Origin: Oscillospiraceae bacterium
GTDB taxonomy: Bacteria; Bacillota; Clostridia; Oscillospirales; CAG-382
Assembly: GCA_015063885.1 (NCBI GenBank)
Contig: SVTH01000009.1
Location: forward strand, 32,110 to 96,109
Length of the DNA stretch: 64,000 bases
Direction: 5' to 3'
Shown here: positions 1 through 64,000 of the stretch, in pieces
Numbering within the stretch: the stretch's first letter is position 1
Layout of the letters: each line of letters opens with the position of its first letter
Translations under genes and position numbers: made by a program
The notes under the pieces: generated by a model
Seen by the model: the letters and a program-made list of their open reading frames with translations, nothing else
Told to the model about the DNA's origin: nothing
Database searches by the model: none

Positions 1-364
1 TAGCGAACAGGGCAAACAGCATCCCGCCGTGGACGGCAAGGAAATAGATGACCAGTCCCAAATGCAAGGCCAAGAACACAAAGCCGGGGATCCGCCAATA
101 CCAATTGATCCCCAAAACCGCCGCCCCTGCGGCAAGGATCAGACCTGCCACGGCAAGCAAAAGCAGAGCGAGAAGGTAGCCCGACATCTGCACGTAAACG
201 TAAAGGGCGTCTTTCATCTCCCCCAGGGTGCCTTCCACCGTGATATCCCCGGGTTCCAATTCGGCGTACATACCGTTCACGATGAAAAAGGCAACAGCGC
301 ACAGCAGTGCGAGGACGGTGAGCGTAACGGACGCTCCCAGGCGGATCTTTTGGTTTTTGGTCAT
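1..364 (-). CDS. integral membrane protein, 3' end cut by window edge
   Basis: Hand translation of the minus strand from ATG 364-362 gives MTKNQKIRLGASVTLTVLALLCAVAFFIVNG... The frame stays open to position 1 and has several hydrophobic helices. It is absent from the ORF track because there is no stop in the window. Confidence 0.6.
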   Translation of the reverse strand, partial: MTKNQKIRLGASVTLTVLALLCAVAFFIVNGMYAELEPGDITVEGTLGEMKDALYVYVQMSGYLLALLLLAVAGLILAAGAAVLGINWYWRIPGFVFLALHLGLVIYFLAVHGGMLFALFA

Positions 365-389
365 AGGTGGTTCTCCTTTTTCTTTGGGA

Positions 390-737
390 TCAAACCGTGC
401 CTTCCGGCAGGACGATGTTCATGGACACCAGCACCACCAGGAAGAAGAACAGCAAGGTCAATTGCAGGATAAACAGGGCTTTGGAGGCTTTTTTCAGCTT
501 CCCCTCCCCCAGCAGGGCGGAAACGTAGGCGAACACGGCGCCGATGCAAAGGGTGCCGAAGGTGCCGAAGGCGCTTGCCAAAAACAGCAGGAGGTTCTTC
601 GCCGCCTCCGCAAAGGAGGGTGCCGTTGCCGCCGTGGTGATCAAAAAGGTGGCAAAGGAGTAGCCGAAGCCGCCCAAGAAGCCGATGGAAAGCACCAGGC
701 AGCAGATGGACGAGATACGCTTTGCGTTGTTTTTCAT
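390..737 (-). CDS. small integral membrane protein
   Basis: ORF 390..797. The internal start MKNNAKRISSICCLVL at 737 is preceded by AAGGAAA. Three or four hydrophobic segments follow. Confidence 0.55.
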   Translation of the reverse strand: MKNNAKRISSICCLVLSIGFLGGFGYSFATFLITTAATAPSFAEAAKNLLLFLASAFGTFGTLCIGAVFAYVSALLGEGKLKKASKALFILQLTLLFFFLVVLVSMNIVLPEGTV

Positions 738-774
738 GATCGTTTCCTTTCTTGGGGATTTTTTTGGGGGGATG

Positions 775-2060
775 CGGGAGTACGAAGGGGGTGCCATACC
801 CTCAAAAAATGCTTGGCATTTTTTGACTCTTATTCGGACTCACGCCACTCATAAGAGTTCGACGCGTGCGGGGTGTTTCCTTGTGCACAGCCGCGACGGC
901 TCTATCCCGCACTCGCTCAGAGTGACCAAGTCGGCGAATGGGTGCGGAATTAAAGGTAGCGTCAGTACGCCGACGTTAAAAACGGCTTCGCAGTTTTTTC
1001 AACCGTAGTGCCGTTTGTAGAGCAAAGTTCGTGCTATACGTAGCGGTTTTGCTACCCTTACCCTACGATTGTCATTCTGAGCGGAGCCGCGGAGAAGGGT
1101 GTAAGGATAGAAAAACGAAGGCTCTCCCGCGGCGGAGTCGAAGTTTTGCGGAAGGAGCGTAGCGGATGGAGCAAAACCGCCGATAGGCGGGATCTCCTCG
1201 GAGTTAGATGTACCTTTCCGAGGGTAAAGAACTGTTTTTCACGTTACGAAAAAGATGTAAGTTTACGTCCAAAGGGGTTGGATCTAAATGTAACGAGACC
1301 CCTTGCGGTTTCGCTTTCCGAAATTGCTGTGGAAGACAAAACCGCATCCAAGATTTCGGGGCAATTTCGAAAAGCAAAACTTCGACGCGGCAGGGGGGAG
1401 TACTGCAGCAATCCTATCAAGCGTACGGTGCCCCCTGCCTTGCTCAGGGTGACGTGCCGGGGTGGTGTTCGTGCTTTTCGTAGCGTTTTAACCCTTCTCG
1501 CCCCAGGACTGTCATTCTGAGCGGAGCCGCGGAGAAGGGTGTAAGGATAGGAAAAAGGCGGCTGTCCCGCGGCGGAGTCGAAGTTTTGCGGAGAAAGCAA
1601 GGCACGTTAGTGCCGTTCGGGGCAAAACCAAGGGGCGTATATCGCCCCGCAGGGATATGGTAGGGAGTTAGATCAACCTTTTTTGTAACGTAAGAACTGT
1701 TTTAAGTAACTGACGGAACGGAAAAAGCGGTATAGCAAATGGGGTGCCATACCCTCAAAAAATGCTTGGCATTTTTTGACTCTTATTCGGGCTCACGCCA
1801 CTCATAAGAGTTCGACTCGTGCGGGTTATTTCATTGTGCACAGCCGCGACGGCTCTATCCCGCACTCGCTCAGAGTGACAAACAGGGGGTAGCGGTTGTG
1901 CTATACGTGGCGTTTTCCCGCGCAACGCTTTGCTCGTTCTTGCGCCCTATACAAAACGCCGCTAACGCATCGTTTTTCAACTGCAGTGCCGTTTGCAGGG
2001 CACTGTAGCGGCAGCTGTAAACGTTACGTCATTTGCGCCCTACACAAACCTCCGCCGCTT
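775..2060 (+). repeat. tandem array (about 2 units plus extra modules) of a composite structured intergenic repeat, family 1
   Basis: Module X (GCCATACCCTCAAAAAATGCTTGGCATTTTTTGACTCTTATTCGG..CTCACGCCACTCATAAGAGTTCGAC...CCCGCACTCGCTCAGAGTGAC) occurs at about 790-925 and 1745-1885. Module Y (TGTCATTCTGAGCGGAGCCGCGGAGAAGGGTGTAAGGATAG...CGCGGCGGAGTCGAAGTTTTGCGGA) occurs at about 1068-1160 and 1510-1600. The same units occur reverse-complemented at 31571-32535. Confidence 0.9.
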
Positions 2061-2067
2061 TGGGTAT

Positions 2068-4146
2068 TTACATCCCCAGCGGGGTATACGCAGTGCCGAG
2101 CTTTTTCAGGGCTTGCTCTTCCCTGCTGGTACAGCAGAAGAGGAAGATCTGATGCTTTTCTCCTGCGGCGGAGAGGACCTTCAGCATGGCGGCAAGGCGG
2201 TCGTCGTCCAGTCTGCCGAAGGCGTCGTCCAGGATGAGGGGCATTCCTGCGCCCCCGAAGAACAGCTCCGTCAGAGCGAGACGCAGGGACAGGTAAGCGC
2301 TGTCCTTTGCCCCTGCGGAAAGGTAATCGCAATCGCGGGAGACTCCGTTTTCATCCTGCAATTCCATGGCAAGGCGGGTGTCCACGGAAAGGGAAGGATA
2401 TTTCCCCTCCGTTGCCACAGCGAAATAGTTCCCCGCCATCTCTCCCACGCGGGGAGAGACCAGGCTCTTCATCAGGTCGGAGGCCTCCTCGATGCCTGCA
2501 CGTGCCGCCTCGTAGGCGTTGTAACGGGCACGGGCTTCCTCCAAGAGATTCTTCACAGCGTCCCGCTTGCCGGTGAGGACACCGGGGTCGGTACCCCTGC
2601 CCTCGATGGCGGCGATCCGCTGACGGGTGGCGGAAAGGCGGTCCCCCATCATGCGGGACTGCTCCTCCAGGAAACGGAGCTCACGCTCTGCGGCGGCCCT
2701 GTCTCTCGGGGGGATCTTGGCATCCTTTGCCAGCTCCTCCAGGGCGGGCAGATCCACACCCTCCAGGGCGATCTCGGCGCCCTTTACGGCGGTTTGGTAA
2801 GCGGCTTCCCGCTTATCCCGCTCAAAGCAGGCCTGCTCCAGCTCCTCAAGAGCCTCCAAGGTGGGATCGGTACGGCCGATACCCTCCAAAGCGGCGGTCA
2901 AGGCCTCTCTCGCTTCCCGTTCCTCGGCAGCGGCGGCTTCCGCAAGGAGCTGTTGCTCCTGTTCCAGGGCAAGCTTTTTCGCCTCTCTGTCCGCCAGGAT
3001 CCGTTCCGCGGCGGTACGGGCGGCCTTCTGCTTCCCCGCTTGCAGGAAGTGCCATACCAGGCACCCTGCTCCCAGCACCGCCAAAGCGATGCCCACAATC
3101 AATTGCACGAACGCCAGCCCCACGCCTGCGGCCAGGGCAAGGATCCCCAGCAGCAAGGGCAGATGCCCGGTCTTGGGCAGGGTGACGGCTTCTTCCTCAC
3201 GGTTTTCCCCTTGGGGAAGTGCCTTGGCGGCTTCCAGCTTCCGCAAGGCGGCGTCGTGGCGGCGCAGAGCCTCCGAAGCCTTGCGCACCTCCGCGGGAGA
3301 GAGCTCTCCGCAGACCTCTTTGGCCTCCAGGTAGTCTTGCTTTGCGTTTTCCGCTTCCGCCTCCATACGGCGGATGTTTTTTAATTTTTGGGCGGCCTCG
3401 TAGCGGCGGAGATTTTCCAGCTCCTCCCCTGCGTCCGCCTTCCGTTTGCTGTTGGCGTCCAGCGTTCTCTGCTGTTTTTCTTCCTCTTCCCGCAAGGATT
3501 CCAGCTCACGCCGTTCCTCCCGTGCCTCGTCCAGGGCGGATTCCAGCTGTAACAGCTCCCGCTCCAATGCGGGGATCCTGCCGTTGCCCCCTCTCCCCTT
3601 CAGCTCGTTTTTGGCCTTGGTGAGACGGTCCATGGCTTTTTTGGAGCTCATTTGCTCCTCGGAGGAGACTGCCACGTTCTGCAGCTGCTCCGCCAACACC
3701 CCGTCCTTGGATTGGGGCAGGGTGAGCTGCTTGAAGAACACCGTGCGGGAGAACACCTCCTCGGAGACGCCGAAGAAGTATTCCCCGGGCACCTCTCCCG
3801 CAGGGAGGGTCTTACCCGTTGCCGTCTCGGTGACGGTACAGGTCTCCTTGGTGCCGGAAGCGGAGCGGGTGATGCGGTACAGCTTCTCCCCCGCCCACAG
3901 GGTCACGCTTCCCTCTGCCAGGGGGCTGTCCCAGGGGGTGTATAATTTTTTATCGTTTTCCGAAAGCTCTTTCTTTCTGCTTTCGGTAAAGCCGTAGAAT
4001 ACGAATTTCAAAAAAGCCGCCAGGGTGCTTTTGCCGCTTTCGTTGGGGGCGGTGAGGACGTTGACGCCCTTCCCCGGCTCCAGCACCAGATTTTTCAGCT
4101 TGCCGAAGGAGACGACCTCCAGCCTTGCAATGTTCAGATCCTGCAT
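2068..4146 (-). CDS. SbcC/Rad50-like AAA ATPase with central coiled coil and transmembrane segment (B. subtilis YhaN/SbcE-like)
   Basis: Walker A NVLTAPNESGKST is at the N-terminus. A long Glu/Arg/Ala-rich coiled coil follows, interrupted by the hydrophobic stretch LPLLLGILALAAGVGLAFVQLIVGIALAVLGAGCLVW. The ABC signature YLSAGAKDSAYLSLRLAL and Walker B PLILDDAFGRLDD sit at the C-terminus. Confidence 0.8.
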   Translation of the reverse strand: MQDLNIARLEVVSFGKLKNLVLEPGKGVNVLTAPNESGKSTLAAFLKFVFYGFTESRKKELSENDKKLYTPWDSPLAEGSVTLWAGEKLYRITRSASGTKETCTVTETATGKTLPAGEVPGEYFFGVSEEVFSRTVFFKQLTLPQSKDGVLAEQLQNVAVSSEEQMSSKKAMDRLTKAKNELKGRGGNGRIPALERELLQLESALDEAREERRELESLREEEEKQQRTLDANSKRKADAGEELENLRRYEAAQKLKNIRRMEAEAENAKQDYLEAKEVCGELSPAEVRKASEALRRHDAALRKLEAAKALPQGENREEEAVTLPKTGHLPLLLGILALAAGVGLAFVQLIVGIALAVLGAGCLVWHFLQAGKQKAARTAAERILADREAKKLALEQEQQLLAEAAAAEEREAREALTAALEGIGRTDPTLEALEELEQACFERDKREAAYQTAVKGAEIALEGVDLPALEELAKDAKIPPRDRAAAERELRFLEEQSRMMGDRLSATRQRIAAIEGRGTDPGVLTGKRDAVKNLLEEARARYNAYEAARAGIEEASDLMKSLVSPRVGEMAGNYFAVATEGKYPSLSVDTRLAMELQDENGVSRDCDYLSAGAKDSAYLSLRLALTELFFGGAGMPLILDDAFGRLDDDRLAAMLKVLSAAGEKHQIFLFCCTSREEQALKKLGTAYTPLGM

Positions 4147-4150
4147 CTCG

Positions 4151-5257
4151 TCACTCCTCTCCCGTCAGCTCTGCCACGTTGCGGTCGTCCAGCGCCAGCA
4201 GTCCGTATTTCAGAGCATCCGACGGAACTTCCCCTTTTTCTACCTTTTCCGCCATCAAACGGTAAAAGACGCCCTTGAGGGTGTTGCTTTTTTCCAGCTC
4301 CGTGAAGCGGGGGGCGGGAACGGTGCGGTCCTTGAGCTCCACAGAGGCGGGGTATTCCGCGCTGTGGGAGATCTCTGCGCCCGAAAGGAGCAGACCCTCC
4401 TCCACTTCCCCCGTGAGGATCATCCGCAGGACCGTCTCTCTGCCGAAGGGCAAAGCGGTCTTGCGGAGCTTTTCCAAGGTCTCAAGACGGGTCAGTCCCG
4501 TGACGTCCACGGTGACCGTCTCGTAGCGGTGGTTGGAGATGGGGATGAACTTGGCCGCCACGTTGCCTTTTTCCATGGCGCCGAAGAGGAAGCCCTTGTA
4601 GCCGGTCTCGTCGAAGCCCCTGCCTCGGATACAGCCGGGATACGCCCAGAACACCTCTCCCGCCTTTTGCAGGTCGGTACCCTTGTGGATGTGTCCCAAG
4701 GCCACGTAATCAAAGCCGCTTGCCGCCAGGTCCTCCTTGGTGAAGGGGCAATAGGGAGAGTCGCTTCCTCCCTCCAGGTCCCCGTGACAGCACAGCACGT
4801 TGATACGGCTGTCGTCCTTTTTGGGGTAGCCCAGCACGGGGTTACAGCCCCCGTTTCTGCCGTCGAAGCCGAAGCCGTACACGTCCACGCCCAGATCGTC
4901 CAATCGGACGCAGGCTTTTTCACTGCCGAAGATATGGACGTTGGCGGGAAGCTTCATGGTGCGGTAGGGGGAGCCCGCCGTCAGAGGATCGTGGTTCCCC
5001 GGGGCGATGAAAAAGCGGCAGTCGGGGCAGGAGGCCAGCTCCCGCTCCAGCAGGCTCAGCGTCTCGTGGGTGACGGCGTTTCCGTCGAACAGGTCTCCGC
5101 TGAGAAGGCACAGATCCACCTTCTGCTGGCGGATATACAGCATTAGAGAGGACAGATCCCCCCGCAATTCCGTACGGCGGCGTTCCGCCTCCCCGGGGGT
5201 ACGGAGGGAAAAGGGGGCGTCCAGATGGAGATCCCCTGCGTGTACAAATCGAATCAT
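4151..5257 (-). CDS. SbcD/Mre11-like metallophosphoesterase exonuclease (YhaO/SbcF-like)
   Basis: Calcineurin-like motifs are present: HAGDLHLD, SGDLFDG, GNHD, CCHGDL, GHIH. It lies immediately upstream of the ATPase gene with a 4-nt gap. Confidence 0.8.
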   Translation of the reverse strand: MIRFVHAGDLHLDAPFSLRTPGEAERRRTELRGDLSSLMLYIRQQKVDLCLLSGDLFDGNAVTHETLSLLERELASCPDCRFFIAPGNHDPLTAGSPYRTMKLPANVHIFGSEKACVRLDDLGVDVYGFGFDGRNGGCNPVLGYPKKDDSRINVLCCHGDLEGGSDSPYCPFTKEDLAASGFDYVALGHIHKGTDLQKAGEVFWAYPGCIRGRGFDETGYKGFLFGAMEKGNVAAKFIPISNHRYETVTVDVTGLTRLETLEKLRKTALPFGRETVLRMILTGEVEEGLLLSGAEISHSAEYPASVELKDRTVPAPRFTELEKSNTLKGVFYRLMAEKVEKGEVPSDALKYGLLALDDRNVAELTGEE

Positions 5258-5276
5258 AGCGTTGATACCTCTCTTT

Positions 5277-6095
5277 TCAAAGGGTGATGAAGGCGCTCAT
5301 GGTGCCCCGCTCCGCTCCCATACGGCGGTGGGAGAAGAAATATTCCCCGTGGCATCGGGTGCAGACCCGTGCTTCGTCGACGTGGGAAGGCAGAACCCCC
5401 GCCCCCTCCAGGAGACGGCGGTTGGCGGCGGTGAGATCCAGAAGATATTTCCCCGGCGTTTGATCGGGGGTGAAGCAGAAGTCCAAGTCCCCTTTTTCCA
5501 AAAAGGCACGGTACACCTCTTCCCCCACTTGGTAACAGCAGCTCCCGATACAGGGGCCGATGGCCGTCAGAATATTGGCGGGATCGCTCCCATGGGAGAT
5601 CATTTCCTTGACGGCGTTTTCCCCGATGCCGCCCACGGTGCCCCGCCAGCCTGCATGGACGGCGGCACAGACCTTGTTTTCGGGGTCGAACAGCAAGATG
5701 GGCACGCAATCCGCCGTGCGGACGGAAAGGAGAAGCGCGGGCGTCTTGGTCACCAGGCCGTCCACCCCGAAATCGAATTTCGGCTTTGTGGTGCCCACCC
5801 CGCGGTGGGAATCGTCCACAGTGATGCAAAGGGAGGTGTGGGCTTGGTAGGAACGGCAGATATCCGAAAGGGAAAGGCCCAACAGCTCCGCGGCAAGGCG
5901 GTAGTTTTCCAGCACGTTTTCCTCGGTGTCCGTGACCTTCCCCACTCCTGCGGCAAAGTTCCAGCCCCCGAAAACGCCCTTGCTGACCCCGCCTTTGCGG
6001 GTGGCAAAGAAATGCTTTGCACCTGCGTCCTCCAGAAGAGGAGAGGTGAGGTAAAGGGCGTCGCCTTTTTTGTGAAGACGGAAGTGGGTGGTCAT
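5277..6095 (-). CDS. pgeF: peptidoglycan editing factor PgeF / YfiH (DUF152 laccase-domain protein)
   Basis: Typical family motifs: FATRKGGVS, RTADCVPILL, HAGWRGT, CTRCHGEYFFSHRR. Confidence 0.8.
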   Translation of the reverse strand: MTTHFRLHKKGDALYLTSPLLEDAGAKHFFATRKGGVSKGVFGGWNFAAGVGKVTDTEENVLENYRLAAELLGLSLSDICRSYQAHTSLCITVDDSHRGVGTTKPKFDFGVDGLVTKTPALLLSVRTADCVPILLFDPENKVCAAVHAGWRGTVGGIGENAVKEMISHGSDPANILTAIGPCIGSCCYQVGEEVYRAFLEKGDLDFCFTPDQTPGKYLLDLTAANRRLLEGAGVLPSHVDEARVCTRCHGEYFFSHRRMGAERGTMSAFITL

Positions 6096-6465
6096 GGAGA
6101 TCCCTCGTTTTGGTATAGTTACTTTATTATAGCAAATACCCGTGGGAATTGCAATAACAAATTGTAAAAAATAAGGGAGAGGGAGAAGTGCTAAGGGGCC
6201 TCATCCACCATCGGCGGAGATCACCAAGCATCTCCTATCCCTGCCCGGTTCCGCCCGCCGATGGTCCCCCTTCCCCAAAAGGGGAAGGCGAGAGCACACC
6301 TGCGGCGTGCGCAAAAAAAGGGTTACCTCATTTTCAAGTTCCACGCAAGCGGTTCGGCGTCCCGGAACAGCGGGGGAACGGTTTTTGGCGGCGCAAGGCT
6401 CTTCCCCTTTTTTTAGTATTCACAAAATGTTTAGAAATTGGAAAGGGAATCCTTTTCATCCGTTC

Positions 6466-6494
6466 TTGACATTTTTCCCGAAATGGGCTATAAT
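6466..6494 (+). promoter_or_regulatory. sigma-A type promoter of psd-nifS operon
   Basis: TTGACA (6466-6471), 17-nt spacer, TATAAT (6489-6494). It lies 30 nt upstream of the psd start. Confidence 0.6.
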
Positions 6495-6524
6495 AAAGGC
6501 GAAGAATGAAAGGAGGCGTTCCCG

Positions 6525-7379
6525 ATGGTTCTGGACCGTAACGGCAAGGAAGTACACGAGTCTGCCGGACAAGCAAAGTTTCTGAGCTTTTTGTACCGCG
6601 GTCTGCCCGGGCGCGTGCTCCTGCGTTTGCTTCGCTCCCGCCGGGTGTCCTGCTTGATGGGGGCGTACATGGACAGCCCTCTTTCCCGAGGCCGTGTGAA
6701 AAAGGCCTTGAAAAACGGCATGGACATGGAGGGCGTGGAGGAGACGGTATTCCCCAACTACAACGCCCTGTTCACCCGCAAGAGAAAGGACGGCACCTTC
6801 CCCTTTTCCCAAGAGGAGGGCGACTTCTGTTCCCCTGCGGATTCCCGCATGACGGTCTATCCTCTGAAGGAGGGCACCGCCTTCCCCGTGAAGCTGGCCC
6901 CCTATACGGCGTCGGAGCTTTTGGGCAGTGAAGAGGAGGGGGCGTATTTCCGCGACGGCTACGCCTTCGTGTTCCGCCTCTGCCCCGAGGATTATCACCG
7001 CTACGCATTTTTCGACGGAGGGAAGCTCCTTTCCTCCTGTTTTATCAAGGGCACCTTCCATACGGTGAACCCTGTTGCCCTGGCAAAGCTTCCCGTGTTC
7101 CACCGCAACTGCCGCAACGTTTCTGTTCTGGAGACGGAGCACTTCGGCAGATGCGCTTACGTGGAGGTGGGCGCCATGATGGTGGGCAGGATCATCAACC
7201 ACGGGCAGGAGACCTTCACCCGCGGGGAGGAAAAGGGCTACTTCGCCTTCGGCGGCTCCACGGTGGTGGTGCTGGTGGGGAAGGACGTGCTCACCCCCTG
7301 TGAGGACATTGTAAACAACAGCAACCAAGGCATCGAGACCTACGTCCGTGCCGGCGAGACCGTGGGGCGGAGGGTATGA
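6525..7379 (+). CDS. psd: phosphatidylserine decarboxylase proenzyme
   Basis: LCPEDYHRYAFFDGG motif and the C-terminal self-cleavage motif FAFGGSTVVVL. RBS AAAGGAGG lies upstream. Confidence 0.85.
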   Translation: MVLDRNGKEVHESAGQAKFLSFLYRGLPGRVLLRLLRSRRVSCLMGAYMDSPLSRGRVKKALKNGMDMEGVEETVFPNYNALFTRKRKDGTFPFSQEEGDFCSPADSRMTVYPLKEGTAFPVKLAPYTASELLGSEEEGAYFRDGYAFVFRLCPEDYHRYAFFDGGKLLSSCFIKGTFHTVNPVALAKLPVFHRNCRNVSVLETEHFGRCAYVEVGAMMVGRIINHGQETFTRGEEKGYFAFGGSTVVVLVGKDVLTPCEDIVNNSNQGIETYVRAGETVGRRV

Positions 7380-8443
7380 TCTACCTGGATCACGCCGCCA
7401 CCTCTCCCCTGCATCCCAAGGCGCGGGAGGCCATGACGGACGCCATGGCGGTTTTGGGCAACCCCTCTTCCCCCCACAGGGCGGGGACTGCCGCAAAAGC
7501 CCTTTTGGAGGACAGCCGCCGCAGGATGGCGGAGTGCCTGGGGTGCGACCCCAAGGAATTGCTGTTCACCTCGGGCGGTACGGAGGCCAACGCCTTGGCG
7601 CTCCACGGCAGGTCAAAGGTGCTCACCTCTCCCATGGAGCATCCCTCGGTGCTGAAGAACGTTGGGGATCCCTTGCTGCTTCCCGTAACGGGGGAGGGCG
7701 TCGTGTCCCTTGCGGGCTTGGAAGAAGCCTTACGGAAGGGCGTGACAGCAGTTTCCCTCCAACACGCCAACAACGAGACGGGACTGCTTCAGCCTGCCGA
7801 GGAAGCGGGCGTTCTTTGCCGCAGGCAGGGCGTGGTCTTCCATTGCGACGGCGTTCAGGCGGTAGGAAAGGCAGAGCTGTGCCTACGGGAGCTCCCCGTG
7901 GATCTGTATACCTTTTCCGCACATAAATTCGGCGGTCCCATGGGCGTCGGCGGCTTGTACCGCAGAGCGGGGACGGAACTGCACCCTCTGTACGGAGGCG
8001 GCTCCCAGGAGGGAGGCTTCCGTGCGGGAACGGAAAGCGCTCTGCTTGCCGCAGGCATGGCGGCGGCGCTGGAGGCGGTGACCAAGGAGCTTGGGGAGAC
8101 CCACGCCAAGCTGAAGGAGCTGGAAGCCTTGCTTCTCCCCCGTTTGCACGCCTTGGGCGGTGTGGAAACGGGCAGGGGTGAGCGGATTGCAGGGCATTTG
8201 CATCTGCGCTTCCCCGGTCGTGACGGAGAGGCGCTGACGGCAGGGCTGGATCTTTTGGGGGTTTGTATTTCTGCGGGAGCGGCTTGCCGCAGCGGAAGCC
8301 ATACCCCAAGCAGGACGTTGCTTGCCATGGGCTTTACCCCCGAAGAAGCATCCGAAGGACTGCGGATCACCTTGGGACGGGAGAACACCCGTGAGGAGAT
8401 CCTGACCTTCTCCGCACTGCTGGAAGAGCTGATACGAAAATAA
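7376..8443 (+). CDS. cysteine desulfurase, class V aminotransferase (NifS/IscS-like)
   Basis: MIYLDHAATSP N-terminus and the PLP-lysine motif FSAHKFGGPMGVGGLY. The active-site loop ISAGAACRSGS is present. Its start overlaps the psd stop in an ATGA. Confidence 0.85.
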   Translation: MIYLDHAATSPLHPKAREAMTDAMAVLGNPSSPHRAGTAAKALLEDSRRRMAECLGCDPKELLFTSGGTEANALALHGRSKVLTSPMEHPSVLKNVGDPLLLPVTGEGVVSLAGLEEALRKGVTAVSLQHANNETGLLQPAEEAGVLCRRQGVVFHCDGVQAVGKAELCLRELPVDLYTFSAHKFGGPMGVGGLYRRAGTELHPLYGGGSQEGGFRAGTESALLAAGMAAALEAVTKELGETHAKLKELEALLLPRLHALGGVETGRGERIAGHLHLRFPGRDGEALTAGLDLLGVCISAGAACRSGSHTPSRTLLAMGFTPEEASEGLRITLGRENTREEILTFSALLEELIRK

Positions 8444-8483
8444 AAAAACAAAAATATACAAACCAAAAAAAGGAGAAAACAAA

Positions 8484-8729
8484 ATGGAAGAGCTGAACAA
8501 GGAACTCACTTTGGATAACGAAGTGGAAGACGCCGAAATCGACGAAGTGGATCTGCTGAACGAAGAGATCTCCGATCTGGAGGAAGAGCTGGACGAGTAC
8601 GAGATGGCTGAGGCCGCTCGCCGCGCAAAGAAGAAAAAGCGCATCATCCTCATCGCAGGCATCGCCGTTGGCCTGGCCATCGCCGCTGTTCTGATCGCCA
8701 TCTTCGCAGGCAAGAAGAAGGAAGACTGA
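8484..8729 (+). CDS. small acidic tail-anchored membrane protein
   Basis: RBS AAAGGAGAA precedes the start. An acidic N-terminal half is followed by KKKKR and one C-terminal TM helix (IILIAGIAVGLAIAAVLIAIFAG). Confidence 0.6.
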   Translation: MEELNKELTLDNEVEDAEIDEVDLLNEEISDLEEELDEYEMAEAARRAKKKKRIILIAGIAVGLAIAAVLIAIFAGKKKED

Positions 8730-8743
8730 GTCCGTTTCAAAAA

Positions 8744-8768
8744 GGGATCCGCAAGGATCCCTTTTTTT
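8744..8768 (+). terminator. rho-independent terminator
   Basis: GGGATCC-GCAA-GGATCCC hairpin followed by TTTTTTT. Confidence 0.75.
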
Positions 8769-8774
8769 CGTGGG

Positions 8775-9250
8775 ATTCAGGCGGAGCGGAATTTTGATCG
8801 TTGCCGTTGCGTATTCGCAGGGAATGTTGGTTAAAAATTCCCGCCTCACCTCCCGCAAGAGCGGGGCGCCGTGGACGTCGCCCCCTACGGTTACGAAGGG
8901 GATATAGCGAACAAATCAACCGTATCTATCGCAAGAGGTCAAATTCGTTATATGCCCGTCATCCCTGCGTGGAATGGGGCGAGATTTTAACCGTCGCTTC
9001 TTGCGTGACCGTAGGGGCGATTCACGAATCGCCCGCCTTGCGTTGCATTGCAAAGCGGGTCTTGCATGTTCCTACCTGCGTGGAATATTCCCCCCGCCAT
9101 TGATGGTAAAAATACACGCCGTTGTTTTCCCCACAGCGGAGCGTCTTACCGCCGCCGCAGGCGGTTTGAGCCGCTCCCTACGGTCACGAATAGAGCACGA
9201 TAGGAAATCAAGCCTCATCTCCCGCAGAGGGGGGCGGAAGAAACCGTTCT
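8775..9250. repeat. cluster of family-2 intergenic repeats (GTAGGGG-core palindromic modules)
   Basis: Contains GGGGCGCCGTGGACGTCGCCCCCTACGG and GTAGGGGCGATTCACGAATCGCCC (9011-9034). About 8810-8995 is the reverse complement of about 27125-27310. Confidence 0.85.
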
Positions 9251-9292
9251 CATAAAACAAAAAGGACGAGAAAAACTCTCGTCCTTGTGGGT

Positions 9293-10768
9293 TTAAGCCC
9301 CGATTGCTACGTCGCCGGGGAACTCTATGACGTAGATGTAAACAGTGGTTTCTTCATAATCACAGAAAAACGTCAGATATCTTCCCGCCCCCGTAAGAAC
9401 ATTCCAAGCGCCTGCACTTATGTTGTAATAGGCGGCACGTTCGGGATATTCGTCCTCTATATAGAGAAATTCACCCAAAAGCTCATCCGACCAAAACGCT
9501 TCGTATCTGAGCCAAACGTCTTTGCCCTCCGCTTGGAAACGCAACAGCCGATCCAGATCTCTTTGGCTGAAATAATAAGCGGAGATCTTGGAGACGAAAA
9601 AAGTGTCCTCGGAGGGAATCAGCTCCTCCATGTAGGCATCCTTCGGCGTAGGGATATCCATTCCAGTAATATTTTCCAACTCCTCTGCGAAATCCAGGGC
9701 ATCCGCCACCGTGCGGTACTCCTCACTTTCGTAAAACTCCACGGCGTTGCAATAGCCGCAGACGCCGACAGAGACGGCCAGGACCACAAAGCCGATCCTT
9801 TCCATCAAAGGACGTTTCAAGCATTTTTTACCTTTCCTCAGCCAATACAGGACCCAGACCAGGGAGCCTGCGGTGACCGCCACCCCGGGCAAGGAAACCA
9901 ACGCCATGACCCAGGGACGGGGGTAGATGGTGTAAGGATAGGTGGCAAAAATGCACATCCCAAACACGGAAGCCAGGGACAGCAGAGTGCCCAGCAAGAA
10001 GAAAATATGCTGTTTTCTGTTCAGATATTCTCTGTCCGAACGGGTGCACACCTCGCGGAAAAGCTCATCCATACGGGAGCCGGGGGCTACCAGACTGCCC
10101 CGCAAACGCAAGGGACCGTTTTCCGTATAGAAGACGTAGAAGCCGTTCAGCTCAATGGCAGTACGCAGGTCCCCGTATTGCAACAGACGGGCGGCGATCT
10201 CCTTGCCGTTTTCCCATTCCGAGACCACGAGACGATCCTCATACAGGGAAATGGTCATGATGGTATCGGCAAAGCGCTTTTCCGTTTCGGCATACCTTGC
10301 AAGATGCTTTCGGTAGTCGATGGTCCAATAGATCTCGTAAACCACCAGGAACGGCACAAAGAAATACAAAAGCACAGACTCCTCCAGCACCACGCCCAAG
10401 AACAAAACAGAAAACGCAATGCTGAGCACGACGGCCACTATATGAGAGATCCGCTCCCGCTTTCTTGGGGCGGCCATTCTGCTTACCAGATCCTTGGCCT
10501 CTTCCCCGGTCATACGGGTCTCGTATCGTTCCAGGGGCGGGTTCTCCTGCAGGGCTTCCCCTTGCACCTCGTCCCCGCCGGAAAGCAAGGCGTCCACGGA
10601 GATCCCCAGCACCTCCTTCAGGCGCACCAGATTGTCCACGGTGGGAGAGGTCTGTCCCGTCTCCCATTGGCTCACCGTCTGGCGGCTCACGGTCAAAAGA
10701 GTTCCCAGCTCTTCCTGGGAAAGTCCTTTTTGCTTGCGGTAATATTGGATCTTTTCGCCGATGGTCAT
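9293..10768 (-). CDS. XRE-family helix-turn-helix protein fused to a multi-pass membrane domain and C-terminal extracytoplasmic domain
   Basis: N-terminus IQYYRKQKGLSQEELGTLLTVSRQTVSQWETGQTSPTVDNLVRLKEVLGISVDALL is a classic Cro/C1 HTH. At least 5 hydrophobic helices follow. Confidence 0.75.
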   Translation of the reverse strand: MTIGEKIQYYRKQKGLSQEELGTLLTVSRQTVSQWETGQTSPTVDNLVRLKEVLGISVDALLSGGDEVQGEALQENPPLERYETRMTGEEAKDLVSRMAAPRKRERISHIVAVVLSIAFSVLFLGVVLEESVLLYFFVPFLVVYEIYWTIDYRKHLARYAETEKRFADTIMTISLYEDRLVVSEWENGKEIAARLLQYGDLRTAIELNGFYVFYTENGPLRLRGSLVAPGSRMDELFREVCTRSDREYLNRKQHIFFLLGTLLSLASVFGMCIFATYPYTIYPRPWVMALVSLPGVAVTAGSLVWVLYWLRKGKKCLKRPLMERIGFVVLAVSVGVCGYCNAVEFYESEEYRTVADALDFAEELENITGMDIPTPKDAYMEELIPSEDTFFVSKISAYYFSQRDLDRLLRFQAEGKDVWLRYEAFWSDELLGEFLYIEDEYPERAAYYNISAGAWNVLTGAGRYLTFFCDYEETTVYIYVIEFPGDVAIGA

Positions 10769-10914
10769 AGGCGGTTCACCCTTTCTTGTTTTCTGGGCTT
10801 ATCTTACCATATTCCGCAGAAAAATGCAAGAAATTCTTGCTTTCTTTTTGTCAAGAGGCGCTTGCGCCCCTTTCAAAACCCCAAAAAAGAGAGCCCTGCC
10901 GGGCTCTCTCGTGG

Positions 10915-12090
10915 TTATTTCACGCTTTCGAAGAACTGGCGGCGGTTCTCCTCCAGGTCCAAGGTCAGCACGGATTTTCTGTCCACCGTGGCGTATTCCC
11001 AGGTGCCCGGGAAGGGGATCCGCTGGGTCTGCATGGCGTAATGCCGCAGGCTTCCCACGGAAAACAGGATGGAAAGGCAGTCGCCCTCCGTAAGGTCGGT
11101 ACGCACCTGGGGCAGGATGGTCTCCATCACCGCAAGGAGCTCCGAGAAGGACATGCCCAGCATACGGTTGATCACCGTGGTCATCACCGTCCGCTGTCGT
11201 TCCGTACGCTCAAAATCGCTGGCACCACGTCTCCAACGGGCGTAGCGCAAGGCCAGCTCTCCCGAGAGGGTGTGGACCCCCGGCTCCTTGGCTTCCCCGG
11301 GGAACACGTGGGGAAGGTCCTCTTCCGTAAGGGTCAGCTCGATCCCGCCCAGGATATCAATGATCTCCGTGAAGGCGTTGAAGTCGATGGCGATGTAACG
11401 GTCGATGGCAATGCCGAAGTTGGCGTAAATGGTTTTTTCCAACAGCGCCACGTTGCCCAGGGCAAAGGCGGCGTTGAGACGGTTGTTGGGATATGCGGGG
11501 ATGGATACGTAAAGGTCCCGCAGCAGGGAGGTGAGAACGATCTTCCCCGTGGTCTCGTTGATGGTCACCACGATCATGGTGTCCGACCTGGCGCGGGTGT
11601 TGATGCCGCTGACGTCCATGCCGATGACCAGCACGTGGGAAAGCTCCGGCTCCTCTTCCCCGGGCTCCTGTTCCGGCGCCTTGGAGGGTGCTTGGGAGGG
11701 CTCCTCGGAGGGCAGGTCTTCCGGCTCCTCGCTTTCTTCCGCAGGGGTGGAGACCAACGCCTGCTCCATGGAGGTATCCAGGGCCTGGCGGCTGTCCTCC
11801 TCCATCTCGCTTTCCTCCGGCTGTAAGGGCTCGTCCCCGTAAAGCTCACTGAGCACCGAGGAGATCTCCTCCTCCGTCAGCTTGGGGATGGAGGTGTCCA
11901 CCGACTGGTAATCCAGCAGGGAGTAATACCGATGGAACAGCGCCACGCCGATGAGCAGTAGGGTACAGATCAGGTACACCAGCACCAGCAGGACGATGAG
12001 CGCTATTTTTTTGATCTTTTGCTTTCTCGTCTTCGGAGGCTTTCCCTCCGGAAGCTTTTCTTCGGGAAGCTTGGCTTCCTGTTGTGTCAT
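10915..12090 (-). CDS. LytR-CpsA-Psr (LCP) family cell-wall glycopolymer transferase
   Basis: N-terminal TM anchor, then the LCP core VLVIGMDVSG...RSDTMIVVTINETTGKIVLTSLLRDLYVSIP...NRLNAAFALG...IDRYIAIDFNAFTEIIDILGGIE. Confidence 0.8.
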   Translation of the reverse strand: MTQQEAKLPEEKLPEGKPPKTRKQKIKKIALIVLLVLVYLICTLLLIGVALFHRYYSLLDYQSVDTSIPKLTEEEISSVLSELYGDEPLQPEESEMEEDSRQALDTSMEQALVSTPAEESEEPEDLPSEEPSQAPSKAPEQEPGEEEPELSHVLVIGMDVSGINTRARSDTMIVVTINETTGKIVLTSLLRDLYVSIPAYPNNRLNAAFALGNVALLEKTIYANFGIAIDRYIAIDFNAFTEIIDILGGIELTLTEEDLPHVFPGEAKEPGVHTLSGELALRYARWRRGASDFERTERQRTVMTTVINRMLGMSFSELLAVMETILPQVRTDLTEGDCLSILFSVGSLRHYAMQTQRIPFPGTWEYATVDRKSVLTLDLEENRRQFFESVK

Positions 12091-12097
12091 GACGGGG

Positions 12098-13153
12098 TCA
12101 ATCCTTCTTTCCTGCCATCAGGGGCTTTACCTTCTGGTAGATCTCCCCTGCACGCTGGTTGCCGAAATTCTTCACAAGGGCGTTGTTCAGCCCCAGCTTG
12201 GTCTTGTATTTTTCCAAAGCGCTTCTCACGAACCGCGCCTCGGGGTCGTCTGCCACCAGGTCCCCCAAAAGGGCTCTCAGCTCCTCCACGGTGGGGAGGT
12301 TGGAGGCGGGCTTTTCCGTTTTGCGCTCTGCCTTGGCCTTGGGAGCGGCCTTTGCCTTGGGCTTGGGGGCTTCCTTGGGCTCTTCTGCCTTGGGCTCTTC
12401 CTTGGGCTCCTCGGCTTTGGGCTCCTCGGCGGGCTTCAGCTCCACCTTGGGCTTTTTGGGAGAGGACTTCTTTTTGGCGGGGGCCTTCTTCACGGGCTTT
12501 TCCGCAGGCACCTCTGCAGGCGCTTCCTCTACGGGAACTTCTACGGGTGTTTCTGCGGGCGCTTCCTCTACGGGAACTTCTACGGGTACTTCTGCGGGTA
12601 CTTCTGCGGGAGTCTCCTCTGCGGGAACCGCCTCGGCAGGCACTTCCTCTGCGGGCGCTTCCTCCTCGGCGGAAACGAATTCCACCACGGGCTCCTCTGC
12701 GGGCTCTTCGACAGGCTCTTCGGCGGGTGCTTCCTTAGCTTCCTCGGGTTCTGCCTTGCAGATCTCCCCTCTCACCACCTTGGAAAGGGCGTAGGAGGGA
12801 TCCTTCAGGTAGGGCAGAAGTCCGATGCAAAGGCCGTCCTTCCGCCAGAAGTTCACCACGTATTCAAAGCCTCTGTCGTAGCTGATGATGAGATACTGTC
12901 CCGTGGGGTCCTGTGCGATCAGGTAGCCCAGGTAGGTCACCAGCTGGAAATCCAAAGCGTTGTGACCGCCCACGGTGACCTCGCGGTACTCGATCTTGGC
13001 GGGGCACTCCATCAGACGGCGGTGCAGGTCAAAGGTAAGGCGGTTGGCGTTCTCGCTGTAGAAGATGATCACCCTATCCTCTGCGGTAAGGCGGGAGATG
13101 CCGTTCAGGCCCCCCGTCTTCACGTTTTCGTAATCGATCATGTATGTTGCCAT
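12098..13153 (-). CDS. NYN/LabA-like PIN-fold domain protein with long Pro/Ala/Glu/Lys-rich disordered linker
   Basis: N-terminus MIDYENVKTGGL...VIIFYSENAN...HNALDFQLVTYLGYLI resembles NYN/LabA nuclease-fold domains. The centre is about 170 aa of PAEE/PKAEE low complexity. A small helical C-terminal domain follows. Confidence 0.55.
   Translation of the reverse strand: MATYMIDYENVKTGGLNGISRLTAEDRVIIFYSENANRLTFDLHRRLMECPAKIEYREVTVGGHNALDFQLVTYLGYLIAQDPTGQYLIISYDRGFEYVVNFWRKDGLCIGLLPYLKDPSYALSKVVRGEICKAEPEEAKEAPAEEPVEEPAEEPVVEFVSAEEEAPAEEVPAEAVPAEETPAEVPAEVPVEVPVEEAPAETPVEVPVEEAPAEVPAEKPVKKAPAKKKSSPKKPKVELKPAEEPKAEEPKEEPKAEEPKEAPKPKAKAAPKAKAERKTEKPASNLPTVEELRALLGDLVADDPEARFVRSALEKYKTKLGLNNALVKNFGNQRAGEIYQKVKPLMAGKKD
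12521..12598. repeat. in-frame 39-nt tandem duplication inside the NYN-protein gene
   Basis: CGCTTCCTCTACGGGAACTTCTACGGGT..TCTGCGGG occurs at 12521-12559 and 12560-12598. It encodes VEVPVEEAPAE(T/V)P twice on the minus strand. Confidence 0.85.
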
Positions 13154-13299
13154 AGTCAGGTTCCTTTATGGTTTTGATTCCGCGCCCTCCCGGGGGCGGG
13201 AAAGAATAGCCGCAAATATGCACCATAAAGTATACCACGCTTCCGCCCGTTTGTCAAGTTTTGTCCCCGCGGAAAGAAAAGTTGCAATTCTGTCGATGA

Positions 13300-14751
<1,452 letters not shown>

Positions 14752-14766
14752 TTGAATTTGAAAGAA

Positions 14767-14791
14767 AGGGATCCGAAAGGGTCCCTTTTTC
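14767..14791 (+). terminator. rho-independent terminator of gdhA
   Basis: AGGGATCC-GAAA-GGGTCCCT hairpin followed by TTTTT. Confidence 0.7.
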
Positions 14792-14959
14792 GTTGCGGGG
14801 AGGGAACGCCTTGGGGGAACGCTGAAGAGGAACGCTGAAGGGGTCTTTCTTTAGAAAAAGAAAGACCCCTTAGACCCCAAAGAAACCATACTGCCGAAAA
14901 CTGTCGTTTTCGGGAGAGGGAGAGCATCTTCCATAAGGGAGAATCGTTCTCTGCACGTG

Positions 14960-15265
14960 GAACAAGCCGAACAATTTAACCCTTACTCTCGGCGTGTTCG
15001 TAGGGGACGACGTCTACTGTCCCGGAATCGAAGGTAACGGTTTTCGACGGCGAAACAGTATTTTCGGCCGTCCGTTCCCACATCAGTAGGGGCGATTCAC
15101 AAATCGCCCGTCCCGCGGGAACGGCGGCTGCTTTTTGCGCCATTCCTCCCTGCGGGAGAGCTTCCACGCAAACAGGAACGTGCAGACACGTTTCGTGGTC
15201 CAACGCAAGGCGGGCGATTCGTGAATCGCCCCTACGGTCACGCAAGGTGCGACGGTTACCCTCCG
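14960..15265. repeat. cluster of family-2 intergenic repeats
   Basis: Contains GTAGGGGACGACGTC (about 15000), GTAGGGGCGATTCACAAATCGCCC (15086-15109) and the inverted copy GGGCGATTCGTGAATCGCCCCTAC (15212-15235). Confidence 0.85.
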
Positions 15266-15302
15266 CAAAAAAGGACCTTCCGAAGAAAGTCCTTTTTGCA
15301 AT

Positions 15303-17189
15303 TTATTTTCCCTGCAACTGCTTTTTGTCGTACTGCAATTTATACAGCCCGTAGTATCTTCCCTTCTGCTCCAGGAGCTCCTGATGGGTACCCTTTTCCA
15401 CGATCTTGCCGTGGGAGAGGAAGAAGATCTGATCCGCGTGCTGGATGGTGGAAAGGCGGTGTGCCACGATGAGCATGGTGCCGATGCCCCCCATCTTCTC
15501 CAGAGAGTCCTGGATCAGAACCTCGGTCTCGGTGTCGATGTTGGCGGTGGCCTCGTCCAGGATGATCACCGCAGGGCGGTGGATCAGGGTACGGGCGAAG
15601 GAGAGCAGCTGTCTCTGCCCCGCAGAGAAGTTGTTGCCCCGCTCTCTGACCTCCTCGTCCAGGCCGCCTGGCAGCTTGTCGATGAAGTGGTCGGCGTTGA
15701 CGTAGCGGCAGACTTCGTTCACCTCCTCGTCGGAGATCCCCTCCATTCGTAACAGAATGTTGGAGCGGATGGTGCCGGAGAAGAGGAACACGTCCTGGAG
15801 CATCTGCCCGAAGTGCTTCCGCAGGGAAGCGATCTTGATGCGGGTGATGTCGATGCCGTCCACCAGGATCTGCCCCTTCTGAATGTCGTAGTTACGGCAC
15901 AGCAGGGAGAGGATGGTGGATTTGCCGGAGCCCGTGGAGCCCACGAAGGCGGCGGTCTGTCCCGCCTCGATCTTGAAGGACACGTCCTTTAAGACCCATT
16001 CGTCCTCCACGTACTTGAACCAAACGTTCCTGAACTCGATCTCGCCCTTCACCTCCGTCAGCTCGATGGCGTCGGGAGCGTCCACCACGTCGGGGGTAAT
16101 GTCGAAGATGGTGAAGATCTTCTCCGCCGAGGCGAAGGCGGACTGGAGCCAGTTGAACTGCTCCGCCAGGCTCTGGATGGGGTTGAAGAACTTGGAGATA
16201 TACATATAGAAGGAGACCACCACGCCGCTGTCGATGACCTGCCCCAGGAATTCCGTCTCCTTGATATAGCCTCTGCCGCCCAGATACAAAAGGCAAAGCA
16301 CGGAGGAGATGTACAGCATGTACACCAAAGGACGGAAGATGCCGAAGACGAAGATCTGCTGACGCTTTGCCTTGCCCAAGGCGGCGTTCTTTTCGTCAAA
16401 CTCCTTCTTCTTGCGGGCCTCGCGGTTGAAGATCTGGATGATCTTCATGCCGGAAAGATGCTCGGACAGGAAGGTGTTGATGTCCGTGGTGCCGTCCTTC
16501 ACCTTGCGGTAGGCCTTGCGGGAGAATTTGCGGAACACGATGGTGAACAGCACGATGAAGGGCACGAAGCAAAGCACCATCAGGGTGAGGAGGTAGTTGA
16601 GAAGCAGCATGGCCGCCAGCACCCCCACGATGACGAAGCAGTTCTTCACCAGGTTCACCAGGATGTTGGTGAACATCATGGAGATGGCGCCGGTATCGTT
16701 TGCCACGCGGGTGACCAGCTTGCCCACGGGGATCTCGGAAAGCTGTGCGTGGGAGAGGGATTCGATGTGGATGAACAGATCCTCGCGGATCTTGGAGAGG
16801 ATCTTCTGCCCGATCTTCTGCAGCAGAATGGCCTGGCAATAGGAGCAGATCAGAGAGACCACTAAGATACCCGCGTAAGCTCCCACGGCAATCAGCAGGT
16901 CGGACATGGGGAAATCGTGAACGATCAGCCGCTCGATGTAGCCCACGATCAGAGGAGAAACCACGTCGTAGGCCACGGAAAAGATCATAATGAACAGGAT
17001 CAGCAGGAAGGATCTCCAGTGGGGCTTGGCGTATTTTACCAGGCGCTTTACGATCTCCCCGTCCTGCATATTACGGTCGAAGCCGATGGCTTCCTTTTGA
17101 CCACGGATGGTGAGATAGGCGATGGAAAGCAGAAGCGCCACGAAGCCCACTACGCCGCCCACCAATAAAAGAGGGAAAAACTCAGTCAT
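15303..17189 (-). CDS. ABC exporter half-transporter (TMD-NBD), subunit B of a heterodimer
   Basis: Six N-terminal TM helices. Walker A GSTGSGKST, signature FSAGQRQLLSFAR, Walker B VIILDEATANID. Confidence 0.85.
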   Translation of the reverse strand: MTEFFPLLLVGGVVGFVALLLSIAYLTIRGQKEAIGFDRNMQDGEIVKRLVKYAKPHWRSFLLILFIMIFSVAYDVVSPLIVGYIERLIVHDFPMSDLLIAVGAYAGILVVSLICSYCQAILLQKIGQKILSKIREDLFIHIESLSHAQLSEIPVGKLVTRVANDTGAISMMFTNILVNLVKNCFVIVGVLAAMLLLNYLLTLMVLCFVPFIVLFTIVFRKFSRKAYRKVKDGTTDINTFLSEHLSGMKIIQIFNREARKKKEFDEKNAALGKAKRQQIFVFGIFRPLVYMLYISSVLCLLYLGGRGYIKETEFLGQVIDSGVVVSFYMYISKFFNPIQSLAEQFNWLQSAFASAEKIFTIFDITPDVVDAPDAIELTEVKGEIEFRNVWFKYVEDEWVLKDVSFKIEAGQTAAFVGSTGSGKSTILSLLCRNYDIQKGQILVDGIDITRIKIASLRKHFGQMLQDVFLFSGTIRSNILLRMEGISDEEVNEVCRYVNADHFIDKLPGGLDEEVRERGNNFSAGQRQLLSFARTLIHRPAVIILDEATANIDTETEVLIQDSLEKMGGIGTMLIVAHRLSTIQHADQIFFLSHGKIVEKGTHQELLEQKGRYYGLYKLQYDKKQLQGK

Positions 17190-18969
17190 TGCTCCGATCC
17201 TCCTTCCCCAGGGATTCCAGCTTCTGCAGCTCTACCATGGTACGGTAGGCGGGGCAGGTGTCGTAAAGCTCCTTGTGAGCTCCCACCGCCGCCAGCTTGC
17301 CGTCCTCCAAGAACAGGATCTTATCCATCTGCTCCACGGTGGAGATACGGTGGGCGATGAGGATGGTGGTCTTGCCCTTGCGGAGGGTGCGCAAGTTTTC
17401 CAGGATCTTCTTTTCCGTCTTCACGTCCACCGCGGAAACGGAGTCGTCCAAGATCAGCACGGAGGCGTCCTTCATCAAGGCGCGGGCGATGGAGATACGC
17501 TGCTTCTGCCCGCCGGAGACGGTAACGCCCCGTTCCCCAAGGACGGTGTCGTACCCCAGGGTGAACTCGGAAATGTTGTCGTGAACGTCGGAAAGCTCCG
17601 CCGCCTGCTTGATCAGCGCGGGATCCTCGCTGTCGGAGGCGAAGGCGATGTTTTTGCCGATGGTATCGGAGAACAGGAAGTTATCCTGGGGCACGTAGGC
17701 GCAGAATTTCCGCACCGTTTGGATGGGCAGGGTGTTCACGTCTCTGCCGTCCAAGAACAAGGTGCCGTCGGGGACGTTGTAGGTGCGCAGGATCAGATCC
17801 ACCAAGGTGGTCTTCCCCGCCCCGGTCTTGCCGATGATGCCCACGTTTTCTCCCGCCTTGATGTGGAAGGAAACGTCCTCCAGAACCTTGTAACTGCCGC
17901 CGGGATAGGTGAAGGTGAGATTTTTGCAGGTGATGTCCCCTGCGATGTGCTCCACGTCGGTGACGGTCTCGTTGTCCTTCACGTCAATGGGAGCCTCCAG
18001 CAGCTCGGTGATACGCTCCAAGGAGGCCTTGCCTCTGGATCTCATCTCGATGAGCTGGGAGATGGCCATAATGGGCCAGACGATGGCGGTGAAATAGCCG
18101 ATGAATTCCACCAGCTCGCCGGGGGTCAGAACGTCCGAATACACCAGATAGCCGCCGTAGCCCAAGATCACGCAGATCACCGACTCCACGAAGAGCATCA
18201 CGGAGATGTTCAACAGGGTGGAGGCCTTGGTGTAGCTGATGTTGGCGTCCTCGTTCTCCTTGTTCAGCTTGTGGAAGGCCATCAGCTCCTTGGTCTCCTT
18301 GACGAAGGCCTTCACCACGGCGATGCCGGAGAAGGACTCCTGGGAGAAGTCGGAAAGAGAGGAGAAGGCCGCCTGGCGGGTCTGCCAACGCTTTTGCAGG
18401 CTCTTGCCTACCACGGTGCTTACCGCCAGCAGGGATCCCATGGGAATGAGGGAAAGGAGCATCATGGGCAGGTTCACCCCTGCCATTTTGATCAGCGCCA
18501 AGCCCCCCAAGAACAATGCGTCGCAGAAGGAAAGGATGCCGGAGCCGAAGCAATCCTGCACCGTCTCCAGGTCGTTGGTGAACAGGGACATCAGTCCGCC
18601 CACCTTGTTCACCTGGTAGTATTGCTGGGAAAGGTCCTTACAGTGGTCGAACATCCTGCCCCGCAGGTCTGTTTCCACCTTGATCCCCGAGCCGAAGAAG
18701 CAGATACGCCACAAAAAGCGCCCCACCACCATGATGAGGATCACCACGATCAAGGGCAGGCAGATCTCCTCCAGCAGGAAATCCATATCGAAGGGGCGCA
18801 GAACGCCGTCCACCGGCACCTCGCCCTCGTTGATGCCGTCCACCACCATCTGGTAAAACTCGGGCACCAACAGCTGAAAATAATCCACCGCTATCAACAC
18901 CAGCACGCCCAAAAGAAGCATGGGAGCGTGCTTGAGATAATAGCGGTTGATCTGTTTACCGAATAGCAT
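17182..18969 (-). CDS. ABC exporter half-transporter (TMD-NBD), subunit A of a heterodimer
   Basis: Walker A GKTGAGKTT, signature VSGGQKQRISIARAL, Walker B VLILDDSVSAVD. It overlaps the downstream partner by 8 nt. Confidence 0.85.
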   Translation of the reverse strand: MLFGKQINRYYLKHAPMLLLGVLVLIAVDYFQLLVPEFYQMVVDGINEGEVPVDGVLRPFDMDFLLEEICLPLIVVILIMVVGRFLWRICFFGSGIKVETDLRGRMFDHCKDLSQQYYQVNKVGGLMSLFTNDLETVQDCFGSGILSFCDALFLGGLALIKMAGVNLPMMLLSLIPMGSLLAVSTVVGKSLQKRWQTRQAAFSSLSDFSQESFSGIAVVKAFVKETKELMAFHKLNKENEDANISYTKASTLLNISVMLFVESVICVILGYGGYLVYSDVLTPGELVEFIGYFTAIVWPIMAISQLIEMRSRGKASLERITELLEAPIDVKDNETVTDVEHIAGDITCKNLTFTYPGGSYKVLEDVSFHIKAGENVGIIGKTGAGKTTLVDLILRTYNVPDGTLFLDGRDVNTLPIQTVRKFCAYVPQDNFLFSDTIGKNIAFASDSEDPALIKQAAELSDVHDNISEFTLGYDTVLGERGVTVSGGQKQRISIARALMKDASVLILDDSVSAVDVKTEKKILENLRTLRKGKTTILIAHRISTVEQMDKILFLEDGKLAAVGAHKELYDTCPAYRTMVELQKLESLGKEDRSND

Positions 18970-19022
18970 AGTCGTACTTTATCCTTTCGTAGCCCACACG
19001 TGGGCATCGTGCGCCTTGACGG

Positions 19023-19730
19023 TTAGTTGAAATGCTTTTCGAAGAAACCGTGAAAGCGCGGGAAAAAGGGTGTGAAAGCGAAGAAACGGTCCAGAAGCTT
19101 TCCGAAGCCGGTGATAAGAGGGGTGTTGATCACCGTGAGGACCAAGGTGCCGATGCCGATCATGGAGAGGGAAAACTCCCCGAACAGCACAAGCATCAAA
19201 AGGATGGCGACAGCGAGTGACGACATGTCGTAGATCCATTTGACTCTGCCCATCGCCCAGCCGTAGCGGACGGACAGCTCCTTGACCACCAGCTCATACC
19301 CTTGCTGGGGCAGGTAGGTACGCAAAAGCAATGCGATGGCGAAGGCCGTCACGCAGGCACCCAACCCGCAATAAAAGATCCGTTGCCACAGCTCCGCCGG
19401 AACCTCCGTGCCGAACGTCTCTCGCCAAAGGTCCAATACCACACCGTAAAAGACTGCCGTGCCGAAGGAAAGGAGATACTTCTTCTTGAACCGCCCCACG
19501 AAGGGACAAAGCAACAGGATCAGCCCGCCTTGCAAAACGTATTCCGCCACACCGAAGGAAAAGAAGGGCAAGATGGGCTCCAGCTTGCAATGCAGAACGT
19601 AAGCCGGCGCAACCACCATGGAAACGCCGAATCCGCTTTTTGCGGAAAAGCATACACCCAACGCACAAAGCACCACGCCCAGCACGTAGGCAAGCTCTCC
19701 CACCCCGCAAATTCTCTTGCGATGCTGCAT
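19023..19730 (-). CDS. multi-pass membrane protein, YczE/DUF6198-like
   Basis: About 6 hydrophobic helices. The N-terminus LGVVLCALGVCFSAKSGFGVSMVVAPAYVL resembles the YczE/YitT-type fold. The family assignment is tentative. Confidence 0.45.
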   Translation of the reverse strand: MQHRKRICGVGELAYVLGVVLCALGVCFSAKSGFGVSMVVAPAYVLHCKLEPILPFFSFGVAEYVLQGGLILLLCPFVGRFKKKYLLSFGTAVFYGVVLDLWRETFGTEVPAELWQRIFYCGLGACVTAFAIALLLRTYLPQQGYELVVKELSVRYGWAMGRVKWIYDMSSLAVAILLMLVLFGEFSLSMIGIGTLVLTVINTPLITGFGKLLDRFFAFTPFFPRFHGFFEKHFN

Positions 19731-19780
19731 GTTCCGCCTCCAAAAACCTGCTTTGGAAAAAATTCCAAAACGTTTGGGTT

Positions 19781-19810
19781 ATTATATCATAAGGAAGAAG
19801 GATTTGTCAA
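19781..19810 (-). promoter_or_regulatory. sigma-A type promoter of the YczE-like gene
   Basis: On the minus strand: TTGACA (19810-19805), 18-nt spacer, extended -10 TGATATAAT (-10 hexamer at 19786-19781). Confidence 0.55.
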
Positions 19811-19844
19811 TATTTATCGGCAAATCGGATACGTTTCCTTGCAA

Positions 19845-19874
19845 GAAAAAACGCCCGGCTTTTTTGCCGAGCGC
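19845..19874 (-). terminator. rho-independent terminator after DUF4430-like gene
   Basis: The minus strand reads CGCTCGGC-AAAAAA-GCCGGGCG followed by TTTTTT. Confidence 0.65.
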
Positions 19875-19892
19875 TTTTCTTTGGGAGCCTTT

Positions 19893-20678
19893 TCAATTCT
19901 GCAAAACGCCGCGTCTTCTTGTGAGCACCGTCAAGGCAACGGCCATGGCGCCCAAGAACAGAACAGTCGACAGAATCAATCCGCCATCCCCTACGACAAC
20001 AGGTGACTTGGGAACGTTTACACGCACTGCGGGAGGCACGATGGTCTGCCCTGCCAGCGTGGCGCTGATGAGATGCTCTCCCGCCGACGGCGTCAAAACA
20101 GCCTTGCCGTTTTCGTCGGTAAAGATCTCCGTTTCTTCCCCGTTCAGTATGATCTTTGCCCCGGAAACGGGAGAAGTCACGGGATTCCAATCGGCGTCAT
20201 ACCCTGCGCCCAAAAGGGTGAGGGTCAAAACGCCCTGCTCCAGAGAGGTCTCGAAAAAGGTGTATTGGTCGGAAAAATACTTCCCGTCGGCGTAAACGAA
20301 GGCGTCCAGAACGTCCCCGTCCTTCACAGGGTCGGAAAGTCCCCAGGCGGATGCATGGTTTACATAATATCCAAAATTGCCGGAGGTGTTCCCCCAGAGC
20401 TTGCCCAGGGAGAGCCCGTAATCCTTGTGAACGTAAGCTTCGAAGCCTGCTTCCGCACCGCCCTCGTAAGCGGCTTGGTGGGCGGCGTAAAGAGCGTCGC
20501 TGACGGTGAGTGCCCCGTCTCCGTCGGCATCGGTGACGGGAACCTTTACGGCGTGGAGCACCGTCTTGCCCTCCACGGCAATGGTGACGGTGACGGTGGT
20601 GGCTTCTGCCGCAACGGAGAACTGCAGGGTACACAGAAGCACCGCCAGGGCGAGAAGGAGGATGGAAGTCTTTTTCAT
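19893..20678 (-). CDS. secreted, C-terminally membrane-anchored DUF4430-like (transcobalamin-like) protein, probable surface cobalamin binder
   Basis: Start MKKTSILLLALAVLLCTLQFSVAA is a signal peptide. The DUF4430-like pattern TVTVTIAVEGKTVL...GYYVNHASAWGLSDPVKDGDVLDAFVY is present, with a C-terminal TM helix plus RRRG. A cobalamin riboswitch precedes the gene. Confidence 0.6.
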   Translation of the reverse strand: MKKTSILLLALAVLLCTLQFSVAAEATTVTVTIAVEGKTVLHAVKVPVTDADGDGALTVSDALYAAHQAAYEGGAEAGFEAYVHKDYGLSLGKLWGNTSGNFGYYVNHASAWGLSDPVKDGDVLDAFVYADGKYFSDQYTFFETSLEQGVLTLTLLGAGYDADWNPVTSPVSGAKIILNGEETEIFTDENGKAVLTPSAGEHLISATLAGQTIVPPAVRVNVPKSPVVVGDGGLILSTVLFLGAMAVALTVLTRRRGVLQN

Positions 20679-20711
20679 GTGGGGATTCCTTTCTGTCTTT
20701 TCGTTTTTTGA

Positions 20712-20765
20712 TGAAAAAAGAGTGCGCTCCATACCGCTGACGGCGGCACGGGGTCACACTCTTCA
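20712..20765 (-). terminator. intrinsic terminator forming the riboswitch expression platform
   Basis: The minus strand reads AAGAGTGTG...CGCACTCTT followed by TTTTTC, between the aptamer and the start codon. Confidence 0.6.
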
Positions 20766-20789
20766 CACCCAAGGTTGGTAACGCAAAAA

Positions 20790-20975
20790 GACACGGCAGG
20801 GGACCTGACTTATGACGACAAAACCATACACCTTCCCTACGAAAAAAGCAGGGAAAGCCTAAGGCTTGGGGGATTCAAACACAGTAATGGCGGTTGTTCC
20901 GGGCTCGAACCGGATTTCCTTTTCATCTACTCAGCGTACAACTTTTCAAAACCGTATCTTTTTCTATTCGATTGG
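20790..20975 (-). promoter_or_regulatory. cobalamin (AdoCbl) riboswitch
   Basis: The minus strand reads GAAAAGGAAATCCGGTTCGAGCCCGGAACAACCGCCATTACTGT...GTAGGGAAGGTG...AGTCAGGTCCCCTGCC. This matches the conserved cobalamin riboswitch core (GGGAA..CCGGTG..AA.CCGG...CCGC.ACTGT, GGGAAGG) and the B12 box (AGCCAGGAGACCTGCC) with a few substitutions. Confidence 0.75.
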
Positions 20976-20982
20976 CAGGGTC

Positions 20983-21011
20983 AGTATAGCACTTTGAGGA
21001 AGGATTGTCAA
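20983..21011 (-). promoter_or_regulatory. sigma-A type promoter driving the riboswitch leader
   Basis: On the minus strand: TTGACA (21011-21006), 17-nt spacer, extended -10 TGCTATACT (hexamer 20988-20983). It overlaps the stop of the upstream gene. Confidence 0.55.
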
Positions 21012-21538
21012 GAAGAAATTTGCGTTTTCAAGTCATTGCTTTCCCGTTCCCGCTTCTTTTGCCCCCGGGAAAAACCGAGATAGGCGCAAAGCAAAGTCAG
21101 CCCCTCCGCAGCCGGGAACACAAGGAGCGGCCACAGCAGGGGGATCTCCGTAAAGGCCATCTCGGGAGGCAAGTCCGGGGTATTGATCCGATAAAGATAC
21201 TCCCCGAGGTACAGCGCGGGCACCCCTGCGGTATACATGCTGAAATGAAAGGGCAGGCACAGCAGGAAATGCACCCCCGCACCTCCCAAGAGGGCAACAA
21301 GACGCTCCTTCCCCGCCAAGTCGCGGTTGCGGTAGCCGTAGCGGGAGAAGGCGAAAAAGCCAAAGAGCAATTGCACCGGCAGGGTGATCAGTCCTACGGC
21401 CAGATATTCCTCCACGTTCTTGCCTCCTGCCGTCATGCGGTAGACCATGGTCACAGCCAGGGAGGCCAAAAGGGTGATCAGCGCCCCGCCCCACAGGTAG
21501 CCTGCCGCGGCGAGGATGGGTTTCGTCTTGCTTTTCAT
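21008..21538 (-). CDS. integral membrane protein of unknown function
   Basis: About 5 hydrophobic helices. It overlaps the upstream CDF transporter gene by 4 nt (ATGA-type coupling). Confidence 0.6.
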   Translation of the reverse strand: MKSKTKPILAAAGYLWGGALITLLASLAVTMVYRMTAGGKNVEEYLAVGLITLPVQLLFGFFAFSRYGYRNRDLAGKERLVALLGGAGVHFLLCLPFHFSMYTAGVPALYLGEYLYRINTPDLPPEMAFTEIPLLWPLLVFPAAEGLTLLCAYLGFSRGQKKRERESNDLKTQISS

Positions 21539-22701
21539 ACGTAGCTCCTGTCGATCTCCACCACGGCGAAGTAGTTGGGATCTAAAGTGCTGATTTTTTC
21601 CCCGATGCGCTGTTTCATCTCCTTATCGCTTTCCTTGCAATCGTAGGGGATCACGGCGTCGAAGATGAGGTTGGTATGGGTGTTGCCCACCACCATGCGG
21701 AAATCGTGGATGGTAATGCCGCAGTGGATCTCGCAAAGAAGCTTTTCCACCTGCACCCGCAGGGCGTGGACCGCCTCGTCGTCGGTGGCGATAGGGTCCA
21801 TATGGATCACCGCATCGCAATGGAGGGCGTCCCGCAGCTCCTTTTCGATACGGTCGATGGCGTCGTGCATTTCCAGGATGTCCGCATCTGCGGGCACCTC
21901 CGCATGGAGGGAGATCATGGTGCGCCCGGGGCCGTAATCGTGGACCACCAGGTCGTGGATCCCGCTGACGCAGGGGTTGGAGAACACGATGGCAGTGATC
22001 TTATCAATGAAGTCCCGGTCGGGCGCCTTGCCCAACAGGGGATCCACCGTCTCCTTTGCGGCGCGGAGCCCGGAAAACAGGATGAACCCCGAGACCGCCA
22101 ATCCGCAGTAAGCGTCCAGCTGTACCCCCGAGAAGCGGGAGATCAAAAGGCAGGCCAGCACGGTGCCCGTGGCGATGCAGTCGGAAAGGCTGTCCGTTCC
22201 CGTAGCCTTCAGGGAGGCGGAGCCGATCTTCTTCCCGATGCGGAAGTTGTAAAGCGCCATGTAAAGCTTGACGCCCACGGAGAGCACCAGGATCACCACC
22301 GCCGTTACGGAGAAGGTCACTTCCTCGGGGTGGAAGATCTTTTCCACGGAGGATTTCCCCAGCTCAAAGCCCACCAGCAGGATCAGCAGGGACACCAAAA
22401 GCCCCGCCAGATACTCCATGCGTCCGTGGCCGAAGGGGTGATCCTTATCCGCCTTCTGAGCGGACAGACGGAACCCGATGAGGGTGATGACGGAGGAGGC
22501 GGCGTCCATGAAATTGTTGAAAGCGTCGGACAGAATGGAGATGGCACCGCTGACCAGCCCCGCAAACAGCTTGCAGGCAAACAACAGCAGGTTCAGAAAG
22601 ATCCCCGCCACGCCGCACAGGGTACCGTAGGCGGTACGCACGGCGGGCAGGTCGGTATTTTCCCTGTCCTTGATAAACAGTTTTGCAAAAAATGCGATCA
22701 C
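21535..22701 (-). CDS. cation diffusion facilitator (CDF) family metal efflux transporter
   Basis: Motifs SILSDAFNNFMDAASSVI and KDHPFGHGRMEYLAGL, with a C-terminal cytoplasmic domain (HDLVVHDYGPGR...HMDP). Confidence 0.8.
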   Translation of the reverse strand: MIAFFAKLFIKDRENTDLPAVRTAYGTLCGVAGIFLNLLLFACKLFAGLVSGAISILSDAFNNFMDAASSVITLIGFRLSAQKADKDHPFGHGRMEYLAGLLVSLLILLVGFELGKSSVEKIFHPEEVTFSVTAVVILVLSVGVKLYMALYNFRIGKKIGSASLKATGTDSLSDCIATGTVLACLLISRFSGVQLDAYCGLAVSGFILFSGLRAAKETVDPLLGKAPDRDFIDKITAIVFSNPCVSGIHDLVVHDYGPGRTMISLHAEVPADADILEMHDAIDRIEKELRDALHCDAVIHMDPIATDDEAVHALRVQVEKLLCEIHCGITIHDFRMVVGNTHTNLIFDAVIPYDCKESDKEMKQRIGEKISTLDPNYFAVVEIDRSYV

Positions 22702-22849
22702 AAAGATCCCTCCGTGGGTAGGTATGGTAACAGAATACGAAAATAACGCCAGGAGTATGCTTCCGGGCTGTTGGGGTCAAGCAAGAGCTCCGTTTCATTT
22801 TTTTGCCGTTTGCGGCACTTTTTTGAATCGGAGCTTCTGTTTTTTTGTT

Positions 22850-23500
22850 TTACCGCAGCTTATTCAGTCGGTCGGCGTTGGCAATGATGATCAGCTTCAT
22901 GTCCCCGTCCAGCACCGTGTCCGGGCGGACGTTCACGTCCACACTGCCGCCCTTGCGGATGGCAACCACGTTGATGGCGTATTTTTTGCGGAGGTTCAGC
23001 TCCAGAATGGACTTACCCACCCACTCGGGGCGCACCTCCAATTGGATCATGGACACCCCGCGGGAGATCTCCATGAGGTCCACGAAGCCGGAGCTCACCA
23101 GGTTCTTGGCCATGCGCACCCCGGACTCGCTTTCCGGGAACACCACACGGTCCGCACCCACACGGGTGAGGATCTTTTTCTGCAGCTCGTTGGCGCATTT
23201 CACGATCACCGTTTTCACCCCCAGCTCCTTGCAAAGGGTGGTGGTGAGCACGGCGGCCTCCAGGCTGTTGGCCATGGCGACCACTACCACGTCGATGCTT
23301 GCGATGCCCAAACGGTTCAGCACCTCGGGATCCGTCACGTCGGCGCATTTGCAAAGGGGGATCTCCCCCTTCACGGCGTTGACACGGGCTTCGTCGGCGT
23401 CTACCGCCAGAACCTCCGCCCCGCTTGCCGCCAGCTCCTTTGCCACGGCGTAACCGAATCTGCCCAAGCCGAATACGGCGTATGATTTATGAATACTCAT
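22850..23500 (-). CDS. trkA: Trk/Ktr potassium uptake system NAD-binding subunit
   Basis: Rossmann motif AVFGLGRFGYAVAKELAASGAEVLAVD. A 216-aa RCK-N plus RCK-C architecture. Confidence 0.8.
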   Translation of the reverse strand: MSIHKSYAVFGLGRFGYAVAKELAASGAEVLAVDADEARVNAVKGEIPLCKCADVTDPEVLNRLGIASIDVVVVAMANSLEAAVLTTTLCKELGVKTVIVKCANELQKKILTRVGADRVVFPESESGVRMAKNLVSSGFVDLMEISRGVSMIQLEVRPEWVGKSILELNLRKKYAINVVAIRKGGSVDVNVRPDTVLDGDMKLIIIANADRLNKLR

Positions 23501-23523
23501 TGCGTACGCTCCTTTTTTTGAGA

Positions 23524-24876
23524 TCAGCCGACGGAAATATCCTCCGTGGGCTCTTTGACGATATTTTCGTTATACTTCTTGCGGTTGAAGGCCAGCGCCA
23601 GGGAGATGTGCCCCACCCTGCCCAAATACATGGAGCAGATGATGATCATCTTCCCCGCCGTGTTCAGAAAGGGGGTCAGATTGCGGGTCAGCCCCACGGT
23701 GCCGATGGCGCTTGCCGTCTCGTACAGCACGTCCAGGAATGCCGCCTCCGTCACGGCGGAAAGGGCCACCGTAGCGGTCAGCAGTACGGCAAAGGAGATG
23801 CATACCACCCCCACCGCCTTCCGCAGGGAATCCGTGGAGATCCTTCTGCCGAACAATGCGGTGTGATCCTTGTTCTTCACGGTGGAGACGGTTGCCGCCA
23901 GCAGGACCGCCAAGGTCACCGTCTTCACACCTCCCGCCGTGCCCACGGGGGAGCCGCCGATGAACATCAGCACCACGGAAAGCACCGCGGAGGCGTCCGT
24001 CAGCTCTTGCTGGGGCAGGGTGAAGAAGCCCGCCGTGCGGGTGGTCATGGACTGGAAGAAGGCCGTTTGGAGCTTACCGAAGAGGGAAAGATTCCCCATG
24101 GTCCCCGGGTTGTTGTATTCCAGCAAGAGGAAGGCCGCCGTACCGCCAAAGAGCAGTACCGCCGTCAAGGTCAGGGCGATCTTGCTGTGCAAGGTCAAAA
24201 AGCGGAAGGTGCGGAATTTCTTTTTGGGGAACTCCTTGAGCACCCTCAGCAGATCCCACCACACCACGAAGCCCAGGCCCCCCAGGATCACCAAAGCGGA
24301 TGTGGTGAAGTTCACCAGGGGATTGCAGGCGTAGGCGGAGAGGCTGTTTTCCGAAAGCAGGTCGATCCCCGCGTTGCAGAAGGCGGAGACGGAATGGAAC
24401 ACCCCGTACCAGATCCCCGCGGCGCCGTATTCCGGGATAAAAACGCACATATACAGCAAGGCTCCCGCACATTCCACCAGGAGGGTGCCAAGGATCACCT
24501 TTTTCACAAAGGCAGCAAGCCCCGACAGGGTGTTCAGGTTGAAGGCGTCCTGGATCAGTAGGCGGTCGGAAAGGCCCATTCTTTTTTTCAAGGCCAGCAT
24601 AAAGCCGGTCATCACCGTGATCACGCCCAAGCCGCCCACCTGGATCAGCACCAGGATCACCACCTGGCCGAAGATGCTCCAGGTTGAGAAGGTGGGGACG
24701 GTGACCAATCCCGTCACGCAGGTGGCGGTGGTAGCGGTAAACAGGGCGTCGACGTAGGGCACCCCTTCCCCGCTTTGGGTACTGACGGGCAGGGACAAAA
24801 GCAGGCTCCCCAAAAGGATCACCGCCAGGAAGCTGAGCAGGATGATCCGTGTGGTATTGAAAAACCGTTTGTTCAC
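23524..24876 (-). CDS. trkH: TrkH/KtrB family potassium transporter membrane subunit
   Basis: Multi-pass protein with repeated selectivity-filter-like motifs TATCVTGL, CNAGIDLL, MTTRTAGFF, TVGLTR. I prefer the GTG start at 24876 (VNKRFFNTTRIILLSF) with AAGGAG 9 nt upstream over the ORF-track ATG at 24939. Confidence 0.8.
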   Translation of the reverse strand: MNKRFFNTTRIILLSFLAVILLGSLLLSLPVSTQSGEGVPYVDALFTATTATCVTGLVTVPTFSTWSIFGQVVILVLIQVGGLGVITVMTGFMLALKKRMGLSDRLLIQDAFNLNTLSGLAAFVKKVILGTLLVECAGALLYMCVFIPEYGAAGIWYGVFHSVSAFCNAGIDLLSENSLSAYACNPLVNFTTSALVILGGLGFVVWWDLLRVLKEFPKKKFRTFRFLTLHSKIALTLTAVLLFGGTAAFLLLEYNNPGTMGNLSLFGKLQTAFFQSMTTRTAGFFTLPQQELTDASAVLSVVLMFIGGSPVGTAGGVKTVTLAVLLAATVSTVKNKDHTALFGRRISTDSLRKAVGVVCISFAVLLTATVALSAVTEAAFLDVLYETASAIGTVGLTRNLTPFLNTAGKMIIICSMYLGRVGHISLALAFNRKKYNENIVKEPTEDISVG

Positions 24877-25020
24877 AGGGCGAGACTCCTTTCCGAGAGA
24901 GATCAAGGACAGTATACTCCATAACGGAGGCTTTGTCAAGAAAAAGGTTTCAAAGTGATGGCGGATCCCCCTTTCGGGGCATACACTGACAATGAACGCA
25001 AAGGGAAAGGAACTGCAAGT

Positions 25021-25764
25021 ATGGAGCGTTTGTTACAGGCGGGGTTGGGGATCCTCCTCCCCTTTTTGGGCACGGCGGCGGGGGCTGCCGGGGTGTTCTT
25101 TTTGCGCCGTTCCCCGAGGGAGGGCGTCAAAAAAGCCCTGCCCGGCTTTGCGGCGGGGGTGATGCTTGCCGCCTCGGTGTGGTCCCTGCTGATCCCCGCA
25201 GAGGAAATGGGAGGCTGGCTCCCCGCCCTGTGCGGGTTCCTGTGGGGGGTGGGGTTCCTGCTGATCCTGGACGGGGCCGCTCCCTTGCTTTGGAAGGGAA
25301 CGGGGGAACCCCCGGAAGGGCGGCGGCGTTCCCTGCTTTTGTTCGCCGTGACCCTGCACAACCTGCCCGAGGGGATGGCGGTGGGCGTGGCCTTCGCAGG
25401 GGCTTTGGCGGAAGAATCCGGAGTCACCATGGCGGGCGCCTTTGCCTTGTCCGTGGGGATCACCCTGCAAAACCTGCCGGAGGGCGCCATCGTTTCCGCA
25501 CCCTCCCTGTCGGAGGGAGGCTCCAAGGGGCGGGCCTTTTGGAAAGGGGTGCTTTCGGGAGTGGTGGAGCCTGTGGGCGGGGCAGCCGCCCTGGCCTTGT
25601 CCGCCGCCGTGGGGGCGGTGTTGCCCTACGTGCTGGCCTTCGCCGCAGGGGCCATGGTGTACGTGGCTGTGCGGGAGCTGATCCCGGAAGCGGGGGGCGT
25701 CACGGGGACGGTGTTTTTGACACTGGGCTTTGCCCTGATGATGGCGCTGGATATGGCGCTATAG
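25021..25764 (+). CDS. ZIP family metal transporter (ZupT-like)
   Basis: AVTLHNLPEGMAVGVAF and GITLQNLPEGAIV motifs. The start MERLLQAG at 25021 is preferred over 24955. Confidence 0.8.
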   Translation: MERLLQAGLGILLPFLGTAAGAAGVFFLRRSPREGVKKALPGFAAGVMLAASVWSLLIPAEEMGGWLPALCGFLWGVGFLLILDGAAPLLWKGTGEPPEGRRRSLLLFAVTLHNLPEGMAVGVAFAGALAEESGVTMAGAFALSVGITLQNLPEGAIVSAPSLSEGGSKGRAFWKGVLSGVVEPVGGAAALALSAAVGAVLPYVLAFAAGAMVYVAVRELIPEAGGVTGTVFLTLGFALMMALDMAL

Positions 25765-25900
25765 GAGCGCTTAAGGGGGGATTCTTTCGAAAAAGAATCC
25801 CCCCTTAAGAATCCCCCAAGAAACCTGATCTCAAATAGGTTTTGAGGAGGATTGTTAAGGAGGGACTTTTTCCGAAAAGTCCCTCCTTGACGTAACCCTA

Positions 25901-26884
25901 TTACAATAATTCCTTCCGCAGCTCCTCGGGAGACTTGGCGGACAGATAAGCGGGAGGCAGATCGAACATGGTGAAGCACCCGCTCTTCCCCTCCCCTGCC
26001 AGGCGGTAAACCGCCCGTGCGGAGGCAACCAGCGCCCCTGCGGTGAACTCGGGGTTGGAATCCAGCTTGATGCTGTATTCAATGACGTGGGAATGCTCTT
26101 TGTCAAGCCCCGTCACCCCGGTACGGATGACGCTTCCCCCGTGGGGCAGGCCTGCGTGGTCCCGCTTCAGCTCCTCCATGGAGATGAAATGCACGGTGGT
26201 ATCGTAATCCGCAAAATAGTTGGGCATGGTCTTGATCTCGTGCTCAATGCGGGCAAGATCCGCACCCTCTGCCGCCACCACGTAGCACTCGCGGGTGTGC
26301 TTTTCACGGGTGGTCAGATCGGGCTGACTGCCGGAACGCACCTGCGCCACCGCTTCCTCCACGGGAACGGTGTACTGGCGGGCGTCCAACACCCCTTCGA
26401 TACGGCGGATGGCGTCGGAGTGTCCCTGGCTGACCCCCCTGCCCCAGAAGGTGTAGTCCTTCCCTTCGGGGAGAATGACAGAGCTGTACAGCCTTGCCAG
26501 GGAGAACATCCCCGGATCCCAGCCTGCGGAGATCACGGCGCAGTTTCCCGCCGCCTTTGCGGCCTCGTCCACCGCAGAGAAATGCGCGGGGATCTTGGCG
26601 TGGGTGTCAAAGCTGTCCACCACGTGGAAGTGGGAGACGTACTTGGGTGTCTGGACGGGAAGATCCGTGGCGGAGCCGCCGCAGATGATCATCACGTCGA
26701 TCTTGTCCTTGTAGGCTTCCATATCGTCAAGGGAAACGGCCTTCACCCCGGTGAGGGTCTTCACCTTCTCCGGGTCACGGCGGGAAAACACCGCCACAAG
26801 CTCCATATCCTCGTTCTGACGGAGAGCGCATTCCACGCCCCGTCCCAAATTGCCGTAGCCTAAAATACCAATGCGGATGGTCAT
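25901..26884 (-). CDS. ddh: meso-diaminopimelate D-dehydrogenase
   Basis: MTIRIGILGYGNLGRGVECALRQNEDMELVAVFSRR closely resembles the Corynebacterium Ddh N-terminus. Also present: WDPGMFS and WGRGVSQGHSDA. The start at 26884 is preferred over 26971. Confidence 0.85.
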   Translation of the reverse strand: MTIRIGILGYGNLGRGVECALRQNEDMELVAVFSRRDPEKVKTLTGVKAVSLDDMEAYKDKIDVMIICGGSATDLPVQTPKYVSHFHVVDSFDTHAKIPAHFSAVDEAAKAAGNCAVISAGWDPGMFSLARLYSSVILPEGKDYTFWGRGVSQGHSDAIRRIEGVLDARQYTVPVEEAVAQVRSGSQPDLTTREKHTRECYVVAAEGADLARIEHEIKTMPNYFADYDTTVHFISMEELKRDHAGLPHGGSVIRTGVTGLDKEHSHVIEYSIKLDSNPEFTAGALVASARAVYRLAGEGKSGCFTMFDLPPAYLSAKSPEELRKELL

Positions 26885-26921
26885 AAATCGTTGCCTTCTT
26901 TCCGGGAAATCTCTGTTTGAA

Positions 26922-27015
26922 ATTATATAACGCCGCGGTTCATTTGTCAAGAAAAAAATATCGGTTAGCATACGCTAACCATCAGCAGTATAGCACAGCT
27001 TATGCGGTTTGTCAA
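26922..27015 (-). promoter_or_regulatory. two tandem sigma-A type promoters upstream of ddh
   Basis: On the minus strand: TTGACA(27015-27010)-17 nt-TATACT(26992-26987) and TTGACA(26950-26945)-17 nt-TATAAT(26927-26922). Confidence 0.5.
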
Positions 27016-27044
27016 GGGGTGTTGAAAAGAATTATTCCCCGCAA

Positions 27045-27375
27045 GAAGGAACGTGCAGATCCGCCGCATAGTCCACCGCAAATGGGTTGCCGATACCGCC
27101 TGCGGCGGTGAGACGTCAACCCCTACGAATACGCAACAGCAACGATCAAAATCCCGCCCCATTCCACGCAGAGATGACGGGCGTATAACGAATTTCAACC
27201 GCCCTCTTGCGATAGATACGGTTGATTTTTTCGCTATATCCCCTTCGTTTCCGTAGGGGTTGACGTCCACGGCAACCCATCCTGCGGGAGGTGAGGCGGG
27301 AATTTCAACCAACGCCCCCTTCGTTTCCGTAGGGGCGATTCATGAATCGCCCGCCAAAGTCCCCTGCAAAACGCG
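27045..27375. repeat. cluster of family-2 intergenic repeats
   Basis: CCCCTTCGTTTCCGTAGGGGTTGACGTCCACGGCAACCC, AATTTCAACCAACGCCCCCTTCGTTTCCGTAGGGGCGATTCATGAATCGCCC (palindrome 27329-27352). It is an inverted copy of the 8810-8995 segment. Confidence 0.85.
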
Positions 27376-27427
27376 TATGAAAAAGGCCTCTCCCGTTTGG
27401 GGGAGAAGCCTTGTTTCCTTTGGTTTG

Positions 27428-29008
27428 TTATTTGGATTCCTTGAAGAATGCCACGGTCTCGTCCAGAGCCTTCTGTGCCATGGCTTCCTTTGTCTCGTAC
27501 TGGGAGGCGAAGGTGCCTGCGGGCTGAGAAGCCATGTCGTGAAGCAGGGTGTCCAGACCGCCCCAAGCGAAGACCATACCGATGTCACAGCCACGGCCGG
27601 GGAGGATGTAATCCTCGATCATCTCGATGGTGTCGTCGTCACGGGACTTCATTTCTTCCAGGCACTGCTCGATGTAAGCGGGAGCCACGATGTTTGCGGA
27701 GGCCGCGCCCATAGCGTTCAGGAAGTCGGAGATCATCACGAAATCGTCCTCAGCCAGGGAGATCGGAACACCGAAGCAGGTGGAGACCCAGGGGTTCACC
27801 AGGCTGTAATAGGTATCCTGATTCTCGTCGCCCTTGGGAATGGGAACCAGACCGAACTCGTCGTCCATGTTACCAAGCTCCATGGGAGTGGTCATGGAAC
27901 CGTTGTAGAACAAGCTCTGGCCTGCGATGAAGTTGTCTCTCAGCAGAACGGAGGGCCACTGTACCACGTTGAAGTAGTCGTTGGCGGAGAGGTAGTGCTG
28001 CTTATCCTGCACCAGGCTCTGCATCTTATCCATCACGGCGGCGGAGCGCTCGGTGTAAGCGGTGAGGACGGGGTAGCCGTCGGAGGTATCGGTGGAAGCC
28101 AGCTTGGAGCCGGAGCCGTAGAACAAGCTCCACATATCGTCCAGCTGACCGCTCCAACCAACGATGTCGTTGTAGTCGATCACGCCGTCGCCGTTCATAT
28201 CCTCGCTGAACATCTTGGTCATTTCCAGAGCCACGTCGATGGTCCACTTACCGTTACGGACCAGGTCGTAGATGGAGCCGCCGTATTTTTCCTGCAGGCC
28301 GTTGGCGTTGTACATGGACTTGTTGAAGGTCAAAGCAGCTGCTGCGGACTTGTTGATGGTACCGATATCACCGATGGTGAAGTACAGCTGACCTGCGATG
28401 GTCATTTCCTCATGGAAAACCTGATCCCACCAGGGAGCGGAAAGCTGAATGTCGGGCAGGTCGTAGAGGTTCATCAGGGCACCCACCTTGGCAAGGTTTG
28501 CACCGTCGTACAGACAGGGTACCACCACCTGATAGGATGCGGTGAACACCAGGTTATCCTCGGTGATACGCTGAACCATAGCGCCGTTGGTTCTCTTGGG
28601 GTCGTGAACGTACTCCTCGGCGATGGTGATGCCGAGCTGTTCCTCTACCAGAGAGTTACGGTCTCTGTAAGCCTTGTTGACCACCTCGGGGATCTGCTCG
28701 TTGCTGGTGGTGGGGCCGGGGTTGGCGTAATCGTTGTACATCAGCTCGGAGTTGTAGGTCTCGTTAACGGTGCAGACCAGGAAGGTGATGGTCTGGCCGC
28801 CGTAGGTCGCGCCGCTGGTGTAAGCAATGTAGTTGCCTTTTTCGTCGGTAAATTCGCCTGCCAGGCTTTCGGACTCGGTTCCGGAGGTGTTGCCCTCGGA
28901 GGGAGCGGAGGTATTGCCGGTTGCGGGCTCGGAATCACAAGCCGCCAGGATACCGCCGCACAGCAGAACCGCCAAAGCAAGGCAGAGAATGCGCAGGGAA
29001 CGTTTCAT
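27428..29008 (-). CDS. extracellular solute-binding lipoprotein (ABC transporter family 1 type), no adjacent permease genes
   Basis: Lipoprotein signal MKRSLRILCLALAVLLCGGILAAC with lipobox LAAC. A Ser/Thr/Glu-rich linker follows. The size and composition are typical of sugar-binding SBPs. Confidence 0.65.
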   Translation of the reverse strand: MKRSLRILCLALAVLLCGGILAACDSEPATGNTSAPSEGNTSGTESESLAGEFTDEKGNYIAYTSGATYGGQTITFLVCTVNETYNSELMYNDYANPGPTTSNEQIPEVVNKAYRDRNSLVEEQLGITIAEEYVHDPKRTNGAMVQRITEDNLVFTASYQVVVPCLYDGANLAKVGALMNLYDLPDIQLSAPWWDQVFHEEMTIAGQLYFTIGDIGTINKSAAAALTFNKSMYNANGLQEKYGGSIYDLVRNGKWTIDVALEMTKMFSEDMNGDGVIDYNDIVGWSGQLDDMWSLFYGSGSKLASTDTSDGYPVLTAYTERSAAVMDKMQSLVQDKQHYLSANDYFNVVQWPSVLLRDNFIAGQSLFYNGSMTTPMELGNMDDEFGLVPIPKGDENQDTYYSLVNPWVSTCFGVPISLAEDDFVMISDFLNAMGAASANIVAPAYIEQCLEEMKSRDDDTIEMIEDYILPGRGCDIGMVFAWGGLDTLLHDMASQPAGTFASQYETKEAMAQKALDETVAFFKESK

Positions 29009-29119
29009 AAAAGAAGTCTCCTTATTGAAATGTATTTTTATTCGGGTTCATTTTAGCATACTCTTTTTCCGTTTTCAATACGTTTTTCAAAAAAAGTTTT
29101 GAGAAAAGCCAAAAAAAGG

Positions 29120-29148
29120 TTGCGAAATCGGGAAAAGTGTGGTACAAT
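29120..29148 (+). promoter_or_regulatory. sigma-A type promoter of nrdR
   Basis: TTGCGA (29120-29125), 17-nt spacer containing TGTGG, TACAAT (29143-29148). Confidence 0.55.
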
Positions 29149-29217
29149 ACGGACGTACCGATTGAAGGGTACGTTACCGCCTTGGCGGTGTTTACCGTGG
29201 AAAGGAAGTTACAATAT

Positions 29218-29685
29218 ATGAAGTGTCCCATGTGTTCCCATCCCGACTGCAAGAGCATGGTCGTGGATTCCCGTCCCGCCTCCGACGGCGGCGTCATCCG
29301 CAGAAGAAGAGAGTGCATCCATTGCGGGAAGCGGTTCACCACCTACGAGACGGTGGAATCTCTCCCCCTCATCGTGGTGAAGAGAGACCGCACCCGGGAG
29401 ACCTTCGACCGCAACAAGCTGTTGAAGAGCGTCATCCGCGCCTGCGATAAGCGCCAGGTCACCTTGGAGCAGATGGATTCTCTGGTGTCCGAGATCGAAG
29501 CCGCTTTGCAGAACTCCCTGCAGAACGAGGTGAACTCCACCGCCATCGGCGAAATGGTGATGGACAAGCTGAAGGCCCTGGACGAGGTTGCCTACGTCCG
29601 CTTCGCCTCCGTGTACCGCCAGTTCAAGGACATCGGCGCCTTCATGGAGGAGCTGAACAAGCTTCTGGACGAGAAAAAGAGATAA
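29218..29685 (+). CDS. nrdR: transcriptional repressor NrdR
   Basis: MKCPMCSHPDCKSMVVDSRPASDGGVIRRRRECIHCGKRFTTYE is the zinc ribbon, followed by an ATP-cone. The start at 29218 is preferred over 29137. Confidence 0.9.
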   Translation: MKCPMCSHPDCKSMVVDSRPASDGGVIRRRRECIHCGKRFTTYETVESLPLIVVKRDRTRETFDRNKLLKSVIRACDKRQVTLEQMDSLVSEIEAALQNSLQNEVNSTAIGEMVMDKLKALDEVAYVRFASVYRQFKDIGAFMEELNKLLDEKKR

Positions 29686-29689
29686 GGAA

Positions 29690-29729
29690 AACGCCCTGCG
29701 GGTCGGCCTGCAGGGCGTTGGTCGTTTTT
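29690..29729 (+). terminator. terminator of nrdR
   Basis: AACGCCCTGC-(10 nt)-GCAGGGCGTT hairpin followed by GGTCGTTTTT. Confidence 0.65.
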
Positions 29730-29754
29730 AGGGAAAAAGCTCTTATGGCTTGGA

Positions 29755-29773
29755 GGTGACCCGTACAGGGAAT
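29755..29773 (-). repeat. partial duplicate of the tRNA-Glu 3' end (att-like direct repeat)
   Basis: GGTGACCCGTACAGGGAAT versus GGTGACCCGTACGGGAAT at 29989-30006, with one inserted A. Confidence 0.7.
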
Positions 29774-29987
29774 ATGCATATCCCGTCGTTCGTCAATCAA
29801 GGCGAAGCCTTGCATATCATCAATTCCGCAGGAATTGTATATCACCAAGCCGAAGGAGAATACACGCTAATGCGTGATGATATACAGCCCAAAGGGCTGA
29901 TAATATACACCGCGCTTTGCACGGTGATGATATGCCAAGCCTTCGGCTTGGATGAAAAAAGGACTTTCCTATGAAAGTCCTTTTTTC

Positions 29988-30062
29988 TGGTGACCCGTAC
30001 GGGAATCGAACCCATGTTACTGCCGTGAAAGGGCGGTGTCTTAACCTCTTGACCAACGGGCC
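29988..30062 (-). tRNA. tRNA-Glu (anticodon UUC)
   Basis: Reverse complement GGCCCGTTGGTCAAGAGGTTAAGACACCGCCCTTTCACGGCAGTAACATGGGTTCGATTCCCGTACGGGTCACCA. It is 75 nt with a cloverleaf, loop CTTTCAC and encoded CCA. It is very similar to Bacillus tRNA-Glu. Confidence 0.9.
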
Positions 30063-30065
30063 TTA

Positions 30066-30142
30066 TGGTAGCGGAAGGTGGACTCGAACCGCCGACCGAC
30101 CGGGTATGAACCGATTGCTCTAGCCAACTGAGCTATTCCGCC
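30066..30142 (-). tRNA. elongator tRNA-Met (anticodon CAU)
   Basis: Reverse complement GGCGGAATAGCTCAGTTGGCTAGAGCAATCGGTTCATACCCGGTCGGTCGGCGGTTCGAGTCCACCTTCCGCTACCA, 77 nt, loop TTCATAC as in Bacillus elongator tRNA-Met. The anticodon stem lacks the GGG/CCC run of initiator tRNA. Confidence 0.85.
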
Positions 30143-30263
30143 ATAAGTTTTGCCTCTGCGAAATCAGCTTTTCAGCAGACAGCTTTGCTATTATAGCAGA
30201 AGGATCTCCGTTTGTCAATAGGGAAATCGAAAAAAATCATAAAAAGTTTTTTCGGAAATTCTC

Positions 30264-30292
30264 TTGACTTTCCCTCTCGGATGTGATATCAT
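30264..30292 (+). promoter_or_regulatory. sigma-A type promoter of SPFH operon
   Basis: TTGACT (30264-30269), 17-nt spacer, extended -10 TGATATCAT (hexamer 30287-30292). Confidence 0.55.
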
Positions 30293-30326
30293 TTTGATAT
30301 CAAGAAGAAACAAGGAGGTTTCTGTT

Positions 30327-31349
30327 ATGAACGAACCTATCAAAGAAAAAGTCTTATCCGGCAAGAAGATCGGTATGCCCGTGCTGTTCTTCACCGTACT
30401 GCTGTACCTCGCCGCCATCGGGCTGACCATCTACGGTGGGATCCTGCTGGAAAACGGCGAGTCCCCCCTGCTTATTGTGATTGGCATCGTATGGCTGTGC
30501 ATCGGCTGGCTCCCCGCCCCCGGCTTGAAGGTGTTGAAGCCCCAGGAGGCTTTGGTTTTGACCTTGTTCGGTAAGTACGTGGGCACTCTCAAAGGTGAGG
30601 GCTTCTACTTCGTGAACCCCTTCTGCACTGCGGTAAACCCTGCGGCCAAGACCCATTTGAACCAGAGCGGCGACGTAAAGGCGGTTTCCGCCCCCATCAA
30701 GACGGAAAACGGCACCCCCGCCGTGACTCTGGCGGACAAAAAGATCTCCCTGAAGATCATGACCCTGAACAACAACCGTCAGAAGGTGAACGATTGCCTG
30801 GGCAACCCCGTGGAGATCGGTATCGCCGTGATGTGGCGTGTGGTGGATACCGCCAAAGCGGTGTTCCACGTGGACAACTACAAGGAATACCTGTCTTTGC
30901 AGTGCGATTCCGCTTTGCGTAACATCGTGCGGATCTATCCCTACGACGTGGCTCCCGGGGTGGATACCACCGGCGACGGTATTGCCGACGAGGGCAGTCT
31001 CCGCGGCTCCAGCGACGTGGTGGCCTCTCGTATTCGGGACGAGATCCAGGCCCGCGTGGGAGATGCGGGCATTGAGATCATCGAAGCACGGATCACCTAC
31101 CTGGCCTACGCCACCGAGATCGCGGCCGTGATGCTCCAGCGTCAGCAGGCCTCCGCCGTCATCGACGCACGAAAAATGATCGTGGATGGTGCCGTTGGCA
31201 TGGTGGAGATGGCCCTGGAGCGCTTGAAGGAAAGCGGCGTGGTGGAGCTGGACGAGGAGCGGAAGGCGGCCATGGTCTCCAACCTGCTGGTAGTCCTTTG
31301 CGGCAACCGTGACGCCCAGCCCGTGGTGAACTCCGGCTCTTTGTATTGA
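30327..31349 (+). CDS. SPFH/band-7 domain membrane protein
   Basis: The start MNEPIKEK at 30327 has an AAGGAGG RBS. Two N-terminal TM helices are followed by an SPFH-like core ([41 protein letters not shown]) and a coiled C-terminus. Confidence 0.7.
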
Positions 31350-31352
31350 TCC

Positions 31353-31532
31353 ATGAACGAAGGGCAGAAAAAGCAGGTTCCTCTGCGCCTTTCCCCCAAG
31401 CTGTACGCGGCGTTGTCCGCTTGGGCCGAGGAGGAGTTCCGCTCGGTGAACGGGCAGATCGAGTACCTGCTCACCCAATGCGTTCGCAAGCGGGAAAAGG
31501 GCAAGGATGCGGACGAGGAAGAAGAATCATGA
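31353..31532 (+). CDS. small ribbon-helix-helix (Arc/CopG-like) protein, 59 aa
   Basis: Hand translation: [59 protein letters not shown]. The [11 protein letters not shown]...A pattern is a typical RHH beta-strand plus two helices. It starts 4 nt after the SPFH stop and is below the ORF-track length cutoff. Confidence 0.55.
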
Positions 31533-31536
31533 CGAA

Positions 31537-31567
31537 GGGGAGCTTCTGCGGAGGCTCCCCTTTTTTT
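31537..31567 (+). terminator. rho-independent terminator
   Basis: GGGGAGC-(10 nt)-GCTCCCC followed by TTTTTTT. Confidence 0.75.
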
Positions 31568-31570
31568 GGG

Positions 31571-32535
31571 GGGACAATTCGTGAATCGCCCCTACTTTCA
31601 AACAGTTCTTACGTTACAGGAGGGTACATCTAATTCCCTACCATATCCCTGCTAATCCCCTTTCGGGGGGCTACGCACCCCTTGGTTTTGCTCCGAACGG
31701 CACTAACGTGCCTTGCTTTCTCCGCAAAACTTCGACTCCGCCGCGGGACAGCCTTCGTTTTCCTATCCTTACACCCTTCTCCGCGGCTCCGCTCAGAATG
31801 ACAGTCCAAGGGAAAGAACGGCAAAAACGCTACGCATATCGACAACACAACCCCTGTTTGTCACTCTGAGCGAGTGCGGGATAGAGCCGTCGTGGTTGTG
31901 CACAAGGAAACAACCCGCACGAGTCGAACTCTTATGAGTGGCGTGAGCCCGAATAAGAGTCAAAAAATGCCAAGCATTTTTTGAGGGTATGGCTACACAT
32001 TTGCACTACCGCTTTTTTCCGTTCCGTCAGTTACTAAAAAACAGTTCTTACGTTACAAAAGGATACATCTAATTCCCAACCATATCCCTGCGGGGCGCTA
32101 CGCACCCCTTGGTTTTGCTCCGAACGGCACTAACGTGCCTTGCTTTCTCCGCAAAACTTCGACTCCGCCGCGGGATTACCTTTTCTTTCCTATCCTTACA
32201 CCCTTCTCCGCGGCTCCGCTCAGAATGACAATCCTGGGGCGAGAAGGGTGAAAACGCTACGCATATGGACAACGCCACCCCCTGTTTGTCACTCTGAGCG
32301 AGTGCGGGATAGAGTCGCCGCGGCTGTGCACAATGAAACAACCCGCACGAGTCGAACTTCCGCGCATGGCGTGAGCCTAAGCGGAAGGCAAAAAATGCTA
32401 AGCATTTTTTGAGGGTATGGTTACACATTTGCACTACCGTCTTTTCCGTTCCGTCAGTTACTATAAAACAGTTCTTACGTTACAGAAGGGTACATCTAAC
32501 TCCCTACCATATCCCTGCGGGGCGCAAAGCACCGT
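31571..32535 (-). repeat. tandem array (2 full units plus a partial third, period about 427-439 bp) of family-1 structured repeat, inverted relative to 775-2060
   Basis: Unit landmarks CATCTAA at 31627, 32066 and 32493. The reverse complement of 31850-31995 matches 1745-1890 with only about 5 mismatches in 145 nt. Confidence 0.9.
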
Positions 32536-32700
32536 GGAGGACGACGTGGCGGATTGGAATATTGCCGTCTTCCCCTTCAACTACGAAGAGGAGACCTACC
32601 GAGATCTGGACAACTTCGAATAAACCAAAGCCTTCCGAAAGGAGGGCTTATTTTTTGCCCTTTCCCCGCCGAAAAACCTTAAAAAATTCAACTGTTCCTA

Positions 32701-32729
32701 TTGATTTCCTACATATTATGTGATATAAT
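32701..32729 (+). promoter_or_regulatory. sigma-A type promoter of the tip-adhesin gene
   Basis: TTGATT (32701-32706), 17-nt spacer, extended -10 TGATATAAT (hexamer 32724-32729), in a local AT-rich patch. Confidence 0.55.
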
Positions 32730-32787
32730 ATTATGTACGAATATTACTTTGGGGTTTTATATAGAAAAAGGGCAAAGGCCGATACTT

Positions 32788-35700
32788 ATGAACAGAAAAA
32801 CCTTATTTTCAATACCCTTCCCGCGGCAACGGTACGCCAACCGTCTTGTGGCAGTTTTCCTGCTGTCCATCGTCATTGTGACGGCGGTCTTCTGGCGTCT
32901 GAAGCTGACGGGCATCACCTTAGCCGGGGAAGCATTCTGCGGCATGGACGAACACACCCATACGGAGGAATGCCTGGCGGAAGGCTGTGAAAAGCAGGAG
33001 CACACCCACGTGGAGCTTTGCTATACCGATCCCGAGGCGGACGTGGAGACCGCCGTGGAGTGGGAGGCTTCCCTGGGGGAGTATGAGGACACGGTGTTCT
33101 ATACCTCCGACCTCCTGGCCGTGGCGGAAAGCCAGCTTGGCTATACCGAAAGCGAGCGGAACTTCACCATCTCCCAAACCGGCGCAAGATGCGGCTACAC
33201 CCGTTACGGCGCTTGGTACGGCAACCCCTACGGGGAGTGGTCCGCCATGTTCGTTTCCTTCTGTCTGGAGTATGCGGGGATCCCCGATACCTTCGCCCCC
33301 TACGGCGCAGGTGCGGAGACCATGCGTACCGAATGGGATCAAAGCGGCCTGCTGTTCGGCCGTGAAGAATACCTCCCCATCCCCGGGGACCTGATCTTCT
33401 TCGATACTGACGCAGACGGCAAGGCGGAAACCGTGGGCATCCTGTACAGCCACTCGGGCACCCGGATCACCGTGATCCAGGGGGACGTGGAGGGCGCCGT
33501 TGCCGCCGTCACGTACCTCCCCAACGACGGACGCATCCTCTCCTACGGCTCCATGAACGAAGTGATCCGTGCTTCCGCTACGGAAGACGAGCTGGTTCAT
33601 TTGGACTTTACCGCCAAATATCTGGACACGCTCCCCACCTACGAAGAGGTGGACGAGACCCTCACCTCCCTGGAAGAGGATATGGACGCATACGAGGCCT
33701 ATTTCCTGGAGGTGGGTAAGCAGGCACAAACGGCTTACACGCATTTGGAAGGCCTGGGCAGACTCCGGCCCCTGGTAAGCAACGCATACAAATCCCAAGA
33801 TCTGGAATGGATCTGGCAAGCCGAATCCTTCAAAACCATAGAGGCTCAGACCATCCCCGATCTTCCCGTTTACGCAGTCAACCCCAAGGAATCTCCCACC
33901 ACCGACGAAATCTTGGGGGGCAAAGGATACGGCACCATCATTTACGGCGGCTCCCCCGAAGAATATTACCTCTCGATTTATCCCGATAGTTACGATAATC
34001 GCCAGAGTGCTTCTTGCGGCTATTTCCAATGGTGGAAAGCCTACGTCATTGAAGCAGAACCCGGGGTAGGATATTACGTCAGCAAAATTCACTATTATTA
34101 CGGTGATGGGCAGACCAAGGAGAAGGTAAAGGCCACCAGCTCCACCGGTTTTGTGTATTTCATGCACTGCACTGACGATCTTTTCACCCAAACGCCGGAA
34201 ACCGAAATAATCCCTATCGGAACCTTTATCAGCGTGACTGTGCCCGAAGGTGCCGAGTCACTCTTCGCCATTGCGGACGGCGATACGTACCCGTACAAAA
34301 AATTCACCAAGGGCACCTTGCGCGGCACGTTGGTCACGGGAGACGCACCCCGGCAGAAGGATCCCATTGACAACTCCGACAAACTGACCACGGTTGAGAC
34401 CGTAGACACAAGTAAATACATCACCATCAACCTGTTCGATTACGGCGAAAAGGTCAGCGGTCTCTATAACACCAACGCTCCGTTCACCGGAAACGGGCCT
34501 GCTGCCGCCAACACCTTCTACCCTGCCTTTAAGCTGGGTTCGACCTCTGATCCCGCCACCAGCTCCAGCTGGAATTCCTTGTCCACTTTCGGCTTTGATC
34601 TTGGTAACCTGTTGGCCTACGACGTGGAACGCATGGACGGCGTCAATATCGAAGGCACCATCAACCAAGTAACAAACGACGTCTCTTCGCTTCAAGGCAA
34701 CGTTCCCTTGGTGGGCATGATGTACCCCACGCTGCTGGGCGATTACCCTGCCGTCTACGGGAATACAGAACATACCTCAACGCTTTCCTTGCAGTATCTG
34801 TTCCATCCGGACAGCGGATACACGAAACAGCAAAACACGGCCAACATCAACCACCTGTTGCAGTACGACGAAGAAACCGGCGCCTACTATTACGACAGCC
34901 GCAAGAACTTCGCTCAGTTCGATCACGCCACCAATAACTTCATCGTCTACGATCAGATCATGACCCCCGGCTTTGCGGTCTATCCCTTCGGCAACTTCAT
35001 GCCCCTCAACGACATCAGAACCCAGGCCACCCAAGTGACGTCTGTCAACAGAGAGTGGTTCAGAAACGTTGCCCACAGTGCATGGTATAAATACGTTCAT
35101 GCGGTGGATGCAGAGCACGTGGATCTTGAGGAATACAAAGATATCTATATTGCCATCTCCAAGCTGATCCCCTTGATGGACGATCAGGATGGCGACGGTG
35201 TGAAGAATTACGATTGGCATTACGGTGATGTTCTGAAAGCATATTTCAGCCAATCCGGAACTCCCGAGCTTCCCGAGGATCCCGCGGCCGGTCCCAATGC
35301 CCGCCCCCATCTTTCCAACCTGTACACCTTGGATTACGACGAGCCCACCAACTTCCATTTCGGCATGGATATGCACATGGAGTTTATGATGCCCAAGGAC
35401 GGCATGACGGGCAAAGACGGCAAGCAAGAAATGATCTATAAGTTCTCCGGGGACGACGACGTTTGGGTCTATATCGACGACGTGCTGTTCCTGGATCTGT
35501 CCGGTACCCACCGTCACGTGGGCGGTGAGATCAACTTCGCCAAGGGCGAGGTGTATTACTACTATCTGGACACCACCAAAGGCGACGTTTACACCTACGA
35601 AGAGCTTATTGCCGCCGTCGCCGCAAACGACACCACGAAGGGACGGATCGTCACCTTTGCGGAGATCCTGGAAAACGCAGGCAAATCCACGGACGTGCTC

Positions 35701-37494
35701 AATGCCAAAGGCACCTTCGAAAACTACACCGAGCACCAATTTGACTTCTACTATATGGAACGCGGTGCAGGCTCCGGCGTGTGCAGTATGTACTTCAACA
35801 TGCCCCTGCTCCAAACCAACCGTATCGAAGTTGTGAAGGAAATGAACGAAGAGGCCGCCAATGCCTTGGGCAACCCCGAGTTCCTGTTCCAGATTCTGAA
35901 GGTTGATGGCGCCGGCAATAAAACCGAGGAGCCTCTGTACGCACCCGGCACGCCTTACCAAGTGTTGGACGTGTACGGCAACGTGATCGCCACCCGCACG
36001 GTGGGAGAAAACGGCGTGTTCTATCTCCACGCCAACGAGCGTGCCGATTTTGCGATTCCCGAAAACGGCGGTTCCTACTACGTCCGCGAGCTGTTGGACG
36101 AAAAGGTATTTGAACAGTACGGCAAGGTCACCGTGGACGGCGTTTCCTACACCACGGATACCTACACCAACGTAGAGCTGAGCTCAGACACCTTCAAGGG
36201 CGTAGAAGGCCCCGTCATGAACGCCAGCAGCGGCAACGCAAAATTCATCTTCGTCAACCACGTGGATCCTCACAAATACGGCACCTTTGAGATCTCCAAG
36301 ACTGCCAACGAGTATTCCGATACCGTCGCGCCCGGCACCTTTACGTTCTCGGTGATGTTCGGGGATCTTCCCCTGCCCGTGGGCACGCCCTACACCTTGA
36401 TCGACGCCAACGGCAACGAGACGGCCGAGACCGTCAAGGCGGCAGGCATCCTCACCCTGCAGGCGGGTCAGCGTGCGGTCTTCAACAAAGTCCTGGCAGG
36501 CACCAACGTCCTGGTGAAGGAGCTGGATGCGGAAAAATACTTCGTGGAATACACCGCAGAATATCCCGCGGGGACCGACTACCTCCTGACGGAGGACGAA
36601 AACGGCTACGTCACCATTCCCGTGGGCGCCTCCGTGACCTCGTCCCTTTCCGTGTACAACGACCGTAAGGGCACCAAGCTGGAGGTGACGGGCGGCAAGG
36701 AAGTTCTGTATGACGACGGAACGGCAGGCACCTACACCTTCGTGCTGGAGGAGGTAGACGAAAACGGCAACCTCCTTGCAGACGGCATCTACCTGGAGCA
36801 GACGATCACCGTAACGGAAAACGGCAGCTTTACCTTTACGCTGAACTACCCCGAGGAGACCACCCCGGGCACCTATTACTACCGGGTTTACGAGAAGGGC
36901 GCCGACGCCGCCGCAGGCGGTGACGAGACCCTGTTTCCCTTCACCGTGGCAGTGGAGAAGGACGAAAACGGCGTGTTGACGGCGACGGCTGACGGTGCAG
37001 ACGCCATCAAGTTTGTAAACCGTGACGTCCGCTCCCTCACCGTTTCCAAGACGGTGGAAGGCCTGGCCGATCCCGACGGGTACACCTTCGACTTCACCGT
37101 GAACGCCTCCGTCGGCGGCGTGCAGCTGAACGGCGAGTACCGCACCGACAAGGGAATCCTCGTATTCACCGACGGCGTTGCCACCTTCACCCTGAAGCAC
37201 GGTGAGTCGCTGACCATTCTGGATCTGCCCTACGGCACCGTCTGGACGGTCACCGAGGGACACGCTCCCGGCTTCTACACCGAAAATGCTGTGGGCGAGG
37301 GCGACCGTGTGATCGGCTCCTCCGCAAGCGGCGAGCTGAAGGAAAACGCTTCCGTGGCTTACTACAACATCGGCGGCGCAGAGCTTCCCGCCACCGGCGG
37401 CTTTGCCCGTGACCTCTTCCCCTTGATGGGCTCCGTGCTGATGCTGGGCTCTACTGCAGGGGCGGTCATCTACCGCAAGAAGCGGAAAGAATAA
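32788..37494 (+). CDS. giant LPXTG-anchored surface protein, probable pilus tip adhesin (degenerate CHAP-like domain, fibro-slime/PA14-like domain, Cna-B/isopeptide-type repeats)
   Basis: Start MNRKTLF at 32788, downstream of the promoter. It has an N-terminal signal anchor and a CHAP-like region (YGEWSAMFVSFCLEYAG...PGDLIFFD...TVGILY). FSGDDDVWVYIDDVLFLDLSGTHRHVGGEINF is a fibro-slime/PA14-type motif. TYTFVLEEVDENGN...YYYRVYEKG is a pilin isopeptide-linkage-type domain. The C-terminal sorting signal is LPATGG plus a hydrophobic helix plus RKKRKE. Confidence 0.8.
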   Translation: MNRKTLFSIPFPRQRYANRLVAVFLLSIVIVTAVFWRLKLTGITLAGEAFCGMDEHTHTEECLAEGCEKQEHTHVELCYTDPEADVETAVEWEASLGEYEDTVFYTSDLLAVAESQLGYTESERNFTISQTGARCGYTRYGAWYGNPYGEWSAMFVSFCLEYAGIPDTFAPYGAGAETMRTEWDQSGLLFGREEYLPIPGDLIFFDTDADGKAETVGILYSHSGTRITVIQGDVEGAVAAVTYLPNDGRILSYGSMNEVIRASATEDELVHLDFTAKYLDTLPTYEEVDETLTSLEEDMDAYEAYFLEVGKQAQTAYTHLEGLGRLRPLVSNAYKSQDLEWIWQAESFKTIEAQTIPDLPVYAVNPKESPTTDEILGGKGYGTIIYGGSPEEYYLSIYPDSYDNRQSASCGYFQWWKAYVIEAEPGVGYYVSKIHYYYGDGQTKEKVKATSSTGFVYFMHCTDDLFTQTPETEIIPIGTFISVTVPEGAESLFAIADGDTYPYKKFTKGTLRGTLVTGDAPRQKDPIDNSDKLTTVETVDTSKYITINLFDYGEKVSGLYNTNAPFTGNGPAAANTFYPAFKLGSTSDPATSSSWNSLSTFGFDLGNLLAYDVERMDGVNIEGTINQVTNDVSSLQGNVPLVGMMYPTLLGDYPAVYGNTEHTSTLSLQYLFHPDSGYTKQQNTANINHLLQYDEETGAYYYDSRKNFAQFDHATNNFIVYDQIMTPGFAVYPFGNFMPLNDIRTQATQVTSVNREWFRNVAHSAWYKYVHAVDAEHVDLEEYKDIYIAISKLIPLMDDQDGDGVKNYDWHYGDVLKAYFSQSGTPELPEDPAAGPNARPHLSNLYTLDYDEPTNFHFGMDMHMEFMMPKDGMTGKDGKQEMIYKFSGDDDVWVYIDDVLFLDLSGTHRHVGGEINFAKGEVYYYYLDTTKGDVYTYEELIAAVAANDTTKGRIVTFAEILENAGKSTDVLNAKGTFENYTEHQFDFYYMERGAGSGVCSMYFNMPLLQTNRIEVVKEMNEEAANALGNPEFLFQILKVDGAGNKTEEPLYAPGTPYQVLDVYGNVIATRTVGENGVFYLHANERADFAIPENGGSYYVRELLDEKVFEQYGKVTVDGVSYTTDTYTNVELSSDTFKGVEGPVMNASSGNAKFIFVNHVDPHKYGTFEISKTANEYSDTVAPGTFTFSVMFGDLPLPVGTPYTLIDANGNETAETVKAAGILTLQAGQRAVFNKVLAGTNVLVKELDAEKYFVEYTAEYPAGTDYLLTEDENGYVTIPVGASVTSSLSVYNDRKGTKLEVTGGKEVLYDDGTAGTYTFVLEEVDENGNLLADGIYLEQTITVTENGSFTFTLNYPEETTPGTYYYRVYEKGADAAAGGDETLFPFTVAVEKDENGVLTATADGADAIKFVNRDVRSLTVSKTVEGLADPDGYTFDFTVNASVGGVQLNGEYRTDKGILVFTDGVATFTLKHGESLTILDLPYGTVWTVTEGHAPGFYTENAVGEGDRVIGSSASGELKENASVAYYNIGGAELPATGGFARDLFPLMGSVLMLGSTAGAVIYRKKRKE

Positions 37495-37501
37495 CAAAAT
37501 A

Positions 37502-37546
37502 CTCCGCAGGAGACGGCGAAAAGCCTCCTGCGGAGTTTGTTTTTTT
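37502..37546 (+). terminator. rho-independent terminator of tip-adhesin gene
   Basis: 11-bp stem CTCCGCAGGAG/CTCCTGCGGAG followed by TTTGTTTTTTT. Confidence 0.8.
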
Positions 37547-37547
37547 G

Positions 37548-37905
37548 GGGAAGGTCAGCGTCGGACCCCCTCAGTCACGGCGTGTCCGCCGTGACAGCTC
37601 CCCCTTTGACAAGGGGCAGCCTTTCGCCGCCCCGCAGGGGGATTGTTTCGTTCGTGTCAATGGGCAATGCGGGGTAAAATTCGTTTTTCGCCGTTCACGA
37701 TGCGGGAAACATGGGGACCGGAATTTTACCAATGCCCCCTTCGTTTCCGTAGGGGGCGACGTCCACGGCGCCCCACCCTGCGGGAGGCAAGGCACGTATT
37801 CCAACCAACGCCCCCTTCGTTTCCGTAGGGGTTGACGTCCACGGCAACCCATCCTGCGGGCGGCGAGGCAGGAATTTCAACCAACGCCCCCTTCGTTTCC
37901 ACATA
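37548..37905. repeat. cluster of family-2 intergenic repeats (tandem about 77-85-bp units)
   Basis: CCCCCTTCGTTTCCGTAGGGG(G/T)(C/T)GACGTCCACGGC...CCTGCGGG..G..AGGC repeats at about 37735, 37812 and 37888. It matches units at 27230-27330 and 8840-8900 (inverted). Confidence 0.85.
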
Positions 37906-37906
37906 C

Positions 37907-37941
37907 AAAAACCGATTCGGGATCGACCCAAATCGGTTTTT
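37907..37941 (-). terminator. bidirectional hairpin terminating the pilus operon
   Basis: AAAAACCGATT-(13 nt)-AATCGGTTTTT lies 5 nt after the stop of the last operon gene. Confidence 0.65.
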
Positions 37942-37945
37942 CTAT

Positions 37946-38521
37946 TTATTCACAACGGATCAACGTATACTCGCCGCCGTAGGTATTCCTGGCGAACAAG
38001 GTGAGGGCGTATTCATCCTTACACAGGTTCTCACGGGAGACGTCCGACGTTTTTTCCACCCATTTCACGGTGTAGGTGTACCGCACCCCTGCGGTATCAA
38101 TGACGGAAAGGGTGTCTCCGATGGAAAGCATCTCCACGCAGGCAAGCTGTCCTTTGGCGTCACTGCCGCCCACCACCAGGGTACTGTCGTGAACACTGCC
38201 TGCATAGCGGCGGGGATATTCCCCCACCGAGCCGCCGTCCCATGCGTTTGAAACGGGCAACAGAACGTCGTAGGCGGGGATTTCCAGCACGGCGCAGAAA
38301 TCCTCTCCCCCCAGCTCCAACACGGTCATTTCCACGTTCAGCCTGCCGTCGGGGGCACCGTCGGCAACGGGGGGCATCAGCTCCAGCATTTTTTCCGCCG
38401 TCTCACGGGCGAGGGTTGCGTTCCGCCCCGCCATCCAATGGGAGCCCAGGAAGAGCACCACCGCAGACACCGCCAGGAGGATCCCCAAGATCATCAAAAC
38501 ACGGGAAAGCTTCTTTCTCAT
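37946..38521 (-). CDS. sortase-fold protein lacking the canonical catalytic His and Cys (pseudo-sortase)
   Basis: It has an N-terminal TM anchor and the sortase-like strands AVLEIPAYDVLLPV and IGDTLSVIDTAGVRYTYTVKWVEKTSDV. VVGGSD replaces the (I/S)AHR(G) His motif and ALTLFARNTYGG replaces TL(I/L)TC. A C-terminal TLIRCE retains Arg. It overlaps the minor pilin gene by 4 nt. Confidence 0.6.
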   Translation of the reverse strand: MRKKLSRVLMILGILLAVSAVVLFLGSHWMAGRNATLARETAEKMLELMPPVADGAPDGRLNVEMTVLELGGEDFCAVLEIPAYDVLLPVSNAWDGGSVGEYPRRYAGSVHDSTLVVGGSDAKGQLACVEMLSIGDTLSVIDTAGVRYTYTVKWVEKTSDVSRENLCKDEYALTLFARNTYGGEYTLIRCE

Positions 38522-39456
38522 ACGTCAACCCTGCCGGTGCGCACGGCGACCATCACCAACGCCGCCCCTCCGAAGAAGAGAAGCAGGATATAGGGCCAAA
38601 GGATGCCGGTATCGCCGGGAGAGGGAGTGCTTTCGGAGCTGTCCTCCGAGGGGATGTAGGTATTGGTCACCGTAAAGGTGGTTCCGTTTTGCTCCACGGT
38701 CACGGTGTACGCTTCGGAAACGTTCAGCTCCGCCACCGTCCAAAGGCTTCCGTCGTCGGGAGCCGTCCAGGTGTGGCACCAGTCGTTCTCCCCGGAAAGA
38801 GTCACGGTCTCCCGGAGGACGCCGTCCTTGTAGATGGCTACCTCGACGGATGCGGGGCGTTCCACGCCCAGGGCGTCCTGCCATTGCTTCACCACGCTGT
38901 AGGTGATCTCCCGGTCCTCCACAGGATGGCTTTCCTGCTTGGGAATGGCGGTCACGTCGTAAACGGGCAGGCCGTCTCCGCCCTCGCCGGGCAACGCCAC
39001 CAGGAAGGTCTCGAAGCGATAACCCCTGCCGCCGTGCTCACGGTATTGGGTGGGGATCAGATACAGCCCCGTCTCCAGGGATGCAAAGGACGCCTTGCCC
39101 TCCCCGTCCGTCACGGTCTTTGCCGTGGGGGTGATCCCGTCGGCCAGGAGGTAAGCGTAGTAGGTCTCCGCCACCTTGCGCCACTCTCCCTGGGTGGTCA
39201 CCCGAGAGAGATCAACGGGGTATTCCGCAAAATCGCCTGCGGGAGCAAAGGATTCCCCGCTCCACACGGCAACCTTGTAAACTGCGATTTCCAGCCCTTC
39301 AAAGGGAGTGCCGTCCCCGGTGTACACCACCGTCAGGGAGCAATCCTTCTCCGGATCCACCAACGAAGGATCAAACGCCCCCGCCGTGGCGCCGAAGACG
39401 CCGCAAAGGAGTACCGCACACAGCAGATACAGCAGGATCTTTTTTACGTGTTTCAT
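38518..39456 (-). CDS. minor pilin / Cna-B-type surface protein with non-canonical sorting signal
   Basis: It has a signal peptide MKHVKKILLYLLCAVLLCGVFGATAGA and a Cna-B-like domain (YSVVKQWQD...VEVAIYKDG...WTVAELNVSEAYTVTV). The C-terminus is SPGDTG plus a hydrophobic helix plus RTGR. It overlaps the sortase gene by 4 nt. Confidence 0.7.
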   Translation of the reverse strand: MKHVKKILLYLLCAVLLCGVFGATAGAFDPSLVDPEKDCSLTVVYTGDGTPFEGLEIAVYKVAVWSGESFAPAGDFAEYPVDLSRVTTQGEWRKVAETYYAYLLADGITPTAKTVTDGEGKASFASLETGLYLIPTQYREHGGRGYRFETFLVALPGEGGDGLPVYDVTAIPKQESHPVEDREITYSVVKQWQDALGVERPASVEVAIYKDGVLRETVTLSGENDWCHTWTAPDDGSLWTVAELNVSEAYTVTVEQNGTTFTVTNTYIPSEDSSESTPSPGDTGILWPYILLLFFGGAALVMVAVRTGRVDV

Positions 39457-40289
39457 TCGTCTCCGTCGCTCGCTTTCTTTACAGGCTTAAACAAAACGAT
39501 GAGCATCAGCACGAACAGGATGGGCAGTGCCACGATGGGGGTAACGATCAGGGTGTCGATCTGATAAGCGTCCGTGGTGATGTAAATGGTATGGTGTTCT
39601 ACGGTCTCGATCCGTCTGCCCCGCACCAAAAGCCGCTCGGTGTTGATCCCGTAGGGGGTGCAGGTCAGCAGGGTGCAATAATCTCCCCCATCCACCAAAG
39701 CCAGCTCCGATACGTCGGAAGGCTCCACGATGCGGATGCGGTCCACCTGGTAGGTGAGGGTACGGTCCAGAATGGTGATGGTGAACACGTCCCCGATCTC
39801 CATTCTGTCCAGGTCGGTAAACAGCTTGGCGCTGGGAAGTCCTCGGTGGGCAGAGATCACGGTGTGGGTGGTCTCCCCGCCTACGGGAAGGCTGCTGCCC
39901 TCCAGATGCCCGATGGCCACGTTCAGCACCGCCGCAGAGGTGCCGTGGTACAGGGGAAGCTCAATGCCGATCTTGGGAATGGTGGCGTACCCCATCATGC
40001 CGTTGCCGTTGAGGTCCAGGATCTCGTAATAGTCCGGCACCCTGCCGTAATGGAGCAAGGGATAATCCAGCTCCGCCAGGGCGCGGTTGTATTCCTCCGC
40101 ACGCTCAAACAGGGCGGTGTAATCCTCTTTTTGGATGTTGTTCAGCATGGCCTCGTAGTCCACGATGGCCTGGGACTGGGTGCGGGAGTTCCAATAATCC
40201 GCCAGGGCGGGGTACAGCATCACCGAAAGCCCGATGAAGAACAGCAGAAGCAGGATAAAAGTGGGCCATTTTCTTTTTTTCATTGCCAT
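39453..40289 (-). CDS. class C (pilin-polymerising) sortase
   Basis: It has an N-terminal TM helix and the YPALADYWNSRTQSQ motif. The catalytic motifs VISAHRG, TLLTCTPYGINTERLLVRG are present. A C-terminal second TM helix is typical of class C. Confidence 0.85.
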   Translation of the reverse strand: MAMKKRKWPTFILLLLFFIGLSVMLYPALADYWNSRTQSQAIVDYEAMLNNIQKEDYTALFERAEEYNRALAELDYPLLHYGRVPDYYEILDLNGNGMMGYATIPKIGIELPLYHGTSAAVLNVAIGHLEGSSLPVGGETTHTVISAHRGLPSAKLFTDLDRMEIGDVFTITILDRTLTYQVDRIRIVEPSDVSELALVDGGDYCTLLTCTPYGINTERLLVRGRRIETVEHHTIYITTDAYQIDTLIVTPIVALPILFVLMLIVLFKPVKKASDGDE

Positions 40290-40424
40290 CGCCCGTCCTT
40301 TTTTCCCGATGATAGAACAGAAGTCGAGACGGAAAGAGGGGTCTTTCTGTCCCGACTTCCGTCCCCGAGGGGGTCGCCCTCGGGGAGAAGCTTACTGAAT
40401 TGTGATAGGAAGTCCGCAGACGAA

Positions 40425-41861
40425 TCAGTCAGCGATCTTCTCCATTCTCTTCTTGGTTACCAGCAGGATACCGGTGCACAGCATCAGACCGCCGCCGATG
40501 AGAATGAACATGGTAGTACCGAAACCACCGGTCTCAGGGAGAACCGCACCGGTCTTGTTGATAATGTGGGTATCTGCATCATCCTTAGTGTAGATATCGC
40601 TGTCGATAACACCTACCAAAGTCTTGTTTGCGTCGCCAATGACAACAACTTCACGACCGCTCAGTTCGTTATAGCCGTCGGGAGCATTGGTCTCTTCCAA
40701 ATAATATGTTCCGGCAGACAGACCCTTAATTGTAGCCTTACCGTCCTTGGTGGTAATAACAACACCGGTCTCTCCTTCGGTAGCAACGCGATAAATGCCT
40801 TCTGCTTCTTTCACCACTTTAATCTCTACGCCGCCAGTTGGGTGAGTATAAAGTTTAAACTCAGCGCCATCCAAAATGGGGTATTTGTCTTCGCCGGTCG
40901 TCTCTTTAGTCTTCACAAATTCAAACTTGTAGGTGGTAACTTCAGCTTTCACAGGATCAGTTGCGGTGAGATCATTCTCATCGCCATATTCCAAATGTGC
41001 TTCGTTGGGGTTGGTGCCATCGCCCTTAACCTTTGCGTTTTCGTTCAGAATCGCATGATACTTGATTACGATCTTCTCGCTGGCATTCAAGGTTTTGATA
41101 TACTCGTTGTCAAAAGCAATTTCAAAAGTGCAATCGTCACTAGGATTTCCATAACCATCAGTAATAGCCGTTTTGATGGTGTATCCCGTGGTGGGCACAG
41201 TCGTCAAAACACCCCCGTCATCGATTTCAACGGAGTCGATCTGCACGAAATCCAAGCCTTCGGACATTTTATCGTGCACGGTATAGTTTTCAGCGCCGCT
41301 TCCCACAGTAACGGTAATGGTATAATACACAGCCTGACCAATGGTCACAGAACCGCTGCCCACTTCCTTCTCAATACCGGGAACAGTGTTCTTCTCTTCA
41401 AAGTAGAATACTTCGTTATGCGTGTTCAAAGCGCAAAGAGCGCCAAGCGTGGAATCAACCAAATAATAACCAAAGTTCAAGCCTGCAAACTCGACAGTAT
41501 CGCCGGAAGCAGTGGCAGTGGCATTCGGAGTCATACCCGCCGCATATTTAAGTGCCTCCTGTGCCAACTCTACCATTTGGGTCTCGTTGGGATGTACCAC
41601 TTCTACCAAATAGCCTTCGATGTTGATTTCAAAATAAGCCGCACCTGCGCCGGTTTTGAAAAATTTCTCCCAATCAGACAACGGCTTGTAAGAGTACGAA
41701 TCGCCGGAGAAGCTTTCAAGAGTAGCCAACTGATAAACGCTATACTTTTGGCCGCTAACAGTATTATTGATGGTGATAGAGCCACTACCAGCCGCCAAAA
41801 CGGGAATACAGCATGCCACCAACAGCATTGCTGCGCAGAGGATCGCTAAAAGTTTTTTCAT
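40425..41861 (-). CDS. major (backbone) pilin, LPXTG-anchored
   Basis: It has a signal peptide and the E-box GTYYLEETNAPDGYNEL. The sorting signal is LPETGG plus a hydrophobic helix plus KKRMEK. Confidence 0.8.
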   Translation of the reverse strand: MKKLLAILCAAMLLVACCIPVLAAGSGSITINNTVSGQKYSVYQLATLESFSGDSYSYKPLSDWEKFFKTGAGAAYFEINIEGYLVEVVHPNETQMVELAQEALKYAAGMTPNATATASGDTVEFAGLNFGYYLVDSTLGALCALNTHNEVFYFEEKNTVPGIEKEVGSGSVTIGQAVYYTITVTVGSGAENYTVHDKMSEGLDFVQIDSVEIDDGGVLTTVPTTGYTIKTAITDGYGNPSDDCTFEIAFDNEYIKTLNASEKIVIKYHAILNENAKVKGDGTNPNEAHLEYGDENDLTATDPVKAEVTTYKFEFVKTKETTGEDKYPILDGAEFKLYTHPTGGVEIKVVKEAEGIYRVATEGETGVVITTKDGKATIKGLSAGTYYLEETNAPDGYNELSGREVVVIGDANKTLVGVIDSDIYTKDDADTHIINKTGAVLPETGGFGTTMFILIGGGLMLCTGILLVTKKRMEKIAD

Positions 41862-41914
41862 GTTCGCTTTCCTTTCTGAAATGAAGATATATGTGTTTTT
41901 TCTTTTTTACAAAA

Positions 41915-42517
41915 TTAGTCCATCCACTCCAAGGAATCAAAAGGCCAGATGCGGAAGAGGATCTTACCCACGATCTGATCATCAGTTACACAGCCGATCA
42001 CGGTACTGCGGCTGTCGATAGAAGTATCTCGTTGATCCCCCATCAAAAAGAACTGATTTTCCGGCACCTGGAAAGGAAACTCCACGTCACACTCTCCCAA
42101 GGCTTTCACCGTCAAATAGGGCTCGTCCAGATATTCTCCGTTGACGAATACGTTGCCTTCGCCGTCGATCTCGATATAATCCCCCGGAATGCCGATGACA
42201 CGCTTGATCAAGATCTTGTTGGAGTAAGAAAAGGCGCACAGGTCACCCCTGTCGGGGTCCTTGGTCTTGGCAAGCACCACGATATCCCCCTCGGTGAGAG
42301 TGGGCTCCATGCTGGTCCCTGCGATCTGCACCACGGGAAGCACCAGCGTGGCAATGAGCACCGCCACCGCCGCCACCACGATCAAGGCGTATACCGTGCT
42401 TTTCAGCACCCGCTTGTATCGCAGCTTGTATTTTTCTCGTTTGATCTCGCCCTGCAGCTGCTCCGCGGAAGGGAGGTTCTGCAGAGCGTCTGCGTTGTTC
42501 TTCTCGTTCTGCTTCAT
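41915..42517 (-). CDS. signal peptidase I (S26 family), pilus-locus associated
   Basis: The catalytic Ser box IAGTSMEPTL and Lys box ILIKRVIGIPGD are present, along with GDQRDTSIDSR. The start MKQNEKNN at 42517 overlaps the upstream stop in an ATGA. Confidence 0.8.
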   Translation of the reverse strand: MKQNEKNNADALQNLPSAEQLQGEIKREKYKLRYKRVLKSTVYALIVVAAVAVLIATLVLPVVQIAGTSMEPTLTEGDIVVLAKTKDPDRGDLCAFSYSNKILIKRVIGIPGDYIEIDGEGNVFVNGEYLDEPYLTVKALGECDVEFPFQVPENQFFLMGDQRDTSIDSRSTVIGCVTDDQIVGKILFRIWPFDSLEWMD

Positions 42518-42837
42518 GTCTCTCCGTCTCCGTCGGCGCCTTCTTCGGGAAGCTGTTCCCATTCCACAGGGTCCTGAGCTTCCTCCAAATGTTGGCTGAG
42601 CCGCCGTATATTCTCCAGGTACTGCGCCGCGGCGGCCTCCGCCGCCTCAAAAACGCCGTTGAGCTTCAGTGCCGCCTCCGCAATGGAGCCTGCCTCCATC
42701 TCCGCAATGTTGCGGTCGGAAAGCCGCTTTTCCAACTGTGCCAGCTTGCGCTCCAACTGATCCGCACGGTCCGTTTGCATCAGCAAAAGCTCCAGAAGCT
42801 GCTTGCGGTTGAGTTTCTTCAGTTCCTTCTCTGTCAA
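42514..42837 (-). CDS. small coiled-coil protein of unknown function, first gene of pilus operon
   Basis: 107 aa, heptad-rich (LKKLNRKQLLELLLMQTDRADQLERKLAQLEKRL), with an acidic tail. It is translationally coupled to signal peptidase I. Confidence 0.55.
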   Translation of the reverse strand: MTEKELKKLNRKQLLELLLMQTDRADQLERKLAQLEKRLSDRNIAEMEAGSIAEAALKLNGVFEAAEAAAAQYLENIRRLSQHLEEAQDPVEWEQLPEEGADGDGET

Positions 42838-42876
42838 GCAATCAGCCGCCTTTCGCTTTTATGGAGCATGAGTACC

Positions 42877-42899
42877 ACAGAATATAAAATATGTAGCAT
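42877..42899. repeat. left inverted repeat of candidate invertible promoter segment
   Basis: ACAGAATATAAAATATGTAGCAT. 19 of 23 positions are identical to the reverse complement of 43093-43115. Confidence 0.7.
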
Positions 42900-42912
42900 A
42901 TCATCCTTTTTC

Positions 42913-42940
42913 ATTATAGCACGATTTTTTCAAAAAGCAA
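42913..42940 (-). promoter_or_regulatory. sigma-A type promoter of the pilus operon, located inside the IR-flanked segment
   Basis: On the minus strand: TTGCTT (42940-42935), 16-nt spacer, extended -10 TGCTATAAT (hexamer 42918-42913). It lies about 75 nt upstream of the first start codon. Confidence 0.6.
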
Positions 42941-43004
42941 GATATACATTTAATTTTTTTGAATAATTATTCAAATTTTTCCGCAAAAACTGTAAACAGT
43001 GTAC

Positions 43005-43050
43005 AAAAAAAGAAGCCGACGATTGTGCAGTTTTTCATCGGCCTTTTTTT
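43005..43050 (-). terminator. bidirectional terminator after the recombinase gene
   Basis: GCCGACGA/TCATCGGC hairpin flanked by an A-run (43005-43011) and a T-run (43044-43050). Confidence 0.6.
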
Positions 43051-43092
43051 CGCGCCCAAAACTGAGGGGTAGGGTATTCCGTTTTCTGCCGG

Positions 43093-43115
43093 ATACAACA
43101 TATTTTATAATATGT
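43093..43115. repeat. right inverted repeat of candidate invertible promoter segment
   Basis: ATACAACATATTTTATAATATGT. Its reverse complement ACATATTATAAAATATGTTGTAT pairs with 42877-42899. Confidence 0.7.
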
Positions 43116-43133
43116 AGTCCGTTAAACCCCTAT

Positions 43134-43973
43134 TCACGACCGCAAGCGGCGGCAGGCCAGCTCCAGATGCGCCCGATGTTGGTTCCCGTCCTCCACGGTG
43201 TAGATGCGTGTGGTGTTGATACTGCTGTGCCCCAAAAGGTCGGCCAGCCTGACGATGTCACGGCAAACGGCGTAAAAGGTTCTGGCAAACAGATGGCGCA
43301 GATTGTGGGGGAACACCTTCTCCCGCTTCACTCCCGCACGGCGGCAGAGGGCTTTCATCTCCCGCCACACGTTGGAGCGGTTCAGCGGCTTTCCGTGCCC
43401 CGTGACGAACACGGCACCCGTTCGGATGCCCTTCCTCTTCAAATAGCCTCTCAGAGCCTTTCTGAGCGCCTCGGGCAGAAAGATCACGCGGGTCTTGTTC
43501 TTGCAGTTCACCACCGCCTTCCCCGTTGCCACGGCCTCTGCGGTGACGTAGCGCAATTCGCTGATGCGGATCCCCGTCTCGCAGATGGTGCGCAGGACGT
43601 AGGCGATCCTGCTCTCCCCCGCCGCACGGAGCAACGCGCGGTAGTCGCCCTTGGTCAGCTCCCGTTCCTCACTGCAGAACAATTGCTTCTGTACCCGGGG
43701 CAGGCGGACACAGCAATCCTCCCTGCCCATAAAGCGGAGCAGGCAATTGAGGGACACCAGCATAGAGCACACGCTGGCAGGGGCGTAGCTCTCCGAAAGC
43801 CGGCGCTTGTAGGCCACCGTCTCCCCCTTGGAAAGGGGTCTGTCCTCCAGAAAGGCGAGGAACCTCCGCCCGTCCCGCAGGTACTTTTCCACGGTGGCGG
43901 GACTCTTTTCCCCGTTTTGCAGGAACTCCCGAAATTGCTCTGTCAGCGCTTTTGCCTCCTTGTTTACGTTCAT
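43134..43973 (-). CDS. tyrosine site-specific recombinase (XerC/D / phage-integrase family)
   Basis: It has an N-terminal SAM-like domain. The catalytic signature is ETGIRISELRYV (Arg), HNLRHLFARTF (His-x-x-Arg) and LLGHSSINTTRIYT (His ... Tyr). Confidence 0.85.
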   Translation of the reverse strand: MNVNKEAKALTEQFREFLQNGEKSPATVEKYLRDGRRFLAFLEDRPLSKGETVAYKRRLSESYAPASVCSMLVSLNCLLRFMGREDCCVRLPRVQKQLFCSEERELTKGDYRALLRAAGESRIAYVLRTICETGIRISELRYVTAEAVATGKAVVNCKNKTRVIFLPEALRKALRGYLKRKGIRTGAVFVTGHGKPLNRSNVWREMKALCRRAGVKREKVFPHNLRHLFARTFYAVCRDIVRLADLLGHSSINTTRIYTVEDGNQHRAHLELACRRLRS

Positions 43974-44043
43974 GCTTTACCTCCAAAAAATCGAACGGAT
44001 CCTTTCCGAGAGCTCTCCCGAAAAGGATCCGTTTTTTTACTGA

Positions 44044-44886
44044 TTACGGTTGAATTTCCACCGTTTCCGCCCAGGCGAAGATCTGCTCCCGATACGCTTC
44101 CGCATCGGTGAAATGGGTGGCGAACTGTAGGATCCACACGCCCTTTTCCGTCACCATGGGAAAGAAGAAGCTGTGGAACTCCGTCCCTGCGATCTTGTTG
44201 GGAGCCTCGAAATAGGTCAGCTCCCCGTGGGATTTGACGTAGACTTCATTTTCAAAGCCATAGCCCTCGATCAATTGGGCGGCCAGATCCTTTACGGGAA
44301 GGTCTTTTCCGTCCGCACCCGCTTCAAAGGGCAGGAATTCCACACAGCAAAGCACCTCGGGAGACACGGCGTAAAGCTCAAAGCCTCTCTCCGACTCCTC
44401 TGTAAAATCCTCCGTCAGAGTGATGGTAAACGCCCCTGCGGTGAAGTCCTTCCCGGTGATCAGCAGGTTGCAGACGATCACCGCCGCCAACGCCAAAAAG
44501 ATGAGAAGCACCCCGCGCTTAGCCAGGAATTGCACCTTCTGCCCCTTCCGCAGAGCGTTCCGCTCCTCCTGGGGGTAAGGCTCCAGCTCCCCGTGGAAAC
44601 GGAAGGCGGGATCCCCGAAGGCGTGGCCGCCCGCAAGGGAAATATCCCCGTCCCCGCTGGGGATCTCGCAGTAGTCGTAGATCTTTTTCTTCCTGGCTAC
44701 GTACACCCGTGCCAGCTTTTCCCCGATGGAAAAGGTCTTGGTCTCTCCGTTGCCGATCTCCCCCAGCCTGCGGCAGGGAGTGGTCCCGAAGGCGGCGTCG
44801 TTGGATTCCCAATCTTCAATATATACCGTGTCTTTTTTGCCCTTTCCCCAAAAGCAAGCCTCTCTGCGTATCGTCAATTCTCTCAT
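44044..44886 (-). CDS. hypothetical bitopic membrane protein
   Basis: 280 aa with a single central TM helix (GVLLIFLALAAVIVCNLLI). I recognise no family motif. Confidence 0.5.
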   Translation of the reverse strand: MRELTIRREACFWGKGKKDTVYIEDWESNDAAFGTTPCRRLGEIGNGETKTFSIGEKLARVYVARKKKIYDYCEIPSGDGDISLAGGHAFGDPAFRFHGELEPYPQEERNALRKGQKVQFLAKRGVLLIFLALAAVIVCNLLITGKDFTAGAFTITLTEDFTEESERGFELYAVSPEVLCCVEFLPFEAGADGKDLPVKDLAAQLIEGYGFENEVYVKSHGELTYFEAPNKIAGTEFHSFFFPMVTEKGVWILQFATHFTDAEAYREQIFAWAETVEIQP

Positions 44887-44958
44887 GCGCCGTTCCTCCT
44901 TTTTTCTTTATTTTACCATATAGACAGCCCTTTTTCAAGAGTCGGGGCGCAAAAAAAC

Positions 44959-44987
44959 TTTACATTTCCGAAAAGCTGTGCTATACT
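44959..44987 (+). promoter_or_regulatory. sigma-A type promoter of LytTR module 1
   Basis: TTTACA (44959-44964), 17-nt spacer, extended -10 TGCTATACT (hexamer 44982-44987). Confidence 0.55.
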
Positions 44988-45016
44988 ACCTCCGAAAAGA
45001 ACCACGGAGGCAGACC

Positions 45017-45727
45017 ATGACCTATCGCATCGCCCTTTGCGACGACGAGCCCGCACAGAGAGAATATCTGGAGAAAAAGCTTTCCCTGTTTGCCCAGGCG
45101 CGGCGGGTGCAGTTTGACTTCGCCCATTTTTCCTCGGCGGAGGCGTTTTTGTTCTGCTTCCGTGAGAACCGCAACATCGACTTGCTGTTTTTGGATATTG
45201 AGATGGCGGAGATGAACGGCATTGAGCTGGCCAAGGAGCTCCGCAAGGAGCAGGACGCTCTGCAGATCGTCTTCATCACAGGCTACCCCGATTACGTGGG
45301 GCAGGGCTACGACGTGGAGGCCTTACACTACCTCCTCAAGCCCGTGAGCACGGAAAAGCTGTTTGAGGTCTGCGACCGCTTTTTGAAGACGGCGGAGGAA
45401 CAGCCCCGCTTTTACCTGTTCCCCGCAGGGAAGGAAGTGGTGCGCCTTTACGAGAAGGAGATCCTTTACGGAGAATCGGAGGGGCATTACGTGATCTTAC
45501 ACACCAAGACGGAGGAGCTGAAGCTCCGCATGACCGTCCCCGAGCTGGAAAAGCGGCTGGGAGAAGGGTTTTTCCGCCCCTCCCGCTCCTTCGTGGTGAA
45601 CCTGCGGTACGTCACCCGCATCGCAAAAACGGAGATGCTTTTGGAAAACGGCGCGTCCGTCCCCTTGGGAAAGGGACTTTTCGACGAAGCCAATCGGGCG
45701 TTGATCGCCTTTTTAAGGGAGCTTTGA
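45017..45727 (+). CDS. two-component response regulator, receiver plus LytTR DNA-binding domain (module 1)
   Basis: MTYRIALCDDEP...FLDIEMAEMNGIELAKEL is the receiver with its phospho-acceptor Asp. The C-terminal part FFRPSRSFVVNLRYV is the LytTR domain. A GGAGG RBS precedes the start. Confidence 0.85.
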   Translation: MTYRIALCDDEPAQREYLEKKLSLFAQARRVQFDFAHFSSAEAFLFCFRENRNIDLLFLDIEMAEMNGIELAKELRKEQDALQIVFITGYPDYVGQGYDVEALHYLLKPVSTEKLFEVCDRFLKTAEEQPRFYLFPAGKEVVRLYEKEILYGESEGHYVILHTKTEELKLRMTVPELEKRLGEGFFRPSRSFVVNLRYVTRIAKTEMLLENGASVPLGKGLFDEANRALIAFLREL

Positions 45728-45728
45728 T

Positions 45729-46376
45729 ATGAGCAGACGGAGCGAAAAAAAGCTTGCCGCCTTTCAGAACGCCATTATGGAGCAGCATTACGCCGAGGTG
45801 GAGAACATCTACCGCAAGATGCGCACCTGGCGTCACGATTACCACAACCATATCCAGGTGCTGGCGGCCTATCTGGAGCAGGGAGACACGGAAAAGGCAC
45901 GGGAATTTCTGGGTGAGATCCAGGACACCCTCACCAAGGTGGACACGGTGCTGAAAACGGGGAACACCATGATCGACGCCATTTTGAACAGCAAGCTTTC
46001 CCTGATGCACGCAAGGGAGATCCGTGCTGACGCCACCGCAAAGGTGCCCGCCAAGCTGAGCGTGCGGGATATCGACCTGTGCGTCATCATCGGAAATTTG
46101 CTGGACAACGCCATGGAGGCCTGCGAGAAGCTTCCTGCGGGGAGCCGTTTTATCCGTATCTACATCAACGTGAAGGGAACGCATCTGTACATGTCCTTCA
46201 CCAACTCCGCAGGGAAAAAGCAGGAGAAGGTGGGAACGCTGTTCCGCTCCTCCAAGGGCGCCTTGGGCGGACTGGGGCTTTCACGGGTGGACAGCCTGGT
46301 GGCCGATTACGGCGGCTACGTCACCCGTGCTTCCGAGGACGGAGGCTTTACCACCGAGGTCATTTTACCCCTTTGA
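45729..46376 (+). CDS. soluble GHKL-type histidine kinase (AgrC/LytS-type catalytic core without membrane sensor, module 1)
   Basis: H-box RTWRHDYHNHIQVL, N-box IGNLLDNAMEA, G-box GGLGLSRV. No hydrophobic segment occurs in 215 aa. Confidence 0.75.
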   Translation: MSRRSEKKLAAFQNAIMEQHYAEVENIYRKMRTWRHDYHNHIQVLAAYLEQGDTEKAREFLGEIQDTLTKVDTVLKTGNTMIDAILNSKLSLMHAREIRADATAKVPAKLSVRDIDLCVIIGNLLDNAMEACEKLPAGSRFIRIYINVKGTHLYMSFTNSAGKKQEKVGTLFRSSKGALGGLGLSRVDSLVADYGGYVTRASEDGGFTTEVILPL

Positions 46377-46385
46377 ACTGAAATG

Positions 46386-46420
46386 CGCGGGATTTTTGTG
46401 CCAAAAATCCTGCGTTTTTT
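46386..46420 (+). terminator. terminator/attenuator between kinase and ABC genes (module 1)
   Basis: CGCGGGATTTTT-(5 nt)-AAAAATCCTGCG followed by TTTTTT. Confidence 0.65.
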
Positions 46421-46486
46421 GCCAAAACTCCCCGCCATGGGAGAAACTATGCTATGCTGAAGCCACTTCAAAAGGGAGGTGTCTGA

Positions 46487-48334
46487 ATGGCAAAAGACAA
46501 GAAACAAAAAGAACCCCGCCGCAAACCGAAATACGGGATGTGGACCTGTATCAAATGGCTTGCCTCCAAGCTGTGGGAATGGGACCGCGCCGCCGCCATC
46601 TGCTGTATCGCCGCCGTACCCTTGGCGCTGGTGCTCTACGGGCTGGGGCTGTACGTCCCCACCGCCACGCTGAACGTATTGGAAACGGCAGACGGATTCC
46701 CCACGGTGGCACTCACCGTGACCACCCTCCTGGTCACCCAGCTTTTCTTCCGCTTGCTGAAAACGGCGGCGGACGATCTGCGGGGGCTGGCCTACCACGA
46801 CGGTGCCATGCGGTTCTATTACGCCATCACCAAGAAGGGAGCATCCGACGATTTTTATTTGGATCTGGACAAGGAGTATCTCACCCGCAGACGCCGCGCC
46901 TTTGACGTGCTGCGGAACACTGCGGACGGCTCCCCCACCCATTACCTGCTGGACGGGGTCAACGCCCTGGTGAACGTGCTTTGCTTTGTGATGTTCGGCT
47001 CGGTGATCTCCCTGCTGCACCCTGCCATCCTGCTGCTGTTGGTGGCAGGCTCCCTGGTGACCCACTTTTTGCAAAAGCGGCAGCAGAACCGCAACCACGC
47101 CAAGGTGGATGAGCAGACGGCGGTGAACAAGAAGATCATGTATCTGGCATGGAACCTTTCCGCATATTCCGCCCCCGGGAAGGATATCCGCCTTTACGGC
47201 ATGACCCCCTTCTTCGAGTCCCGCGGGAAGAAGCTGATCAAGGAGCATATCCGCTTATTGAAATACCGCCAGAACAACCAATCGGTGGTCACCGTGGGAA
47301 CCCATTTGGTCACCGCCTTGCGGGACGGGGTGGCCTACGCCGTTTTGATCTACGCCGCCGTGGAGGGCAGGGTGACCCCCGGGGAGTTCGTTCTGTATTT
47401 CTCCGCCATCTCCCAGATGTCCGGCTTCATCGGCGGGATCATCGGGTATTTCGGCTCCTTCCACGAAATGAAGCTGAAGACCTCCGACTGTATCGAATAC
47501 TTAGAAGAGGATCACAACCGCCTGCGGAGAGAGGGCGGCATCCCCAAGCCCGAGGGGAGACCTCTTTCCGTGGAGTTCAGGAACGTGACCTTCAAATACC
47601 CCCAAGGGGACAAGAACGTGCTGGAAAACGTAAGCTTCAAGATGGAAGCGGGAGAAAAGATCTCCTTAGTGGGGCTCAACGGCGCAGGCAAAACCACCCT
47701 GACCTGGCTGATGTGCGGCCTGCTCCTCCCCGACGAGGGAGAGGTGCTGATCGACGGGCATTCGGTATACGAATACAACCGTGAGGATCTTTACAGCCTG
47801 TTCTCCCTTCTGCCCCAGCGGTATACCATCCTCCCCACCTCCATTGCGGAAAACGTGGCCATGACGGACAGGAAGGAGATCGACGACGCCCGTCTTTGGA
47901 GCGCCTTGGAGACCGCAGGCATTGGGGACAGGATCCGCCGTCTCCCCCAAGGGGTGGAAACGGGAATGAGCAAGGAGTTCGACGCCCAAGCGGTGAATCT
48001 TTCCGGGGGCGAGATGCAAAAGCTTCTGCTGGCAAGAGCCCTTTACCACCGTGCCCCCATCATGATCTTAGACGAGCCCACGGCGGCTCTGGATCCCATT
48101 GCGGAGCACGAGATGTATCTGAAATACAACGAGATTTCGGAGAATACCACCTCCGTGTTCATCTCCCACCGCTTGGCCTCCGCCCGCTTCTGCGACCGTA
48201 TCTACCTGCTGGACGGGGCAAAATTTGCGGAATGCGGCACCCACGAGGAGCTGATGGCCAAGGGCGGGAAGTACAAGGAGCTGTTTGACATTCAAAGCAA
48301 ATACTACAAGGAGGGTGCAAAAAATGACAACTGA
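46487..48334 (+). CDS. ABC exporter half-transporter (TMD-NBD), module 1 subunit A
   Basis: N-terminal TM domain. Walker A GLNGAGKTT, signature LSGGEMQKLLLARAL, Walker B IMILDEPTAALD. Confidence 0.85.
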   Translation: MAKDKKQKEPRRKPKYGMWTCIKWLASKLWEWDRAAAICCIAAVPLALVLYGLGLYVPTATLNVLETADGFPTVALTVTTLLVTQLFFRLLKTAADDLRGLAYHDGAMRFYYAITKKGASDDFYLDLDKEYLTRRRRAFDVLRNTADGSPTHYLLDGVNALVNVLCFVMFGSVISLLHPAILLLLVAGSLVTHFLQKRQQNRNHAKVDEQTAVNKKIMYLAWNLSAYSAPGKDIRLYGMTPFFESRGKKLIKEHIRLLKYRQNNQSVVTVGTHLVTALRDGVAYAVLIYAAVEGRVTPGEFVLYFSAISQMSGFIGGIIGYFGSFHEMKLKTSDCIEYLEEDHNRLRREGGIPKPEGRPLSVEFRNVTFKYPQGDKNVLENVSFKMEAGEKISLVGLNGAGKTTLTWLMCGLLLPDEGEVLIDGHSVYEYNREDLYSLFSLLPQRYTILPTSIAENVAMTDRKEIDDARLWSALETAGIGDRIRRLPQGVETGMSKEFDAQAVNLSGGEMQKLLLARALYHRAPIMILDEPTAALDPIAEHEMYLKYNEISENTTSVFISHRLASARFCDRIYLLDGAKFAECGTHEELMAKGGKYKELFDIQSKYYKEGAKNDN

Positions 48335-50168
48335 AAAAAGAACCCTCCGTGAGGATCTGAAGCTGATCCTCAGGGGCTACAAGCTGCTTTTTAACATCTG
48401 CCCCGCAGGCATGGTGTGGCGGACGGTGAACTGTATCACCCAGCAGATCTGGCCCTATTTCTCCCTGTATATGTCCGCCCTGATCATCAACGCCATGGCG
48501 GCGGGAGCGGAGCTGAAGGAATTGCTCCTGCTGGCGGCGGTCACCGTTTTCGGGATGCTGTTTTTGAACATTTCCATGCATCTTATCTCCCGCAAGGCGG
48601 AGGAGACGGAAAGCATCCAATGGAATCTCAACGAGCTGTATCTGCTGAAGGTGCAATGTAAAATGCAGTACAAGCATTTCGAGGACCCCAAGACCGCCCT
48701 TCTGCGGCAGACCATCCGCAACCATTCCAACTACGGCGGCCACGGGCTTCCCAAACTGTACTGGACGTATTGGGAACTGCTTTCCTCCGCGATCAATCTG
48801 ATCTTCTCCCTCTCCCTCACGGCCTCCATGTTCCGCATGGTGGACGGTGCGGGACTGACGGGCTTCCCCGCCTTTGCCAATTCCCCCTGGTCGGGGCTGT
48901 TGATCCTGGGCGTGATTCTGGGGAACGTGCTGTTCCAGCTTTGGCGGATCAAGAAATTCGATCTGAAGACCACCGAGGAATGGGGAGATTTCAACACCCG
49001 CTTTGCCCACAGCAACGCCTTTATGCACGGGGAAAAGCCGGACGTAAAGGTCTTCGGCGCGGTGGGATTCACCCTGTCCCGCAGCGAAAAGGTTCTGGCG
49101 GATCGGGGCTATATCCGCAAGCTGTTCAAGATCGGAACTACGGGGAATCTTCTTTTCCATTCCGTGGCGGCGGTGATGAATCTGTGCCTTGCCCTGTACG
49201 TGGGGGCGAAGGCCTTCATCGGCGTCTTCGGTATCGGTGATTTCGTGCTGTATCTGGGCACGGTGGAAAAGTTTGTGGGTGCCGTCTCCGGTCTCGGAAC
49301 TGCGTGGGGGATCCTGCGGATCAACAACGAATACTTGGAGGAGCTGTTCGGCTATATCGACCTTCCCGACGATATGTACAAGGGTACCCTTTCCGTGGAA
49401 AAGCGGGACGACAACCGCTTTGAGATCGAGTTCCGTGACGTGTCCTTCAAATACCCCGGGGCAGAGGAATACGCCTTGCGGCATATCAATTTCAAGTTCC
49501 GTTTGGGAGAACGCCTGGCCTTCGTGGGGATGAACGGCTCGGGAAAGACCACCTTCATCAAGCTTCTCTGCCGTCTCTACGATCCCACGGAGGGGACGAT
49601 CCTCTTAAACGGCATTGACATTTCCCGCTACGATTACGACCAGTATTTGTCCCTGTTCTCCGTGGTGTTCCAGGATTTCCACCTGTTTGCCTTCTCCTTG
49701 GGAGAAAACGTGGCGGCAAGTGAGGATTACGACCCCGCACGGGTGAGGGAGGCCTTGGAAAAAGCAGGCTTCGGCAGCCGTCTTGAGGAGCTGGAAAAGG
49801 GAACGGAGACCTACCTCGGCCGCGGCTACGACGAATCGGGCATAGACGTTTCCGGCGGGGAGGCCCAGAAGATCGCTCTGGCAAGAGCTCTTTACAAGGA
49901 CGCTCCCTTCTTCATCTTAGACGAGCCCACGGCGGCGCTGGATCCCATCGCCGAGGCGGAGGTTTACAACCGCTTCGACACCGTTGCGGGGGACAAAACG
50001 GCGGTGTTTATCTCCCACCGTCTTTCCTCCTGTAAGTTCTGCCACAACATCGCCGTGTTCCATGAGGGCGAGATGATCCAGTACGGCAGTCACGACGACC
50101 TGGTGGCCGACGAAAACGGGCAGTATCACAAGCTCTGGCACGCCCAGGCGCAGTACTATACGGAGTAA
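48324..50168 (+). CDS. ABC exporter half-transporter (TMD-NBD), module 1 subunit B
   Basis: The start MTTEKRTL at 48324 overlaps the upstream gene by 11 nt. Walker A GMNGSGKTT, signature VSGGEAQKIALARAL, Walker B FFILDEPTAALD. Confidence 0.85.
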   Translation: MTTEKRTLREDLKLILRGYKLLFNICPAGMVWRTVNCITQQIWPYFSLYMSALIINAMAAGAELKELLLLAAVTVFGMLFLNISMHLISRKAEETESIQWNLNELYLLKVQCKMQYKHFEDPKTALLRQTIRNHSNYGGHGLPKLYWTYWELLSSAINLIFSLSLTASMFRMVDGAGLTGFPAFANSPWSGLLILGVILGNVLFQLWRIKKFDLKTTEEWGDFNTRFAHSNAFMHGEKPDVKVFGAVGFTLSRSEKVLADRGYIRKLFKIGTTGNLLFHSVAAVMNLCLALYVGAKAFIGVFGIGDFVLYLGTVEKFVGAVSGLGTAWGILRINNEYLEELFGYIDLPDDMYKGTLSVEKRDDNRFEIEFRDVSFKYPGAEEYALRHINFKFRLGERLAFVGMNGSGKTTFIKLLCRLYDPTEGTILLNGIDISRYDYDQYLSLFSVVFQDFHLFAFSLGENVAASEDYDPARVREALEKAGFGSRLEELEKGTETYLGRGYDESGIDVSGGEAQKIALARALYKDAPFFILDEPTAALDPIAEAEVYNRFDTVAGDKTAVFISHRLSSCKFCHNIAVFHEGEMIQYGSHDDLVADENGQYHKLWHAQAQYYTE

Positions 50169-50174
50169 GAACCC

Positions 50175-50207
50175 AAGCCTTCCCATCGGGGAGGGCTTGT
50201 TTTTTTG
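50175..50207 (+). terminator. rho-independent terminator of module 1, overlapping module 2 promoter
   Basis: AGCCTTCCC-(4 nt)-GGGAGGGCT hairpin followed by TGTTTTTTT. The module-2 -10 box TATACT lies at 50220-50225. Confidence 0.7.
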
Positions 50208-50254
50208 AAAAAGGTGTGCTATACTACCTCCGAAAAGAACCACGGAGGCAGACC

Positions 50255-50944
50255 ATGACCTATCGCATCGCCCTTTGCGACGACGAGCCCGCACAGAGAG
50301 AATATCTGACAAACCTGGTCCGCACCTGGGCGGCGGAAGCGGAGGTCTGCGCCGAGATCACGGCCTTTTCCTCCGGGGAAGCCCTGCTCTTCGGGAAGGA
50401 CGGGCAGGATATCTTCCTTTTGGATATCGAAATGCCCGGAATGGACGGCATCGCCCTGGCGGAAGCGCTAAGGAAGACCCGTCCTTACTCCCCCATCGTA
50501 TTCATCACGGGGTACGACCGCTACCTTGCCAAGGGGTACGATGTGGCGGCTTTGCATTACCTGCTCAAGCCCGTGGTGCGGGAGAAGCTGTTTTCCGTGC
50601 TGTCCCGTGCCGTGGAGCAATTGGGGCAAAGCGAAAGAATGCTCACCCTGGAAGCGGGGGGAGAGATTGTCCGCCTTCCTCTGCGGGAGATCGCCTGGGT
50701 GGAGGTGCAGGGCAACTACGTCACCTTCCACGGCAAGGAGACCCATAAAGCCAAAATGACCCTGGCCGAGGCGGAGGCCCGCCTGGACAGCCGTTTCTGC
50801 CGTACGGGGCGCTCCTTCTTAGTGAACCTGCACCACGTGCGGAAGGTAGCCAAAACGGAGGTGTGCCTGGCAAGCGGCGAGAAGGTGCCCCTCTCCCGGG
50901 GGATGTACGAAGCCGTCAACCGCGCCCTGATCAGCAACGTATAA
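50255..50944 (+). CDS. two-component response regulator, receiver plus LytTR domain (module 2)
   Basis: Its first 18 codons and 5' UTR are identical to module 1. The receiver Asp box is FLLDIEMPGMDG and the LytTR box is FCRTGRSFLVNLHHV. Confidence 0.85.
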   Translation: MTYRIALCDDEPAQREYLTNLVRTWAAEAEVCAEITAFSSGEALLFGKDGQDIFLLDIEMPGMDGIALAEALRKTRPYSPIVFITGYDRYLAKGYDVAALHYLLKPVVREKLFSVLSRAVEQLGQSERMLTLEAGGEIVRLPLREIAWVEVQGNYVTFHGKETHKAKMTLAEAEARLDSRFCRTGRSFLVNLHHVRKVAKTEVCLASGEKVPLSRGMYEAVNRALISNV

Positions 50945-50957
50945 AGGAGTGACCGCC

Positions 50958-51614
50958 GTGAGACTGGGAAAGAAAGCCGAAAAACGACTTGCCCTCTACC
51001 AAAGAGAGCTTTTGGACACCCATTACGCCGAGGTGGAGAATATGTACCGCCAGATCCGAGGCTGGCGCCACGACTACCGCAACCATATCCAGACCATGAA
51101 GGCCCACGCCGCAAAAGGGGATCTGCAGGCCATCTCGGAGTACCTGGATCTCCTGGACACCGATCTGAACACCGTGGACACGGTGATCAAGACGGGCAAC
51201 CCCATGACGGACGCCATTCTCAACAGCAAGATCTCTTTGGCAAAAAGCAAGGGCATCCCCGTGAAAGCGGACGCCCACATCCCCGTGGCGCTGAAGATCT
51301 CGGAGCTGGATCTCTGCGTCATCATCGGCAATCTGTTTGACAACGCCATCGAGGCCAGCCTTGCTCTGCCTCCCGAACGGCGGATGATCCGGGTTTACAT
51401 GGACATGAAGGGCACCCAGCTTTACATCTCCTTCACCAACTTCACCGCAGGGAAAAAGCTTTCCAAGGTGGGCAATCTGTTCCGCTCCTCCAAGGGAGAG
51501 GGCCACGGCTTCGGGCTGGTGCGCATCGACGGCATCGTGGAGCGCATGGAGGGCTACATCAGCCGTAACAGCGAGGACGGCGCCTTCACCACCGAGATCC
51601 TGCTCCCCCAATAA
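50958..51614 (+). CDS. soluble GHKL-type histidine kinase (module 2)
   Basis: H-box RGWRHDYRNHIQTM, N-box IGNLFDNAIEA, G-box GHGFGLVRI, and no TM segment. GTG at 50958 (8 nt after AAGGAG) is preferred. The in-frame GTG at 50949 is also possible. Confidence 0.75.
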   Translation: MRLGKKAEKRLALYQRELLDTHYAEVENMYRQIRGWRHDYRNHIQTMKAHAAKGDLQAISEYLDLLDTDLNTVDTVIKTGNPMTDAILNSKISLAKSKGIPVKADAHIPVALKISELDLCVIIGNLFDNAIEASLALPPERRMIRVYMDMKGTQLYISFTNFTAGKKLSKVGNLFRSSKGEGHGFGLVRIDGIVERMEGYISRNSEDGAFTTEILLPQ

Positions 51615-51627
51615 CCGTTCATCCCCC

Positions 51628-51671
51628 GATCCGTGCAATTCGTCCCCGAAATACGCACGGATCTGTTTTTT
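51628..51671 (+). terminator. terminator/attenuator between kinase and ABC genes (module 2)
   Basis: 9-bp stem GATCCGTGC/GCACGGATC with an 18-nt loop, followed by TGTTTTTT. Confidence 0.65.
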
Positions 51672-51691
51672 GTGGTAAGGTAGCTTACGAG

Positions 51692-53530
51692 GTGATAAGA
51701 ATGAAAACAAAAAAGGAAAAGCCAAAATACAACGCTTTTCAAGACTCGATTTACATGGTAAAGCTTGCGTGGAAACACGAAAAGGCAATATTGTTCCACT
51801 TGCTTTTGTTCGTTGCCACGTTTGTCGCGCTCCAGCTGATTGATCTGTACCTTGCGCCGTCGGTCATTTCGGCAGTGGAAAACAAGGTGTCGTTGTCGTC
51901 GCTTGTCCTTACGATAGCGGCGTTCGTCGGCTCGTCGCTGGTGCTGGAAGCAATAAACGCGTATTTCTACGGTTTTCATCAGTATCCGCGCATAACGCTT
52001 CGATTGACGATGTCGGGGATGCGCAACGGGAAGGCTTGCGACACCTCCTATGTCAACCGACTCAAAAAATCGTTTTCTGATATGATGCACAAAGCCAGCT
52101 GGTCCCTTGGCAGCAATAGCTCGGCGGCAGAGGCGATCTGGGGTACGCTCAACGGGCTGTTGCAGCAATTTTTCGGACTCGTATCCATGTATGCCATCCT
52201 TCTGATGATCGATTACCGGCTGATGCTTATCATCATCGTTACAGCGCTTATAAGCTTTGGCGTTGACAAATGGGTGTATGGCTACGAGGACCGTCACCGC
52301 GACGAGTTCTCGTCACTGAACCAAAAACTCGGTCATGTCGGTTGGATCGAAAGAAACCACTATATTGCGAAGGACGTCCGCATTTTCGGACTGGCGGGGT
52401 GGCTCGAAGAGCTTTACTACAAAGCGTTCGCGGCTGTTTTTGCGCTTCGCAGAAGACAAAACCTGGTTTTGTTCCTGTCAGATCTCACAAGCCTCGTACT
52501 GACGTTCCTGCGTAACGGCATAGCGTATGCGTTTTTGATCAATCTGGTTCTTAACGACGGTTTGTCCGCTTCAATGTTCCTTCTGTACTTTAATGCGGTG
52601 GGAAAATCCGCCGCCTGGGCACGGAATATTCTCAGCTCGTTCAACCAGCTCGGTATGCACAGCAGAAACCTTTCGGTATATCGCGAGTACCTCGAATTTG
52701 ACGAGCCGTTTAAATTCGAGGACGGCAAACCGCTTCCCGTGGGGAAAGAACACACCATCACGTTGGAAAACGTGTCGTTCACGTATCCCGAGAGCGAAAA
52801 CGCCGTTTTGAAGGATATCAACCTCACACTTCGCACAGGCGACAAGATTGCCGTCGTCGGCTTGAACGGCGCGGGAAAAACCACACTCATAAAAATAATT
52901 TGCGGATTGCTTGACCCCACAAGCGGACGTGTGCTCATCGACGGAGTTGATGTCCGCGAATACAACAGACGGGATTATTACAAATTTTTCTCTGCGGTAT
53001 TCCAAAATTTCACTATGCTGCCGCAGACCGTTGCCGAAAACGTAGCCCAAAGCCTGGACGGGATCGATATGGCTCGCGTTAAGGATTGCATTGAGAAAGC
53101 AGGGCTGACAAAGAAGATCGAATCTCTGCCCGACGGCTATAACACGTATCTCAACCGCGAGATCTACGAAAACGCAGCGGAGTTTTCCGGCGGCGAGACG
53201 CAAAGGCTGATGCTGGCACGAGCGCTGTATAAGGATGCACCGTTCCTCCTGCTTGACGAGCCCACAGCCGCACTTGACCCGATCGCAGAAAGCGAGGTCT
53301 ATGAAAAATATAATTCTATGACCGAATCAAAAGGCTCCATATTCATTTCGCACCGACTGGCATCCACTCGTTTTTGCGACGTGGTTCTATTGCTGGAAAA
53401 TAACGTCATCCGCGAGCATGGCACTCACGACGAGTTAATGGCGAAAAAAGGCAGATACTACGAGCTGTTCTCGGTGCAAAGCAGATATTATAGCGAAGGG
53501 AGTGTAAACGATGAAGCAGAAGAAAACTAA
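51692..53530 (+). CDS. ABC exporter half-transporter (TMD-NBD), module 2 subunit A, low-GC
   Basis: Walker A GLNGAGKTT, signature FSGGETQRLMLARAL, Walker B FLLLDEPTAALD. It is visibly more AT-rich than the flanks. Confidence 0.85.
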   Translation: MIRMKTKKEKPKYNAFQDSIYMVKLAWKHEKAILFHLLLFVATFVALQLIDLYLAPSVISAVENKVSLSSLVLTIAAFVGSSLVLEAINAYFYGFHQYPRITLRLTMSGMRNGKACDTSYVNRLKKSFSDMMHKASWSLGSNSSAAEAIWGTLNGLLQQFFGLVSMYAILLMIDYRLMLIIIVTALISFGVDKWVYGYEDRHRDEFSSLNQKLGHVGWIERNHYIAKDVRIFGLAGWLEELYYKAFAAVFALRRRQNLVLFLSDLTSLVLTFLRNGIAYAFLINLVLNDGLSASMFLLYFNAVGKSAAWARNILSSFNQLGMHSRNLSVYREYLEFDEPFKFEDGKPLPVGKEHTITLENVSFTYPESENAVLKDINLTLRTGDKIAVVGLNGAGKTTLIKIICGLLDPTSGRVLIDGVDVREYNRRDYYKFFSAVFQNFTMLPQTVAENVAQSLDGIDMARVKDCIEKAGLTKKIESLPDGYNTYLNREIYENAAEFSGGETQRLMLARALYKDAPFLLLDEPTAALDPIAESEVYEKYNSMTESKGSIFISHRLASTRFCDVVLLLENNVIREHGTHDELMAKKGRYYELFSVQSRYYSEGSVNDEAEEN

Positions 53531-55403
53531 AAAGACCAACCGCGTGTCACTGCGCGAGGCAATAAGGCTTAACGTCCGTGTGATCAAGATGGTTTACGGC
53601 GGACGCCGAAAGCTCCTGTTCCTGCAATTGGCAAAAACAGCGTTTGCGGCGCTGACACCGTATATTGGAATATACCTTTCCGCGTTGCTGATTGACGAGC
53701 TGACAACAACTCGTTCACCCGAGACGCTTCGAGCACTCGTTTGGTGGATACTCGGCACTGCGGCTGTGATCGCACTGGTACAATCGGTGCTAAACCGACT
53801 CCATGCGGTAGAATCAACAGCTATGTGGGAGCATGTCCACCACCTTTACGGAAAAAAGATGCTCTCCATGGATTTCGTCAACATCGATAACCCGAATACG
53901 CATACGCTTGTTTCGAGAATCAACCAAAACAGCCAGGGCGGCGGCTGGGGACCCGACAGGATCGTGTGGCAATTAGATAACCTTTGGTCCAGCGTTTTAA
54001 AGCTGTTCGGCGGTAGCGCCCTCGTAGTAACACTTTTCACCAGCAAGGTGGAAAGCGGAAGTGCAGTGGAGTTCCTCAACTCACCGATCACGACTGCGAC
54101 CGTGCTTTTGCTGATGGTAACGATCACGCTTTGCGCCCCGATTTTCGGTGCGATCGGCGGACGATTATATATGCAGTCGTCGGCAGACCACAGACTGGGA
54201 AACAGACTTTTCGGCTATTACGGCTGGTTCGGCACTAACGAGAATTCTTCGGTAGATGCGCGCATATACAACCTCCGCAAAATTTGCGACAACTATAACT
54301 ATGCCAAAACATCCCTTTTCGCATCAAAAGGCTATTTTGCAAAGCTTAACAAAGGAAAGCTCGGGCTCGTGAACGTAATTTCCTCCGTGGTGCAGTCGCT
54401 TTTCAACGTTTTAATATACTTCTACGTGTGCTTAAAGGCGTGGGGCGGGGCGCTGTCGCTTGGCGGAATCACACAGCATATCTCAGCGGTACATATCATT
54501 GCAGGAAGTGTGCGCGGGATCCTCAGCACGCTGACGGATATGCATAACAATGCATTCTTCCTCATTGACGTGTTTGCGTTTTTCGATATGCCTGACAAGA
54601 TGTATCAAGGCACGTTGACCGTGGAAAAGCGGCGGGATCGAGATTACGAGATCGAATTCCGGAACGTTTCGTTCAAATACCCCAATGCCGAGCAGTATGC
54701 CCTCAAAAACGTGTCGTTCAAATTCAAGATAGGTGAAAAGCTCGCCGTGGTCGGTCAAAACGGCTCGGGTAAAACCACGTTTATAAAATTGCTCTGCCGT
54801 CTCTACGATCCAACAGAAGGCGAGATATTGCTCAACGGCATCGATATCAGAAAATATGATTACCGCAACTATATGTCCATCTTCTCGGTGGTGTTCCAAG
54901 ACTTCAGGCTTCTCAACTTTACCGTGGGGAATATAATCGCTTGTGCCTCGGAATATGACCGCGATCGTGTGTTTGCGTGTGCCGAAAGTGTGGGGTTAGG
55001 CGAAAAAATAAGGTCGCTCCCCAATGGACTGGATACGTACATCGATAAGGAATACGACTCCGCGGGCGTTGAGTTTTCAGGCGGCGAGATGCAGAAAATA
55101 GCGTTGGCACGAACGCTGTTCAAGGATTCCGGCTTTATGGTACTGGACGAGCCTACCGCCGCTCTTGACCCGGTGGCGGAGGCGGAGGTGTACCAAAGCT
55201 TCGACAAGATCGTGGGAGACAAGACCGCCATCTACATTTCCCACCGCCTCTCCTCCTGCCGCTTCTGCGACGTGGTGGCGGTGTTCGACGGGGGCGCATT
55301 GGTGCAGATGGGCAGTCACGACGACCTGGTTGCCGACGAAAACGGGCAGTATCACAAGCTCTGGCACGCCCAGGCACAGTATTATGCGGAGGAACAAGGA
55401 TGA
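53511..55403 (+). CDS. ABC exporter half-transporter (TMD-NBD), module 2 subunit B, low-GC except 3' end
   Basis: Walker A GQNGSGKTT, signature FSGGEMQKIALARTL, Walker B FMVLDEPTAALD. It overlaps the upstream gene by 20 nt. The C-terminus GSHDDLVADENGQYHKLWHAQAQYY is identical to module 1 subunit B. Confidence 0.85.
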   Translation: MKQKKTKKTNRVSLREAIRLNVRVIKMVYGGRRKLLFLQLAKTAFAALTPYIGIYLSALLIDELTTTRSPETLRALVWWILGTAAVIALVQSVLNRLHAVESTAMWEHVHHLYGKKMLSMDFVNIDNPNTHTLVSRINQNSQGGGWGPDRIVWQLDNLWSSVLKLFGGSALVVTLFTSKVESGSAVEFLNSPITTATVLLLMVTITLCAPIFGAIGGRLYMQSSADHRLGNRLFGYYGWFGTNENSSVDARIYNLRKICDNYNYAKTSLFASKGYFAKLNKGKLGLVNVISSVVQSLFNVLIYFYVCLKAWGGALSLGGITQHISAVHIIAGSVRGILSTLTDMHNNAFFLIDVFAFFDMPDKMYQGTLTVEKRRDRDYEIEFRNVSFKYPNAEQYALKNVSFKFKIGEKLAVVGQNGSGKTTFIKLLCRLYDPTEGEILLNGIDIRKYDYRNYMSIFSVVFQDFRLLNFTVGNIIACASEYDRDRVFACAESVGLGEKIRSLPNGLDTYIDKEYDSAGVEFSGGEMQKIALARTLFKDSGFMVLDEPTAALDPVAEAEVYQSFDKIVGDKTAIYISHRLSSCRFCDVVAVFDGGALVQMGSHDDLVADENGQYHKLWHAQAQYYAEEQG

Positions 55404-55915
55404 TCTTGGGAATTGCGGGAGGCAGTGCCTCCGGGAAGAGCACGTTAGCGAAAAAGCTTGCAGAGGCAACGGGGGCGGCGGTGCTTTCCATGGACAGCTA
55501 TTACAAGCCCTTTGAGGAGCTTCCGGAAGCCGTGGGCAGGGACGGGAATCTTTACAAGGATTACAACTGCCCCGAGGCCTTCTACACGGAAAAGCTTTTG
55601 GAGGATCTGGCAAAGATCCAAGGAGACGTGATCTTGGAGGGGTTATTCATCCTGGCGTTGCCCTGCCTGCGGGAACGATGTGACGTGAAGATCTTTCTGG
55701 ATTGCCCCGCCGATATCCGCATCCTCCGCCGGGTGAAGCGGAATCTGGGGTGGGGGCTGTCCTTGGAGGAGATCTCCCAAGTCTACCTCGCATTGGTGCG
55801 CTACCGCCACGAGGAGTACGTTGCTCCCTCCGCGGTGTACGCAGACGAGGTGTGGGACACCTCGGACGGGGCGGAGGCATGCTTTGACCGGCTGTCGGGG
55901 TTGTTCGAGGGGTAA
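55400..55915 (+). CDS. uridine kinase-family P-loop kinase
   Basis: MILGIAGGSASGKSTLAKKL is the P-loop, as in Udk/PRK-family kinases. The protein is 171 aa. Its start overlaps the ABC stop in an ATGA. Confidence 0.6.
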   Translation: MILGIAGGSASGKSTLAKKLAEATGAAVLSMDSYYKPFEELPEAVGRDGNLYKDYNCPEAFYTEKLLEDLAKIQGDVILEGLFILALPCLRERCDVKIFLDCPADIRILRRVKRNLGWGLSLEEISQVYLALVRYRHEEYVAPSAVYADEVWDTSDGAEACFDRLSGLFEG

Positions 55916-55924
55916 TGACGGTGA

Positions 55925-56230
55925 AAAACAAACACGTTGCCTCGGCGGAGAATATCCCTGCCTCGGCAAAAAACCGCCGGCTTCGGTTCCGGGACGCCGA
56001 GGACGTCGTCCCCTACGGACCCGAACCGAGGAAGGGCGAAAAACATACCCTCTCTCCCGCATAGGGGACGGCGAAAATTCGTTTTATGCCCTTCTCATTG
56101 CGTGCGAACACAACACGATTTTAGACAAAATTCCTTGCGTTTTCGTAGGGGACGACGTCCCGCCGCCAAATGCGGTATGGCGTCCCGTTTGCGTTGAATG
56201 GCAAAACGATTTCACCCGTACTCCATGCGT
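55925..56230. repeat. cluster of family-2 intergenic repeats
   Basis: GAGGACGTCGTCCCCTACGG (about 55998) and the inverted CGTAGGGGACGACGTCCCGCC (about 56143). Confidence 0.75.
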
Positions 56231-56277
56231 GAAAAAAGCCCCCTCCCCCTTCTTCAAAGTTTCTTCGCACAAAAAAG

Positions 56278-56306
56278 TTGACAAGACGGAAATTTTCCTG
56301 TATAAT
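56278..56306 (+). promoter_or_regulatory. sigma-A type promoter
   Basis: TTGACA (56278-56283), 17-nt spacer, TATAAT (56301-56306). Confidence 0.6.
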
Positions 56307-56331
56307 AAGGGCATGAACAGGAGCTGTCCTT

Positions 56332-56949
56332 ATGAACGATATCAAATCCATCATTGCGAAGAATATCGCCGACCTCCGATTGGCCAAGGGTATGACTCAA
56401 TTGGAGCTGGCGGAACAATTGCATTATTCCGATAAAGCCGTTTCCAAGTGGGAGCGTGGGGAATCCGTGCCGGAGATCGCCACCCTGAAGGCCATTGCCG
56501 ATCTGTTCGGCGTGACGCTGGATCACTTGGTGAACGAGCACTCCCCCGAGGAGAAGAAAGAGGTTGCCCCGGAGCGGAAGTACCGTTTCCGCAACCGTTC
56601 TCTCGTCACGGGGATGTGCGCCGTTCTGGTTTGGTTCGTGGCACTGCTGGCCTTCGTCACCGTGGATCTCCTCCCCATTGAGGTGGAGCTCCACTGGCTG
56701 GCCTTCGTGTACGCCGTCCCCGCAACGCTGTTGCTTTGGCTGGTGTTCAACTCCGTGTGGTTCAATCCCCGCACCAACTTCATCATCATCTCGGCGTTGG
56801 TGTGGTCCGCCTTGGGCTCCTTACACGTCACCGCCTGGGTGTTTGGGAACAATATCTGGAAAATTTATCTCCTGGGCATCCCCGCTCAGTTGGTGATCCT
56901 CCTTTGGTCCCGCATCAAGCCCGTTATCAAGAATAAGATCCAAAAATAA
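56332..56949 (+). CDS. XRE-family HTH protein fused to a 4-helix membrane domain
   Basis: IAKNIADLRLAKGMTQLELAEQLHYSDKAVSKWERGESVPEIATLKAIADLFGVTLDHLV is the HTH, followed by hydrophobic helices. Confidence 0.75.
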   Translation: MNDIKSIIAKNIADLRLAKGMTQLELAEQLHYSDKAVSKWERGESVPEIATLKAIADLFGVTLDHLVNEHSPEEKKEVAPERKYRFRNRSLVTGMCAVLVWFVALLAFVTVDLLPIEVELHWLAFVYAVPATLLLWLVFNSVWFNPRTNFIIISALVWSALGSLHVTAWVFGNNIWKIYLLGIPAQLVILLWSRIKPVIKNKIQK

Positions 56950-56963
56950 GCAAAAATGCCCAT

Positions 56964-56991
56964 GACTCTACCGTTGGTAGAGTCTTTTTTT
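56964..56991 (+). terminator. rho-independent terminator
   Basis: GACTCTACC-GTT-GGTAGAGTC followed by TTTTTTT. Confidence 0.8.
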
Positions 56992-57074
56992 ACCTTCCGA
57001 ACGGAGAGTAGAATGGCGGTTTTTCCCTCTACGGGAGCGGAACGGAGGGGCGAGAGAGAAAAAGGTGCGGTAGG

Positions 57075-57103
57075 TTGCAATTTGCGTTCTGCGGGGCTAT
57101 ACT
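57075..57103 (+). promoter_or_regulatory. sigma-A type promoter of degV
   Basis: TTGCAA (57075-57080), 17-nt spacer, TATACT (57098-57103). Confidence 0.5.
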
Positions 57104-57190
57104 GTACTCGTCGGGGAAGCGGACGCGTTTCCCTGCCGCAGAGTCCTTCTGCGGACGATTTGCAAATCTAACGAAAAAGGAACTTTACAC

Positions 57191-58027
57191 ATGAACCGTT
57201 TTAAGATCGTAGCAGATTCCTCCGGCGATTTCACTTCCCTGGAGGGTGTTCCCTTCGAGGCGGCGCCCTTAAAGATCATCACCGCGGACAAGGAGTACAC
57301 CGACGACGCAAGCCTTAACGTGACGGACATGGTGAACACCCTCCTTGCCTACCACGGCAAGTCCTCTACCTCCTGCCCCAACGTGGGCGATTGGCTTTCC
57401 GCCTTCGGCGACGCGCAGTACGTGTTCTGCGTCACCATCACCGCCACCCTGTCCGGCAGCTACAACGCCGCCATGCAGGCCAAGGCCCACTACGAGGAGC
57501 TGTACCCCGACAGAAAGGTGTACGTGATGAACTCCCTTTCCGCAGGGGCGGAGATCGGCCTCATCATCCACAAGGTGAGAGATCTGATCCTGGAGGGCAA
57601 GGATTTCGACACCGTCTGCAAGGAAGCACAGGAGTACGCCTCCCGCACGGGCTTGCTGTTCGTGCTGGAATCCATGAAGAACCTGGCCAACAACGGCAGA
57701 GTTTCTCCCCTGGTGGCAAAGATGGCGGGCCTTCTGGGCATCCGCGTGGTGGGCAAGGCCAGCGACAGAGGAGACCTGGAGCAGCTTCACAAAGCCAGAG
57801 GGGAGAAGAAAATGCTGGAGGTCACCGTGGATACCTTGAAGGAGCTGGGTCTGAAGGACGGCAAGGTGTATATTGCGCACTGTCTGAACGAATCTGCCGC
57901 CAACGGTTTGAAGGCGCTTTTGAACAAGGAGCTTCCCGAGGCGCAAGTTACGGTGTATGCCACCGGCGGCCTTTGCAGCTTCTACGCCGAAAAGGGCGGG
58001 CTGATGATCGGGTTCGAGAAGGGCTGA
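57191..58027 (+). CDS. DegV family fatty-acid-binding protein
   Basis: FKIVADSSGDF N-terminus, TSCPNVGDW, TITATLSGSYNAA, and a length of 278 aa are typical of DegV. Confidence 0.8.
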   Translation: MNRFKIVADSSGDFTSLEGVPFEAAPLKIITADKEYTDDASLNVTDMVNTLLAYHGKSSTSCPNVGDWLSAFGDAQYVFCVTITATLSGSYNAAMQAKAHYEELYPDRKVYVMNSLSAGAEIGLIIHKVRDLILEGKDFDTVCKEAQEYASRTGLLFVLESMKNLANNGRVSPLVAKMAGLLGIRVVGKASDRGDLEQLHKARGEKKMLEVTVDTLKELGLKDGKVYIAHCLNESAANGLKALLNKELPEAQVTVYATGGLCSFYAEKGGLMIGFEKG

Positions 58028-58075
58028 TGCTCTCGTCGGAGCATCCTGACGGGGTGCAGAAAGGACGAAAGAACG

Positions 58076-58330
58076 ATGATGGATTTTCTTTTGGAAGCGT
58101 ATCTTTTGCTGGTAGAAAAAGCCCTTCCCGTCCGCAAAGGAAGCAAATCCGCACGCCGCCTTGCGGAAGGGATCGCTTTGGGCATTTTCATCGCAATCCT
58201 TGCCGTGGGATTTTACGGGCAGCATTTGCTGGACTCCGGAAACGAATTCGGCGGGACGCTGTGTATCGGCATCGCTCTGTTCATTGCCTTGGCGCAGGTG
58301 ATCGTAGCCTTTTGCTTGAAGAAGGATTGA
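58076..58330 (+). CDS. small two-helix membrane protein, paralog A
   Basis: 84 aa. It shares the LCIGIALFIALAQVI helix with 58645-58914. Confidence 0.55.
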   Translation: MMDFLLEAYLLLVEKALPVRKGSKSARRLAEGIALGIFIAILAVGFYGQHLLDSGNEFGGTLCIGIALFIALAQVIVAFCLKKD

Positions 58331-58339
58331 GTACTTTTT

Positions 58340-58640
58340 TTGCAAGCCCCATACCAAACGGGCGATTCGTGAATCGCCCCTACTAAAAGGGGCGGATTGA
58401 GTGCGGAGATATGCCGACCTTTGCTAAGGCGCATACCAAACTCACTCCAACATGTTCACCCATTTCCCGCGCGGAAACGAACCGCCGTGGCTACATACGA
58501 GAATGCAACTCCGCACACGTCGAACTTCTGTGAGTGACGTAAGTCCGAGCAGAAGTCCCGAATCGCCTCGCGCTGAGGGAGGGTATAAGACGAGTCTGAT
58601 CTACCCCTTCTGTAACGTAAGAGCTGTTTTGAAAGGAGCG
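58340..58640. repeat. repeat cluster (family-2 palindrome plus family-1 module fragment)
   Basis: GGGCGATTCGTGAATCGCCCCTAC at 58360-58383. TTCTGTAACGTAAGAGCTGTTTT at about 58608 resembles TTTGTAACGTAAGAACTGTTTT in family-1 units. Confidence 0.7.
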
Positions 58641-58644
58641 TACC

Positions 58645-58914
58645 ATGGAGATCGTTATGGAGATCATCTTCGAGATTTACCTGGAGCTGGTCATGCTGGC
58701 AGTGCCGGAAAAGACCAAAAGCAAGACGGTGAAGATCCTTGCGGCTTGCTTGGTAGCTTTGGTTCTCTTCGGGATCATCTTCCTGTTCGGCTTTGGCGTG
58801 GACCGAGTCAATGCGGGCCACACCGCCACGGGAGTGCTGTGCATCGGCATCGCTCTGTTCATTGCCTTGGCGCAGGTGATCGCAGGGCTTTGTCTCAGCG
58901 GCAAGTCCGAATAA
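58645..58914 (+). CDS. small two-helix membrane protein, paralog B
   Basis: 89 aa with an AGGAG RBS 6 nt upstream. It shares a 40-nt identical tract with paralog A. Confidence 0.6.
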   Translation: MEIVMEIIFEIYLELVMLAVPEKTKSKTVKILAACLVALVLFGIIFLFGFGVDRVNAGHTATGVLCIGIALFIALAQVIAGLCLSGKSE

Positions 58915-59016
58915 TTTTTACACTCACAACAAAAGAAACACACCTCGGAAAAAGCCATTTTTTTCGCACGGTGTTTTTCTTGCACCTTTTTTCAGCAAAA
59001 AACGGAGAAAAAGCAC

Positions 59017-59619
59017 ATGAAAACACAAACGACCATGGAAAAAGCCGCCGCCATCTTCCGCAAAGCGGCCCGTCCCCCCATCTTCGCCGCGGCGTTTTTG
59101 GTGATCCTTTTCGTCGCGGACCCCGCCTATATCGGCCCCCCATGGCAGTTGGCCTTCGGCATCTTTGCCTTGGGGGTGTTGCCCATCCTGGGGTATCCCC
59201 TGCAGAGGTTCATCCCGCCCTTTAAGGACAAAGGCAGGGAAGGTCAGAGAAGCCTTGCCATGCTGTTCTGCTTCGGCGGGTATCTGCTGGGCACGTTGTG
59301 GGGAGTATTCACCCAGGCGCCCGAGGGGCTTTTGATGGTGTATTTCTGCTACCTTTCCTGCGGGATCGGCATGCTGATCTTCAACAAGCTGTTCCGCCTC
59401 AAGGCCAGCGGTCACGCCTGCGGCATCATGGGGCCCGTGTTTGCCATGTGCATCCATTTTCATTTGTGGATCCCCGCTTTGGCAGGATGCCTTCTTGCGG
59501 TGTTGGTGTTCGCCTCCAGCGTAAAGACCAAGGAGCACACCGTAGGACAGCTTCTCGGCGGCTCCGCCATCGCCTTGGTGTGCATCTCCGCAGTGAGTGC
59601 CGTCTTTACGGTTCTGTAA
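59017..59619 (+). CDS. multi-pass membrane protein, possibly PAP2-like phosphatase
   Basis: About 6 TM helices. KASGHACG and SSVKTKEHTVGQLLGG loosely resemble the PAP2 C2/C3 motifs (SGH; SR..H...D). The assignment is tentative. Confidence 0.4.
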   Translation: MKTQTTMEKAAAIFRKAARPPIFAAAFLVILFVADPAYIGPPWQLAFGIFALGVLPILGYPLQRFIPPFKDKGREGQRSLAMLFCFGGYLLGTLWGVFTQAPEGLLMVYFCYLSCGIGMLIFNKLFRLKASGHACGIMGPVFAMCIHFHLWIPALAGCLLAVLVFASSVKTKEHTVGQLLGGSAIALVCISAVSAVFTVL

Positions 59620-59657
59620 AAAGGAAAACGACCCGGAATTGGGTCGTTTTTTGCGCT

Positions 59658-61232
59658 TTATTCCTTCATGGCCTTGTGGTCGATCTTCCCCACCTTGGTT
59701 TTGGGGAAGGATTCCAGGAAGATCACCTTCTCGGGGATGCAATACTTGGTCATACGGCGGGAGATATTCTCCATAACCACGTCACGGATCTCCTCCTCGC
59801 TGCGGGAGGAGTTTTTGTTGCGGATCAAGAACAAAGCAAGATGGGGCTTGGGGCTTTCAAACAGCTCCAGGGAGGCGGCGTGAACGTCCTCGGTAAGGTC
59901 GGTGGCGATCTTTTCCACCTCGGCGGGGTACACGTTGATCCCCGCGATCTTATACACCCGCTTGATGCGCCCTTTCAGGAAGAGGTAGCCCTCCTCGTCC
60001 AGGTAGCCCAGGTCTCCGGAACGTACCCAAGCCTTGCCGTCGATCTGCAGGACGGCCTTTTCCGTGGCGGAAACGTCCTTGTAATAGCCGTTCATCAAGG
60101 TGTTGCCTGCGACGTACACCTCCCCCACCGTTCCCGGAGGAAGAAGGGCTTGACGTTCGTCCCGCACGGTGATCTCGATCCCCTGCAGAGCCTTGCCAAC
60201 GGAGCCCATGCGGAAGGCCTTATGGGTGTTCACGGCGCAGACGGTAACCGTCTCCGTCAGCCCGTAGCCCTCCAGCATTCTGCCCACGGAGCCTTTCTTT
60301 TCCATCAAGGCATTGAAGCTTTCGATCAGGCTGGGAGGCACGTTGTCCCCGCCTACGAAGGCACATTCGATATGGGAAAGATCCCCTTCTGCGAAATTGG
60401 GATGCTTCATCAGCTTTTGGTACAAAAGGGGCACGCCTAAGATCACGTTCACCTTGCCGGAATGGATCCAGTTCAACGTTTTTGCCACGTCAAACTTGGT
60501 CATCAAGGCGGAGGTGGCGCCCCAATACAGAGGTGCGTGAATGCCCATCCCCAGCCCAAAGCCGTGGAAGGCGGGCAGTACCGCCAGGATGCCCTTCCCT
60601 GCGATGCCGTAGGGCAGCAGATCGTCGGAGCGGGCAACTAAGTTGTTCAAGGCGTTGGCGGAAAGCTCAATGATCTTGGAAGCTCCCGTAGTGCCTCCCG
60701 AATGGAGGTAGATGCAGGGCAGGGCGGGATCTCTGCGGGAATAGGTGTGATCCTCCTGCTCCTTTTTGCAGCCCTCCAAGTCGTAAAGGCCGTTCTTCCC
60801 CTTGGGCTTGCCGTATTTCAGGTAGCAAAGGGTCTTCATCACGAAAGAAACGTCCGCCATGGGGTTGACGAACACCGTGGAGATGCCGCTTTGGGAGAAG
60901 GCCTCTCCGTGCTCCTTGCACAGGGTGGAAAGCACCACGATGGCAACGCTTTCCGTCTCCTTGGCGGTGCGGATGATCTCCTGTGCGGGAGACAGGGGGT
61001 GAACGATGTTCAAAACCGCCCCGATGGCGTTTAAGGCGTAGAGAGAATAGATGCCTCCCGGCACGTTTGGCAGCGCCAGGGTCACCACGTCCCCTTCCTT
61101 CACTCCCAAACGGCGGAAGAAGGAGACCGTCTTGCGGATGTTTTCAAGGAGGGTCTTGTAGGAGATCTCCTTGTTTTCAAAACGGATGGCGGTGGTGGTT
61201 TTATTCTCATGTTTCAAAAGGCTTCTGTACAT
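59658..61232 (-). CDS. AMP-dependent synthetase/ligase (acyl-CoA synthetase family)
   Basis: AMP-binding motif LHSGGTTGASKII. Also present: EGYGLTET, SGDLGYLDEEGYLFLKGRIK and a C-terminal PKTKVGKIDHK. Confidence 0.8.
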   Translation of the reverse strand: MYRSLLKHENKTTTAIRFENKEISYKTLLENIRKTVSFFRRLGVKEGDVVTLALPNVPGGIYSLYALNAIGAVLNIVHPLSPAQEIIRTAKETESVAIVVLSTLCKEHGEAFSQSGISTVFVNPMADVSFVMKTLCYLKYGKPKGKNGLYDLEGCKKEQEDHTYSRRDPALPCIYLHSGGTTGASKIIELSANALNNLVARSDDLLPYGIAGKGILAVLPAFHGFGLGMGIHAPLYWGATSALMTKFDVAKTLNWIHSGKVNVILGVPLLYQKLMKHPNFAEGDLSHIECAFVGGDNVPPSLIESFNALMEKKGSVGRMLEGYGLTETVTVCAVNTHKAFRMGSVGKALQGIEITVRDERQALLPPGTVGEVYVAGNTLMNGYYKDVSATEKAVLQIDGKAWVRSGDLGYLDEEGYLFLKGRIKRVYKIAGINVYPAEVEKIATDLTEDVHAASLELFESPKPHLALFLIRNKNSSRSEEEIRDVVMENISRRMTKYCIPEKVIFLESFPKTKVGKIDHKAMKE

Positions 61233-61240
61233 AGGTTACC

Positions 61241-62038
61241 TCAAAGGGCCAATTCGTAGCCCATACACAGGAACACCAATACCGCCAGCACGGGGAACAG
61301 CACCTGATGGGCAAAATAGACGATCAGGCTGTGCCGACCGATGAAGGTGAGGGGGTTGTTGTGATAGGCCTTGAAGACCAAGGATTTCCGTTCTCCGTAG
61401 AACTGCTTTCCCAGGAAGACGCCGATGAAGATCTGCCCTGCGGTGGTGGGCAGGTCAAAGCTGTCCGACCCGCATTCCGCCAGGCCCAGGACGGTCTTCC
61501 CTACCAGGGCGAAAACGTTTTCCGCATTCTTGTAGGAAACGAAGCCCACGTTGTACTGTGCGATCCAAATGCCAAATCCCACGAGCACCGCGCCCAAGGC
61601 CAGGTAGACCCATTTGTTGGTGTGGAGCTTTTCCAGGATCCCCACCAGAATTAAGCTTACGGCAATGGCGTGGAGCACGCCGAAGGCGATGGTCATGTTG
61701 GGGTTCCCCGTAAAGAAGCTTGCACCCCAGGTGGCGGCGGTGAGCACCATGGCCACGGCGAAGAGCTTGGAGCCCCTCCCCAGATTACTGCGGGAGAAGG
61801 AGCTGCAGATCCCCGTGAGGGCGAAGAACAAAAAGATCACGCCGATGCGCACCACTCTCCGCACGTCCCAATACCAATAATCCAGCCCCAGCAGGCGGAG
61901 ATTCAAGGGATAGTCCTTGATGACGGAGGGCAAAAGCCCCCAAAAATCGTACATCAGGTGGTCGAACATCATGAGAACCACCGCAAAGCCTCGGATCAGA
62001 TCCAGCTCCATGGCGCGGTTTTTCAGTTTTTCTTTCAT
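61241..62038 (-). CDS. DUF1624 / heparan-alpha-glucosaminide N-acetyltransferase-like membrane acyltransferase
   Basis: ELDLIRGFAVVLMMFDH N-terminal motif with multiple TM helices. Confidence 0.65.
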   Translation of the reverse strand: MKEKLKNRAMELDLIRGFAVVLMMFDHLMYDFWGLLPSVIKDYPLNLRLLGLDYWYWDVRRVVRIGVIFLFFALTGICSSFSRSNLGRGSKLFAVAMVLTAATWGASFFTGNPNMTIAFGVLHAIAVSLILVGILEKLHTNKWVYLALGAVLVGFGIWIAQYNVGFVSYKNAENVFALVGKTVLGLAECGSDSFDLPTTAGQIFIGVFLGKQFYGERKSLVFKAYHNNPLTFIGRHSLIVYFAHQVLFPVLAVLVFLCMGYELAL

Positions 62039-62129
62039 GGGCAGGCTCCCATCCTTTGCAATGATGGAGACAGTATAGCATACTCTGTGCCGTTTGTCAA
62101 TTTTCGCCCCGAAAATTTATGGCTTTCTA

Positions 62130-62158
62130 TTGACAAACAGAGCGCAAAAAGGTACAAT
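62130..62158 (+). promoter_or_regulatory. sigma-A type promoter
   Basis: TTGACA (62130-62135), 17-nt spacer, TACAAT (62153-62158). Confidence 0.6.
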
Positions 62159-62196
62159 ACCTTTAGAGTTTCCAACATTTTACGGAGGTTTTTACA

Positions 62197-63276
62197 ATGG
62201 ACAGAAAAATTCGCGTTGGTATCATCGGTTGCGGCGGTATTGCCGGCGCTCACATCGGCGGTTACAAGACCCTCACCGACATTGCAGAGGTAGTTGCCTG
62301 CTGTGATATCGACGGCGCTAAGGCCGAGAGATACGCAAACGCTCACGGCATCCCCGCACATTACGTAGATTACAAGGAAATGTTTGAGAAGGAGAACCTG
62401 GACGCCGTTTCCGTTTGCACCTGGAACGCCGCTCACGCTCCCGCCACCATCGACGCTTTGAACGCAGGCATCAACGTGCTTTGCGAAAAGCCCATGGCCA
62501 TGAACACACAACAGGCTCTGGCTATGAAGGAAGCTGCCGAGAAGAACGGCAAGCTGTTGATGATCGGCTTCGTCCGCCGCTTCGGCAACGATGCAGACAT
62601 CCTGAAGAAGTTCATTGACGAAGGCACCATGGGCGACGTTTACTACGCCAAGGCGACCTACCTCCGCCGTAACGGCTTCCCCGGCGGCTGGTTCGGCGAC
62701 AAGGAATACTCCGGCGGCGGCCCCCTCATCGACCTGGGCGTTCACGTCATCGACCTTTGCCGTTACCTGGCAGGCGGTCCCAAGCCCGTTTCCGTGTTCG
62801 GCGTGACCTACGGCAATCTGGGCCCCAACCGTGCCGTTTCCGCAGGCAGACAGCAGTGGTCCGTTTCCAAGAATGCTTTGGGCATCGACTTCAAGTACAC
62901 CGTTGAGGACTTCGCCACCGCACTCATCCGCTTCGACAACGGCATGACCATCAGCGTGGAGGCTTCCTTCAACCTGAACATCAAGCACGACATCGGCAAC
63001 ATCGAGATCTTCGGCACCAAGGGCGGCGCCCGTGTTGACCCCCAGATCGAGCTGTTCACCGACATGAACGGTATGTTCGTGGACGTTCGTCCCTCCGGCG
63101 ATACCGCTCTCAACTTCGACGGCCTGTTCGCCCGTGAGGTCCGCCACTTCGTGGAATGCGTCCGCGGTGAGAAGGAGTGCATTTCCACTGCCGACGACGG
63201 CGTGACCCTGATGCGCATCCTGGATGCCATCTACAAGTCTGCCGAGACCGGTGAGGACGTTAAGATCGAGTATTAA
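62197..63276 (+). CDS. Gfo/Idh/MocA family NAD(P)-dependent oxidoreductase
   Basis: IRVGIIGCGGIAGAHIGGY is the Rossmann N-terminus, with the EKPMA motif (LCEKPMAMN). Confidence 0.8.
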   Translation: MDRKIRVGIIGCGGIAGAHIGGYKTLTDIAEVVACCDIDGAKAERYANAHGIPAHYVDYKEMFEKENLDAVSVCTWNAAHAPATIDALNAGINVLCEKPMAMNTQQALAMKEAAEKNGKLLMIGFVRRFGNDADILKKFIDEGTMGDVYYAKATYLRRNGFPGGWFGDKEYSGGGPLIDLGVHVIDLCRYLAGGPKPVSVFGVTYGNLGPNRAVSAGRQQWSVSKNALGIDFKYTVEDFATALIRFDNGMTISVEASFNLNIKHDIGNIEIFGTKGGARVDPQIELFTDMNGMFVDVRPSGDTALNFDGLFAREVRHFVECVRGEKECISTADDGVTLMRILDAIYKSAETGEDVKIEY

Positions 63277-63289
63277 TTTACAAAAAGAA

Positions 63290-63316
63290 AGGAGCACTTC
63301 TCGTGCTCCTTTTTTA
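63290..63316 (+). terminator. rho-independent terminator
   Basis: AGGAGCAC-(5 nt)-GTGCTCCT followed by TTTTT. Confidence 0.75.
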
Positions 63317-63337
63317 CCAAGAAAAGGCGGTACTGTT

Positions 63338-64000
63338 ATGGCGCAAACAAAAACAAGCATCGTTTTCACCGGGGATATCGGATTTGATCGGTACATGGCG
63401 GGCAAATGGGGGGACGAGGGGCTGCTTTCCCCCCGCCTGCTGGCGTTCTTACAAAGCGGCGACCACCTCTGCATCAACGTGGAGGGTTCTTTGATCGACG
63501 CGGCAGACGACGGCACCCGCGGGGTGTTCTTCCACAGCATGAACCCAAAAGCCGCCCCCTTCTTTGGGAAGCTGGGGGCAGACATCTGGAGCATCGGCAA
63601 CAACCACACCATGGACGCAGGGGCGGCAGGCATTGTCAACACCAAGAAATGCGCCAAGGAAAACGGTGCTGTGACCTTCGGTGCGGGACTGAACGAACAA
63701 GAGGCCTCCGAGCCCGTGTATATAGAGGGTGCGGGAGGCATCGGCATCTTTGGGGTGAGTTACCTTGCGGAGTGCATTCCCGCCACGGAAACTTCGCCGG
63801 GGATCTTCCGCTGGAACGATATGGCGTACATCAAAAAGCGGATCGACGAGATCAAATCCAAATGCCGCTGGTGCGTGCTGGTTGCCCACGGCGGGGAGGA
63901 GTTTGCCCCCCTGCCCAATCCCTATACCAGACAGCGGTATTTGCAGTTCTTGGAGCTGGGAGCGGACGTGGTGGTGGGTCACCATCCCCACGTGCCGGAA
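63338..64000 (+). CDS. CapA/PGA_cap family metallophosphatase-like protein, 3' end cut by window edge
   Basis: Hand translation from ATG 63338: MAQTKTSIVFTGDIGFDRYM...NVEGSL...IGNNHTMDAG...GHHPHVPE. The frame stays open to the window end and is absent from the ORF track. Confidence 0.65.
   Translation, partial: MAQTKTSIVFTGDIGFDRYMAGKWGDEGLLSPRLLAFLQSGDHLCINVEGSLIDAADDGTRGVFFHSMNPKAAPFFGKLGADIWSIGNNHTMDAGAAGIVNTKKCAKENGAVTFGAGLNEQEASEPVYIEGAGGIGIFGVSYLAECIPATETSPGIFRWNDMAYIKKRIDEIKSKCRWCVLVAHGGEEFAPLPNPYTRQRYLQFLELGADVVVGHHPHVPE

Follow-up and report, generated by a model that had tools for sequence, protein, structure and literature searches.

Among known systems, AgrC-AgrA of Staphylococcus aureus, ComD-ComE and BlpH-BlpR, in which HPK10 kinases operate with LytTR regulators, come close to the one considered here. 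Those systems and the present one have kinase cores of one family (H-box RHDYxN, HATPase_c_5) and regulators that join a receiver (REC) to a LytTR domain, and AgrA and ComE recognize two direct repeats 21 bp apart in the target promoter, an arrangement also encountered in the present locus, 21 bp being the spacing of LytTR sites. However, AgrC, ComD and BlpH possess a polytopic sensor domain that the kinases described below do not have, and the output here consists of two ABC exporter genes. A kinase controlled by a transporter has a precedent in PhoR-PhoU-PstB. Another is the flux sensing performed by BceAB-BceS (PMC4513084, PMC10314905).

The window, meaning the whole 64,000-nt stretch analysed, harbors two neighbouring four-gene units, modules 1 and 2, placed in tandem. 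Each encodes a REC-LytTR regulator, followed by an AgrC-type kinase core of 215 or 221 aa and by two TMD-NBD ABC half-transporters:

45017-45727, plus strand: RR1, receiver + LytTR response regulator, 236 aa
45729-46376, plus strand: HK1, soluble AgrC-type (HPK10) kinase core of 215 aa, DHp + CA only
46487-48334, plus strand: A1, TMD-NBD ABC half-transporter, 615 aa
48324-50168, plus strand: B1, TMD-NBD ABC half-transporter, 614 aa from ATG; the ORF opens at TTG 48285
50255-50944, plus strand: RR2, receiver + LytTR response regulator, 229 aa
50949-51614, plus strand: HK2, soluble AgrC-type kinase core, 221 aa
51701-53530, plus strand: A2, TMD-NBD ABC half-transporter, 609 aa from ATG; alternative GTG at 51692
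53511-55403, plus strand: B2, TMD-NBD ABC half-transporter, 630 aa

ORF coordinates and domain assignments agree with the original prediction of two tandem paralogous modules of identical gene order. With 35-52% protein identity between the paralogues (RR 49%, HK 52%, A 35%, B 40%), the duplication is old. The tandem junction (50120-50308) is covered without mismatch by unitigs from two public metagenome runs, whereas no RNA run was found to contain the sequence. Both modules likewise lie in tandem in a close relative, L009. Both regulators matched the Response_reg and LytTR profiles (6e-18 and 4e-16 for RR1), and the phospho-acceptor set of RR1 is present (DD, the Asp of LDIEM, T and K). All four half-transporters contain ABC_tran with canonical Walker A, signature, Walker B-Glu and H-loop, together with three pairs of hydrophobic peaks each.

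Profile matches divide HK1 and HK2 into SPOB_a (DHp) and HATPase_c_5, and their motifs are intact (H-box RHDY(H/R)NH, N-box GNL(L/F)DNA, GxGL). The sole PDB sequence match was the AgrC kinase module (6E52, E 2.6e-8 with HK1), and the AF2 model of HK1, which consists of helix 3-50, helix 54-70 and then an alpha/beta CA domain with no extra domain, found its best fold match in AgrC as well (6E95, E 6e-12). As had been claimed, the kinases have no membrane part: no 19-residue segment of HK1 or HK2 exceeded 1.6 on the Kyte-Doolittle scale (maxima 1.06 and 1.51). Additionally, the regulator genes end 1-4 nt before the kinase genes and in-frame stops precede the kinase starts by 5 and 7 codons, so that a membrane domain fused through a missed upstream start is excluded. 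By sequence and comparison, each kinase comprises an entire AgrC-type DHp + CA module and nothing else.

A relative is encoded in at least 596 species genomes, and the order of the four genes is maintained well outside this genome, the lack of which would have spoken against the original prediction: among the loci with enough flank, A and B lie downstream on the same strand in 63/67, and the regulator gene is immediately 5′ of the kinase gene in 76 of 79. No other neighbour is conserved, as no further family occurs in more than 6/80 loci; a 280-aa bitopic protein encoded divergently from module 1 (44044-44886) recurs in L009 only, and an udk-like gene downstream of the modules in L072 only. 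The unit is very common in gut Clostridia, though apparently unstudied, and a literature search found no paper on the regulator-kinase-ABC-ABC cassette. Across cassettes, mean pairwise identity is 76% for the kinase, 65-69% for the NBDs, 60% for the regulator and 39-42% for the TMDs, a profile that agrees with a signalling interface that is conserved and substrate sites that vary. Kinase identity correlates with that of the regulator (r 0.84) and less with those of the TMDs (0.55-0.62) and the B NBD (0.12). In L009, an HK2 that is 92% identical and boxes that are identical precede an A2 of only 55% identity, the ABC pair having been swapped.

The kinases of this cassette have about six TM helices, one (11/80 loci) or none. 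Polytopic kinases are found in the very same cassette (P0127 in L081, P0142 in L082), and the uncharacterised polytopic or single-TM kinases (e.g. P0127; those of L049, L056, L060 and L028) have the gene order seen in the window, cores 44-56% identical to the window kinases and, in L082, L056 and L069, for example, the 21-bp box arrangement; N-terminally, they retain about six TM helices or a single one, unlike the window kinases. On the kinase tree, polytopic kinases branch basally, bitopic ones constitute a grade and both window kinases fall in a TM-less clade with support 94, while TM-less kinases also arise elsewhere; on this tree, the TM-less state is derived. The original prediction stood in part: membrane-less kinases, recurrence, hairpins and repeats hold, but the polytopic kinases, taken there as the normal case, do not form a separate system, as polytopic and single-TM kinases are both present in the same cassette.

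The regulator-kinase operons begin within a nearly identical tract, and a second such tract closes the modules:

44959-44987, plus strand: promoter-like site of RR1-HK1, TTTACA, 17 nt, TATACT, with TG one base 5′ of the -10; 10/12 matches
44971-45070, plus strand: tract T1a, 99/100 identical to 50209-50308; spans the -10, 5′ UTR, RBS and RR codons 1-18
44989-45010, plus strand: hairpin in the RR1 5′ UTR, CCUCCG/CGGAGG, pairing the Shine-Dalgarno (SD) sequence; -9.2 kcal/mol, z -2.45
50085-50165, plus strand: tract T2a, 95% (77/81, mismatches counted by eye) identical to 55311-55391; last 27 codons of B1 and B2
50174-50206, plus strand: predicted intrinsic terminator after B1, 11-bp stem (50174-50199), then T7; -22.6 kcal/mol, z -4.3
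50209-50308, plus strand: tract T1b, spanning the -10 (TATACT, 50220-50225), 5′ UTR, RBS and RR2 codons 1-18

When module 1 is compared with module 2, identity is 1.0 in T1 and 0.4-0.8 in the adjoining segments, and T1a is probably a gene-conversion tract. The SD-pairing hairpin sequence is repeated ahead of RR2 (50227-50248). The metagenome unitigs break at 50085, where T2a starts. None of 79 loci displayed LytTR-type box pairs upstream of the regulator gene; sequence and comparison point to a sigma-A-type promoter, devoid of regulator boxes, as the driver of the regulator and kinase genes.

The gap between kinase and exporter genes has a different composition, namely a hairpin with overlapping repeats, a T-rich stretch at the would-be -35, an extended -10 and then the two ABC genes:

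46385-46420, plus strand: terminator-like hairpin after HK1, 14-bp stem (46385-46415) + T-run; -20.7 kcal/mol, z -5.1; box 1 forms the 3′ arm
46393-46431, plus strand: candidate RR1 boxes, direct repeats TTTTTGTGCCAAAAATCC and GTTTTTTGCCAAAACTCC, 21 bp start to start
46450-46458, plus strand: putative extended -10 of the A1-B1 promoter, TGCTATGCT; TGnTAnnnT stands at the same position in relatives
51615-51648, plus strand: candidate RR2 boxes, direct repeats CCGTTCATCCCCC and CAATTCGTCCCCG, 21 bp apart
51628-51671, plus strand: hairpin after HK2, GAUCCGUGC...GCACGGAUC (51628-51663) + T-run, enclosing box 2; -17.9 kcal/mol, z -2.8
51673-51681, plus strand: putative extended -10 of the A2-B2 promoter, TGGTAAGGT, read from the sequence and an alignment of relatives

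The candidate RR1 boxes agree at 10/11 positions at spacing 21 (15/18 over the full 18-nt unit, counted by eye), and the pair is unique within the window, with 0 expected. The RR2 pair, also unique there, fits the family consensus CAATTC[G/A]TC[C/A]CC, and the same boxes were found in about 40 species. Paired LytTR repeats had been predicted in this gap; in fact, they are present in both modules, at 46399-46431 and 51617-51648, and conserved in dozens of species, the best direct repeat falling at 21 bp in 40.8/63 kinase-ABC gaps versus 2.5 in shuffles, and 44 of the 63 containing two TTYRTS motifs exactly 21 bp apart with a conserved TGnTAnnnT behind them. The hairpin also proved to be a conserved feature, an equivalent of at least this kind (≤ -8 kcal/mol, directly 5′ of a T-run) being found in 52/63 gaps versus 6.2 in shuffles. 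Box sequences differ between the modules and, in the window, each occurs only ahead of its own ABC pair, which sequence and comparison thus indicate as the only evident target. Regulator-dependent induction of the exporters, as first suggested, fits the conserved repeat pairs and hairpin and is well supported at the level of sequence.

As a whole, these observations are best explained, albeit tentatively and with somewhat less than even confidence, if each module works on its own as an inducible export unit whose kinase reads exporter activity. The RR1-HK1 or RR2-HK2 transcript would meet the hairpin and T-run right behind the kinase gene, which would shield the exporter genes from constitutive transcription. 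The phosphorylated regulator, as a dimer, would then occupy both boxes and activate the exporter promoter, the differing boxes insulating the modules from each other. The products may form a heterodimeric type IV ABC exporter that removes a toxic compound or peptide, the identity of which would be set by the fast-evolving membrane domains. The least certain step is the origin of the signal. Of the ideas that remain, sensing via the transporter is the best: the signal would most likely come from the exporter, because the kinase has no input domain, because the ABC pair is its sole conserved genomic partner, and because its membrane part was reduced from about six helices to one and to none while the cassette stayed intact. 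It might reach the kinase from the cytoplasmic side, via the conserved NBDs or the coupling region, and reading transport activity in this way would amount to need-based induction, following the Bce flux-sensing logic with unrelated parts. A tight fit between the kinase and particular TMDs is ruled out by the ABC swap in L009 behind a 92%-identical kinase, and kinase and TMDs did not co-diversify. Any coupling would therefore have to involve the conserved NBD side rather than a specific TMD contact as in BceS-BceB, as is also expected from the kinase being the most conserved part and the TMDs (about 40%) the least.

The same sensor-less architecture would suit an unregulated phosphodonor that phosphorylates the regulator constitutively, exporter levels being then set or growth-state-dependent rather than on demand; the polytopic ancestors might have sensed ligands directly, like AgrC, and the TM-less kinases could then have ended up as such donors. 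Control would in that case lie, for example, in the shared promoter and 5′ UTR with its SD-sequestering hairpin, in regulator dephosphorylation or in acetyl-phosphate levels, and the 99% identity of that 100-nt, hairpin-forming tract between modules otherwise 50-75% identical hints at control there, as the lack of kinase-transporter covariation would also allow. However, an always-on two-component system offers no obvious gain over a constitutive promoter, hundreds of species strictly preserve the boxes and every catalytic and phospho-acceptor residue, and the strongest constraint of all parts is unexpected for a mere phosphodonor, which makes this explanation unlikely. Direct cytoplasmic sensing appears improbable too. 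Here the DHp helices, the long N-terminal helix or the ATP lid would bind a small molecule, be it pump substrate that has entered the cell, a redox cue, or a nucleotide (ADP, for instance, or a second messenger), and the kinase/phosphatase balance would shift without a partner protein. The phospho-His follows a conserved helical stretch of about 33 residues, the surface is near-invariant, as would suit a universal ligand, and nucleotide second messengers do bind the CA domain of some kinases, e.g. c-di-GMP on CckA. Nevertheless, DHp and CA use up the 215 aa and leave no recognisable ligand-binding domain, a universal cue would not explain the constant pairing with a highly variable exporter output, and sensing of diverse substrates conflicts with the contrast between kinase and TMD identities.

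It is doubtful that the true sensor is instead an unlinked or locally encoded membrane protein controlling the soluble kinase. Accessory membrane proteins control several kinases, e.g. LiaF-LiaS and SaeP/Q-SaeS, and the gene of the 280-aa bitopic protein, the local candidate, adjoins module 1 both here and in L009, but that is a single, closely related genome, and neighbour families outside the four genes are as rare as described above. An Agr/Com/Blp-like system for peptide quorum sensing or bacteriocin export, whose signalling or antimicrobial peptide would leave through the ABC pair, is very improbable: although the kinase and regulator are of the AgrC/AgrA-ComD/ComE class and the ABC proteins score with bacteriocin-exporter models, these scores are below cut-off, and searches of ORFs and domains found no peptide precursor or processing gene in the modules, nor AgrB, and the four ABC proteins lack a C39 peptidase domain. 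Furthermore, conserved neighbours are absent altogether, the kinase has no extracellular or membrane receptor part, and the regulator genes are not preceded by autoregulatory boxes, unlike agr P2.

Sensing through the exporter, the preferred reading, is similar in logic to BceRS-BceAB (bacitracin, Bacillus subtilis) and other Bce-type modules, where a kinase without a sensing domain adjoins an ABC transporter induced by its own regulator, several diverged paralogues exist per genome and transporter activity is the signal, a coupling that is proven for Bce and proposed here. The parts are nevertheless unrelated, since BceS is a two-TM HisKA kinase contacting BceB within the membrane, BceR is OmpR-type, and BceAB comprises a separate NBD and an FtsX-type permease with a large extracellular domain rather than TMD-NBD proteins; the window kinase being soluble, any contact must be cytoplasmic. 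In PhoR-PhoU-PstSCAB and MalK-MalT of E. coli, a signalling protein that lacks a ligand sensor of its own learns the transport status from the NBD, on the cytoplasmic face of an ABC transporter, although these transporters are importers with no sequence relation to the window proteins, PhoR is membrane-anchored, has a PAS domain and needs PhoU, and MalT is not a kinase. By description, the locus also resembles NatK-NatR/NatAB (Bacillus subtilis) and AtcS-AtcR (Treponema denticola), in which a LytTR-type two-component system adjoins the ABC genes it regulates. NatK is membrane-bound, whereas the window kinases are soluble, and NatAB consists of a separate ATPase and permease. In AtcS, also membrane-bound, no sensing domain is recognisable, and Bce-like sensing was suggested by its authors (PMC12070737).

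The two tandem modules of identical gene order predicted from the sequence were borne out by the ORF list and by Pfam and NCBIfam scans, with all genes co-directional on the + strand. Each module consists of a regulator (RR), a kinase (HK) and two ABC half-transporters (A and B), as follows:

RR1, 45017-45727, + strand, regulator with Response_reg and LytTR domains
HK1, 45729-46376, + strand, kinase with SPOB_a DHp and HATPase_c_5 domains, 215 aa
A1, 46487-48334, + strand, TMD-NBD ABC half-transporter
B1, 48324-50168, + strand, TMD-NBD ABC half-transporter
RR2, 50255-50944, + strand, receiver and LytTR regulator
HK2, 50949-51614, + strand, SPOB_a/HATPase_c_5 kinase, 221 aa
A2, 51701-53530, + strand, TMD-NBD ABC half-transporter
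B2, 53511-55403, + strand, TMD-NBD ABC half-transporter

Pfam and a motif check showed that RR1 and RR2 retain the acidic pair, the phospho-Asp, T and K, together with a C-terminal LytTR domain. Walker A, signature, Walker B-Glu and H-loop were canonical in all four ABC proteins, each of which has three pairs of hydrophobic peaks. These proteins match ABCB1/ABCB4/MsbA, and their organization in two adjacent genes, with the TMD fused to a C-terminal NBD, is the heterodimeric type IV (ABCB-like) layout. With Pfam ABC_membrane (PF00664), A1 alone gave a match, at 19.4 bits against a cut-off of 28, and the NCBIfam MsbA alignments extend into the TMD. Judged by sequence divergence, the modules are old paralogues; a recent duplication was ruled out by the protein identities between them (RR 49%, HK 52%, A 35%, B 40%) and by the placement of HK1 and HK2 in separate, widespread subclades. 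Another ABC exporter-like gene pair, whose NBD shares about 30% identity with that of A/B, is found at 15333-18270 (- strand), and a tblastn scan found no LytTR regulator or kinase beside it. Downstream of module 2, a 171-aa uridine-kinase-like P-loop gene (55400-55915) overlaps the B2 stop with its start (ATGA). This junction is considered local synteny outside the cassette, since it recurs among the 80 retrieved loci in L072 alone (48% identity).

The absence of a membrane part in the kinases, as originally claimed, was also verified, HK1 and HK2 having no 19-residue window above a Kyte-Doolittle value of 1.6. A missed upstream start, which could have hidden a membrane N-terminus, was excluded because the HK reading frames are closed by stops 5 and 7 codons upstream of the starts, and the kinase genes begin 1-4 nt past the regulator genes. 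Both proteins carry HATPase_c_5 (6e-18 and 4e-18) and SPOB_a in Pfam, and display the HPK10/AgrC-type features, namely the phospho-His H-box RHDYxN and a HATPase_c_5 domain with N and G boxes; H36, N123, N127, G181 and G183 are invariant among 63 relatives. The sole PDB sequence match was the S. aureus AgrC kinase module 6E52 (E 2.6e-8), with RHDYHN aligned to AgrC RHDYVN. In the AF2 kinase model (63-sequence alignment, pLDDT 76), residues 3-50 form a long helix that includes His36 and residues 54-70 a second one; the alpha/beta CA domain follows, and nothing more is present. The best fold matches of this model were AgrC 6E95/6E52 (E about 6e-12). From the conserved residues, the phosphotransfer chemistry of the kinase-regulator pair looks intact. 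The TM-less HK2-type kinases (L008-L078) have in common a short N-terminal motif, M-G-[LF]-[FL]-S-[KR]-[KR]-[IL]-[DE], which may be left over from a membrane-proximal segment or may serve in docking.

When 1.84 billion representatives were searched exhaustively, 23,463 kinase relatives were recovered, short and long together. Among the closest ones (44-49% identity) were proteins of 326-449 aa in which the core is C-terminal and preceded by about six N-terminal hydrophobic helices. One of these polytopic kinases, P0127, sits in the same regulator-kinase-ABC-ABC cassette (L081). Another, P0142 (L082), is preceded by a regulator gene and followed by an A-like gene, and its locus shows the 21-bp boxes. 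Additionally, in 11 of the 80 loci the kinase of this cassette has a single N-terminal TM helix, with hardly any external residues. A tree built from 170 kinase cores places the polytopic forms at the base and the single-TM forms in a grade, with HK1 and HK2 in two subclades of a single TM-less clade (support 94). TM-less lineages also arise in other parts of the tree; the total is at least 13 state changes, of which some may reflect truncated gene calls. The cassette thus survives the stepwise loss of the kinase membrane domain, which argues, from comparative sequence data, that this domain is not the signal entry point, at least in the derived forms.

A word-indexed search returned 4,644 short kinase homologues, and the best 120 of these were all 214-251 aa long and annotated at most as 'GHKL domain-containing protein'. 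A scan of one genome per species found a kinase relative in at least 596 species, from which 80 loci were kept, chiefly of Lachnospiraceae, Oscillospiraceae and unclassified Clostridia, most of them from gut and rumen Clostridia. Carriers include Roseburia inulinivorans DSM 16841, Faecalibacterium gallinarum JCM 17207 and one Treponema MAG. Co-occurrence of the four genes beyond this genome, on which the original prediction depended, was found: the regulator lies directly upstream of the kinase in 76 of 79 loci, and both ABC genes follow downstream on the same strand, giving the regulator-kinase-ABC-ABC order, in 63 of the 67 loci having at least 4.2 kb of flank. No conserved accessory gene was found, no other family neighbouring the cassette in more than 6 of the 80 loci; the gene for a bitopic protein at 44044-44886 recurs among them only in the close relative L009. 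The Treponema sp. MAG cassette (L028, 5678-10932), which has a single-TM kinase, was either passed on horizontally from the Firmicutes or placed in this MAG by a binning error. Plasmid carriage received no support, tblastn giving no match in PLSDB at 1e-20, public runs with the window sequence were DNA metagenomes only, and an anti-phage defence system was rejected, as PADLOC gave merely generic ABC-ATPase similarity. The cassette is very common and apparently unstudied: a full-text literature search found no study of it, experimental or other, and the paper on C. difficile RR_1586 deals with an OmpR-type regulator.

The intergenic region between kinase and exporter genes (the gap) carries the candidate control elements. 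In module 1, the 18-nt unit TTTTTGTGCCAAAAATCC at 46393 is found again at 46414, 21 bp apart, with 15 of 18 positions matching as counted by eye, and in module 2, CCGTTCATCCCCC at 51615 is followed by CAATTCGTCCCCG at 51636, likewise 21 bp apart. The search for paired LytTR direct repeats suggested earlier therefore yielded candidate pairs in both gaps, each pair being unique within the 64-kb window. The best direct repeat stood at exactly 21 bp in 40.8 of 63 kinase-ABC gaps against 2.5 in shuffles, and TTYRTS occurs twice at 21 bp in 44 of the 63. The HK2-type clade gap reads CAATTC[G/A]TC[C/A]CC, 10 nt, C[G/A]ATTCGTCCCC, about 22-27 nt ending in a T-run, TGnTAnnnT and the RBS. The predicted hairpin between kinase and transporter genes is present in both modules (-20.7 kcal/mol in module 1, -17.9 kcal/mol in module 2), and an equivalent hairpin of -8 kcal/mol or stronger directly before the T-run was detected in 52 of 63 gaps (6.2 in shuffles, at most 12), the second box often forming one arm of its stem. 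Screening the gaps against Rfam gave no match with E up to 1. In LytTR sites of the AgrA/ComE type, direct repeats come in pairs, about 21 bp apart, ahead of the promoter that they control; the boxes fit this geometry, and binding by the regulator may be inferred. Such boxes were found upstream of regulator genes in none of 79 regions, which speaks against autoregulation through them; many of these regions instead show good extended -10 sequences. On the proposed reading, the regulator-kinase operon would be read from an ordinary promoter, its transcript ending at the hairpin, and the exporter genes would be read from an activator-dependent promoter in which the T-run and boxes stand in for the -35 region. 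Regulator-dependent induction of the exporters, as first proposed, is well supported by the comparative evidence of boxes, hairpin and -10.

Two short tracts common to both modules lie at their 5' and 3' ends. T1 (44971-45070 versus 50209-50308) is 99% identical and covers the -10, the 5' UTR, the RBS and 18 codons of RR, while T2 (50085-50165 versus 55311-55391), 95% identical as counted by eye, covers the last 27 codons of B; elsewhere identity is 35-80%. They look like gene-conversion or recombination tracts and may act as handles for exporter block exchange. Within the 5' UTR, a hairpin CCUCCG/CGGAGG (44989-45010 and 50227-50248) pairs the regulator Shine-Dalgarno (-9.2 kcal/mol, z -2.45) and may throttle regulator translation. 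In the public metagenome runs X1 and X2, unitigs reach from 50120/50132 to 50244/50308 with no mismatch and cross the B1-terminator-RR2 junction, and the modules of L009 are likewise in tandem; therefore, the arrangement is no assembly artefact at the 100-nt repeat. In L009, a 650-nt non-coding spacer (L009:7409-8058) separates the B1 terminator from RR2, compared with 87 nt in the window. Local multiplication of modules appears recurrent, since L008, L048 and L073 likewise have a second cassette or an additional exporter pair in tandem.

Among 41 complete HK2-type cassettes, mean pairwise identity was 76% for HK, 69% for the B NBD, 65% for the A NBD, 60% for RR, 42% for the A TMD and 39% for the B TMD. 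Kinase identity tracks regulator identity (r 0.84), and the identities of the A and B TMDs co-vary (r 0.92). Comparison of L009 with module 2 (L009:9440-9680 versus 51590-51720) revealed 92% identity in HK2 and no difference in the boxes, hairpin and -10, whereas the sequence differs from the A2 RBS onward (A2 55%; RR2 62% identical). Given this conserved signalling unit and the exporter switch in L009, exporter pairs have been exchanged as blocks behind it. The A2-B2 block of the window has a lower GC, about 50%. These identities make a specific, Bce-like fit between kinase and TMD unlikely; the kinase may touch the conserved NBD side, or it may make no contact whatever.

The cassette raises the question of where a two-component kinase without an input domain obtains its signal, which four genes and one promoter make testable. 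The whole model, an inducible exporter cassette in which the exporter supplies the signal to the kinase, is put forward tentatively, at slightly less than an even chance. In its mechanistic form, the soluble, sensor-less kinase would read the ATPase or conformational cycle of the heterodimeric exporter from the cytoplasmic side, via the conserved NBDs, and the invariant kinase-regulator-box unit could be combined with exchangeable exporters of any substrate specificity; this version is conceivable but doubtful. A constitutive kinase, or one that senses directly in the cytoplasm, is in each case an unlikely explanation. Less probable still is a signal from an unlinked partner, and peptide signalling is very improbable: Agr/Com/Blp loci encode a peptide precursor with AgrB or a C39-peptidase ABC, whereas none of these is present within the window modules or as a conserved neighbour.

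If the exporter is the sensor, transporter-activity sensing would reach beyond the Bce family to ordinary ABCB-type exporters, which would account for gut anaerobes inducing drug, bile acid or bacteriocin efflux only on need; NBD reading would make the unit a plug-and-play 'activity sensor' of efflux, and signals would enter two-component systems in a new way. The locus also offers a natural experiment, in which two old paralogues adjoin with different DNA boxes, a recent promoter and 3' tract exchange and a swapped exporter block.

Compared with AgrC/AgrA, the kinase and regulator belong to the same families (HPK10; REC and LytTR), but the window modules lack the sensor domain, the peptide genes and autoregulation. 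The N-terminal polytopic sensor of 5-7 TM that characterizes the HPK10/AgrC-type class is absent in HK1 and HK2, although present in relatives from the same cassette, and the LytTR regulator beside the kinase, another class feature, is retained (adjacent in 76/79 loci). The T. denticola AtcS-AtcR is a LytTR system adjoining an ABC transporter, AtcS being membrane-bound with a TM domain (PMC12070737). In Bce-type sense-and-pump units, the transporter is required for kinase activation by flux sensing (PMC4513084, PMC10314905). There, a BceS-like two-TM intramembrane-sensing HisKA kinase is paired with an OmpR-type regulator, and the transporter has its ATPase separate from a 10-TM permease that bears an FtsX domain and a large extracellular domain, whereas here a TM-less SPOB_a/HATPase_c_5 kinase accompanies a LytTR regulator and fused TMD-NBD half-transporters of the ABCB/MsbA kind. 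By analogy, the module resembles these units in logic, with every part unrelated and the coupling a proposed one. The cassette is a variant of known HPK10/LytTR two-component systems and transporter-linked resistance modules.
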